From Convolutriloba macropyga (Eukaryota): a stretch of DNA of 64,000 bases. The stretch is taken from positions 12,276,001 through 12,340,000 of the forward strand of contig NC_134471.1 of the NCBI RefSeq assembly GCF_964194025.1, in the 5' to 3' direction. Below, piece by piece: positions 1 to 64,000 of this stretch; the stretch's first letter is position 1, and the number at the start of each line of letters is the position of its first letter. The notes under the pieces were generated by a model. That model had not been told where the DNA came from. It saw only the letters and a program-made list of their open reading frames with translations, and made no database searches. Both the position numbers and the translations under genes were made by a program.

Positions 1-193
1 GGAAGAGATGGACTCGCAAATTTTATCCTCATTGGAGTCAAAGTTCGAAGAGATACTTTAACTGATAACCAAACTGAAAAAGGTAGCAAATATTTGGATG
101 GTAGTTGATTTAGTACACAAACGATGTGAGTAAAAAGGAGACGAACAGTTCGAGTTTGCAACGGCGGTGATGGTGTCGTATGATCGGTGAGAG

Positions 194-318
194 TCAAGAT
201 TGCCGACCGTGGTGAAACTGGTGCCAGTGTTCTATGATGGTGTTTCTGAGACCGAAAACAAGACCGGCGATGCTGGCGTCACCACTGAACAGAATTATGA
301 GCCATAAGAACAGCAGAC
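194..318 (-). CDS. Candidate terminal exon, hydrophobic peptide (G)LLFLWLIILFSGDASIAGLVFGLRNTIIEHWHQFHHGRQS*; parent gene uncertain
   Basis: Acceptor tattttag| before 318; phase-1 open frame to TGA at 196-194; GC-richer than flanks. No family recognised. Confidence 0.25.
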
Positions 319-790
319 CTAAAATATGGACTTTGAAAAGCTAGAATTTATGAAAATTCTAAATAAGTCAAACTTGAAAAAAAAATCACAAGTAGGGAAC
401 ACCCCCTTGTGTTTTCCTGCTGCAAATCAAATCTCTAATCTTAATTGTTTAAACCATAGCTGCAATTATAAAGCTCGTGCTAGGTGGTCTTCTCCAGAGC
501 TTTTAAGGAAGTTTTTTGCTTGTCTCGACCCTGAAATTTTAAGTGTATTGTAGTGAAGGGTCAATTTTGACCTATGTTATTATTATTACTTGTATTAAAA
601 TGATGTTTCATCAAAGCAACAGAACTTGAAAGACAATTTGGTTGTCACCAAAAGACTTCAGAAAAGTTTTTTGAGATAAATCTATTTTTGAAGCACTATT
701 TTTGCTCGATTGAGCATGGCTTGTCATAGGTTGAGGCTTAAATTAGGGTTATGTTAAAATTTTAGCAAAGAGATCTTGGCTCATTTTTCC

Positions 791-940
791 CTGCCATTGT
801 TGCCTGAGCTGCAATTGTTTGAACTCTTGGAATCTGTGAAGGTGTGAAAACATGTGTCCCAGACAAAAGGCAATCATCGGTTTCGCAAAACTGGTCCTTG
901 TAATTACGGGTTTGTTTTCGCCCCGTTCACTCACGAACTC
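791..940 (-). CDS. Exon 2 of D-2-hydroxyacid dehydrogenase (glyoxylate/hydroxypyruvate reductase-like) gene
   Basis: Acceptor tcacttcag|GAG, phase 0, matching exon 1. Peptide EFVSERGENKPVITRTSFAKPMIAFCLGHMFSHLHRFQEFKQLQLRQQWQ fits the family pattern vt...f...maE.vl..ml...R......Q...W. 3' boundary uncertain because no GT follows. Confidence 0.6.
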
Positions 941-1137
941 CTGAAGTGAGTACATGAAATAGCTTGCATCACCTTTAACGGCGAACCCGGAGGGAAGTGT
1001 CTGACGATTTATAGACAAGTACGTTTCTCGTTTTCGGACAATTTTAGCCTCGTGAATGAATACACTTCAACCTGTTAATTATCAGATTTTACTTCGTTAA
1101 TTATCAGACAATTCCAGACTAATTGCAGCCATGATAA

Positions 1138-2276
1138 CCCAGGCCTAGACCTCGACTTATGAAAAGACTTTAAAAGTCTAGTAGGGGGGGCAATATTGAC
1201 TATACTTACACGGTCGAGGTTCCTAGTAAAAGTCGAGCTAATATCTTTTCATGGGTCGAGCTAAAGTCTTTTCATAACGAAGAAAGTCCAGCTAAGGTCT
1301 TTTCATGGGTCCAGCATTAGTCTTTTAATAACCAGCAAAGTCGAGTTAAGGTCTTTTCATGCGTCCACCATTAGTCTTTTCATAAGTCTGTTTTTTTTCA
1401 ATATTCAAATTTTTTATTTGTTTCCTGCTTCTGTACATACAGAAGCAGAACCGGAGCAAGACTAAATAGTTTTGCACCAGAGCAGTCCAACTTAAGAATC
1501 AGTTGGAAATCTGCCAAAAGCCCATTATTTAAAAAAAAAATAGCTAATAATTTTGGTAAGGAAAACAAACTGAATAGCGCCGAAATTTTTTCATGGCTAA
1601 TGGGACTAGGACCAATATTCTTAAGCTAGCTGGTTTCATTGAATCAAGTAATGTGGTAATATACTGGAAATGTGGTAATATACTAAAAGTTAAAGAGTTT
1701 TTTCAGATCGAGTATATTACCACATTACTTGATTCAATGAAACCAGCTAGCTTAAGAATATTGGTCCTAGTCCCATTAGCCATGAAAAAATTTCGGCGCT
1801 ATTCAGTTTGTTTTCCTTACCAAAATTATTAGCTATTTTTTTTTAAAATAATGCAGGTTTTTGAGGTATTTATGGTTCTTTTGAATCGTAAAAGGTGCAT
1901 GATCACATATGCTGACTACGTTATATGCAATATTGCATGCAAAACGTTAATGGCAGAAAAACAGACTTATGAAAAGACTAATGATGGACCCATGAAAAGA
2001 CTAATGATGGACCCATGAAAAGACTTTAACTCGACTTTGTTTGCAAACATTGTGTCGAGCTTAATTCCAGCACAAACTTTGGGTCAAGCCAAAGTCTTTT
2101 GTAAAATTTAGGGTCCAGCTAAAGTCTTTTGCAAAAAAATCTGAGTCGAGCTAAAGTCCAGAATGCCTTAAAGTCCAGCTAAAGTCTTTTCCTAGCTCAA
2201 ATGAGTCCAGTATGGTCTTTTCATAGCACATTTTTGTCGAGCATTGTCTTTTCATGAGTCGAGGTCTAGACCTGGG
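1138..2276. mobile_element. Non-autonomous TIR DNA transposon (CACTA/EnSpm-like), 1139 bp
   Basis: ~31-bp TIR cccaggcctagacctcgacttatgaaaagac / gtcttttcatgagtcgaggtctagacctggg; 2-bp TSD AA; many subterminal gtcgagctaaagtcttttcat repeats; no transposase. Confidence 0.8.
1523..1853. repeat. Long near-perfect inverted repeat (143-bp arms 1523-1665 and 1711-1853, 45-bp spacer)
   Basis: Arms are reverse complements apart from the poly-A/T tract. Confidence 0.95.
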
Positions 2277-2862
2277 AAGACTTTACCTGGTTCACAATCT
2301 TTCTTTATCCAGACTTTAAAACCACCTTGTATTTACGAATGTCCGATCATTAACGCACACTTCAACCTCGGTACAGTTGAAAACGGACACGGAAAAGTTG
2401 TAATGAATAGTAAAAACAATTGTAGCAACAGAAAACAATGTACCGTGTCAAACTGTCCACAGTTCAAAAATGGCTAAATGGTAAAATAGTGGAAAAAGTC
2501 ATTTTCGACCAATAGATCATCAGCTTTGAACTGCGGAAACTTTTGAGCAACGCTGAAAAATACAAAAGCTGGAGTTAAAATTTAAAAATTTTCATTTAGT
2601 TGTTCAAATATCAGAAAAAAGGCAATTTGTTTTAATGCAACTTTAGTCGATGGGAGATTAGATCCCTCGTTGGCATAAATGTAGGCTGTTATCCTTTTAC
2701 TGCACAAAATCCAATTTGAAGTACTGCTAAAAACGCTTGCGCGCGAGAGTCGAAAGCAATTAATTTTAGCGTACAGGTAATTTTTGTTTAAATTGAGGTT
2801 GCAGGTACTTGACCAGCTGGTCGCAGAAGCATGCTGCAAGAGCAAATGAGGTTTCTAATACT

Positions 2863-4723
2863 CCCGGGTTGATCATCATACAAAAATTCTCGTAATCATA
2901 CAAGGTCATATTTGATCCCCGGTTATCATAAAAAGTCATATATGATTTGTATGATATCCTGGTAGCATACAAGGGTCATACAACTTATTTAAAGATGCTT
3001 AAACAGTCACAATTGTCAACCCCAACTCGCCTTAATTAAGTTGAAATCAGTTCAAATTATCCCGAGAATGGTAATCATTTTTCCTGGTAATCGTACAAAG
3101 TCATTAATGATATTACGAATTCCTTGTAGCCATACAAGGATCATAAATAGAAATTAATTTTTTCAAGAGAAGTAAACCAAAATAAAAGTCAGTCACGCTA
3201 CAGCATTTTTATGTCGCTTCACTCTGAAAATGAGAAATGAACATGATTGTGTGATTACACCATAATCATGCAAATTTCACAACAAGAAGTGTCAACATGA
3301 AAAATTGCCCTTATTTTCAAAAAATCACATGAGTAGGCCACTAATCCAACTGAAACACAAGTTTAATGAAAAAAATTACGTAGACAATAGGTAGCAGCTT
3401 GAGCGGACCGCAAAAAATTTCCGGAGAGATTTGCACTTAATGGCCACTCTTTAATTAAAAGAGAAAAAAAAGTGGAATCTCGGTTTTCAGAAACACTTAC
3501 ACCAATGAAGAGCCACAAGTTGTACTTTTACCAGCTGACGGCAATAGCTTTAGCTCAGGGTCAGGGTTCCTTTTAAAATTAACATGTGGTTAAAATTTTG
3601 TTTGCCCCAACCAAATGCAGTTTCGAAGTAAAAAAAAGTTAGGTTTAATGTTGCAATCTTTTCCGTCAATACGTTTGGTCTCTGGATATGAATTTTACAA
3701 GGAGATTTTGAATTTAAAATATTGTCATCTAAAATTTTCCTTTAAAGATTGCGATAGATTGAGAAACTTCTTAAAAGTAAAAAGGAAACCAATTGTTTTT
3801 CCAGAAAAAGACAAATTTGTATCTGGAAAGAGTTTTTCTGGCTCCAACATAACAATGAAAGGAGAAACAAAGTTTTTTTGTTCATATAGCAGTTGCTTTG
3901 ATTTTAATTTGTCGTTTATGTTGTGCATTATTTGAACAAACTAAGATCTCCTGCCCGGAAAATTTCTTGGTTTCTCTCCTTTTTTTCTTGGTTTCCTCCT
4001 TAAAAGAAATAGGTCTCCTTTTTCTTCAAAAATATAGCCTGTTTTTTTTTCGTTAATTTCTCTCCAAAATGACTTTTTTCTGTTATTTTGTACTTCGCTG
4101 GACTGTACCAACTGTACCAGTTATATAATCTATACCAAAATATTTGAAACTTTCGTCCGAATGTGAAAATTCCAAAAAATTGGAATTTTTTAAATAGGAA
4201 ATCGATCTTTAGCGAAGTTTTGACATAGAAAATGCAAAATTTCGATCGAAAATGCGTGTGTTACAATATTTATTACTATTCGTTTGAGTAAATATTGCTT
4301 TCAGTTGAATTTTGTCATAATTTCTTCAGGTTGGTGTGCATTTGTATTGAGGGACACTTTTGAGTTAAGCAAAAACCTGGCTTTATTCACGAGCTTAGTT
4401 CATAACGTGTTTAGTAGTTTAATATATGTTTCTCACAAGGAAGCTTATCGTTTCATTGGCGTATATTCTCCAAATGATGTCCCTGTAATTATTCATCGGT
4501 CATAAATGGTTTCCCACTATTCATAAAAGTGTCATAACTTCATAACTTTTTATGATATCCTAGTTGTCGTACAAGGATCACATCATATATGATGTCCCGG
4601 TAATCTTACAGAATCATTGATGATTTCCTAGCAATCATACAAGGATAGTACTAAGAAATAGCGTACGATTTTTATGACTTCATATTTGATCCTTGTATAA
4701 CTACTAAGAAGTAGCAACCTGGG
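2863..4723. mobile_element. Non-autonomous TIR DNA transposon (CACTA/EnSpm-like), 1861 bp
   Basis: Termini cccgggttg...caacctggg; 2-bp TSD CT; subterminal atcatacaaggatc-type repeats at both ends. Confidence 0.7.
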
Positions 4724-5407
4724 CTGATAAAATTTGGTTAAATCCAGGAAATGGGCAGAAAAAAAACTAAACTAAAGCTCAGAATTTTTCTATGAGTTTT
4801 ACATGAAATGTCTATAGATATCATGATCAAAACTCTGGGCATTGTAAATTTTATAATAAATGGGTACGATTAATTAGTGAATTTTCACGTAACTCTGGAT
4901 CAGCTTGAAACACGACCTAGTTCACTCTTTCTCTTTTATCCCCAACTTTCAACGGTTGAAATAGTCTGGACTAAATGATGACATAAAGTAGACCTCCGAT
5001 GTATCTCCTCACTCCGAGCCCACTCTTTTACGTTGAAAAACCGTGTTAGATCCTATTTATAATTTTTGGCGGCTGAATAAAAGCTGACGGGATGGGTAAA
5101 GAAACGAAAAAAATTCATTTTTTGCCCGCATGGTTAATATTTTTAGCACGAAGCGTAAAATTATTCAATGGGAAAATCATGGTTCACGACCGATTATTGT
5201 TATTAATATCAGTTCAGTTTGAATCGTCAATGGAACCCCACTCGCTACCATCTGGGATAAATCTTTGAGTTATTTTTCCTGTATTCGCTCCCAAGTATTT
5301 CATGCTACTGATTTAAAAAACATGCGATGAGAAATAAAATTTTTTTCTCCCCTCTCATTGGGTGATACAATAATAAAGCATAGATGAAATTTAGAGCTGT
5401 GATGTAC

Positions 5408-5704
5408 CTTGAAATGAGGGTTTTCCATCAACAAATTAACTCCAGCTGTGGTCGCATGAATCCATTGTAAATTGCTCCCTCTCAATGCTGACCCAAATTT
5501 TTCAGTCTCAAAAGTATCAGCAATTAAAATATCGCACGACCCAACTGTCATTTGCTTGCTCTCCGCGGAAGATTGATCTAGATTTAAAAAGTGGAGATCA
5601 AATTTTGGGTCAATTCGATTTCGTAATGTTTTTTGCGCGTTCGGGTACTTTGTGAATGTACCGCACGTACAAACGATAGATCGCAGGTTTTTAATCGTTT
5701 TCAT
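5408..5704 (-). CDS. Exon 1 of D-2-hydroxyacid dehydrogenase (GHPR-like) gene, 99 codons
   Basis: ATG at 5704; motif CDILIAD...NLQWIHATTAGVNLL typical of the substrate-binding domain; donor AAG|gtacat, phase 0. Confidence 0.75.
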
Positions 5705-6554
5705 CTTAAAATTTTGACGGAACAAAACACGCTATGTGGTAGAAAACTTTAACTTTGTCGATATTAATTATATATCAACCGTATATCAGCCCACTAAGCA
5801 TTTTCTTATCAAGGTTACCAAATTCGGGCTTCTAAACAAATCAACCCAAAACAAACAGATATCTTGGCGAGATCATTCTTTCACAACCTATTTCCCCCTA
5901 TTTTTAGTTTAGAAAACTAATAGGACTATAACCTATTAATTAATCTTTCACTAGCTTATCAAATAAGCTATCGTGGCTTCACGCTGAGTTCGCCTCGTCA
6001 GTAAACAGTTGCAAGGTAACGAGTAGTGAAATCAGATAATCACGTTGCAGTTAGTACATTTTATTGCCAAATTAACCCAAAAAACGTGTTGTTCACGATC
6101 GGTTCTTAAGATTTAAATTGAAAACATGGTTGGACAATCTTTAAGTGGCAAATATTGCATGTCTAAAATAAAATTACTGGATTTTTTCACTGTTTTTGAA
6201 GACCATATTTTAATATTAAGGTTTTAAGGGTGCGTAGAAATATGTGACAGCAGTCAAGATTTGTTCAAAGTTATTTCGAGTTTGTGTAAGTCCGTCACCA
6301 CTTTCACGATGCTTGGTTTTGGACTAGCGTAAAAAATATTGACAATGTTTTTTAAACTCTTTTCAACATCATGTGTCACCTTTGTCCTCGTTTGCAGTTT
6401 CTAACAACTACGATAATGTCGATTTGATAAAACGAGAGAAAACATAATTGGAATTAGCTTCAGAAATCTGGTTCCCGATACTAATTGTGGATAAAGGAGT
6501 CAAATAGCCAAAATTGAAATTAACCGTTTCTAGGTTCACAAGCACAAATAAATC

Positions 6555-6756
6555 TGAATACAAGTTCATTTCAATATTTTTGATTACTAGTGAAGCTCTG
6601 CTTCAACGCTTTATTTGCTTATGTATAGCTATTTGAATCCAAACGGAAACAAACTTGTCGATGTGAAAGTTACAATTCTTGTGACTTTGTTAAAGCACGT
6701 GGTAATTCTTGGTTACAATTTTGTTGAGACCTTGAAAGTTCTTTTGACCTTGAACA
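6555..6756 (-). repeat. 3' LTR of BEL/Pao element
   Basis: Matches 17975-18176 with 7 substitutions; preceded on minus strand by purine-rich aggaggccgggaaa (PPT, 6757-6770). Confidence 0.95.
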
Positions 6757-6990
6757 TTTCCCGGCCTCCTTGAACTCGTTCAATTGTGACATCTGTGGGC
6801 TTCCTTTGTTGTTATCCTGCGAGTACACTTGAGGGTACAAAGAAGATTATTTTGTTGAAACTGACAACTTGGTTTTTGTGAAAATTGTCAGAAATGTTAT
6901 CAATTTCATATAAAACTGATTTGGTACATGTTGTCGAAGCTGTGATGAAACCAATTGAGAATCGTCGGGTTTTTCTCAAAATTCATTGAT

Positions 6991-9900
6991 TTAATCTGCT
7001 CCACGATCTTCTGGTTCTTCTCGATGAAGGGGTATGAGGCGACTGACTGGTCTGATGTAAACTCCAGTTTGTGTTTTCACTTCAACAACACGAACAATGT
7101 TGTCATTACCGTCGAATGTCTGTACTATACGAGCAAGCGGCCAACACATTGGGGGAGTGTTGTCTTCTTTGATGATCACAATATCGTCTACTGCTGGTTG
7201 TACGTTTTCTGTCCTCCATTTGTTCCGCTGCTGCAATGAAGATAAGTATTCGACACTCCATTTCTTCCAGAACTGACGAATCATTTTGTCTATGTTTCTC
7301 CAATGTCGTGACAAGGTGTTGTTCTTTGGTGAAGATGGCTCGGGTATTGATGTGATGGGTCTTCCGATGATGAAATGTCCAGGGGTTAAAGCTAGGGGAT
7401 CGTTGATGTCAGTTGATGGCGCTGTTAAAGGGCGAGAATTGAGGATTGCCTCAATTTGAGTCAGGAGAGTTGTGAAGGTCGTGACAAGGTGTTGTTCTTT
7501 GGTGAAGATGGCTCGGGTATTGATGTGATGGGTCTTCCGATGATGAAATGTCCAGGGGTTAAAGCTAGGGGATGGTTGATGTCGGTTGAGGGCGCTGTTA
7601 AAGGGCGAGAATTGAGGATTGCCTCAATTTGAGTCTGGAGAGTTGTGAAAGCACTGGTTGATAACCTAGTCGATCCAACTGTTCTGTAGAGATGGCGCTT
7701 CATAGACTTAACAGCTGCTTCCCACAGTCCTTCAAAATGCGGCGTCCTGGGTGGTATTGTAAACCAATCAATGTGATTTTGGCTTGCAAAATTGTTAATG
7801 AGATCCTTGAACTCTTCACCACGAAGAAGTCGCCTGAATTCGAGTTCTCCTCGGGCTCCTATGAATGTTGTCGAATTGTCACTGTAGATTGCTTGGGGAG
7901 TACCGCGTCTTCCGGTGAATCTCTTGAGGGTATCGAGGCAATCTTCTTTGGTTAGATTTTCCACTGGCTCTAAGTGTATCGCCTTTGTGGTGAAACAAAT
8001 GAATATAGCTGCGTATGAATTTTGCAGTTTCTGTGAAGAATCTTTGGTGTAAAACGGTCCACAATAGTCCATCCCAGTGAACTGGAAGGCAAAGGATTCA
8101 ACTATCCGTTCTGCTGGCAGATCTCCCATTAATGGCTGGCGTATGCGGGCGTCAAATCGTACGCAGGGCTTGCAGTTGTGAATAACCTTCTTAACACTGG
8201 CGATTCCTCCAGGAATCCAAAATGTTTGTCGGAGGGCAAAAAGGGTCATCTGGGTTCCCCTGTGAAGGTTTCTCAAATGACTTTCTCGGATGAGTAACTC
8301 GGCTAGTGGAGATGTTTTTGGAATTATTATGGGGAACTTTTTGTCCACGCTATACGGCGAATTTGCAAGACGACCATCAACGCGGATGACGTTGTTGTCT
8401 TTGTCAAAGAATGGGGAGAGGCTGAGTAGATGACTGTTCTTCTTGATACGCTTACTGGATGATTCAACTGGTAGGTTTGAAGTTGAGTCTTCTGGTATTG
8501 TTGATCCTTTTATATACTTGAATTCCTGCAGAAAGAGTTGTTGCATGATGCTGTAAAGGGCTATCCTGGCTGAACGGAGATCCGATGGGGAAAATTGATG
8601 ACAAACACCCATTTGTCTTTTTGCTGTCATGTGTTGCTTCTTCTTCTTAACTGTTGATAGAAGGCTTGTTGGCGGCGATGAAACACTTGCTGATAAATCC
8701 GTCTGTAGCTGATAAACAGATTCGTTCTGTGATTGTTGTTCCATTGATTTGTATTGTTTTTGTTGCGTTTCATTTAGACATTGATTATTGAAGTGCGGAT
8801 GCTGTTTATTCGGGTTAATAAAGGTGTGCAATTCATGATAATCTTCTGGTGTTGAAAGAAAATTGCTGGATTGTGGAACCAAGTCTGTCGGTGTTGACTG
8901 GATTTCAGTGGTTGTTTGCTGAAGTCCGTTCATACGTTCCGTAGAATTCTCTTCCTTTGGTTCTGCGTGCTCGAAAGAGAGAGGGGGCTGCGGGTACAAA
9001 TCTGCTTCTTGACTGCGGTGATGATTGTTTGGCTGTAGGGATTGGTCTTTATGGCTGCTCTGAAGAAAGGGCTGTGGTTGTTGGGAATCGTTTCGATAGC
9101 AGATATTCTGCAGATGAGGTGCGTCCGGATTGTTGCTGGATAAACTCGAATCTTCGCATGGGTTTTCCTGCTGGTTGGTTACGAACAATTTTTCTTTGAA
9201 ATTGTTTGAAGATTGGTCTCGGGGTTTCATCGTGTGTTGTAGATGCTGACGATCTTGGTCGTTGTCAGAAGACTTTAGCTGAACATTCCCGTGCTGTTCT
9301 CTGTCGGAAACTGATTTTGGTTTTGGTTTTTCATACGTATTTGAATGATCAATTGCGGGTTGCGACTGACTGTAGTTGTTGCTTGACCTTCTATTTATTC
9401 TTGCTTTTAGTCGTTGAGTGAAAAGTTTGACGTAAGCGGAAACTCTTACAAGTCAATGCATTGACGACTGTCGGCTGAGAAGATCTAATATCCTGTTGTC
9501 TTGCTGCTGATGCTGCATTACTAGAGATAGTTGGGCTGATGAGTTTACTTCGGCTAAAGCGTCAGTTGAGGCGTTATAGAGAGGTTTAGCATCCAATGAA
9601 GTCCAAAACTGCTCGTCTTGACGCAGCCAATTGGGTCCCTTCCGCCGAAGTTGGTGATTAAGAAGTTTGTCGGCTGAAATTCTTCGTGATGCGCAATCGG
9701 CTGGATTGTCTTCGGTTGGTACAAACCTCCAATTTTCTGAAGGAATGATGCTCTGAGTCTTGGCAACTCGGTTAGCAACGAAAGTCTTCCATTTTTTGGG
9801 GATATCTTTAATCCAGGCAAGGGTCACTTGTGAATCGGTCCAAGCAAAGACTTTGGGATTGGGAAAACGGTTGTCAATGATGTCTTCTTTCACTGCTTGG

Positions 9901-12900
9901 GACAATTGAGCTCCAAGAGGTGCTGCACAGAGTTCTAAACGTGGAACACATAAAGTTTTGATTGGGGCAACGCGTGTTTTGGCTGTTAGCATTTGTGTGT
10001 GCACTCGGTCGTCCATTTGCTCTCGCACGTAGATAACTGCGGCATACGCTGTGGTTGAGGCGTCGCAAAACACATGAAGCTCCAAAGATGATTAAGAAGG
10101 TGCTGCAAAAACTCTTCGTTCAAGTTTGATCTTCTCCAGTTCTTGTAGTTCATGTCGAAATCTTCCGTATAGTTCCAGGATGTTTAATGATAGGGCTTTG
10201 TCCCAGGTCAACTTATCCATCCAAAGAATTTGCAAGAAGGATTTCAATTGAATTGTTGTTGGTGACAACCATCCGAGTGGGTCAAACAACTTTGTGACTT
10301 GCGATAATATTTTCCTCTTTGTGTTGGGAAAGTCTTTGTCTAGGCAGACTGTGAATGTGAAATGATCTGGAACAGGGCTCCACTTTATTCCAAGGGTTTT
10401 GACTGTGTAGTCGTTGCTGTTGATGATCATTTCGTCTGAACTTTCGCGAAAACTGGAAGGCAATCGCTCAACAAGTGACGAAACACTTGATGTCCATTTT
10501 CGTATATCAAAACAAGCATTTTTCAGTGTTGCGATGATTTCGTCCTGCAATTGAGCGGCGTGCTCAACATCTGAGGCTCCTGTTAGCGAATCGTCCACAT
10601 ACATGTCGTTATTGATTGCAAGCCGCAGGTTGCTGTTGGAGCAACTGTCTGCTAAGGCTTTGAGAGGTCGAATTGAGTGGTACGAAGATGATGCTTTTCC
10701 ATAGGTCACTCTTGTCATTCTGTATGTTTTCAGTTCTGTGTCATTTTGATTTTTCCACAGAACCCTGTGAAAATCCTTGTCTTCATCGTCAAGTTGAACT
10801 TGTCGGTACATCCTGGCAATGTCTGCAGATAGTGCTACCTGATGAAACCAAAAACGAATCAGAATTCCAAACAGATCCTTTTGAAATTGCGGTCCAACCA
10901 TTAGACGGTCGTTTAAAGATACTCCGCTGGCTGACTTAGCTGAGGCATCGAATACGACTCTTAGTTTAGTTGTGCTGCTGGCGTCTTTGATGACACAATG
11001 ATGTGGCAAGTAGAAACAGTTTGTTGCAGGCATATGAATTCTATTTCTGGGAACTTTTTCCATGTGTCCAAGTTGAATGAATTCCTGAATGAACTGACTA
11101 TATCTGTTGTATACGTCTGGTTGTTTCTCCAATCGGAAGATGAGGCTGCGTAGTCTTCTTTTCGCTTGATGATACGAGTCGCCCAGGGGTTTGGCGTCTT
11201 CTTTGAAAGGGAGTTTCATAACAAATCTTCCCTCTGAGTTGCGTCGGGTGGTACTTTTGAAGTCATCTTCGCATTTCTGTTCTTCTGATGTCCACTGTGT
11301 TGCTGTCGGAATTTCTTCTATCTCCCAGAATCGATCCCAGAATCTTCTTTTCAAGTTGGCCCTCACGTCCAATCACGAGCCAACCAAAACAAGATAGGCG
11401 GTAGGTAATTGGATTTGAGGCTCCTTGATTCTGTTGTCTCCAATCATCAACTCTTCATAGTGTCCTGCTCCAATTATCAAGTCTACGGTGGATGGCTGAT
11501 TGAAGTTTGGGTCCGCAAGATTGAGGTCCTGAAGTGTTGTCCAACTGCTGACATTCACATGATGCGAAGGTAGATTGCTGGTCAGTTTTGCTAAGACAGT
11601 TGCTCTGATGCTGATGAAGTTTTCATCCTTCGTTTTCAGAATCAAGTTTACTGATCCTTTGCTGTTGTTGACTTCTTGAACTCCGAGTCCAAAAACCCGT
11701 CCGTCAGCTTTCTCTTTTCTCAGTCCAAGGCGTTGTACTGCATCTTCCATGATGAGGTTGCTTTGGGATCCTGATTCTAGAATGGCTCTGATATCAGTTG
11801 CTTTTCCGTTGTTGTCGACTGAAACGATTGCGGTGGGAAGAAAAACTTCTTCTTCTTCTTCATTCTGCGACTGTGCTGCGGCTGTAAATTTTTCTTTGCT
11901 TTTGTTGACTGTTCTCGATGCTTGATTGCTTACTTCTTGTGGTGACGTGCTGCTAGTTGTCACTGTTGGTGCTGTTGAAGTTGTCCTCGAGTTGTTATTG
12001 GCTTCCAAATGCAAAAGACTGTTGTGCTTTTGTTTGCATTTCTTACAAGTTGAACCGTTGCATTGTTCACTTCGATGTCCAGGGCGTAGGCAGTTGAAGC
12101 AAAGTCCTTTTGTCTTGATCAACTGAGCTCGGTCCTGTACTGAAAGTGCTTTGAAACTTTGGCATTGACAAATTTTATGGTTTTCGTCGCAACATTCACA
12201 CGTTGTGGTCGCTGATGTAGCTATATGTGAAAGGAATTTTCACAGTTGTGGGCTGCTTGTGGGCTTCTTGTCGATGGCTGATGCTGACTGCTGTGTGGCT
12301 GCTTCAAGGGCGCGTGTTCTTTCTTCCATGAAGTCTTTCATATCATGATAGCGTTGGGGATCTCTTCCTCGTGATGAAAGTTCCCAACATTTTCTCGTTT
12401 CGGCGGGAAATTTCTCTGCAATGAGGTACACGAAAAAGATGTCCTGATCGTCCACGGGCTGTCCAAGGCTCCTAAGCGCTAATCTGTGTTCTTCGACTTT
12501 CTCCATGAGATCTCGAAGTGCCTTTGGGTTTTCAATTGTTACCGGTTTCTGTGAAACTATTGCGTAAACATGGGCTCGCAAAATCAGACGTTTGTTGTCG
12601 TATCTGTTCCTCAGGATGTCGCATGATGTACTGAAGTTTGCGTCTGTGATTTGGAGAAAGGTCAAAAGCTTTGCGGCATCTCCTTTCACTGATGTTTTTA
12701 GATACTGCAACTTTTGACTGTCTGTTATCTGGCTGTAGCTTGTCACTGCTCCGTTGAATTGGTCGAAGAAGGACGTCCATTCCTTGTAGTCTCCACAAAA
12801 AAATGGCAATTCCAGCTTGGGCAGTTTTACATTGGTGATGGCTGGTCCAGTTGCCAATCGTGGTGTTGAACTTCTAGGTGGGGTTCTTTTGTAAATGATA

Positions 12901-13198
12901 AAGCGGTTAATTAGGTCAACATGTTGTCCTATCTTGTCGTCGTAATCTTCTGATTCTTCGATTTTTTCGTCGAGTCTGTCGGTGTCATCAATCAGGTTTT
13001 GAACTTTCTGATTCATGTCTGACAGGTACAACTGTTTTTTGTCAACAATGCCGAGATTTGTTCCAGTCGTATGAGCTCCTCTTCACTGACATTTTGTCCA
13101 GGTCTCTCTGTAATTGTTTTGGCTTCGTTGTTTAATCTGATTGCAACAGTGCGGTGGGCTGTTCTTGACTTTTTCAATCTTTCAGGGTTTTCTGTCAT
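6991..13198 (-). pseudogene. Complete but frameshifted gag-pol copy of the BEL/Pao element (gag, PR, RT, RNase H, INT, C-terminal DUF5641-like domain)
   Basis: ORF fragments 13013-13198, 12240-13031, 11373-12122, 10092-11372, 9453-10085, 7461-9230 and 6991-7314 in canonical BEL/Pao order, broken by stops and frameshifts. Confidence 0.9.
7305..7650. repeat. 173-bp tandem duplication inside integrase (frameshifting)
   Basis: gtcgtgacaaggtgtt starts at 7305 and again at 7478. Confidence 0.93.
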
Positions 13199-13407
13199 TG
13201 TTGAAGACTTTTGTTTGGTGCTTTGTTGTTTGTCTGTTTGTGGATTTGTTAACTAATTAGTTGCTTTTTCTTTGTTGTCTCGTTGCCTTTGAGGTGTTGG
13301 TCTTTGCTGTGTCTTTGTCTTTGCTGTGTTGGTCTTTGCTGTGTCTTTGTCTTTGCTGTGTTGGTCTTTGGTTTGGGTGTCTTTGATTCAGATGACTGTT
13401 GCTAGAT

Positions 13408-16400
13408 GTATATCAAAACAAGCTTTTTTCGGTGTTGCGATGATTTCGTCCTGCAATTGAGCGGCGTGTTCAACATCTGAGGGTCCTGTTAGCGAATCGT
13501 CCACATACATGTCGTTATTGATTGCAAGGCGGAGGTTGCTGTTGGTGCAACTGTCTGCTAAGGCTTTGAGAGGTCTAATTGAGTGGTACAAAGATGATGC
13601 TATTCCATAGGTCACTCTTGTCATTCTGAATGTTTTCAGTTCTGTGTCATTTGGATTTTTCCACAGAACCCTGTGAAAATCCTTGTCTTCATCGTCAAGT
13701 TGAACTTGTCGGTACATCCTGGCAATGTCTGGAGATAGTGCTACCTGATGAAACCAAAAACGAATCAGAATTCCAAACAGATCCTTTTGAAGTTGCGGTC
13801 CAACCATTAGACGGTCGTTTAAAGATACTCCGCTGGCTGACTTAGCTGAGGCATCGAATACGACTCTTAGTTTAGTTGTGCTTCTGGCGTCTTTGATGAC
13901 ACAATGATGTGGCAAGTAGAAACAGTTTGTTGCAGTCATATGAATTCTATTTCTGGGAACTTTTTCCATGTGTCCAAGTTGAATGAATTCCTGAATGAAT
14001 TGACTATATCTGTTGTATACGTCTGGTTGTTTCTCCAATCGGAAGATGAGGCTGCGTAGTCTTGTTTTCGCTTGATGATACGAGTCGCCCAGGGGTTTGG
14101 CGTCTTCTTTGAAAGTGAGTTTAACAACAAATCTTCCCTCTGAGTTGCGTCGGGTGGTACTTTTGAAGTGATCTTCGCATTTCTGTTCTTCTGATGTCCA
14201 CTGTGTTGCTGTCGGAATTTCTTCAATCTCCCAGAATCGCTGTAAATTGTCTGGCTCAGAACAAATGAAGAAAGACTGAAGTTGAGTACTCTTCTTTTCA
14301 AGTTGGCCCTCACGTCCAATCACGAGCCAACCAAAACAAGATAGGCGTTAGGTAATTGGATTTGAGGCTCCTTGATTCTGTTGTCTCCAATCATCAACTC
14401 TTCATATTGTCCTGCTCCAATTATCAAGTCTACGGTGGATGGCTGATTGAAGTTTGGGTCCGCAAGATTGAGGTCCTGAAGTTTTGTCCAACTGCTTCCA
14501 TTCACATGATGCGAAGGTAGATTGCTGGTCAATTTTGCTAACACAGTTGCTCTGATGCTGATGAAGTCTTCATGCTTCGTTTTCAGAATCAATTTTACTG
14601 ATCCTTTGCTGTTGTTGACTTCTTGAACTCCGAGTCCAAAAACCCTTCCGTCGGCTTTCTCTTTTCTCAGTCCAAGGCAATGTACTGCATCTTCCGTGAT
14701 GAGGTTGCTTTGGGTTCCTGAGTCTAGAATGGCTCTGATATCAGTTGCTTTTCCGTTGTTGTCGACTGAAACGATTGCGGTGGGAAGAAATACTTCTTCT
14801 TCTTCTTCATTCTGCGACTGTGCTGCGGCTGTAAATTTTTCTTTGCTTTTGTTGACTGTTCTCGATGCTTGATTGCTTGCTTCTTGTGGTGACGTGCTGC
14901 TAGTTGTCACTGTTGGTGCTGTTGAAGTTGTCCTCGAGTTGTTATTGGCTTCCAAATGCAAAAGACTGTTGTGCTTTTGTTTGCATTTCTTACAAGTTGA
15001 ACCGTTGCATTGTTCACTTCGATGTCCAGGGCGTAGGCAGTTGAAGCAAAGTCCTTTTGTCTTGATCAACTGAGCTCGGTCCTGTACTGAAAGTGCTTTG
15101 ATGACACAATGATGTGGCAAGTAGAAACAGTTTGTTGCAGGCATATGAATTCTTTTTCTGGGAACTTTTTCCATGTGTCCAAGTTGAATGAATTCCTGAA
15201 TGAACTGACTATATCTGTTGTATACGTCTGGTTGTTTCTCCAATCGGAAGATGAGGCTGCGTAGTCTTCTTTTCGCTTGATGATACGAGTCGCCCAGGGG
15301 TTTGGCGTCTTCTTTGAAAGGGAGTTTCACAACAAATCTTCCCTCTGAGTTGCGTCGGGTGGTACTTTTGAAGTCATCTTCGCATTTCTGTTCTTCTGAT
15401 GTCCACTGTGTTGCTGTCGGAATTTCTTCAATCTCCCAGAATCGCTGTAAATTGTCTGGCTCAGAACAAATGAAGAAAGACTGAAGTTGAGTACTCTTCT
15501 TTTCAAGTTGGCCCTCACGTCCAATCACGAGCCAACCAAAACAAGATAGGCGGTAGGTAATTGGATTTGAGGCTCCTTGTTTCTGTTGTCTCCAATCATC
15601 AACTCTTCATAGTGTCCTGCTCCAATTATCAAGTCTACGGTGGATGGCTGATTGAAGTTTGGGTCCGCAAGATTGAGGTCCTGAAGTTTTGTCCAACTGC
15701 TGACATTCACATGATGCGAAGGTAGATTGCTGGTCAGTTTTGCTAAGACAGTTGCTCTGATGCTGATGAAGTTTTCATCCTTCGTTTTCAGAATCAAGTT
15801 TACTGATCCTTTGCTGTCGTTGACTTCTTGAACTCCGAGTCCAAAAACCCGTCCGTCGGCTTTCTCTTTTCTCAGTCCAAGGCGTTGTACTGCATCTTCC
15901 GTGATGAGGTTGCTTTGGGATCCTGAGTCTAGAATGGCTCTGATATCAGTTGCTTTTCCGTTGTTGTCGACTGAAACGATTGCGGTAGGAAGAAATACTT
16001 CTTCTTCTTCTTCTTCATTCTGCGACTGTGCTGCGGCTGTAAATTTTTATTTGCTTTTGTTGACTGTTCTCGATGCTTGATTGCTTGCTTCTTGTAGTGA
16101 CGTGCTGCTAGTTGTCACTATTGGTGCTGTTAAAGTTGTCCTCGAGTTGTCATTGGCTTCCAAATGCAAAAGACTGTTGTGCTTTCGTTTGTATTTCTTA
16201 TCGTTGAACCGTTGCATTGCTCACTTCGATGTCCTGGGCGTAGGCAGTTGAAGCAAAGTCCTTTTGTCTTGATCAACTGAGCTCGCTCCTGTACTGAGAG
16301 TGCTTTGAAACTTTGGCATTGATAATTTTTATGGTTTTCGTCGCAACATTCACACGTTGTGGTCGCTGATGTGGCTATATGTGAAAGGAATTTTCGAAGA

Positions 16401-17323
16401 TGTGGGCTGCTTGTGGGCTTCTTGTCGATGGCTGATGCTGACTGCTGTGTGGCTGCTTCAAGGGCGCGTGTTCTTTCTTCCATGAAGTCTTTCATATCAT
16501 GATAGCGTTGGGGATCTCTCGTTTCGGCGGGAAATTTCTCTGCAATGAGGTACACGAAAAAGATGTCCTGATCGTCCACGGGCTGTCCAAGGTTCCTTAG
16601 CGCTAATCTGTGTTCTTCGACTTTCTCCATGAGATCTCGAAGTGCCTTTGGGTTTTCAATTGTTACCGGTTTCTGTGAAACTATTGCGTGAACATGGGCT
16701 CGCAAAATCAGACGTTTGTTGTCGTATCTGTTCCTCAGGATGTCGCATGATGTACTGAAGTTTGCGTCTGTGATTTGGAGAGAGGTCAAAAGCTTTGCGG
16801 CATCTGCTTTCACTGATGTTTTTAGATACTGCAACGTTTGACTGTCTGTTATCTGGCTGTTGCTTGTCACTGCTCCGGTTAATTGGTCGAAGAAGGGAGT
16901 CCAATCCTTGTAGTCTCCACAAAAAGTTGGCAATTCCAGCTTGGGCAGTTTTACATTGGTGATGGCCGGTCCAGTTGCCAATCGTGGTGTTGAACTTCTA
17001 GGTGGGGTTCTTTTGTAAATGACAAAGCGGTTAATTAGGTCAACATGTTGTCCTATCTTGTCGTCGTAATCTTCTGATTCTTCGATTTCTTCGTCGAGTC
17101 TGTCGGTGTCATCGATCAGGTTTTGAACTTTCTGATTCATGTCTGACAGGTACAACTGTTTTTTTGTCAACAATGCCGAGATTTGTTCCAGTCGTATGAG
17201 CTCCTCTTCACTGACATTTTGTCCAGGTCTCTCTGTAATTGTTTTGGCTTCGTTGTTTAATCTGATTGCAACAGTGCGGTGGGCTGTTCTTGACTTTTTC
17301 AATCTCTCAAGGTTTTCTGTCAT
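13408..17323 (-). pseudogene. Two extra partial copies of BEL/Pao gag-PR-RT (17323-15096 and 15101-13408)
   Basis: ORFs 16130-17323, 15525-15797, 14320-15528 and 13388-14323 are near-identical to the 10092-13198 segments. Confidence 0.92.
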
Positions 17324-17974
17324 TGTTGAAGACTTTTGTGTGGTGCTTTGTTGTTTGTCTGTGGATTTGTTAACTAATTAGTTGCTTTTTCTTTGCTGTC
17401 TCGTTGCCTTTGAGGTGTTGGTCTTTGCTGTGTCTTTGTCTTTGCTGTGTTGCTCTTTGGTTTGGGTGTCTTTGATTCAGATGACTGTTGCTAGATGTAA
17501 ACAAAAGAAAAACCCAAAAAATCCCCAGCTATCTGTCCCCCCGACCAATAAGACAACCAAAAAAAAACACAAAAAACGTTACACTTAGTCTTAGAACCGC
17601 AGAGGGGACGATTAATGCTACCTAGTTTGACGGTTTCACCCTCCATGGTTTTCAAGAAAATGACTCAAAAAACACTTGGCATATATCTGTTCCCCCACTA
17701 GATAACTCTTGTTCCGAGACCCAGGTTAATCAACCTGTCAGTAAATTTAAGTTAATCAACTTAAATGAACTGAGGGGGATGGTTATCTAGTGGTTGTCCG
17801 CTTTTTTTTGTTGATGATTAGCTTATTTTTGATACCCCAACTTAGCCTATCTTAGTCTTATGTACCTCCCCCGATAGAGAATCTAATGTCTAATGTGAGC
17901 TGTTCCTAACCCGGGTGCGTTTGCTCACTCTAATTCTAAGGTATATCCTATGATTTTGTTCGGCGGACCAGAAA

Positions 17975-18176
17975 TGAATACAAGTTCATTTCAATATTTT
18001 TGATTACGAGTGAAGCTCTGCTTCAACGCTTTTTTTGCTTATGTATAGCTTTTTGAATCCAAACGGAAACAAACTTGTCGATGTGAAAGTTACAATTCTT
18101 GTGACTTTGTTAACGCACGAGGTAATTCTTGTTTACAATTTTGTTGAGACCTTGAAAGTTCTTTTGTCCTTGAACA
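17975..18176 (-). repeat. 5' LTR of BEL/Pao element
   Basis: TG...CA, 202 bp; followed on minus strand after 4 nt by TGGTCCGCCGAAC (putative PBS, 17970-17958). Confidence 0.95.
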
Positions 18177-18631
18177 AAATCGTTAATTATTTTAAAGCCT
18201 AGCGGAGTAAAGTTTTAGGCTAAATGCAAGCTGAAAATCGTGAATTTGAGTTAGTGACGGTGCTTTTTTTATCAATTATCTTCATGATTTTAGCATTTAG
18301 TTTTCATCAAGCAAAATGTAAAATGAGACCAGATTTTGTGTATAACGTATCTCGTTTCCACGAAACTCCAAATGTCTTCTAAAAAAGCAGTTATCGCAGT
18401 TATCGCGTTTTTGATTGTTATAAACATCAGCCAAAATAGTTCAAATAAGCTTCAACATTGTTAATACAAGGCAAAATTTATGCAGTAACGTGGTTTTTGT
18501 CAACGGTATATCATCAGTTGAAACCCTCTTAACCTAAATTTTCTAATTTCAAAAGACAGCATCCAATGGTGAATGCCATATTCAGATGGTTAATTATTTG
18601 AAAAAGTCATTATGAATACTCTTTTTTATAT

Positions 18632-18935
18632 TGCAGCAGTAGTATTTCTGGATGTACACCTCCAACCAATCAGAGACTGAGAAGACACTATTCTCTTAAA
18701 TAAAGCGCCTGCTCCACTACATCTAGTCCGTCTGTTAGTTTGGATAAACATGTGTATATACTTGAATCCGGTGCTATACTGTATTATCACCGTATTAATA
18801 GAAATTTATCTAATGTGTTTTACAGAGTCGGTTAGTCTTAGAAATATAGGTAAGCCTACTTCGCGCGCAGAAATAAATAGCCCTAGTTCTTTATACTTTA
18901 AGGCTGTAAAAGTAGCCCACCTTGGGTCTGCCTTA
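18632..18935 (+). repeat. 5' LTR of Gypsy-like element
   Basis: Aligns with 24684-24988; visibly more diverged than the BEL LTR pair. Exact 3' end uncertain by 1-3 nt. Confidence 0.85.
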
Positions 18936-20496
18936 ACTGGTTTAACCAGTGAACGCTCACAAACATACTATTCTCTCTTAAGAAAAAACTTAGAGCTAGT
19001 TTATACTCTTTTTACACCTAAAATTTAGAAAACGGGAACACATACCCATCAAATTATTAAGAAAATAAACATGAAAACACAAGTATTAGTAAAATGAGCC
19101 ATCAAACTGGCCAAACGGCATCAAAATTGGACACACATTCCGACGAATTACACCTAGTTGTTCTTACACAACAGAACAAACGTCTTTTGCATGAAAAACT
19201 ACCATTTAAAATTGCACAATATCAACACCAAGATGAATTAAACTTTAAAGACAGCGAAACAATTCAAATATCACTATTTTGCAGTAGAGCAACTGCTTCT
19301 CCTCTCTTTACCGGACAAAGCTTCACAAGTCTCACTGACTGCTTTTCTTTCATATCTAATCGAAATCTACCGAGCTCAACTCACAAAAGTCTTATTTCTG
19401 TTTTTTGCGACCCTCTCACTAAAAGTTATTTTTCACTCATTTACGACTTTTTAAATAAACCACTATCAGACACACTATTTGAATTTTTTCATCGGAGTTT
19501 TGACAGAATTAGAACCCTCTGATAGAAAATCGTCATTTGAATTTCTAAAATGCCGAGCGTCAACACTAAACACCGCTGATTCAAAGTTAGGAAAAGAAAA
19601 CTTGCACAAAATTGCTAAAAAAGAGTTCGAAGGTTTCACTCACCTTATAAAACGTAAATAAGCCTTGCAAAATCTGCCGAAGAGGAGATTAGACTCACTC
19701 ACACTTCTATCCTGGTACAAACGAAGATTTTGTTAAAGTTTAGGAAGACCTATTTCTTCGGCCGCAAAACACATAGCAGATACGTACCCCCAACTAATGG
19801 ATAAACTACCAGAAACACTACACAACATTTATGACTAAAATTAGTTTCCAGAAAATTTCATAAGTATCACAGAAATACCATCTGAAATTATACAAAAAAT
19901 TGATCATATAATATAGAAAATGGAAACCATAATGCCGAAAACCAACCTCTTCAATTCACAAACATTCCGGAAAATACAAATACATCACTTGAAGCATCAC
20001 CAATAGAAAACATGGATAACATTGTACATTCAAGGCCGACGGACTCAAAGTTAAATGAAACCACAGATACTGACTTTATTTCCAATAACAACAATAATAA
20101 TAATGAGATGATAAACGCTATCTCTAATAATATAAATGTTCACAAAATCAAAGACAACCTGTGAACTCACCCGAATTGGCACAAAGTTCAGATCCTCTAA
20201 ATACAACTCTTCCCTTACTACCTGATCTAAATACACCTTTACTCAGCTTACAAAGAACAAAGACAGAATTCATAAAACTTCAAAACTGAACCAGTTATCT
20301 GAAAAACACAGGCTCAACAGCTTCAACTAACAATCAAAATATTCAATTAACCCCAGAACGATTAGTAAATTTTGTCAGACAATTTAATTCAAAAACTACT
20401 CAACAGACAACAAACGCTCCAACCCCTTATTACTTACATACACCTTCAGCAGTGTTTACCCAAACACCTCCGCCAGTTGTTAGAAGAAATACACAA

Positions 20497-21185
20497 ATGA
20501 TATAACTTTATGTAGGAGGGTCAGTACCCATGAGGCAGTCTTTAAGACAATTTGATGGTACTGACGCTATGTACACTACAGAAGATTTCCTAACTCTATC
20601 ACAGTAAACAGGTTAACGACAGCTGGACCGGAACGTTTCGACTCACCGTATCATAAAGCATAGTTTCTAAAACCAATCACCATGATACAAACGGCTTTAA
20701 TCGGCCCAGCACGACAGCGGTATTCAAGTCCACCACTAGAAGTTAAAAAAAAGAACTGGTGAGAGTTTTGCCGAGAAATTCAAAAGAGTTTTTGATAATC
20801 AACAATCTCAAACACAAAGGAAATTACTATTAGAAAGCATAACTCGTGCCCAGGAGAACAAATAAAAACATTAGCACTCAGAATTGAACAAATGGCTGGA
20901 AAAGCATACGTTAATAACGCTCCAGATATGTAAATGCACTGATGAATGACGCACTTGTCAAAGCAATTGATCCAAAATTAACTAGAATTGCTCTTAAAAA
21001 GATTGTTAATCACAAATCCGCAGTATTGGAACCACAGCTTCCATTTGCACAGTTAATTGAGAAAATTCATCGAGAAGACATTACTAGAGCACATATAGAT
21101 AGAAATAAAACAAATAAAAATTCCACTATTTCATCAACCATAAAGAATATATCTATGGAAGTAGATAATCTCACAATAGATTATA
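20497..21185 (+). pseudogene. Degenerate Gypsy-type gag (capsid)
   Basis: Frameshifted translation SLRQFDGTD...TTEDFL...IQTALIGPA...KNW.EFCREIQKSF...GEQIKTLALRIEQM...MNDALVKAIDPKL resembles the Retrotrans_gag pattern. Confidence 0.65.
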
Positions 21186-24100
21186 TCAGCATAAATAGCT
21201 AAAGAGATTGGACTGAATTAATAGATAAAACGAAATTTAACCAATCAGTAGATGACGCCGCCAAAAAGTTTGAAGTGGCACACATAGTTAAAATCGCAAA
21301 ACAGGCACAATTACAAGAACAATTTTCACAACTACAAAGCCAATACATCAATTACTTCAACAATCTCTTTATTGACGGAAAGGAGTTTACACTCCTCCGT
21401 CTCGATTGGCGTGACTTAATCAACTGCAATTATTTAAAAGAATCCTTCATAGGAGTCTCTGGATATCCCTGTTACGTATCAAAAAAACAGTCAAAATATG
21501 GACTCTTTTTAAATTCCTACAGTGCCTAATAGGACTATTTCGTTTCGCTATTAACGCGAATAACCTCAAATCACTTTTAGGTCCTAATATCACATTGGCT
21601 TAGATTAAAACATCCCAATTTTTTGGAGTATTCTCACAAACTATTTTCCATGCATTACAATCATACTCTTCACAATATGAACCACCCTCGCCGATGCAAA
21701 GACGAAAGCACTCTGTTGATCGTAGCACTCACTCTCTCAAAATGAATTGAATCTACTACACAGAAAATTTAGAGAAAAACAAAAGAAAATTTTTCTATAA
21801 GAAAATTTCCTCTATAAGAAAATTTCCTCTCCCGTACATAACTCGAATAAGCATAGAGCTTCTACTCTTCCCACATCCTTCTATGAATGCTACGAACTAC
21901 CAGTGAGCCAAACAGGTAACCAGATTTGCAATCACTCTATTAGGACATTTCCCACCCTAGTAAACGCAAGCGATCACATGCCATATCACTCTCTAAAGAT
22001 TCTTTCGAAGATGGTCCTATTTATCAGGATATCCTGGAAGAACTTATCTTAAAATTACCAAGTACTCGTATGTAACATCTTTTTGCTTTAGTGACACCAC
22101 AGCTGTCAATACCGCTCCTCAGTATGGAGGTTCACTTATCCCTCCAAACGTCGACCCCACAGCGTACGACCCTATTAAACTGGATGCCGACAACATCCTG
22201 CCATTGCCACTCACGCCATATGTGCTGCCCCCTCCAGTGCCTGAAGCAGTATGGGAAATTTAGACGCCGGCCCTCTCTACGATGGCCCAGTTCTCCCCAC
22301 AGCCATAGTCTCAGGAATCGGCCACCTATGCTCCAGTGCCTTCAACCGCCACTTCTACTTCGTCATCGGGATAACCGCATTTATACATCGGGAGCGACAC
22401 ACGCTCACCCACAGCACCTATGGTATCACTGAGTTTGTCACACGAACTCTTGCTACAGGGGCAACCAGCCGGTGCCACAGCCACCGCATTCCTTTACTTT
22501 GGCGCCACAGCCGCCACAGCCGACGTCATGATCGCCACAATTGGTGCCACAGCCCATACCCCAGCCCCCACACAGCTACACAGCTCTTCTTGGGCTAACA
22601 AAGTTGCTGCGGAACAATCGCGTCGCTCAACATCCGAAACAGTAGTCCCTAATTGGGCCTATTTGGGCGGAATTGTTGGCCCCCGAACACGCTCCCAACC
22701 ACTGGTGTATCTACCACCAGTGGTGCCAACACCAACATCACAACCCACGAACATTCAATCACAAGTACATGGAGTACCTACAATTCCTCCACCTAGAGCT
22801 CGACCAGCCTTCCCTCAGCCACCTCCTTTTGATCGGCCAACATCGACCGATATTTACCTTTGCACGGACCCTTCTCCACGAAGACGTCCCAGACCAACAA
22901 CATACGAAATTTATCCCATACGGTTAAAACTTATGCAGACCTCGTCAGAATCACCCGCTAGGTATACAACTAGCTCACCAAGAGGCTCACAGCCCTCAAA
23001 CTCCAAGGCACGAGTGAATCCCTTTACTCCCACACAAGGAGTTTTGCACAGAGCACCCGGCCCGAACTTTAAGTTCCACGGGTTTACTTATCCTCTTGGC
23101 ATCAACACAGACTATTGTGATCATGTTCCTGAAAGGTTAACCACGTCGTCACGCAGCCTCACCATACATTGAAACCAACAGCTTGCACATATTTACTGGG
23201 ACAGCTAGAGAATGAGTATGTCGAGGAAGGAAGGGATAAGGAATTCTTTCTAGAGTGCCTCCACTTTCCTATAAAACCCTGGTTTACGGAGAGCTTGTGG
23301 CATCTTTCCAAGTACTTCTTCGCCCTGCCCTCGGAGATTGTCAAACCAATTATTTGAACAATGTTTACGAGAGAATTTGCCCCTTTGCGTAATTACCAGA
23401 AAACGACCCTTTCTGCCTTAAGTCTGGTTTTTTGCATCCAACACAAATTGATGTAAATAACCAAACGCACAAAGTCAACCGGAAAAAGATGTTACAAATC
23501 ATCCACAACTAGCTCTTTGTCCAGCACCACTTTCGCAGAATGAATCCATTGGTCCACGTAAACTCGCGCCTTCAATATGTCAGCACAAAATTCACTTCAG
23601 CCTACTGCATAAACTACAGCTACATCAGCTACCCCAACTATTGTGAAAGCGCCATTTGTAGTTTTATTCCAATAAAAATTTGCTTTTTCTTTACTCTACA
23701 CAAAATTACAAACACCGATTTTTGTCCCCATCGAATAACTCCAGTACGTAGAGAGAGGCACCACAAAGTTTATGTAAGAGCATACTTTCAATCGCCTTTA
23801 CAGGGACTGGATGATGGACAAGCTGGCGAACAGAGAGCCGACGCCAGAAGAAACACGAATTCTCAATCACCTCTTGGCGTTACAAACCCACTGCAACACT
23901 GATTTGTCGCTCGTGCACTTTCGCACGAGACAAGGATTTTCTGGAATTCTTCTGGGATCCTGACAATCGGGCCCCTGACTTCGAATTTGAGTTCCGGACG
24001 TAGGCCACAGTCCAACCAAAATGAGCTCAGTGACCCACAAAAACTCGCGGACTCACTGTTTTGCACTGAACTAATAAAAAATTTCATTTTCTTTTCTTTG

Positions 24101-24683
24101 CTTTCTATTTACAATTCTATAATTTCTTTCATCTATATACTACTTTCTTTCATTCTTCTCTGCCATAATTGACAATTAGGATCAGTTCTTTTCTTCTATT
24201 CTCCGGTCGGAACTTAATCAGCACGCACTGAATTTCAGTGGAAGTTTAAGGGTAGCTCACACAGTAGCTAAAGGGTGGATTTCCAACAGAAGGTAAGCTG
24301 GTAAATCCGATCGGTAAAACCCTGTACTAAATAGAGATAAACAGAAATCTCCCTGTACATCCAACGGAGACTGCAGACTACAAGTGATCCTCCAAATGGG
24401 AACAAACCCTCACTACAAGACAGTGAGAGACAGTTGAGTACTTTGACAGGAGTGACGTTACTGGCCGGCACACCCTGTAACTGGCAGCTTCACTGGTTCC
24501 ACAATTGAGTGGACTATTCACTGACGACACTAGTCAGCACTCTACTGACAGGGATTTCAGACGACGGCACAAGTCACAAGCCCACTTTGACTCCTCATTT
24601 CACAACACAACGGGGGTGCCAGATCCAGCATGTTTCTGCTACAATTCACAAATTCGGATTTAAAACTCTTAACCCCGGATGGA

Positions 24684-24988
24684 TGTAGCAATTGAAAAAC
24701 TGGATGTACACCTCCAACCAATCGGAGACTGAGACGACACTATTCTCTTATATAAAGTGCATGCTCCACTAACTCTAGTCAGTCTGTTATTTTAGATACA
24801 CCATGTGTATACACTTGACTCCGGTGCTATACTGTATTATCACAGTTTTAATAGACGTTTATCTTCTGTGTTTTACAGAGTCGGTTAGTCTTAGAGATAT
24901 TGGTAACCCTACTTCGCGCGCAGAATTAAGTAGCCCTAGCTCTTCTTATCCTAAGGCTGTAAAAAGAGCACACCTTGGGTCTGCCTTA
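24684..24988 (+). repeat. 3' LTR of Gypsy-like element
   Basis: Aligns with 18632-18935. Confidence 0.85.
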
Positions 24989-27900
24989 ATATTTTTAAAC
25001 TTGTTTGATTATCAAATTTGAATTTGTGAGCTTTGTTCAAGTTTCTCAACGGGAAAACCACAGAAGACTGTTTTTAAGCTACTGTGTGCATAATCAGGGT
25101 TTCTATGATCCTTGGAATGGAACCTGTGGAAATGAGCAGCTTTATACGGAGATTGCGGATAATTTCATTTTAAAATGTTTCTGAAAAACTTTTTTTTTCA
25201 AAACTTATTTCTTAAAAACAGAGCATTACTAGTCATAAAAAAACCAGATCAATTATATTTCCAATTCTAATCAAAGCTATTTTTGTGGCGTTGTCGCTTT
25301 ATTGCGAGATGAAGAATGGATATTGAAAATCATATGATCCTTATAGAGAACTTTTTTTGTTTTAGATAAATATTCAGGAATACAGCCATGGAATTAGTTA
25401 GTTTTCAGAATTAGTCTTTCGTATTCCAAAACTCTGTCGGATATCGGACGTACCAATTTTTTTAGCTCACAAAACCCTCCAGATGTACTCCTACTTTTAT
25501 CATCAACAAGAAAATTGGAAATGTCAGTTTCTGAAAATGGTCCGGTGAAAATCTTCGCTCGACCAGCTGATTGTGTAGGCAGCTAAGTCTCAGTGAAAAA
25601 AAGCACCTGTTAGACTTTAAAAAAAGCTTTTGTATACCAGAATAATATTGTAAAAAATGCATCAGAGGGCCAGTTTTTGAGGAAACTATTGTACAGTCTT
25701 GGAGGAAAAAAACAAATTCACAGAATTGTGGGTGAAAGGTCTAATTTCCCGCTCGCGGGTTTTCTTTTGACTGCACCCCAGGTATTTGACATGCTCAAGA
25801 TTTTACTCAATACATTTTGATGCGAACCAACCGTTGAAATCAAAATTTTGATTGATGGACTCAAAGATTTCAGATTGGTAAATCAGGCTCACCGTTTTCA
25901 GCTAATTCGATTTTGGATATAACACGTAACAGTCCCCATCCCAAAAATTTTTTGTCAAGGCTCACATCAATAACATTGAAGGGTTTTCTTTCATGGTCAC
26001 TTTATTTTGTCAAGCTTTTTATCTGCTTAAAATGTTTATTTATTCTTTTTGTCGTTAGTATTTCAGCTCATTCAATTTTCTCAAAGATTTTTATATAATC
26101 GGTTATTTTACTGAGATCATTGCAAAGTTGTTTTTAAATACGTCTTTCACTATTTTGAGCGAGATTTTTCTCGGCATACATTTAGTCCGGATATCGAGAG
26201 AGTAAAACTCATTCTAAGTGATATGTTGTTGGATAATAACATATTCCTCCTTAAGCAAAAATTCATTTTCATCACTTTTAGTCGCTTTTGTTTGTTTATT
26301 TAGGATTTCGCTGAACTGATTAATGGTACAGTGCTGCTTTCGGATAAGAACAATTACACCTCGTCCAACAGTTTTCTTAATCATTTTCCCGTTTCCCGTT
26401 TCAAAAAAAATTTGATGAACAATTATGCGCTACCTGAATGTGCATATTTTGAGTGAATTTTGCGCAATTTTTGTCAACATTTGACTGAAAATTGGACAAA
26501 AACAGCATTTTTGGGCTTGAAATGCTACTTTTTTCTCTATCTTCTACTGCTCATACTTATTTGTCACGATCAATCATCTACGAAACTTGTCACAATCAAT
26601 CTCTTCAAGCCGACGCGTAACCAAATCGTTTTTAAATAAAAAATTATGATAATTCTGATTTTTTGCAAATTCTATTTAGAAATCAGCTGGCCGATAATCG
26701 TATTTCAAATGGAAAATCACGGATAGTCTGGAAGTTATAAGGATTAAGTTCTGATCCTTATGTTGAATTGGATTTATACGTTCCCAGTACTGATATGTAG
26801 TTGGAGTTATATTGTCTTCATTCTCAACCTAAAAATTCAACCTAACTTTTCGTCTGGATTTCACAATTATCTCAAATTTGAGTACCGACCCTGAAACAGA
26901 CATAGAGTCACATAAAATATAAAAATATTCTATGCCAGTTTTAGACCTACAATCCCTACCTGATTTTCGTAAGCAGTTCAAGTAACTTTTCTGTAAAATC
27001 TATCCTGCGTTTTCCAAGTTTTTGAAGAAGATCTAGAATAAAAAATTTCGCGCATCCTAACGCAATAATTTTGTTCAACATCTCTAATATTTCCGGTTTA
27101 AATAACATTAAAAGACTTTGTAAATGGTGGCTGATGAAAATCCTTAGCCTCATTTTATCACCGATGCTTAAAACAAACTAATTTTCCATAAGGGAATATT
27201 TGAAATTGATTATAAGTTTGTATTAGTTGCTTTGTCCAATATCAAAGTTTAAATCACAACTGGTGCGCAATGTCTATATGGAATAAAACTCTAATGTGGA
27301 AACTGCTCAACTACATATAATAATAATTATATGAACAAATTGGAAGTACACAGATTGATTTTGCACTTTTTGGTCGCATAAAACTTTATCATTGGAATTT
27401 AACGCCATATTGCTCATATATTTAAATTAAACATTTAGTTTTGTTCACATTTCCATTATTCGTGTGATTGTATGGAACGTTGATTTCCACGGTGAAATGT
27501 TATGTCAGTGTGAAATTTTGATAAACCAAATTGCAAAAAAAAATACAAAAAACACGATTAATATAGACAAATTGCTTAGACTTGGGTCAAATGTTTTTAA
27601 ATTTGGGTAAAGTCTTTTGAAAGTGAAATGTAAACATTTTACTATTTTCACTATTTTCTAACTTGTAGTGATATGTAATTGCATTCGACAGTTTTTCTGG
27701 AGTGATTAAATTGGTTTTACTTAGACTCTGATAAAATTGAGCAGTTTTCATATCACGGCAGCGCTAACGCAATCTGCATTCTTTTTTGGTATACTAAAGC
27801 TTTTTTACTGCTAAAAATTACCCCAGAAATTCTCAAGGCGATTATTCTACTTTTAGTTATTTTATTAATTAATAAAATCATCGAGTTATGCACACAGTTA

Positions 27901-28023
27901 AATTTAAATTAGTTGTGGCAATTTCCTAAAATATTTTGTCTATTGAGCGCAATCTTTGTTCTGACGTCACTATTGTCGTGCCGACACTTCGTCACCGCAT
28001 GAAATAAAAAAGAATTTAAAAAA

Positions 28024-28281
28024 ATGTCGCAAGAACTTTTCTCAGACGAAGAGACCAAAATCTTGGCCAATTCTATCGCCAGTTCAGCTCATCGATACAG
28101 TGCACTGGACTCAACAGAAGATCTATCCGAAAAAACAACCCGTGACGTCACAAATGTCCAGGAGTTTCAAGTTAGTCACGAAAAGGATAATAATGATGGG
28201 TCCCAACTGGAAACGAACCACATTCCAAGGTTCGAAAAGTACTGCAAAACGTTCGCACTCAGCTGTCTCATGTTCGGAATG
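28024..28281 (+). CDS. MFSD4/NaGLT1-like MFS transporter, exon 1
   Basis: ATG 28024; acidic N-terminus then start of TM1 (KTFALSCLMFGM); donor ATG|gtaaga, phase 0. Confidence 0.8.
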
Positions 28282-28315
28282 GTAAGATTTTGAGAACTTC
28301 CTCAATTAGTTCAAA

Positions 28316-29314
28316 CCCGGACCGAACTACAAGTCGGATCTTTTCCATTTGTGCCCCCTCCCCAGCTTAGTGGGTGCATATTATTTGCACCCCTCAGACG
28401 CACGTGCCATGTTTTCACATAATAATTCACCATGTTATGGCACGTGTTCTGTTACTGGGGGCGCATAACGTATTGGGAGGCAGAAACGGAAAAGATCTTC
28501 CAAGTCTATATCAGTACTAATCAAGTCTAAATACAAGTCTTATATCGTTTTTCAGTACTCGGCAAGTCTTATTACAAGTCTTACAGTTCTGACAAGTCTT
28601 GGCCAAGACTCGTATAACACTTGCAAGTTGATTCCCATGTCAAACAAAAACTTTTCAAAAAAATGTGACTGAAAAATTTGAATCGAAAAAAAATATATTG
28701 TCACGTGCCACGTTTTCAGGATTAATTTTAAGCCACTTTCCAGGCGTGCTGTAAAATGATACCGGGGCATACCAAAGGGTAAATTACCAACCTGGGAGAG
28801 TCCGTGGGTCCAAAAAGCGCCAATTTCAGGTCATTCTGGGCCGTTTTCAGCATTTTCAGTCCAATTTTGACAAAGATGGACTTAAATTGAAGAATATTTC
28901 AGATCTTGTGAGTTAGTCTGGAGTTTCTAATCAGAGGAAAATTGTATAGAAAACCACTCTAATTGTACCCATGCTGTCCCGGGTTCTTGTTGACTTTTTG
29001 GACGATTTCCCGGCTATTTTGGACAATTTTCTGGCTATTTCTGGACAATTTCCCCGGCTATTTTTGACGATTTCACGGTCAAGTTCTCTCAATTTTTTGA
29101 CTAATTTAGGCGTTTTCTGAACCTATTTTCAACTTTTGGATTTTGGATATAGAGTTGCCAGGTCTTAGCCAAGACTTGGATTTAGACTCGCCAAGTCTTA
29201 GGTGGAAACTGCCAAGTGTAAAAAGTGACATGATCATAGCTCTGAAACAGTAATAAATTGAGACTTGGAATTAGACTTGCCCAGTACTGAAATTGACGTG
29301 GCGTTGGGGCCGGG
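28316..29314. mobile_element. Non-autonomous TIR DNA transposon (CACTA/EnSpm-like) in MFS intron 1
   Basis: Termini cccggaccgaac...gttggggccggg (10/12 match); 2-bp TSD AA; inverted subterminal caagtct/agacttg arrays. Confidence 0.65.
28335..28499. mobile_element. Small MITE nested in the 28316-29314 element
   Basis: TIR ggatcttttccatttgtgccccc / ggcagaaacggaaaagatc; a related right end occurs at ~61597-61620. Confidence 0.55.
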
Positions 29315-30025
29315 AACTCAACTTCGCAATAATTTTATTCAATGCCTAAACGGCTTAAGAACAATACTATTTTTTCAGGTTTGTTGAGCTTCTGAAATGT
29401 CATCTTGCAATATTTGCTAAAAACTCTTTTTTTAGTAAAAACGACGTCAATATTTAAAAATTTTTTAGTTTTGTTTGTATTTTAAAACTGTCAGTTCAAA
29501 ATTTCTCATAATCATCCTGCGCAATTCAAACTCAGGTTTCAGCCAACAGTGGAATATTTGTTCCTCTAAAAACTGTTTTCACGGTTATATTTCCGAGTAA
29601 TTTTTCTAAACGTGCTTGAGGCTCCGGCTCCTGGCCTGCCCTCTATAAAAACCTTTGGAAAAGATTTTCATTTTCTGTCATTAGGATGTGCCTCTCAAGC
29701 CCTAATATCCTGTTATTTGCTGTAGACTCGCATAAATAGGCAAAGTTGTTAGGAAAAAAAAGAAACTGATGAAGGGTTTTCCTATTTTTCATCAACATAT
29801 TAGAGATTCTGGAAATCAGAATAAAAATGCTAAAATGCGCTGCTTTATCAAAATATTATCTAATAAAAAGTGAATCAAAATTTTTTAGAGAAATCTGTGC
29901 GACAAAACTTTTCTGAGATTTGCAAAAGTAATTAATAAAAAATGTAATTAGAAAATTAAAAATTGATTTAAAAAATGGAGTCAAATGTATCAATATTTTT
30001 CTAACTTCTACTAAATTTTTTACAG

Positions 30026-30155
30026 GGCACAATGCATGCAATAATAGGACCGACACTGCTTGACTTGGCTTATGGTCTGTCAGTGACTCTATCACAAGTA
30101 TCTCTCGTGTTTGTGGGACAAGCAACTGGATTCATTATCGGAGTCATCATTGGAG
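30026..30155 (+). CDS. MFS transporter exon 2
   Basis: tttttacag|GGC; GTMHAIIGPTLLDLA (MFSD4-type GPTLLDL motif); donor G|gtgagg. Confidence 0.9.
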
Positions 30156-30629
30156 GTGAGGCTATATCTGCAAACTTATATCCATTTTCGGGCTGCTTAC
30201 AATACAGGTTTTAACCCAATTACTCCGGTCAATTTTTTTTAGCTTTATATCTTTTTAATTGTTCCACTTTTTTAACCAATTTTTTTCGACAGACAACTCC
30301 AGCCATGATACTACTGTCAAAGTTGTAGCGTGCAACCATATAGCTCGTAATTGTGATTGTAAATGCATTTTACGAACCGTAGACACTTGCAAATTTTGTA
30401 TCCGCATGTATACAACGTCTCTCCTATGATAACGAAGCAATGTTCGGATTGAAGTTTTACATGAACTTTGTGAACAAAATCTTCTGACAAGAATTATTAG
30501 CAAAGGAAAAAAGGCGAAAGAAGTAAATCTATACCTTTCATCGGATTCAATTATTGCAATAGACGTATTAGCTTCTCTACTCTGACTATATATAACAACT
30601 ATTCTCATTATCCTCATAAAAAGTTCAAA

Positions 30630-30703
30630 CATTTTTAGGATATATTCTACCTTCCCCCGTTTAGTGCACTAAACGGGGGAAGGTAGAATATATCCTAAAA
30701 ATG
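30630..30703. repeat. Perfect 74-bp spacerless palindrome in MFS intron 2
   Basis: catttttaggatatattctaccttcccccgtttagtg followed directly by its exact reverse complement. Confidence 0.97.
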
Positions 30704-30946
30704 GCTATATAAAATTTAACCCCCCCCCCCCTCGCAGGTTTTATTTTTTCATAGTAACTTGTTATATGAGCTCGCATAATTTGTAATTGGGGCTCAAAAA
30801 CACTGGAGGCGAGCTTTGATCATCATTTTCACAGTTTTCATTGACATGTTAACAAATCCGGATCAGATCTAGTTAACAAAAAATGCAATCAAGGATCATA
30901 CATGTATTACGTCAGGAATTGATCAAGATTTCGCTATCTTTTTCAG

Positions 30947-31102
30947 GTGTGACGTGTGATTACGTGGATCACTGGCTGCTACTCCTGGTGGTGTTGATAG
31001 GTGCTGCCTCCCTCACCATGGCCGTACCCTTCTGGCCCACTCTGGCCACTCTAGTCATTGCTTCCCTCTTCAGGGGAGCCTGCATGCGGGCACTAGAGTT
31101 GG
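30947..31102 (+). CDS. MFS transporter exon 3
   Basis: tttcag|; GVTCDYVDHWLLL...RGACMRALEL; phase 1-1; donor gtgcgt. Confidence 0.88.
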
Positions 31103-31217
31103 GTGCGTAACTTATATATAGTTCAATTTGATCATCAATTGTAAATTTTCCGAGCAATAATTTTAGTGAACGTTTCAGCTGTTATTTTTATAAACTCTTA
31201 ATTGCTGAATGTTTCAG

Positions 31218-31346
31218 TTGTGAACATAGCCCTGTTAGACTTGTGGGGAAAGGAGAGCAGTTCACCAATGCAGCAATTGCACTTCACTGTGGCTGTGGGC
31301 TGTGGAGTTGTACCCCTGCTTGTGAAACCATTTGCGGGCAAAGAAA
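31218..31346 (+). CDS. MFS transporter exon 4
   Basis: gtttcag|; VVNIALLDLWGKESSSPMQQLHFTVAVGCGVVPLLVKPF matches the MFSD4 LWG...PxMQxLHF motif; donor gtaaat. Confidence 0.9.
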
Positions 31347-32794
31347 GTAAATAAATACTTATAAACTAGAGTAGAACTGTCCGGCCGTCACCCCCCTCCC
31401 CTTGTACCTAGAAGAGATTTGCCCCTTCTCAACTAAAAGATACTTTAGTTACCAAATAGGCGTCTGGCAGAAAGATGTATAAGTGATAGGTTTTAGTGAC
31501 CCCGCGCTCTTATTTGCCCGAGTTTGCGGTTTCGTATCACCATAACAGAGAATTCACATCAGATTGAAGTGTGCAATGGTTTTAATACTTTGTTTTGTGT
31601 ACTGCAAACGATGTCGACCTGGGAAAAATCCAAATTTCTCTTCTAGGATATTGTACTTACGATAAAACGCTCTAAGAAATGTTCAAATGGACCGTTTTAT
31701 GGCTACAAATTTTCCCTCAAAATTATTAAGTTCAGCTTCCCATAAAAAAGTTGTTATCGATAACAGTTAACATATTATGGGGAGACTTTGCTATCATAGC
31801 AAGATCATTAAACGGAAGTTTTTGGACTTTTAGGGATTTTATATGTTTGGTTTTACGATAAGTAAGTTTGGTAAGCCTGGGTAACCATGGACATGGCTGT
31901 AAAAATAATATAAATACCATTTATCTGCTCAGCATGCACTTCAGCTTCCACCAATGAACCGAGAGAAACCAGGATATATAAGAGTTTTCACAAATAAGTT
32001 CCCCACATGAAAAGATTATAATCTTTTCACGAGTGAAACTAATTTTTGAAAACTCTTAATCATAAAACAAGCCATAAATGGCAACTTACGAATCATAGCA
32101 TGATCATAGAACAAAAACAATTCATGACTTTTATGGGCCATAGATGGTTCGTTTTATGTTAAGTAAGTTCCCATATATGGTCCATTTTATGGTAAGTAAG
32201 TTACCATATATGGTTCGTTTTTATGGTAAGTAAGTTTGGTCATTCCAGATAAAGACAAAGACTTTCCAAAACAGGGTGTAAAAAACGGCTAGGGAGATTT
32301 TATTAAATAGTTAACCATTCATTGAATTGGCGCCTTTTCATTTTTGTATTTTTTATTTGTTCCAAAACATTTCAATGACATCACAACTTAAACAACTTAA
32401 ACATTGTAAAGACCGGTTGGTGAACAAAAACTATTATTGTACCAAATTTCATTAGGATTTATTAAAGATATGCGGAAAACTTTAAAAGAAAAATTGGTTA
32501 TTTAAAATAATGCAGACGTTGGAAAAGGGGTACAGACGAGCTTACTCTTTCAGTTGACTGTGGCAAAACTTCAAATTCAGTTGGAGAAAATAAGTTACAT
32601 TCAAAATTAGGAAACCGGTGACAAATAAAGTTTTTGTACGCTTTTTTTAAAAAAAAAAATTAGGTCACTTAGCCCACAAAGGTGGTTATTTTTTTCTTCA
32701 AGAAGTTTGCGACCAAATCACCTTTTGCGTGTAATAATCGGAGGACAACGCTTAGAGGAGTTCAAAAATGTTATAATGCCTTTCTATATTTCAG

Positions 32795-32908
32795 TTCACA
32801 GAAGCAAGAGGTCCCCTACAAATACCCGCCAAATAACCCGAGTAACAACTAACCCTCTTGGCAGTTTGAACAACCTGTCAGCTAGTGTGTCGCAAAGTGT
32901 TATTCCAG
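32795..32908 (+). CDS. MFS transporter probable exon 5 (TM5-TM6 loop)
   Basis: atttcag|, phase 1-1, IHRSKRSPTNTRQITRVTTNPLGSLNNLSASVSQSVIP; donor CAG|gttctt. Confidence 0.55.
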
Positions 32909-33173
32909 GTTCTTCTGAGATCAAAAAATCAATAAGGAACAGTTTCCTTTCGTTTTTTCCTGAGTGAAGTAAGAATTAGGATTAACTATCTATAGATTGC
33001 TGCCAATGTTTTTCAACTCGGAAACGGGGTTAGAAAACTTATGCCAGCCCAATTTTTTGTTAAGCCTAGTTTGGTTATCTTTAACGGAGAGATAAATCTG
33101 GTGCCAGTGATGCATTAGATTGATCGCTGGAGAGACATTTTCAGTTTTTTAGTTTCCCGAGGAAATGAGAAGA

Positions 33174-33320
33174 CTCATAATTTCTCATAATTTCACATAA
33201 TTTCTCATAATTTCACATAATTTCTCATAATTTCACATAATTTCTCATAATTTTCTCATAATTTTCTCATAATTTTCTCATAATTTTCTCATAATTTCTC
33301 ATAAAATTTCTCATAATTTC
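33174..33320. repeat. Minisatellite (TTTCTCATAA/TTTCACATAA)n, ~14 units
   Basis: Direct reading of 10-11-bp units. Confidence 0.95.
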
Positions 33321-33725
33321 CCCTTTTCTTGCCTTTTCAATGGCTTTAAATTTGTTCCAACTTAAGCTCGCTTGAACTTGCCAAAAATTTATGTTCAATT
33401 GGTTACTCTACCATCCTTTTTCTACAGATTTTAAAGATAATCATCTTTAGCTATTCATTAGGGTTTGATAAAAGTCAAAATTTCTGAATTGCGCAAAAAG
33501 GAAATTTCTGCGCAAAATACTTTTGAATTTGTAACTAAATACGTTCTCTATGGTTTTCGAATATCAATAGCATTTAATTTACCGATAAACAACTTTAGCA
33601 GTAATTCTTAAACTTAAAAAAAAATTAAGTTCGGTGATGAAAAAAATGAAAAAAGCCCGTGTTTTTCATAACTGTTCTAAAGTCTTAAACTGTTTCTCTT
33701 TTATTTGATTTTTTTTGTTTTGCAG

Positions 33726-33769
33726 AACATCTCAATGTAAAAGAGTGGTTATCAGTTGATTCTCATCCA
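33726..33769 (+). CDS. MFS transporter probable exon 6 (44 bp)
   Basis: Long polypyrimidine tract, ttgcag|; EHLNVKEWLSVDSHP|gtaact converts phase 1 to phase 0 as the next exon requires. Confidence 0.5.
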
Positions 33770-33856
33770 GTAACTAGCTGTCTGTTTGAAATGCTTTGGT
33801 GAGCTGCGATCTCAATAAGCTGCAAAAATTCACAAATTCATTTGCTGTTCAGTATA

Positions 33857-34659
33857 TCCGGGTCGAGTTCGAATCGTTAACTTGTGGGAACTTGCAAGTT
33901 TCTCGCAAAAGATGGTGAACTTGTAAGAATTTGCAAGTCGAATGGTTAACTTGTGAGAACTTGAAAATCGAATAGTAAACTTGCAGGAACTTTTATGTCG
34001 AATGGCCAGTTTGTAAGTTTCTTGCACGTTCGTTCCGGTATAGCTCGACTCTTATCGGTTAATTTAATTTAACACACAAAGTTTTTATTTCTCAGTTTTA
34101 TGAACTCAAGAGCACCTTTTGCACTTCAATTTATGAACAATAGATACTATTTGGCTTCCTCGCGGTTGCTTTGTTAAAAGTCTTCCTAAAATTTAAACAC
34201 TTTTTGACTTTGATTGAAGTTTCAAATTCATATGTCATCATTTTCACAAAACAATTTTGTGACCCTTCATTTTTTTAACATTTTTTTTATAATTTCAACT
34301 CACACTTTTCCCGATTCTCTGTTTTTGAAGTTTCTATTTACCATCATATCTTGCAATGTTTTATTGGCTTTTACTACAGTTTACGCAAAAATTTTATCTG
34401 GTAACAACTTAAATTCAAAGAACTCATTTAAAAAGTTATGTATGTTTAACTTGTAGGAACCGTGATAGTTAAACGGCTAAATTTCAATAGCCTTTTAACT
34501 CGAATGGTTAACTTTTAAGAGTCTTGTAAGTCGAATGATTAACTTGTAAGAACTTGGAAGTTTTCTGGAAGAAAAATTTGCAGGGCGTTGAATAACATTT
34601 TAAGTTTCTGCCAGAAACTTGCAAGTTCTTACAAGTTAACCTTTCGGCCTCGACCCGGG
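33857..34659. mobile_element. Non-autonomous TIR DNA transposon (CACTA/EnSpm-like), 803 bp
   Basis: Termini (t)ccgggtcgag...ctcgacccggg; 2-bp TSD TA; subterminal gttaacttgtaagaacttgcaag repeats. Confidence 0.75.
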
Positions 34660-34929
34660 TAACTTAAAAACGACAAATATCCATTATTTACAGATTGTTT
34701 TGAATAATGGATTTGAAAGTGAAAAAGAAAAACTTTTGAACGTTGCAAGAAAGCGGATTTACAGTTCATTTTATTCTCGATGCAATAATTGTTTGCATTA
34801 GAAAATCAGAAATTTCAAAAAAAAAATGTCCGAAACAATTGATTGATTTGCCTCTTGATTAATTTTACGACTAGAAAAAAAATAAGTTTGAAACCGTTGT
34901 TAGTCGTGACCCACTGGACAAAATAGAAG

Positions 34930-37250
34930 AACAAAAAGGCTAAGTAACGTGCGTAGGCATAGAAAGTTTCATCCCCGCTCATCCACATTTTTCATTTAAT
35001 CGGCTATCAAATGAAGATATAGAAAACTTTCAAAAACATACACATCAATAAACCACTAATGGAATAAAAACTGCCACGTCATAGGACCGACAAAACTTGT
35101 TGTTAATAGGACTACTAGAAAAGACAATTAAAAAATCAAACAATAAACATTAATTATTACCAAAACTCGATGTCTAAATTAAAATAAATCATAACAAAAT
35201 CAAAACCGCATCAGATAAAACATAAATAAAAACAAAATAGTCTATACTTCATCATAAAAGATATCAGAACTGACCTCAATCGACTGGGTAACAGGCCAAA
35301 AAAGAGCAAAAAGGTGTGAACTTCAAAAATAGGTTTCTATTTTGAAAAGCAACTAATTTTAAAGTGACTATTAATATTAGATATTAACAGAAACCACTAA
35401 AAGGTTCATTTATATTTCCATAGGAAGCAATTGAGATCTGTCATTAACCAGTGTAGGTCATAAGACTACAACAAGAAGGACAAATACCGGCAAAACTAAA
35501 ACTTCATTTCAACTTTGCGCGAAATTAGCAGTGAAGCCGTTACAAGCAATATTGTCACTAAGAGCATTAAAAATGTTCAATTGCACATTATTTTAAAGCT
35601 AATGGGACCTACTATTAATGTTATAACTTAGGAAGCAACCAAAAATCTTTTAAAATGTAAAAATTTACAAAAATCTGATTTTATAAAACCTCGTAGTATC
35701 AGTACTAATAAAGCTGAGAAAAAAAAGGGTAAAAGAGGTATAACGATTAAACTAGAGCCCACTGGAAACGGGTTGTGACCAGTCTTTACAGAGACTAAGC
35801 TACAAATTGTCTGAAAATAAAACTTTATACGTCAAAGCTCAAAAATCCAAAAATGTTTTTGAAAAGAATTGTTTTCAAAAGTCATTACAGACATAAAATT
35901 TCAACAAAAAGAGATCGATTAACAATCAACACCTCAAGAAGCCAATTGGATCTCGTGTGAATGAGACTAAGACACGAGACTACAAAAGACAAAAAAGCAA
36001 GAAGCCAGAACTTCACAAACAAATTTACGACACCACAGTGTTCAAGGCGCTATATTTAAGACACTAAGATGTTATCTTCAAGATCTTTAAATCATCACTA
36101 ATTTTCTTCTCAACAACAACGGCTCTTCCTTAGAAAAAAGATTACGGAGAAATGACTGAATAAACCCTAAAATTAAACAGTTTCTTAAAGAAATTTTATA
36201 AAAAAAATGGTCGAAGCCATCAGTCAAAAAATACAAAAAAAGGGAAAAAATATTTGAATGAACAAAACTATATGAGACAAAATTTAACAAAAATATATTC
36301 ACGGTCATAAGAGACATTAGATAACAACTGAAAGCAATGTCTAGGTTACCTATACCTCAAAAAGACCGAGTGGATCTTTGATTGGGGAGACTAAGTAATT
36401 AGTTTACAAAAAGTAATACATATTAAAACAAAACATAAGGAGTCCAAAAAATTTTACAAAAAAATTAGTCAGAGCCAAAAAAAAACCATTAGTTTATCTC
36501 TGAAATTATAATATACGTTTGTTGGGCCTCATTTTTTGTCATTATTACTTGTCAATAAATAAGCCCTGATTTGAAAAGTTTGTCAGTAATTTACATAAAA
36601 TCTTTTATTTTGAAAAAAAAGGAGCGCCTAATTAAAAAGCCGCGTTTTTTACCGTAAGTGTTCAAGGTGAGATCAAGATCAGCCCTGATATTTTTAGTAC
36701 AAAATTGACTAAAATCTTTTAGTGTTTCAAAAAAAATATTGCATTTTTTTTAAATATCGAGTTTAAATTTGTAAAAAAACTGGCAAAATAATAACTGCAT
36801 AAGACTCTCAAGTCCAGTTGGAATACAGTTAGTTCTCCTTTTAAGCTTACAAAGTCCGAGATTAGAGAAACTTGGCTTAAATTCTACCCAAAAAATTGAA
36901 TCCAACAATTCAGTAACCCTCCTCTATCTTTAAAGATGAAATTAATCCCTCTACCGTTATTAAATTTAACATATTTCAGCAAAAATGACAAAAATTTGAT
37001 CAAAAATACCGAAAATGTGAAATAACAACCGAATATCGTCTCCTATGCACAAAATTTAAAACTCGATAACTCCCTGAAAAAGGCAAAAACAAAAAAAAAA
37101 TAATTCCATTTTCTACGGTGGACGGGCTTTCTAATGCTCTCACTCACAACTCTCTACCATGATTATATCGGTCTGCCAAAATTGACTGAACAAAGAAAAA
37201 CCCTTTTTAAATATATCGTTCCTCCCCCCACTATAGTGAGTCGGTACAAT
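34930..37250 (+). mobile_element. ~2.3-kb interspersed repeat, copy A (Helentron/HINE-like)
   Basis: Homologous to 51655-54285, 62615-64000 and inverted 48805-51055; conserved ccgctcatccac near the 5' end and a gttcc...gg(a/t)ac hairpin at the 3' end; no coding capacity. Confidence 0.65.
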
Positions 37251-38637
37251 TATCATTTCAACCCTAAGGTCTTCAAATCTATCTACGAAATGATAATCAG
37301 CAATTGTTTATTTTTCACCAAATTCTTTTTGATTTTCTGTGCTAAAAAGCAATTTGTATACACATGGCCGCTTGATATCAAGTCAATATAGATCATTTGT
37401 TTCATAACCAATATCTGTAGCTGTTGTTTTAATTTTTTTTAAAATAAATTTAAAAAATTTATAGTTTCAAATGAGAAATTTGCAATCTCAAAAACTTTTT
37501 ATGGAATCAAAATTAAATTGTTTCATTTTGCTGTCAAAACGGAAATCCCTGCATCAATCACTATAACAAATAAATAAAAGTTGATTGGCATAATTTCAGA
37601 ACACCGTACGCCGCTTTTTCTAGTTTGACGTCGATGAAATTGTTTGACACACGCGGTCTTTAAATACGTGACATACAGTCAATTTTAAATAAAGTTGTAG
37701 TAACTTTTTTTCCTGACCAATCTGATTTGACCGCAATCACCGCATTTCTTACGAAAATTCACCGCATTCACCGCATTTCTTACGAAAACTCACCGCATTC
37801 ACCGCATTTCTTACGAAAATTTACCCAAAAACCTCGACCCGGGCCTATATGAGTTCTAATTTTTAAAAATTCTAACTGTTCGTTTCTCTGTTATATCGAG
37901 AATCCGCTAACTAATTAATCTCTTTTCTTAAAAAAAATTCTATAGCTAGATATTTGAACATGCAGCTTCGACGCTAAAGCTGAAAAAACAGCCTAGGCTT
38001 GGTTGAAGCTTTATGCGGAAAAGCATATTATCAATCCTCGTTATTTATTATAATGCAATATTAATTTCTACTAACTCGAATAGTCCAAACACGGATTAGT
38101 AAAACAAATATAATCGACGAATGTCATGGGAACAATTCTACACCAATCAAAAACTATGTTTTTAATTTGTATGGGGGTGGCAACCTAAATTTCAATTTTA
38201 AAATTTTGGATTTTTTGTGGCCGACTTTTTTTTGGGATCTAGACACTGACTGTTTTTGACTTTTGGCAGTTCAATTAGAAATGAAAAAAAAATGATTTTT
38301 ACCTGTGTTTGAGATGTCACATACATTGAACCTTTTACAGAATACGAAAGAAATGGCAATCGAATCCAGCGTGACAACAATTGTGTACGCTAAATAAAGT
38401 TAAGGTATTTATACCTTAACGGAGTTAAGGTAAACCGTTGATAAGATAAAGTTTACCTTAACTTTACCTTAACTTGAGTTAAAGTCCATTTATTAACTTC
38501 AAGCCAGCTAAAGATTTTTATAGGCTAGTTTGGGTAAATCACGGTACTTGGGAAATAAGCTAGGGTACTATTCAACTATGTTTTACTATGATCCTGGTAA
38601 TTTGACTTGTGACTGAAAAATCCTGAATTCTTGATAG

Positions 38638-38824
38638 GAAACGGTTCCAATATCTTCCAGATTAAACACCCTGGATGACGAAGCCGCCCACATTGACCTG
38701 GAACATTCGAGTATCGAGTGGGTCTACATCATAGTGGGGATCATCAATCTAGCAATTGCACTTTATCTCCTCCTCATTTACTGCTGCTTCCCTCAAAGGA
38801 AAAAAGAGACAGAGAGATACTGCA
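38638..38824 (+). CDS. MFS transporter exon containing TM6
   Basis: gatag|GAA; SSIEWVYIIVGIINLAIALYLLLIYCCFPQRKK; 3' end ambiguous (38798 or 38824). Confidence 0.75.
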
Positions 38825-38957
38825 GTTATTAGATAATAGTTGCGTATAGGTTGCGATACAATAATGTTGCGTGACACGGGAGATTTTGATGGTTTTTTTT
38901 GCAAATCAGGGTCGATGTGTCAACGCTAAAAATCTCTAAGAAATGTAAGATTTGCAG

Positions 38958-38986
38958 AGGAAGAGAAAGTTGTTGACACTGATGAG
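38958..38986 (+). CDS. Candidate 29-bp micro-exon of MFS transporter (EEKVVDTDE)
   Basis: tttgcag| acceptor and strong GAG|gtgagc donor. Confidence 0.4.
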
Positions 38987-39435
38987 GTGAGCTTCGAACC
39001 CGGGTACAGCAGTTCATTTTCGTAAGAATTCCGGTGAATATGCTTTAAAATTTTTTAAAATTCATTACTAAAAACCGCAAACCATCTCTAACAAGGGTCC
39101 ATTGCTACTAACAGCAAATCTTACAAAAACTCAAAACTCTGCGATCTTTTTCTGCGGCGTTATTCTTACAGTATCATATATCAGCTATTTAGTTCATAAT
39201 CTATGACTACAACTTTTCTTAGATGTCAGAATAGGAAGCAATTTTAATAACTTTTTGAATAACGAGGTCAACCCGTGAGGGCCCTTACGATGACGCACAA
39301 GTTTTCCAAGTTTCCCCTATACGCCCAAAAAATTATGCTTAATTTTCAAAGTCTTCTCTGGGGAACTGGAAAAAATATTTTCGTGAAAATCAATACATAT
39401 TTCAATACTTAAAATAACAACTTTCTCTGTCTCAG

Positions 39436-40087
39436 GAAATCTAAGTCACAAAATGACTCGTCACTATCGGAGGAACTGTCGCATGAGGAAAAGATCCGAG
39501 AGTACAATTTCCGAATCCGCTTCATACCAATTGGAGTCGTTCTGTTGGCACTCTACTTCGGTGTCCTACTGGCTTACGACGGCTATCTGGTCACATTTGC
39601 AGTTATATCCGACCTTAAAATGAATGTTCATGAAGCGACTACTTTATCAGCCACTTTCTGGCTCACATTTGCATTTGGACGATTTCTGGCAATTTTTTAC
39701 TCCATGTATCTTTCAGATTACGTTATAATGCATCTTGATGTCTTTTTCCTTGTTTTATCCTCAATTCCATTGTCGACTTCAATTGTTTCAAATGTTTATG
39801 CGTTTTATTTTTGTTCCATGATTTTTGCACTTAGTTTTGCCTCGCTCGGACCAGCCGCCCTATCCTACACGAGTCGATATCTTACCATAAATGGAAGGAT
39901 TGGTGCAATTTACATGGTTGGTGGGTCTTGTGGTGAAATAGTTTTGCCCTTTATTATAGCTTATATGATGGACAATTTCGACCCTATGTGGTTAATGTAT
40001 ATCGTGACATTTTGTACTATTTGTCTGTACCCTTTGGCGTCTTATAAGTTTTACCTGGCGGGCAAACACGGAGAGAAGAAAGATTGA
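39436..40087 (+). CDS. MFS transporter last exon (TM7-TM12)
   Basis: Acceptor ctctgtctcag|; ATFWLTFAFGRFLAIF and GGSCGEIVLPFIIA are typical MFSD4 C-half motifs; stop TGA 40085-40087; AATAAA at 40192. Confidence 0.92.
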
Positions 40088-40300
40088 AATTTTGTCTTAT
40101 AGAAATTGAGAGGTTAAAAAGTTTTAATAACTTTCTGCTCAGATAATATTTTAAAACTGTATGAAGACGAATTACAATTTGATTGCGATAGAATAAAGAT
40201 TTTATAGACTAATTAAAATTTGATTATTCCATAAAAGTTTTCTTTGTGTAGCGTGCTAGTCAAGTACGTTTGATCAGTGCGAAGTTTCATCTGGACGGAA

Positions 40301-40995
40301 ATAGGGGAACTTTGATTTGCAGTAACAATAGATTTGGACAACTCCTTGACTAGCTTGAAAAAAATAATATTTCAAAAATACATTTTGCAAAACAACGAAA
40401 AAACCGTTTGAAAATCTAACTTTTTTCCTAAGAAAGCTAGGTCAAAAATTCTTTTTGACTTGGATCCCAGTGACATAGGGGAACTTTGATTTGAAGTAAC
40501 AATAGATTTGAACAACTCCTTGACTAGCTTGAAAAAAATATATTTCAAAAATACATTTTGCAAAACAACGAAAAAAACGTTTGAAAATCTAACTTTTTTT
40601 CTAAGCAAGCTAGGTCAAAAATTCGTTTTGACTTGGATCCCAGTGATATAGGAGAACTTTGATTTGTAGTAACAATAGATTTGGACAACTACTTGACTAG
40701 CTTGAAAAAAATATATTTCAAAAATACATTTTGCAAAACAACGAAAAAAACGTTTGAAAATCTAACTTTTTTCCTAAGCAAGCCAGGTCAAAAATTTTTT
40801 TGACTTGGATCCCAGTGATATAGGAGAACTTTGATTTGTAGTAACAATAGATTTGGACAACTACTTGACTAGCTTGAAAAAAAATAATTTTCAAAAATAC
40901 ATTTCGCAAAACAACGAAAAAAACGTTTGAAAATCTAACTTTTTTCCTAAGCAAGCTAGGTCAAAATTTTTTTTGACTTGGATCCCAGTGATATA
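40301..40995. repeat. Tandem repeat, four units of 172-174 bp
   Basis: Unit starts at 40301, 40475, 40648, 40820; array ends ~40995. Confidence 0.95.
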
Positions 40996-42569
40996 AACAA
41001 AGCTTAGCTCAAGCTGGGTCTAACAAAAAAAGTTTCGTCAAAATCGATTCACTCTAGAACGAGTTATTCCAAAGTAAAGGTACCGTACCAAATGACCAAA
41101 AAAGCAGAGTACTCCGGCTGCAGAGCCAAAATTCGGCATCTGCACTTGCTAAAATGCTATGAGAAATATATATGGGAGCCTTCCCCTCATTCTGTCGAAG
41201 CTAAAGAACTATAATTTATAACTTAAATAAGCTGTTTTGTGGTACCGAAAACTTGGGTCACCCAGAACAGCCCGAAAATTCGACTTTTTTCAACTTCAAA
41301 CATTAATAAATTTTTGATATAGACTATTTGAGAAACCAATCAAACACTGCAAGAAAGAGGATTTCAGTGCTAACAAAATGCGACCACTCCCGTTTAATTT
41401 GGTCCAGTACTTTAGCAGATATTAACAAAATACTGTTTTGTACCCCATTTTTTGGGCTAAAATCGAAGCCCAGAATATCCGGAACTGACGTAAAACAACG
41501 TGAAACCGAGTTGCCAGCGTATTTTTGGTGGTGATTCTGCTCCACTTTGACGTTCTGGGTCACGCAAAACCTTCATGGGGAGGTAGGAAAAAATTTCTCA
41601 CCTCACCATGAAGGTTATGATGTTTTGTGTCTTTTCACATAAAACAACATCCACAGAAATTTGATGAAATCGTGAAAAAAAAAATTGTTGAGTTGACCCC
41701 ATTAATTGATACAAATCGCTTCAAGAACTCAAATACTGTCCAGAAAACACAAAAAGGACGCCCAAAAAACTTGTTCAATTGCAAAAAAAAAACACCACTT
41801 ACCTCATTCATTTGGTCAAATGACCCATTTTGACTACCAAGTTCCACGTCTCGCTCAAATAAACCATCAAAACGTGTAAAAAAGGTACAGTGTGTATATA
41901 GTGATACTCTCCATCAACTGAGCTTTCTAAAACATTATAATTTTTAATCTTGACACAAAAAATTTCAACATTATTTCACCGCCGAAATAGCCGAAATTGG
42001 ACGAAAATCGAGGTTCAGCGCCTATAGAGCAAAAAATGACCCACTCAGCTCCATAAAACCATATACAAAATATGTATGGGGATACTCCTCACTACAATAC
42101 AAATCCAACGAACTCATATATGTAGGGATACTATGGTATTTTAGGTTACGCATTTTTGGGGAAATCCAATATCACCTGAAATATTGACTTTTTTTCAAGT
42201 TTGCCAATCAATAAATTTTTTAACAGGCCGAATTAGGGTAGTACAATTATATGAAGTGCCAGACGGTTACAATGTCAACACAATGAGTCTATGTTGGTAG
42301 AATTCTGTTGAGTACTTGACTACTTATCAACAAAACAACTAATTGTACTATGTCGTTTCCGCTTCTATATTACTGTAATCCAATTTTCCACAGACGTTTT
42401 TTATGCAGGATTAATAGTTTTTGATGTAATACATAAGGAAGAATAACTAACAAAAAGATATCAATATTGAGAGATTCAATTACATAAAAAGCTGTGAAAA
42501 AATTGTGGCTCCTTCTCTATTAGGAATCAAATGAAACTCAATTGAAAAAGCCTAATCACTGACACCAAT

Positions 42570-44140
42570 TAAATTACAATTCAGATGAGAGAATATGCGA
42601 CAAAAAGCCTTGCTGAAACCTTAATTTGACAAAAATCTAATTCAAAAATGACTTTTTACCTAAACTAGAACAGAAATAATTGAAATGACCGCAAATGAAT
42701 TACATAAAATTTTCCTTACTTTCTTATCGACTGTGGGTGTGTATTCAAAGGTTTTATCTCCAGCTGAGTAAGTGGTAAAGACTATTTATTGTTTAAAAAA
42801 TGTTTATTGTGTAAAAGAGTTAATTTGATCCAGTTAATCCGCAAACTTTTTTTTTTTGAAGTTCAGTTTGCATCTAGTCTTTTTTTGAGACGTAAGTTGT
42901 AAGCACTGCTTTTATCTGGGCAAAAACTTCCCTATATTGAATTTAGTATTCAAATATTGGTTTTGTTAGAGCTGAACGTTTTTCGTCTTGATTAAAAGCA
43001 TAAACTGTAAGAAATATCAATAATGCGATATTCATTTACTTAAAAACATGTGAAAAAGAAATGTTGTCTCTCTATTTTGGGAACCAAATGAAACCTAGCT
43101 CATGTTTCCCCAACTGTTGACACAAAAAACAAAGACTCATAGGAGAAGATTTGCGATGAAATTTCTTGCTGAATTTTTGAAGGTGACAAAGTCTCAAAAA
43201 TATGTTTCTACAGAAATCAGAACAGAATTAATTTAACCCACCGCAAATGAAATAAAATAATCTTTTCGTTACTTTCTTAACAACTGTTGACACAAAAAAC
43301 AAAGACTCATAGAAGAAGATTTGCGATGAAATTTCTTGCTGAATTCTTGAAGGTGACAAAGTCTCAAAAATATATTTCTACAGAAATTAGAACAGAATTA
43401 ATTTAAACCACCGCAAATGAAATAAAATAATCTTTTCGTTACTTTCTTTACAACTTATGGCTTGTATTTTTGATCTATTTGTGAGCTGTGTAAGTCCTAA
43501 AGACGGTTTATTGTCTAAAAAAGTCCACAGGGTAATTTGATCCAGGGAATCCGCAAACGTTTTTTTTGAACTTCAGTTTGTATCTAGTCTTTTTTGAAAC
43601 GTAAGTTGTAAGCATTGCTTTTATCTGGGCAAAACTTTCCCAATTTTTAATTTTGCAATGGTTTTTTAGAGCTGAACGTTTTTCGCCTTGATTAAAAACA
43701 TAAACTGTAAGAAATATCAATGATGCGATATTCAGTTACATAAAAATATGTGAAAAAGAAATAATGTCTCTTTTATTTTAGGAACCAACGGAAACCCAGC
43801 TCATAATTCCCCAACTGTTGATACACAAAACACAAAAAAGTCGGAGAAGAAGATATGCGATGAAAATTCTTGCTGAATTCTTAAAGGTGACAAAGTTTCA
43901 AAAATATCTTTCTACAGAAATTAGAACAGAATTAATTTAACCGACCGCAAATGAATTAAAATAATCTTTTGGTTACTTTCTTAACAACTTATGGCTTGTA
44001 TTTTAGGTTCTATTTTTGAGCTGTGAAAGCTGTAAAGATTGTTTATTGTATAAAGAAGTCCACAGGGTAATCTGATCCAGTTAATCCGCAAACAATTTTT
44101 CTTGAACTTCAGTTTGCATCTAGTCTTTTTTGAGACCTAA
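42570..44140. repeat. Diverged ~540-bp tandem repeat (~2.5 units) with an internal 170-bp duplication (43111/43281)
   Basis: aatccgcaaac anchors at ~42836, 43548, 44084; caactgttgacacaaaaaac at 43111 and 43281. Confidence 0.85.
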
Positions 44141-44239
44141 TACATAAGCATGGGTCCTATTTGGAAACAAAAAACTCAGTATTTACTTCTATCATGGGGA
44201 TATTTTGTATATCGGTGAACGTCAAGAAAAGAAACCGAT

Positions 44240-45030
44240 TCTAAGACGTGGCAGAGAAACCCAAGACTTGGATTTTCTCTGCCCAGAGAGGCCCCAAGTC
44301 TTGGGGCAAAGTTCACAAATTTCAACTGCAAATGATTTTTTTACAGAAAAAAGTGTAATTGGGCGCCAAATATAAAAGAAAGAAATTGCCCTCATTAAAT
44401 TAAAACAAAGAAGCTTCATGATGTCAACCTTAACTCTGCTCAGAGAAACCCATGACTTGGGTTCTGCGCTGCCCAGAAAAACCCAAGTCTTGGCCTCTCT
44501 CTGCCCAGAGATATCTCAAGTCTTGGCTCCGCTACCCAAGTTTTGGCATCTCTCTGCCAAGACTTGGCCTCTGGAAAATCTCTGAATCAGGCCTGATGGG
44601 CTCTGGGGGTTCGGTACGGGTTGCCAATTGGGTAACTTTAATTTTTTGTTGCTTCTATAGATACAGAAGCAAGAACGGAGCAAGACTAAAACTGCATTGC
44701 CCTAGAGCAGTTCAACATAGGAAAAAACAGTTGGAAAACTGTCAAAACGCTTAAGAATTTTGTCAACTCTAAAGATGAAGCAAATATTGCAGCTGGAATA
44801 TATTGCAACATTACTTGATTGAATGATATCATGTATCTGAAGAGTAATTGTCTTCCGTCCGTTAGCAATAATGACAGTGTAACGCTTTTCAGTTGTTCTA
44901 CTTCCAAAATTATGAAGCATCTTTTTTTATGAAACCAAGATTTTTCTTGATAAGTGGATTGCAAAAAAATGAAGAAGCGTATTTGCTGACTCAGTTATGA
45001 GCAATAGTGAGCAATAAAATTGCACGTAAA
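44240..45030. repeat. Relic DNA-transposon-like sequence: ccaagtcttgg/ctgcccagag arrays followed by a segment homologous to the interior of the 1138-2276 element
   Basis: 44660-45030 aligns with 1435-1522 plus 1685-1945; termini not found. Confidence 0.55.
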
Positions 45031-48000
45031 GTTTTCAAGTAAGGAATGTGCTGAAAGTGCTCAAATTCTGTTTTTTCCTTAGGTGCTGATATTATGAAAA
45101 ACGTGGGCAATTTGATTTTGGCAGTACTGCTAATTGTTCCTTGAGTATCAACTTACTATAATTACGTCGACAAAAGGGTGGGTAATTTATATGAATATCA
45201 GAAGGAGATTATGAGTTGTGTTTAAAACCTACCTTTTTTAAAAAGAAATGTGAAATCGATGTTCGATAAAAGTTTTGTCACTAAAACTCAAAACGCAAAA
45301 ATTTAAATCGCATTCCTTTTCAATGTTTTCGCTCATTTTTTTCTAAATTTATTTCTGATCTAGCTCAAATTTTTTTTTTAACATGAACCATTCATACACC
45401 GAGGCAGGATAATTTCAACTGGACAGATTTTGGTCAATTCCTCTTTTGCAATTGGCAGAATTGGTTAGCTTGGTGGTCTTTGTGATATGTTCCGTATAAC
45501 AATTAACAATTTGATTTTGGTAAAATTCAAGTTACGACAGGCCGAGTCAAGCGATTTGGTCATTATGGCATCCCTTACTCCAAGTCGGGACCTTTTAAAA
45601 TCTCATAATCAGTATCTCAAAGCGCCAAGTATGGGTAATATTCAATATTTTATAAATTCTAAAATGGGTTTTAAAAAACCGGCAATAAGAGCCTGAGTTG
45701 GGTCTAAGTTGTTCCGTGCATGCCTCAAAGCAGTTTGTCTGATGCCCTACTATAAACCACTAAGGTTTACAAGGACACCCTTTAATGTCCGATTCGACCG
45801 GCCAATGTTCTGTGGAATTTAGCATATTATGTTGAAACGTTACCCAATATTCCGGTCATTCAAGTTTGTGTTTTGAAAAATTCAATATTTAGATTTGTAT
45901 TCAGAATGTAGCTCTACAAATCCAATATTGGACTATTATGAGCCATTATTTCTTTGAAATGGTACTGAATCGATAATGAAAATCTAGATATACTTGGATT
46001 TACAGAGGCTAGTAATAAAGATATTGGGTTGCAGGTCGCTCTTGCTCACTTGGTTTTTAGTCATTTTAAAAACTGTTGCGTGCTTTTTTCACTTCACAGC
46101 TAAAACCAAAATTTTTTGTTCAAGTTTTTGTCTGTCAAAGTTAAAAAGTTTGCTCAGTTATCAAATTTTGTGTTCATCTAAAATCATTAAAAGAATTCAT
46201 TAGCGAGTGAGGTTTCTTTTTTGTTACCGGTCTTAAATCAGCTCATGAAAATTAATTGCTTCAAAATTTAGTGATGTGTGGATTAATTATCTTCGCAAGC
46301 CCACTCGCGGGATGAAATATGCATTGATTAAGTTCGGCTCGGTTCACTTCTAATGTTATGCTTGAATTAAAAGTTGTCTCAGCTCTTTTTATTGGAGAAA
46401 GAAACGCCCTTCATCTGTTTGTATACCGTCAAATTCAACCCCGAATTCAACCTCACTTCAAATATTAAATCAAGATCTACTTCATCAAAAACAAATTCGA
46501 CTTCACTGTGTTTGTTATAAATTAATTGATTATTCAAATTAACCTCGCATGCGCCTTGTTGTAAAACATGAACTTGCTCTTAATTCACTACTAAAAATAT
46601 TGCCAAAAAATAGCGCCCAAAATTGGGCCCGGCTTAAAAATAGACTTGTTTTCTCGCTCTGCAGCTTGATCTGGTAGGTAGCAGTGCTTCCCTAACCCGT
46701 AATCCCTGTTTGGGGTAATTGATGAATACAGATTAGGTGAAAATTAACGGGTAATACATCACTTTACCTAGTTATATCTCATTACTGTCCACACACACAC
46801 ACACACCCATATTGGGTCCAGATTAGTCCACATCGCTGGGTGTGGATGGAAAAGTATAGAAAAGTATTGATAAATACTGGGCAAAATTTCAGCAGTTGGT
46901 TCTGGAAGGAGTTGAATTTTTCACGCGCGCACGCTTACGGAGTCGATCAATCTTATTTCCTCACACGGTCGTCTTAATAAGAGCCGAATTCAATAATTTC
47001 CTACGTTTATTTTTTTTGACATTAACCAATTTTGCCCTGTGGATGTTTGTAAACCTATCAAGCTTGCAAAAAGTGAGCAATTTATTGGCATTTTTGTTTC
47101 ACGTCAACTTTTCATCTAACCTTGCCTTTTTATGCTCTGGTTCACAATACCCGTGTGAACAAAAATGTTAATAATTTCTGTCGTTATTGCAAAAATCCTC
47201 CCAATCTGAGCTGTGTTTTCAAATCAAGTTTATTTGAAGCCCAATTTTCTTTTTCCATTATCAAGTAGTGATTTCTTGATATTTTATCAAATTCAATTTT
47301 TGTGGACACCTTAGCCGAAAAGATTTTTAGTCGAACACGATTTAATGGCTTAGTATTTTTGTGACATTTTGCGACCTTGGCGGGCAAAAATTGGTTGTAG
47401 GGGCGAGGGGGACAAAATTGTAAAGCTCAGTAGGGGTCTTTTCCAGAGTTCAATGAAAATGGAAATTTGAAGACAATAACCCGCCCCGAAAATCTTCCTT
47501 GCAAGACATTTACGTCTTTAGCGTTTAATTAACGCTATTTGGGTTCACGTTAATGCATTTCACGTTTTAGCTTTTATGCACCTTTTATATAACAAGTGAA
47601 TTAAATTTTTTCTTTTAAAAAACTGTTGAAAAAACTGTTCACATTCCTAATTGGTGGGATAATGTAACAGGGTTGCGAGTTTTGACTTATTTGTTCACTT
47701 TTTATTTGATTAATTGGATATCAAATTTATAACAAAAATATTGAATTAAAACTAGTTCATATTTTAACTAGTTAGTTTTTCTTGACCGCGGCAGCTGAAA
47801 ATTTTAGCATTGCACTTGACCTCAGCAGAAATTAATCTTTATTTTGCAAAAATTTAGAAAACAATAGTGCCTAATATATTTCAGCTAAGATATGTATCTT
47901 AACGCGGTTGTGGGTTTTCAGTTTCTGATAGTCAAGCCTCGACAAGTATTTATTAAATTTGGGCAGCCAATTGTATGAAGAAGGTAGCTGCAAAAATCAG

Positions 48001-48804
48001 GGCAAATAAATGAAGCTAAGCTTGATTATTTATTCAAAATCATCAGCCCCATCTAATTCCTGATAACCTCTACAAGACTCCACTGCCATTCCATGTTCCA
48101 TGACAAACCCATTTATCTGTGCTGATTTGTGTTATTGTGTACATTTTGGGGCAGTCCCGGGGCAGAAAACAGCTCTGCTATTGTAAGGTTGGTGTCAATC
48201 TATCTATTTCAGGTTAGGCTCTGCTGACTTTGACAGATTCAATTGGCTGGTTAGAATAACTAATTAATAAAAAATTAATCAAATATTGATCATATTCTTT
48301 CTTTTCCTTCGAGCTACTTGCCAAGTATCCTTCAGTCGACAAGTTTTCAAGGTGAGTTCAACTTCTATCTTGACAGTTTGACTTCTAAATTGTAAGTTCT
48401 GGGGTTCAAATTGTTGCCTCGTCTTTTGCAACAGTTTTTGGCTGATATGACCATGCATGTATTGATATAAGACGATCAGAAGATTCGAATCTCATTGATT
48501 GTATAGGAAGTTTGAAAGAGATAAAGTAAAAATTAAACGATCGAACTCATATTCAAATCGCTGAGAATCCGACAGCCGTTCTCAAAAACCGATATTAATT
48601 CATTGCTCTCAGACGAAATGTGTTGCTATTTGTTCTGAAACCTTAGTCGTTCTGCTCTAATTATTTTGGTCCTGCAAGTCTTTTTATGCAATTTTTCGTA
48701 CGAAATTTTTTTGTCTGATCGACGACTTGTTTCATAACTTTCTGTGACTTTTTAGTCGGAGATATGCTCCGTGAAAAAAAAAACGAAATTCAAAAATCTC
48801 TTAA

Positions 48805-51055
48805 TTATATTTTTGTTTTTTGTACAGTCAATTTTGACCGATCGATTTATTCACTGTAGAGGGTTTTGAGTGGCATCATTAGGACTCCCGTCCAGCTTAG
48901 AAGTTTTAATTAAAAAAATTTCTTTGATTTTCGTTTTTTTTCACGGAGTTTTCGAGGATTTAAATTTTGTGAGCGTTTGACTGAATTCCATTGTATCTTT
49001 TCACGTTTTCCATATTTCTACGCAATTTTTTCCAATTTTGCTTTAAAAAAACATGTCAAAATTGTTAAGGATAGTTTCATTAGTTTAAACTCTAAAAATG
49101 CATGAGTGCTGATGATTTGCTTGATTCAATTTTTAGGCTAAAGTTTTTGCTGATTTTTCCAAAATTCAGCATTTTTTTTCATCAAAACTGGTACGAAATG
49201 AATTTCATTAGTCCACTTTATAATTTTGTTTCAATTTTCCGGATTAAAATACCTTAAAATTGCTGACTTTTTTAAACACCAATGAGGGCTTGTTTTACTT
49301 GCGCTGCCTTTGAGAGTGCTCTTGAGTGAAATTACAGTTTTTTGCTAATTTAACTCTATATTTAGCCGAAATGCGTTATTTATTTTTGGTATTTTGGCTT
49401 CTCTATCAAACTTAATTTATCCATAAGATATAGAACAATCTGCGTTCCTAATAGAGAAGCAACAGTGTGAAGCCTGGATTGAGTCTAATCGTGGATCTTT
49501 ACAATCCAGCAGAAATTTGGATTGTAATCGGGCTCTGTCATTTTCCAAAAATCTTTGCTTTTTGTCTTTTTAATGTTGATTGCAAACCAGAATAATTCAA
49601 ACCAAGGCGCAATTTATGACAGATCCCATTTATGTGCCAATGGGCTCAATGAACACATAAGATTTTTCAGTGAGTATCTCATGGTTTTTATGGCTTGTAC
49701 ACTGAGTTTAGGTAAAGGTCTCTAGATTTTTGTTTTGCCTGAGTTCATTGTTATCTTGCTACAATTATCGCACTCATGAAAGCGTCAATTGGTTTTGTAG
49801 GGAAGTACAATTTAATCTATCTGGTATTTTTTAGTCAAAAGCTTTTGGAGGTTTTAACTTTAAGAAATATTTTTACAATGAAAAAGAATAGATTACTTCA
49901 CTTTAGCAAACTTTTTCTCTTACTTTGGTCAAATTCTAGCTTAACGTCAAAAACATGTCGCTTACTCTTTCTACCGACTTTATATATTTTTGTGTGGATT
50001 CATTTGCAAAGTTTTGATTTTAAACTATGACACTTTGAGTCTTCTCAGAAATTTATTCTTTTTTTGTAAATTTGCCGATCTTTGATGCTCTGTGTCATGT
50101 CTTGCATTTTTATCACAGTATTGACAGGTAAAATGTCCCGTGGCGCTAAAAAAAATCGGATCCTTTAGTAAATGGTTTATGATTTTGACGGCTTCGACGA
50201 GATCTTCTCAAAGAATTTAATGACTTTTGGATTTTCGGCTGTACTAATCGTTCTTTTTGTAGTCCTATGACACATTTTGGATTATGACAGTTCTCAGTGT
50301 CTTCTTAAGGAGGAGATAATGAATCTATTTATCAATTTCTGTTGATAGCTAGTGTTTTCATGACATTAGTATTAATTGATTTCAAAGAAATAAACGTATT
50401 TAATAGCTTTGCCTTTTTGTTGATTTTGGTCTAGATCTTACTATTTCTTAAAGATAGAAAGCAGTATTATTTTTAAATTTGTTCTTTGTTTCTGTACTTG
50501 TTTCCTAGTTTCGTTAATGTCAGTGCTGGCGTTGAAAGAATGCTGTTTTTTTACTTTATGGCATTTATCAATGGCCTCCCATGAGGAAATAACAAGAGAG
50601 ACAAATGAATCTATTGAATATTTTTTATTGATAGCTTATGTTTTTTGATATCCAAACAAATTGTTTTCGAAAAACGTATGAGTATTTTTAAACTTTGCCC
50701 TTTTTGTTAGTTTTGTCTACTTTTGGTAATGGTCTCGTATTTTCTTAGTTTAGGTTCTACCTGATGCTATTTTGTCTTTTCTCAGGTATTTTTATGAAAA
50801 GTTGCGATTGAGTTTTGGATGTCAATACTATTTGTTTTTATTTATCTTTTTTGTCTTGTTTCGTAGTCCTAAAATTATAAAGAAATTTGATTTAAAATCT
50901 TCCTTTTTTTATTCGTACGCCAACTATTTTCGAAAAATACATGAAATTTTGAAAAAAGATTTCTGTCTCCTCATTTGTTAGACAATTAAACTACAAATCT
51001 GGATGAGCGGGATCGGAGCGGTATACTTGAATGTACATTAACGAGTCTCTTTATT
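48805..51055 (-). mobile_element. Interspersed repeat copy D (inverted, 3' hairpin lost)
   Basis: tggatgagcggg at ~51000 is the reverse complement of the family 5' motif; homology continues down to ~48810. Confidence 0.6.
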
Positions 51056-51654
51056 CAATACAAAATAGTAATTTATTAAATGGCTTTATTTTTGCAATAA
51101 ATGGTTTTTCCAGAAAAACGGTCTATTTCTGCGGACAACTGTATGTCTTATAACATGTTCAATAATGCATTAATATCAACAATTTTCACTTTATCTCCTC
51201 TGCAACAGTTCATAGAGTGAGTTCCGTTTTGTGGAATTAGATAAACCTTGCTGTTTTTTTAAGCTACTCAATGCTGTCGCATAGAAAAGAACTTATCATA
51301 AAAATTCTAAAAAATTAAAGCGGCGATGAAAATTTGGGTAATGGTTTTTATTATAAAGTGGTAAGAGAAGTTGAAGCGCTATGATACTGAAAACAAATAA
51401 AAAAGGAACAAGTTTTGTTCTTAGAAGATGAATGTTGAAAAAAAATTTACCGGTAATTATTTGATCATTTATTTTGGAATTAACATTACAAACTAATTTC
51501 TGGCCAAATTTTAAAATTTCAGTTCACGGGCAATCTTATTTTTCAGCTTTAATTTATAAAGATTCAGCATAAATACAGTTTAAGTAGCTACAGTTGTTTA
51601 AGAGTAACAGTTTTCTGTTGAGGACAATTAGAGAAATTGTTAAATTAGGCTTAA

Positions 51655-54285
51655 ACACAAGGAGGCTCGCTAATGTGCGTTTGCACATAAAGCTCCGACC
51701 CCTCTCATCCACTTCTTCAGATTAATTGTCTACCAAAAGGAGGAGGGATAGAAAACTTTCAAAAATTCAAGTATTCTTCAAAAAAATGGTGTAAGAATCA
51801 AAAATGGTGTCCAACTCAAATAATTCAGCAGACTAAAAAAAGCGCCATTGCCTTAGCGGGCTCGGATATTTGTCATTAGTAAGGATTCAAGACAAGACAA
51901 ACAACAAAATCGAACAACAACAACAAACATTAATAACATCCAAAACTCGATGTCTGTTTGTACAGAAAGAAAATAACAAATTTTAAATACTCTCAGATAA
52001 AACATAAACTTAACGAAATAACCAGTTTATCACCGGTAAAAATTTGCAATCAGTACCTAATGAGATTCAAAGACAAGTAGACAAAAAACTTCAAAAGCGG
52101 CTAACTTAAAAATTACGCTCTTCTTTTAAAGCAATTGGTTCCAAAGTAATGAAATCCATTCGATATGAACTGAAATCATTAAATACATTGTATAGGATCA
52201 ATTATAACTGCATAAGATAAAACATTGGGTCCTGTCATTTTTATGTTTTTGCTCATACGACTGCAAAAAAAACAACAGTTTTAGAAAAGAACTCAATCTC
52301 AAATAAATTTTGTGAGAAAACGGCGTGGAAGCCGTTATTACCATAATCTTTTCCCTAAATAAAAGAAGTGTTTAGTTGCAGTTGTTTGTGAAAGCTAATA
52401 AAGTGACATTTGACCAATCATTAATGCAACTAGGTAACAAGTAGAGAAGAAATAAACAATGTTAAAAACAACGACAGCTTTCTTTTTATTCGAAATCGAT
52501 TAGTTTAAGGGTTCTGAAAATCTTCAACTATAAATTGCATTAAAAAGGTCTTTTCTATAACTCTTTGATCAGAATATGTCCTACGTTTGCAAAGAAAACG
52601 TCAAATACAGACGAAAATAATAAGAATCAACATGAACTTTGTTTAAAAAAGCAGCATCGAAGCCGTTAACAGCATAAAGAATTCACATAAAACTAAAGAT
52701 ATGTGTAATTTTGCAATGTCAGCAACGTGATATGTGACCTTTTTCAATGAGAATATGTAAGAAAAAGAACAAAAAGCAACAGAAGAAGATAAATTAAAAA
52801 ATATTATTTTTACTTTTCTTGAAAAAATTATATTTAAAGTCATAAAAACCATCAACTAACAACTAAAGTCAGTAAACCGGCTCATTTGTTTCTTGTTGAA
52901 AAGCCATTGAGACCTCTTGTTTTTCAGTTAATCTCAAACGAGTACAATGCGAAAGGCAACTAAAGACATGTTGAAAAAGAAATCAATCAACTTCTTCTAG
53001 AAAAATGTGTTAATGCCGTTAAAACCGTAGCCTATGCGTCAAGAAAAAGTATGTTCAGTTGTGCCTACGTTCTGAAAATCATTAAATTGATAAATGACCC
53101 TTTAATAGTTTGGTAATTTGACAAAATAGCAAAAACAGGCTGAAAATTGCGCAAATGTCTAAAAATCAAAATTATTTGTGAAACTAGTGGCATCAAAGCC
53201 AGAAAACAATTAATTAAAGCGTGAAGCATTAAAGGAGATTTTAATTTAATTAAGTAGATCATATAGTCTGTCTTAGCCGAAACTAAGCTAGAAGTTGACA
53301 AAACTATTGGAACAACAGAGGCAAATCTGTATAATCCATTGTTCATTTCAAAACAAATGACTTTAAAAGTCAATACGACAAAAAGCTTTTGAGTAAAAAT
53401 GTAAAAACAATAACTGATAATCGTTTTTGAAGCCAAATGACCCTGTCAGTGGTTAGCTTTGATAATTTTTGTTCTATTCCGCGATGAACACAAAAAATCG
53501 ATAATTTGCTTAAAAGTAAAGAAAGCCGGAGACTACAATTAGGATTATTTTTGGATTTTAGAATTCCACAATCAGACCAAAACAAGCCTTGCTGTTATTG
53601 TTCGTTCATTACGAACATGTAATTGTGCCCAATGTAATGGATATAGAAAATTTGACAAAAAATCATATATAAAAGAAAAATGATGCTGTTTTTTTTATAA
53701 TTATCGAGTTATATTAGCTAAAATCGGCAAAATTTCAAAACCAAGAAGGAGAGCAGAAAAAAAAACTAGCCCTATCTTGAGTTAAAGAAAACTGTCAGCA
53801 CTTTTATGGTATTCACTTCCGTCAAATTTAAGCAAAGTGGACTAAAGAAGCTTATATCTTTCAATTTTCGCTGATAAAAGTCTCATTTTTTGAAATATGC
53901 AGCGTCAGTTTGAGCCAAAAAACTAGATGAAAATTTCATCAACACCTTTCTATCTTTTGAAAATATACCTAGAAACACTTTTTTAGAACATTTTCTTAGC
54001 ATATTCTAGCAAAATTGACAAAAAATATAGGCAAAAATTCAAGATAATGTGAATGAAAACAACGGAAATCCGTCTATTATTCACAAAACCTCAAATCTCA
54101 ATAACTCCCTTTATAATAAGAAATTCAAAAAATCTTTTTATTTCCATATTTTACGCTGAACGGGCTTTCTAATAATACCAGTCTCAACTCTCTCCGATGA
54201 ATATACCGATCGGCCATACCTTACTGAACAAAAAAAACCCATTTGAGTATATAGTTCCTCCCCCACTAAAGCGGACCGGAACAGT
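51655..54285 (+). mobile_element. Interspersed repeat copy B (Helentron/HINE-like)
   Basis: Starts acaaggaggctcgctaatgtgcgtttgcacat; ends atatagttcctcccccactaaagcggaccggaac. Confidence 0.65.
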
Positions 54286-55115
54286 AAAGTATTGAACGTA
54301 ATGATTTAAAATATTAACAAATCGTTTCGATATATTTTACGCAACAACTGTAAAAGCCATCTAAAACAATGATATGTTTTCACCTACATCTTCATCTGAC
54401 CCTCAGAATGTTATTAAAAATGAAATTCTTTAATGACAATGGATTCTGTTTAGGCAAACAAGTGTTATTAAAGACCCTCATTATGTTCTTTTTGAAATTC
54501 TTGATGTTTTATTTATACCCTCAATTGTTATATTTTGGGACACCAATTTTTTTTTATCGTCGCTCTTCCTCCCAAAAAAACATTAAATCTAATCAACAAA
54601 TGTAACCTATTACTAATCAATAGTATTTTATCATTATTTATATATGATTAAACTACGAGATTATGGATTACGTTTGCAAAATGTTTGTATTATTATAGAA
54701 AAATGGCAAAGCTGATTTTTTTGTTTAATTTGAGAAAAAAAATCGGTTGATAAATAGCTCACGAAGACCACTTTTTTTCAAATTTTTAAAGAATTAAACT
54801 ACATCGGTTGCCAACCTTAAATTTAAACAAAGACTTTGGAAGACAAAGCTAGATTTGATGTGGTTTGCTCATTTCCTTTTGCTGTATCTGAACGATGATA
54901 TTAGATTTGAATAACTCTTTCGATTGAGTTTTTGTCAGCAATACTACTTTTGAGAAAACTTTTTAAATTGAGAAGATGTTCAATATATTATTTAGTAGAC
55001 TTTTCTTGCTACGAGATAATGACTTTCAAAAATCACTTCAAATCAGTATGGCGTAAATGTTGCGAACAGAAAAATTATTAAATGCGCAATATTTCCTAAT
55101 TCAATGTCTATCTAA

Positions 55116-55310
55116 TCAGGTGAAATAATTTTTGGGGTGTCCTGGCATCTGTTGGTAAAGCACCTTATTCTGATTGTTTTCTCCCCCTCCTCCCACTCCC
55201 CCTCCTCGTCTGCTATCCAATGTGCCAGACCTGCTGTTGTGTCCATTGGCAGAATTGGGTCGTGACGTCATACTGATTGAGCTTCCTCCATGTTGAGCTT
55301 GTCTTCGAAT
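55116..55310 (-). CDS. Probable terminal exon (cytoplasmic tail) of claudin/PMP22-like gene
   Basis: ctcctcag| phase 0; IRRQAQHGGSSISMTSRPNSANGHNSRSGTLDSRRGGGVGGGGENNQNKVLYQQMPGHPKNYFT*; GC-rich island in AT-rich flanks. Confidence 0.55.
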   Translation of the reverse strand: MRRQAQHGGSSISMTSRPNSANGHNSRSGTLDSRRGGGVGGGGENNQNKVLYQQMPGHPKNYFT

Positions 55311-57615
55311 CTGAGGAGATTTCTTTCATCCAACAATTTGATGTCAGTTTTCCCTTTATGCTTTTTTAAAGCTGCTAATTTCTACAAAAAGGGGATTTGT
55401 ATTTCTTGATGAGATCTTGAAAGTTCAAGCCGGTGCAATCATTTCAGAAGTACTGATTCTGAGAAATGCTAGCTTCTGAGAGAAATTATTGACTGCTATG
55501 TTTTATAGATTGCTATCAATATAAACCAATTTCCACGACGTTAGATAAAAAAAGTGTCCTCGCAAGGCAAAAATATTGAAAGCTGATCATTTGGTTTGTC
55601 TCAAATTTAACAATTCCATAAGGACCTATACTAAAACTTTTTTGGGGGTTAGAAGCGGATAGTTATTGCGAAGCTGGCCAAAGAGTAACAGCTAAACCTG
55701 CTCTTTGCTTTTTTGCATCATCAATTTTACGTTTAGAAAGTTGGAAAATTTTTTTTCAGCTTCAAATTTTTGTTCCAATATTTTAAAAGTGTATGCGAAT
55801 CTCTCTTTTTGCTGTATATTTTGGTTTCATTCTCATATAGAAACGTTGATTATAAAAACAGAACAATTGTTTAAAGCAAATTCCTGGTGCAGATTTTCAA
55901 AAACCCAAAGTTAATCCTATTGGAATTTTTGAAGAAGGCAAACAACTTGAAGCTTCAAAAAAAGAGGCAGGTTTTCAAGGGCAACTATCGAGAGAAAAAA
56001 GAGGCTCAGTGTTAAGACACGGGTATTTTTTGATGTTTTGGATCAAATAATCAGTGAGTTATCGAAATATCCCGATGTTAATGACTTCATAAAAGACGAA
56101 GAAGTCTCAAAATTGCTAAAGGGCATTAATAGACTGAGCATCTTGTGAAACAGGAAAAAATAAATTAGAACAACTACTTTTTAATAAATGTGTTCATTTG
56201 GACAATAAACATTTGATAATGTAATAAGGTTCTAAAAAGAGGGGCTGAGGAAAATTTTACAAGAATTTCAGGATTTGTTTATATGTGATAATAAACATCT
56301 CTTAATTTTATTCTGGTAGCGTTTTTACTATAAAATAAAACTGCCTGTGCTTGTTTCTACCGTGATGCTGCCATTAGTCATGAATGATAATTTTCTATTT
56401 CGAGTAATGATCCCTGGAATAAAAACCATCAATTTTTTGCTCAAAATACACAAACAGAAAGACTAAATATCTGCATGCTGTTTTCTGAAAATAAAGTAAA
56501 TTTTTAAAAGATTTATCTGGACAGTATTTTTAGACTTTTGAAAAATTCAATTTTATATCCATTATAGTTGGAGCAAAAATTTTTAACTCTATTTCGATCG
56601 GTCAAATAATAAAATATGACTATATCAAAGAACCAAGGAAAATTCCCCTAATTCAAATCTTTCCCTAATTTGTTTTGCCGCCATCGAATGTAACCTCAAC
56701 GAAGTATTACGTTAAAGCGATGATATTTTTTTCAGATGATTCTCGGATGAATAGATGTAGAAATCACTGTCAAAAATTACATCCAAAATTGTGCAATTTC
56801 CAATTAGGGAACAGGCAGTTATTGTGGTAATGATAGAGGGTAATTGATGAGAACACAAATGAGAGGCACAAACATAAAATCTAGGCTTATGGTGGCTTTT
56901 TTGTCTTAAATGTTTTAGATGTTTACAAGGTTTTTACAGAGAGTGTTTTTTTTCTCAATTTAAACGAAAGGTTCCGCCCATTGCTTGAACTTTTGCGAAG
57001 TCTGTCAGCAACGTTTATCATTTTTTATGAACTAGTTAGTTAAGCAAGTTAGTTAAGCAACATTTAGAGGCTACAGCTTACGAAATTTTAATATCTGGTT
57101 GTAATTTTGCATATTGCTTGAGTTTAATTAGATGTATTATTTCTAGTGCTTGGTTTCCAGCAAAAATTAGATTCCAAAGTTTTGGTCATAAAGATCTTTT
57201 TATTGCTACGATTTTATTATTGTGAAACATCTATGGATAAGAACTGCCTTTTTTAAAAGTAATTTCTGTTTACATCCGAACACCAACAAACCAGCAATCT
57301 AGGGGTGCTCGAAAACAGGGATAAAAATTTAAAATCATAAAGATATATGTGAACCGATTCACATGATTTCAGTTGTTTTCATAGTTTTCATTTCGACGCG
57401 CATGCTTTTGAAGGTTTTACTCAATAATTTTTTTTTCGATTTTCGAGCTAGTTTTTAAGATTCTGAGAGTGCTTCGGAGACAATTTTGATTTCACTGATA
57501 AGGCTTTGCAAGATTTCGGACATGCAATGGATGAATAAGCGAAGTCTTCAATCAGATTAGCAGATCAATAATAGCTGCTAAAATTTTCAGGCAAAAAGTA
57601 GAACTATTTTTTTGC

Positions 57616-60029
57616 TTGAAAGTTGTTCTCTCAAATTCTGTCGTAATATATGACATAATTATTCTATGTGGTAACGTTAACATTGATCACATCAGGGAAT
57701 CGAGCAGAAAAACTAATCTACAAAATAGTCTTAGCTGTTTTGGTTTGCAATGTTTGAACTCAAATAAACCAACGAGAGAAACTGAGCAGAATAGTTCCGT
57801 TATTGGTGTCGTCTACTCTAATAAAAAATTCCAAGTAGAGATTTTAGAGACATCAATAACTGACCATCATACTCTAACGGTACCGAGAGTTGCAATCGGA
57901 ACACAGGAAGATAGGAAAAATACCCGTTATCGAAACTGGAATTTGCTGAAAAACCGCGAATCGAAAGAAAAACTGAATTTTCTAACGCTTATTGAGCTAC
58001 AAAAGTCCAAAAAATTATTTGAAACGAAGGATATACACTCATGCTTTGAAGACTTTAACTTAAAAGTACAGGAAATGATGAATAAATTTATTCCAGAAAA
58101 AATTAAAACACCAGGACAAAATTAAAATTGGGCTGACATCCAAATCAAAAATTTGTCTAACAAAAAACATCTTTTGTATAAAAAATACAAAATTGAAAAA
58201 TTGAGAGTTCACTGAAAATTGGGAGCGTTATTGCGCTGTTAAAAGACGGCTAAGAAAAATTATCGACAAAAAAAACAATTACATTTTCAAACACTAATTG
58301 CTGCCGAAAGCAAGTCAAATAATAAATCTTTTTTCGAAAAATTTAATCTTCTAACCGGGAAAGAATCTGGATCAAAGCCAAATTTGACTGTCGAGCAGTG
58401 CCTGGAATTTAGTCAGTTTTTTACTTCTGTCGTAGAGAAAATGAACAAAAAATGTAAGGGCAATTGGAATCCTGACAAAATTCTGCAAGTGCGCTGCTCA
58501 ATGTATCTTCCAAATGTTACTAACGATGAGGTTGAAGAAATTGTAATGTCCCTAATAACAAAATACACAAGTGACTGTTTTGAGATAAGTGTTTTCGTAA
58601 TACAGTCTTTAATATTCGGGATTTTAGACACACTGACATTTCTTATTAAAAAAGCACTGAAAGCACAAACATTCTCAGAATGCTTGAAGAGGGCAGTTGA
58701 TGTCCCAATTTTTAAGTCTGGAAATGTTTCTGAAGCTAATAATTACAGACCCATTTCGTTATTACCTGCCATATCGAAAGTCTTCGAAAAGATTATCTAC
58801 ATAAGATTGACCAGGTTTCTCAAACATACAAATCAACTGGACAACAATCAATTTGGTTTTCGATAAAAACTGGGCACCATAGATGCCTTGGTATCAGTTG
58901 TAGATTCAATCAGATACAATTTGAACAAACCAGCAATTTCAACACATGCAATCTTTCTGGACTTAAAAAAGGCATTTGATACAGTAGATCATTCAATTCC
59001 CGTAGAAAGGTTGTGGAGAATGGGATTCCGTGGACCTATCAATACCTTACTAAAAAGCTATCTAACAAACAGAAAACAAAAAATACGTTGCGGAGATACT
59101 GAATCCTCATTTTTACCTTTAAGAATAGGTGTATCTCAAGGCTCAATTTTGGGACCATTAATGTTTATCTTGTATGTAAACGATCTTCCGGAGGCTACAG
59201 TGAACCTAACAATGACCCTTTACGCCGATGACATAAAATGAATGTTGTTTGTGCTACATTCTATAAGCCGAGAACTGTCTTACACAAAAATCAACTGATT
59301 TTTGCGTACAAGACTTATGTGCAACCGTTTTTACAGTATGGAGTTTTAATCTATGGCACAGCTGCAAAGAGTGACATCAGGAAACTTAATAACAAAGCAA
59401 ACATCTAGTGAGAATTATATATGGGAAACGTCAATTTGAGTCAATTGAAAACTTCAGAATTGCAGCAAAAATTTATAACATAGAAGAGTTACATTTATAT
59501 GAGCTATTGAAATTAGTTATTAAAAAAATAAGGGAGTTAAATGAACATAGTCCAAAAAATGCTTTTTTGGGAACGAACGATTTGAACAAAATTAAAACAC
59601 AGAGAATATGCGTAAACACTTAAAATTTTTGTGTGAAGGACCAATTAACATAAAGATCATTTCAACAAGAGCCAGAAAACTGTTGGTAAAAATACTAAAA
59701 TTTCAACCTCGTTTCATTGAAGAAATAGTGAAACTGTCTGTAATAGGTTGTAAAGATTTTGCTCATCGGTTCCGTGATAACTTTATATTAGGCAGTGCTG
59801 ATTTGCTAGAAGGTTTCTACTGAGTTTTTTTCCTCTTCATGTTTTTCCGAACCAAATGATTGAAATAAATCAAGACGCTAAATTTTCTGCTTAATGAGTC
59901 ACCACATGACGAGGCAACACTGCCTTTTGGTGTTCTCTCGGTTCAGTAAGTGTGTATACATAAAGTGTAAAAATTTATACATTTTTTTGTTTGTCTGTTC
60001 CGAAAACAATTTATTATTATTATTATTAT
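57616..60029 (+). mobile_element. 5'-truncated degenerate non-LTR retrotransposon (APE + RT; CR1/L2-group-like), antisense within an intron of the claudin-like gene
   Basis: APE motifs CGNVNID, PTR, TDHH; RT motifs NYRPISLL, QFGFR, FLDLKKAFDTVDH, GVSQGSILGP, YADD; stops, frameshifts and a deletion after YADD; (TAT)n 3' tail at ~60012-60029. Confidence 0.92.
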
Positions 60030-60238
60030 ATTTTTATATCATTTTTCAAACTTTAAGATTGAAACATTGAGTGTGAGTTTTTCAAAGAGCTATTGGATCG
60101 CTATTTGCAAACTCATGTCACCGAACCCCCCCCCCCCCCCCGCACTCTATCGAATCAGGAGTCTTTCAGCATACATATATTGAAGGAAAACTATATCTGG
60201 CTCTATTCCTTTTGAGGTTTGGATGTGGATATTCTGAC

Positions 60239-60375
60239 TGCCGAAAAGAGTAGAACGAAAGCTGATAACCCAATGCAGACGAATATGAGATAAGATGATG
60301 GTCCGTAAGTCTCAAATGAGAAGGACTGTTTCAGATAGTCAAACAGAACTCCAGTCCCAATTGAGTTGAAAAGAA
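60239..60375 (-). CDS. Claudin/PMP22-like gene exon (TM3 end, ECL2, TM4)
   Basis: tgtttcag| phase 1; VLFNSIGTGVLFDYLKQSFSFETYGPSSYLIFVCIGLSAFVLLFSA with the YGxSxYL motif; donor gtcaga, or read-through to TAG at 60205-60203. Confidence 0.7.
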
Positions 60376-60526
60376 CTGAAACAAAATCTATCTTTGGCTC
60401 TAATACGACTCAAGGAAATTTATTTGGAGTAAATTCCCTCTTGTAATGAGCCGTTTTTTTAGCAATTTATTATCAACCGTTTGCATGGTTTTTCTTGTTT
60501 CCACATAGTATTTTTTCCATTTTATA

Positions 60527-60853
60527 TTTTTCATACAACTGATAATTACAGGTTTTTAATTTGATTTTTTTACGGGTAATTATTTAACCTAACGGTTATG
60601 CTTTCAGTTTGAGTGTCCCCCTCCAAAAAAATCAAAGGTCAATGACAGGGCACTAGGAGAGAAACTAGTCTTTACTAATACCAACTTTTCCCCCTGTCCT
60701 TGACCGTTAATTTTTTTGTGGGGGGGGGGGGGTTGGGCTTGTTTTTTTTTGGTGGGGGGGGGCGCTCAAATTAAAAGCATAACCGTCAGGTACATAAAAA
60801 CGTACATGAAAAAATGTCAAATTAAAAACCTTTAATTATCAGTTTCATGAAAA
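60527..60853. mobile_element. Old foldback element/MITE, ~330 bp
   Basis: Imperfect ~120-bp inverted arms (aactgataatta...cggttatgc / gcataaccg...taattatcagtt) around a short core. Confidence 0.65.
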
Positions 60854-61227
60854 TTCTGGTGCTGTATAACTTGCATGTTAAAGGTACCCGGGTTTACCCT
60901 TCCTGGGAACCATATCCAGGAACAATGTATGGTTCCATACAGGCCATACAAAAATTTCTCATGTGATCTTGCTATTGTTGCCAAAATAACATAGATATTG
61001 AGCGTTTTCGAGCGATATTAACCTTTCGAGTGATTGAGTGTTTCCAGCGATAATTAGTTTTTTTTCTTGGTCAGAAATTTGATTGCCAAGTTAGCATGCA
61101 TAGAATCCATATATAGCTTTATGGTGCGGTCAACCCGTGCACCCGTCAATTTTTTTGTCTATTTAATTTTCCTATTTATTCTTTGCTTTTTAATTTTGTA
61201 ACGATTTACTGCAGAATTTAAACTTAC

Positions 61228-61386
61228 CTGTAAATATAGAAACCCAAAGTTGAACCAAATCAACATTTCGATTGTATGAGGGTGAGCTTGCATTGCCCAA
61301 CAGTTGACAGGATAAGAGAGCCACTTGAAGTAAAGGAGTGAAAGAGGCTAATGTGAGGAACACCAGAGCTAACACCATTTGTGGCT
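61228..61386 (-). CDS. Claudin/PMP22-like gene exon (TM2, intracellular loop, TM3 start)
   Basis: gtttag| phase 1; EPQMVLALVFLTLASFTPLLQVALLSCQLLG...VQLWVSIFT; strong donor CAG|gtaagt. Confidence 0.7.
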
Positions 61387-61465
61387 CTAAACAGTTATCA
61401 ATCAAACATTAACCCCCCCCCCCCCCCCCCCCCCCGAGTACGTTATGCACGGAGCACGTGCCGTT

Positions 61466-61471
61466 ATAATA

Positions 61472-61504
<33 letters not shown>
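61466..61504. repeat. (AAT)n microsatellite, downstream of a 23-nt poly-C run (61413-61435)
   Basis: Direct reading. Confidence 0.9.
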
Positions 61505-61791
61505 TTAGTTCTCGAGTTTATTTCATTGCTTGCATTTATAAATTTACATACTAAATATTTTTGTTAAAAAATAAAAAAAAATGCACTCACAAAGCTGGGG
61601 GCACAAACAGAAAAGATCCGAAATACCATTGGCTGGTTTCTGAAAAGACTTTTGACTTTTGATAGTTACGAGTCTCGTCGACTCTATAGTCAAGGTTGGA
61701 AACGATTCCAACTTCGACTTTTTGTCATTTAGTGACGACTACCTCCCAGCTAGGGCTTTATGTTGAACAAAATGAGTGAATTACGTCTGAC

Positions 61792-61897
61792 CTTTTGGCT
61801 CAAAAGGGAATATTTTGGCGGAATCGTAGCCTGCCGACCATCCGTCCTCAACATGGAACCGCCAAAGGTCTGCACTTCGGATTTCTCCATACTGACT
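61792..61897 (-). CDS. Claudin/PMP22-like gene exon (ECL1)
   Basis: aatcag| phase 0 to G|gtcaga phase 1; SQYGEIRSADLWRFHVEDGWSAGYDSAKIFPFEPK, with DLW at the GLW position. Confidence 0.55.
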
Positions 61898-62614
61898 CTG
61901 ATTTTATAGTGAATAAGTTGCTTCTTCATTGTTCAACTCATGATTAAAAAAATAAAGTCTTGACTTCTATAAATTTCTGGCTTGTGAAAAGAACTATAAC
62001 GGTGTGAAGTAAAGGTTCCCAATTTCGAGCCTGCGAAAAAATTAAAAAGCTTTCTGAATTAGTTAAAAAGTTTTAAATAAGCACAATCGGTTCTTAAATT
62101 AGTGAGCATTGCAGTAATGAGATTATTGAGCAGAGAAAGTTTTTTATCAGGGTTAAAAGATAAAAAACCAGTTGTTGACATTGTTCAAACATTAGTGCGC
62201 AGAACCAGTACCAAATTGCAAAGGGATAATTTTCCACCAATTGTTAGAAATATAAGCGCGCTATTTTAATACACGGGATAAATCAGATACATGCGGATTC
62301 CGGATTTCAGTTAGTTAGTTTCTGTAAATTTATAAGCGACAGTTTGTCGCAGATGTTGTCATTATTGTGAGTAGTATTCGCAGTCGTTGATTTTGAAAAT
62401 CCTGGAAAATACTCATAAAAGTTTGTAATCTGCAATTTAATAGACTAAAAATCCACATTTTGTAAAATTTCCGCATAATCCCTTTTAGAAAAACCCACAC
62501 AATCAACTTTGGCAATTTAGATATTTTATTTTCTCCATATGGCAATAATACGTACTCATAAAATTCATTATTTATTTTTATTAGGATTTTTATTAAAGTG
62601 AAACAAACTAATTA

Positions 62615-64000
62615 AGACGAGGAGGCTCGGTAATGTGCGTACGCACATAATGTTCCGACTCCGCTCATCCACATTCTCGAATTAAATGGCTAACAAATGA
62701 TGAAGAGATAAAAAAACTTTTAAAAACATACGCATCGTTCATTAAAGCACCAATGTAATACAATACTGCCACGCTAGAGGACCGATGAAACTTGTTGAAT
62801 GTAGGTCTAACAGAAAATACAAAAAAGAAAATAAAAAAAACATTATTATGACCAGAACTCGATGTCTATATTAAAAAAATCATAACGAAATCAAACTCGC
62901 ATCAGATAAAACCTAAACAAAACAAATTAACCTATACTTCATAAGAAAAGTTACCTGTCCTCAATGCTACTAGGTAACAGGTCGACAAAAAATTCAAAAA
63001 GGTGCAAAGATCACAAATACACTTTCGAAGAGTACAAAAAGAAGAACAAACACGAGCGAAATTAAAAAGTTCAAATAAAATTTGCGCAAAATGGCAGTGA
63101 ATCCGTTAACCTATGCACTTGTCACTCACAGCTTTCAAAATGTTAAGTTGTGCAAAAGTTAAAAGCTATTGGGAACTACCATTAATGTTATAATTTAAAA
63201 AGAAAACAAAAATAGTTTAAAAAAACAAATTTACAAAAATCGCAAACATTTTATGAAATCTCCTAGTAACAGCAGTAACAAAGCCGAGAAACAGACGATG
63301 GAAGCTAATACCGTTCTAACAATAAAATTATAGTTCAATCGAAACTGATTGTGACATGTCTTTACAGAGATTAGGCTACAAATCGACCAAAAAACGATTT
63401 GATAAAACAGCGAAGCGCAAAACACCAAATGTGTTTTCGAAAACAAATATTTTCGAAAAGCATAAGATTTCAAAAAAGAGGTGGATTAAGTTGCAGCACC
63501 TCAAGATGTTCATTGCGCCTGTTCTTAATGAGACTACGAAATAACAACAAATACAGGCAGAAGAAAGAACTTCAAAAAAAAATTCTAAGACAAACAGTGT
63601 TCAAGGTACTATGAGTACAATATCTTTACTATGAGTACACTCATCTGAACATCAATAGATCTTCCTTACAAAAAAACTCCGTAGAATGACAGAAAAGAAA
63701 CTTAAAAATTGGACAGTAGAGAAATCTGGAAATTTTTTTATGAAATTAAATGGTTTAAGCCATTATTCAACACATATAAGCAACAGAGATCATAATGTAT
63801 GAACCAATGAAAGTAGCTGAGGCTTTTTATCATTGAGATTGAGTTACATGGTGACCAAAATGATAGCAAAAAGAAGACAGTTGGTATTTTTTTTAAAAAG
63901 CTTAATTGAAAGTCACTAAAACAAATAGTTTTAAACTGAAGTCTTTAAATAGGTTCAGTTAAGCGTCCTGGGAAAGCAATTGAGACCTACCAGTATCAGC
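62615..64000 (+). mobile_element. Interspersed repeat copy C (runs off window)
   Basis: Starts gaggaggctcggtaatgtgcgtacgcacat; colinear with copy A. Confidence 0.65.

Follow-up and report, generated by a model that had tools for sequence, protein, structure and literature searches.

A dead, internally deleted Ty3/gypsy element of Convolutriloba macropyga keeps the remnant of a selected and probably spliced gene behind env

Complex retroviruses of vertebrates are characterised by regulatory accessory genes; they keep genes 3' of env, such as the pX tax/rex genes of HTLV and the bel (tas/bet) genes of foamy viruses. Among Ty3/gypsy elements, CERV is one well-studied case.

In the accessible text on Cer1 of C. 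elegans, CERV has 5' exons in common with gag and is built of H, M (Cys loop) and G-protein-like domains (PMC10309623). Other Gypsy-type elements are enlarged in different ways. In the relevant passages of PMC6431247, Burro of planarians carries env in frame between gag and pol, has a ~4,900-aa polyprotein with BIR, MATH and ankyrin motifs, and its env also resembles mononegavirus fusion proteins, and the size of the plant element Ogre is due to long LTRs. ORF3 of bdelloid rotifer LTR elements is described as an env, a GDSL esterase or a DEDDy exonuclease (PMC5408684, in part). The closest group to the family studied here is the HSV/gB-type "ancient errantiviruses", the env-carrying Ty3/gypsy elements of Chary and Hayashi (PMC13524379). 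The prefilter given in the main text of that paper admits a POL-ENV gap of at most 1 kb and regions up to 10 kb, and the terms "accessory" and "extra ORF" are absent from this main text. With such limits on the gap and the length, elements of the type described below could be missed.

We have analysed a window of 64,000 nucleotides from Convolutriloba macropyga (contig NC_134471.1), in which the original prediction placed a pol-less Gypsy-like element with a cassette of accessory ORFs. The limits it gave are right, i.e., 18936–24683 is exactly the internal part of an LTR element (Table 1). Paired LTRs, a target-site duplication, a primer-binding site and a polypurine-tract position are all found, as in a Ty3/gypsy LTR element, and the same LTR ends and 4-bp target duplications occur in two recent relatives too. 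The tRNA-Met(CAT) genes lie in tandem arrays across the genome (94 pattern matches, against 0 for the reversed control), and their identity is supported by ARAGORN at 3 loci. The two LTRs of the window copy are identical at 268 of 305 aligned bases. That is, they are 12% apart, and the copy is old.

Table 1 Features of the element and its remnants in the window (positions of the window; + is the forward strand).
Feature	Position	Strand	Basis or remark
Target-site duplication, left copy ATAT	18628..18631	.	identical 4 bases beyond 3' LTR
5' LTR, 304 bp, TG...TA ends	18632..18935	+	LTR pair alignment
33-codon Met-started hydrophobic LTR frame, ending at donor-like GT 18850-18851	18750..18851	+	
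Primer-binding site, decayed	18938..18953	+	complement of tRNA-Met(CAT) 3' end in recent copies
N-terminal extension of gag-pol, broken	19094..20104	+	tblastn; aa 12-383 of relative
Gag capsid region, broken, stops short of zinc knuckle	20140..21192	+	aa 398-742 of relative
Deletion junction, 4-base microhomology GCAT	21189..21192	.	alignment to relatives; ~9.5 kb missing
Env C-terminal third (membrane-proximal helices, transmembrane segment, cytoplasmic tail), broken	21190..22075	+	tblastn
Candidate splice acceptor: branch-like TAAC, pyrimidine tract, AG at 22090-22091	22072..22091	+	directly after env stop
ORF-X, single post-env accessory gene, ~600-630 aa, here frameshifted with stops	22092..24003	+	tblastn, dN/dS, homologues
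ORF-X part matching predicted SH3/Tudor/KOW-like beta-barrel, approximate limits	23594..23760	+	family-B homologue model, residues 189-246
Non-coding 3' region, polypurine-tract position at its end	24004..24683	+	
3' LTR, 305 bp	24684..24988	+	LTR pair alignment
Target-site duplication, right copy ATAT	24989..24992	.	matches left copy

The genome searched for relatives comprises 1.18 Gb. A DNA query of 22300–23500 gave 45 matches, the closest other copies being 67–75% identical, and in two protein searches, with 1797 and 2498 first-look candidates, 150 were scored each time. A 16.5-kb Ty3/gypsy family is abundant in this genome. Two recent full-length copies (16,468 and 16,619 bp) have 100% identical LTR pairs, each with its own breaks. 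The order in the relatives is LTR, gag-pol, two or three small ORFs, env, ORF-X and LTR, where gag-pol is a single frame with an N-terminal extension, Retrotrans_gag, protease, RT, RNase H, integrase and SH3. The Pol order PR-RT-RNase H-IN follows from Pfam, the protease match being weak (E 0.09–0.28), and the best solved-structure match of the RT is Ty3 RT (E 2e-28). This anatomy, as reconstructed from the relatives, is almost certainly that of the element.

The abrupt switch at ~21190 noticed in the original prediction is real. In all five relatives measured, the alignment to the window runs to 21190 and resumes from 21189, and between these points they hold a further 9.1–9.8 kb, inside which RT, RNase H and integrase fragments are found. 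The missing ~9.5 kb comprises the gag end, PR, RT, RNase H, IN, the pre-env ORFs and the first two thirds of env; the predicted absence of PR, RT, RNase H and IN from the window copy holds. The same 4 bases stand on either side of the junction, and the middle may have been lost via a template switch or repair at this microhomology. Among the 40 scored matches (244 candidates), the window copy alone spans the junction, so it looks like a single deletion and not an amplified non-autonomous family; a TRIM/LARD-like family with a common internal deletion was rejected on the same count. In addition, the remnants of gag-pol, env and ORF-X each carry several frameshifts and stops, and the copy is unable to produce RT, integrase or a complete env. 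Overall, it is an ordinary dead, internally deleted copy of a ~16.5-kb env-bearing Ty3/gypsy family.

Same-strand coding remnants are present as predicted, and tblastn assigns them to gag-pol, env and ORF-X. Positions 19094–21193 map to aa 12–742 of a relative's gag-pol, with Retrotrans_gag at aa 574–648 of the relative. The ORF that had been placed upstream of gag (19094–19660) is the start of the continuous gag-pol frame of the relatives, whose first Met is at 19094. The N-terminal extension matched no Pfam family, and its dN/dS is 0.13–0.26 among relatives. Between pol and env, the recent copies hold three overlapping frames of ~127, 228 and 441 codons, with dN/dS of 0.12–0.14, 0.52–0.57 (this frame partly overlaps another) and 0.05–0.15, respectively.

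Env in the recent copies is a separate 881-aa frame after pol that begins with a hydrophobic stretch and has a transmembrane segment at aa 729–747 and 13 Cys. This agrees with the layout expected of an HSV/gB-type errantivirus env, namely a post-pol ORF with a signal peptide, a Cys-rich ectodomain and a C-terminal transmembrane segment. A relative's env matches Pfam PF24664 (E 9e-14, 50.8 bits, cut-off 27), and the cut-off is exceeded for env in both families A and B. Judged by this profile, env is a mononegavirus/chuvirus-type fusion protein; a PDB sequence search with it gave no match. In the window, 21167–22072 aligns to aa 620–889 of the relative's env, transmembrane segment included, and the identity of 21190–22075 to this part is 52–61%. 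The original prediction had seen no env motif, which does not hold. None of the 10 window fragments of the element was above a Pfam cut-off, and the env fragment lacks a PF24664 match because it is too short. Between the two recent copies, dN/dS is 0.13–0.22 for env and 0.11 for gag-pol.

Behind env, the recent copies have one frame of 632–636 codons, which we call ORF-X, and 22066–23997 of the window maps to aa 2–630 of a relative's ORF-X. The several ORFs that had been read at 22420–23500 are frameshifted pieces of this one gene, and the supposed ~1-kb non-coding tail is filled by ORF-X over ~500 bp, leaving a real tail of ~680 bp. A Pro/Ser/Thr-rich N-half extends to ~23050 and is followed by a conserved domain. 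Between the two recent copies dN/dS is 0.10 (N-half 0.20, C-domain 0.05), and against ten other copies it is 0.05–0.06 in three, synonymous sites being saturated in seven. ORF-X is a real gene, kept under purifying selection; the dN/dS check suggested together with the original prediction gives ~0.05 in the C-terminal domain.

Neither ORF-X with its alignments nor the pre-env ORFs gave anything credible in Pfam, PHROGs or PDB sequence searches. A profile search with ORF-X against 1.84 billion representative proteins gave 172 matches at E <= 0.001, and the 150 listed are all unnamed; among the matches listed, most appear to be family fragments, and several are ORF-X homologues only ~30% identical. 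P0108 is among the latter; it comes from a young second family of the genome (family B), and all 80 scored matches to it are 86–99% identical, 71 of them without internal stop. Family B has gag-pol, pre-env ORFs, a 1150-aa PF24664 env and ORF-X in identical order, and a third, older family has the same gene order (gag-pol, pre-env ORFs, env, ORF-X). Identity between families is ~45% for Pol, 28% for env, 32–35% for the ORF-X domain and 41% for the C-domain of the long pre-env ORF. Three diverged families thus hold ORF-X at one and the same place behind env. For the homologues P0094/P0103 and P0151, no close match turned up in this genome among the roughly one tenth of candidates scored, so they are probably from other organisms. 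An outside homologue gave no loci in the metagenome contigs searched, nor did the family-B domain in the viral contigs searched.

In family B, two ORF-X versions of 77–83% DNA identity sit on a pol/env backbone that is 95–97% identical, with dS of 1.6 between the versions versus 0.17 for the backbone. This indicates that ORF-X has been exchanged as a module. Non-coding blocks of family B are also mosaic, and likewise blocks after pol and at the start of the pre-env ORF.

ORF-X is probably made by splicing at the candidate acceptor after env, as the local sequence suggests. The acceptor AG is kept in 43 of 53 aligned pieces. Immediately before it there is a frame-shifting length difference of 2 bases between the two recent copies, and behind it the codons are conserved over the ~25 residues that precede the first Met. 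Together, these observations fit a splice acceptor that needs a phase-2 donor. The LTR itself carries a strong donor-like site (GT in 53 of 66), and its 33-codon frame is open from Met to donor in 32 of 36 distinct LTRs. With pN/pS of 0.69 in frame versus 1.05–1.08 in shifted frames, the coding signal is weak, and the frame is weakly suggested as a possible leader exon. Splicing of this leader in frame to ORF-X is ruled out by phase mismatch, since the donor is phase 1. The LTR donor could instead feed the long pre-env frame, which has no Met of its own.

The barrel was taken from the model of a family-B homologue. A five-stranded SH3-like barrel is present in that model, and the folds that it matches, namely Tudor, KOW, PWWP, chromo-barrel and R67 DHFR, score within 1 Z unit of one another. 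Pfam Tudor gave no match in 38 ORF-X members. In a BFVD fold search, a match at E 9e-4 was dismissed (rmsd 24.6 A), and the other matches are small SH3-like phage proteins. ORF-X is predicted to consist of an SH3/Tudor/KOW-like barrel and a helical bundle behind a disordered Ser/Thr-Pro-rich half; it has no membrane anchor. We have also considered whether ORF-X and the domain of the pre-env ORF are paralogues (hhalign probability 0.05) and whether ORF-X is a captured host gene for a recognisable enzyme; both were rejected.

The several short same-strand frames visible in the window would suit a pol-less element, perhaps of a non-autonomous family, in which three or four novel accessory ORFs stand separately. 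This reading is scarcely credible, however, as the pieces are collinear with gag-pol, env and one ORF, and just 1 of the 40 scored matches spans the junction. Env accounts for two of the five pieces taken as accessory, the gag-pol N-terminus for another, and the remaining two come from one and the same gene; the ORFs at 21205–22075 match a known env type, which ORF-X does not. The predicted number of three or four accessory proteins agrees with the family total of non-canonical ORFs, but two or three of these lie in the deleted part. The original prediction is borne out in that this copy arose by deletion from a large virus-like Gypsy element whose accessory genes are conserved and undescribed. 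New here are the unannotated post-env ORF-X in the window copy and two or three further ORFs in the deleted part.

As for the role of ORF-X, we tentatively place first a regulator that acts on transcription or RNA handling of the element itself, then a counter-defence factor, and last a particle protein. The parent element would replicate as a Ty3/gypsy retroelement and could exit cells through a class III-type fusion protein (a type suggested by PF24664 and by the available text of PMC13524379), and ORF-X, made from a subgenomic spliced RNA, would act in the nucleus on the element's transcription or on RNA export and handling. A nuclear regulator would best fit the position, the lack of an anchor, the phosphorylatable disorder and the modelled KOW/Tudor-like barrel. 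Its role would then resemble that of the 3' genes of HTLV and foamy viruses, or that of CERV in Cer1. On the other hand, a barrel of the Tudor/PWWP/chromo-barrel type might imitate or obstruct host factors of small-RNA or chromatin silencing, and the exchange of ORF-X in family B would suit such a counter-defence protein as well; we consider it rather unlikely, since dN/dS of 0.04–0.10 gives no sign of positive selection and blocks other than ORF-X are mosaic too. A protein of matrix or tegument type that links Gag to the long tail of env would explain why ORF-X adjoins env in 3 of 3 families examined, and Pro-rich protein halves can bear late-domain-type motifs. But ORF-X has no membrane anchor, its family-B sequence was exchanged independently of env, and the modelled barrel is closer to nuclear nucleic-acid and chromatin readers than to any capsid or matrix protein listed, so that this structural or assembly role is quite improbable. 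Overall, it seems reasonably probable that the window holds a dead, deleted 16.5-kb env-bearing Ty3/gypsy element whose sole accessory gene there, ORF-X, is selected, likely spliced and likely a self-regulator.

We have found no description of ORF-X or of such an element in the open literature searched, and an ORF-X motif has no match in the text of 7 supplements of PMC13524379 (table cells to 400 characters). As far as Chary and Hayashi describe their elements, the present family shares with them the LTRs, the gag-pol-env order, the Ty3/gypsy Pol and the chuvirus/mononegavirus-type env, as well as a tRNA primer and recent multi-copy spread. It differs in being at least 16.5 kb long, in the ~2.8 kb that separate pol from env and hold two or three ORFs under selection, and in the 600-aa gene after env. 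Like Burro and Ogre, it is a large Gypsy element with extra coding capacity, but its LTRs are ~0.3 kb and its extra genes are separate ORFs without BIR, MATH or ankyrin; the features given for Burro in the passages of PMC6431247 (env between gag and pol, BIR/MATH/ankyrin, >25 kb) are absent from this family. An extra ORF after pol is shared with the bdelloid rotifer elements, whereas ORF-X, unlike ORF3 as described in part in PMC5408684, has no Pfam family and is additional to env. By analogy, the nearest functional model for ORF-X is CERV of Cer1: both are extra proteins of Gypsy-type elements with structured domains, which in CERV are linked by flexible, phosphorylated linkers, and both come from spliced RNA, in the case of ORF-X likely so. 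ORF-X is set apart by its position after env and its predicted SH3-like barrel, so far as CERV is described in the accessible text of PMC10309623.

With the 3' genes of HTLV and foamy viruses, ORF-X shares the place after env, the likely splicing and the lack of a membrane anchor, but here Pol is Ty3/gypsy, env is not retroviral, and ORF-X matches no PDB chain by sequence. A 600-aa gene with dN/dS of ~0.05, kept in the same slot despite 28% env identity, suggests an old and needed function in envelope-bearing invertebrate retroelements. One family is young, with dozens of copies still open, so that expression and splicing lend themselves to direct tests. It may even be, though we hold this more loosely than the regulator role itself, that a Ty3/gypsy lineage of invertebrates has become "complex" independently, with a gB-type envelope and a conserved spliced accessory kit in which ORF-X would found a module-swapped family of Tudor/KOW-like regulators.

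In the fuller relatives on sequences C3 and C16 of the same genome (G000), the interval between pol and env carries two or three additional unannotated ORFs (Table). The longest of them comprises 441-451 codons without Met, and its N-terminal part of low complexity is followed by a C-terminal domain of ~120 aa. This domain shows 41% identity to its counterpart in family B, with dN/dS of 0.03-0.06. Family B itself is a young second family, more than 18 kb in length; its env has ~1150 aa, part of its pol-env interval is variable, and its ORF-X, the post-env accessory gene, exists in two exchangeable versions.

At the level of the LTR, we have observed a Met-started hydrophobic frame, which stays open in 32 of 36 LTRs and terminates at a splice donor predicted from sequence signals. 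In its sequence, this frame resembles a signal peptide. Separately, the 3' non-coding region holds a pair of adjoining donor-like GT sites, and 40-41 of the 44 copies aligned retain them.

Elsewhere in the window lie several repeats and a decayed BEL/Pao-type element, whose gag matches DUF1759 (Pfam, E 1.6e-27) and which contains internal tandem duplications of 1.2-4.1 kb. In the genome, tRNA-Met(CAT) genes also form two long arrays in tandem, and the one on C1 is interspersed with tRNA-Thr(CGT).

Locations of the features described
Feature	Location	Strand	Details
Pre-env ORFs	L091:6150-8132	(-)	2-3, unannotated
Pre-env ORFs	L093:2001-3971		2-3, unannotated
Family B members	L122, L126, L134, L136		G000 C2, C4, C10, C3
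Pol inserts	L092:3538-8862	(-)	about aa 1000-1330; RNase H-integrase spacer
Hydrophobic frame	window 18750-18851		5' LTR, 33 codons
Hydrophobic frame	window 24803-24904		3' LTR, 33 codons
Donor-like GT pair	window 24290-24306
BEL/Pao-type element	window 6994-17400	(-)
MITE-like inverted repeat	window 1138-2276		~1.1 kb
Minisatellite	window 33166-33319		10-11 bp
Tandem repeats	window 40359-44197		170-173 bp
tRNA-Met(CAT) array	G000:C1:77669826-77767008
tRNA-Met(CAT) array	G000:C4:55026579-55131165

Pol in L092 has two long inserts, one between protease and RT and the other between RNase H and integrase, and no Pfam domain was matched to either. Judged by eye alone, part of the protease-RT insert looks dUTPase-like.
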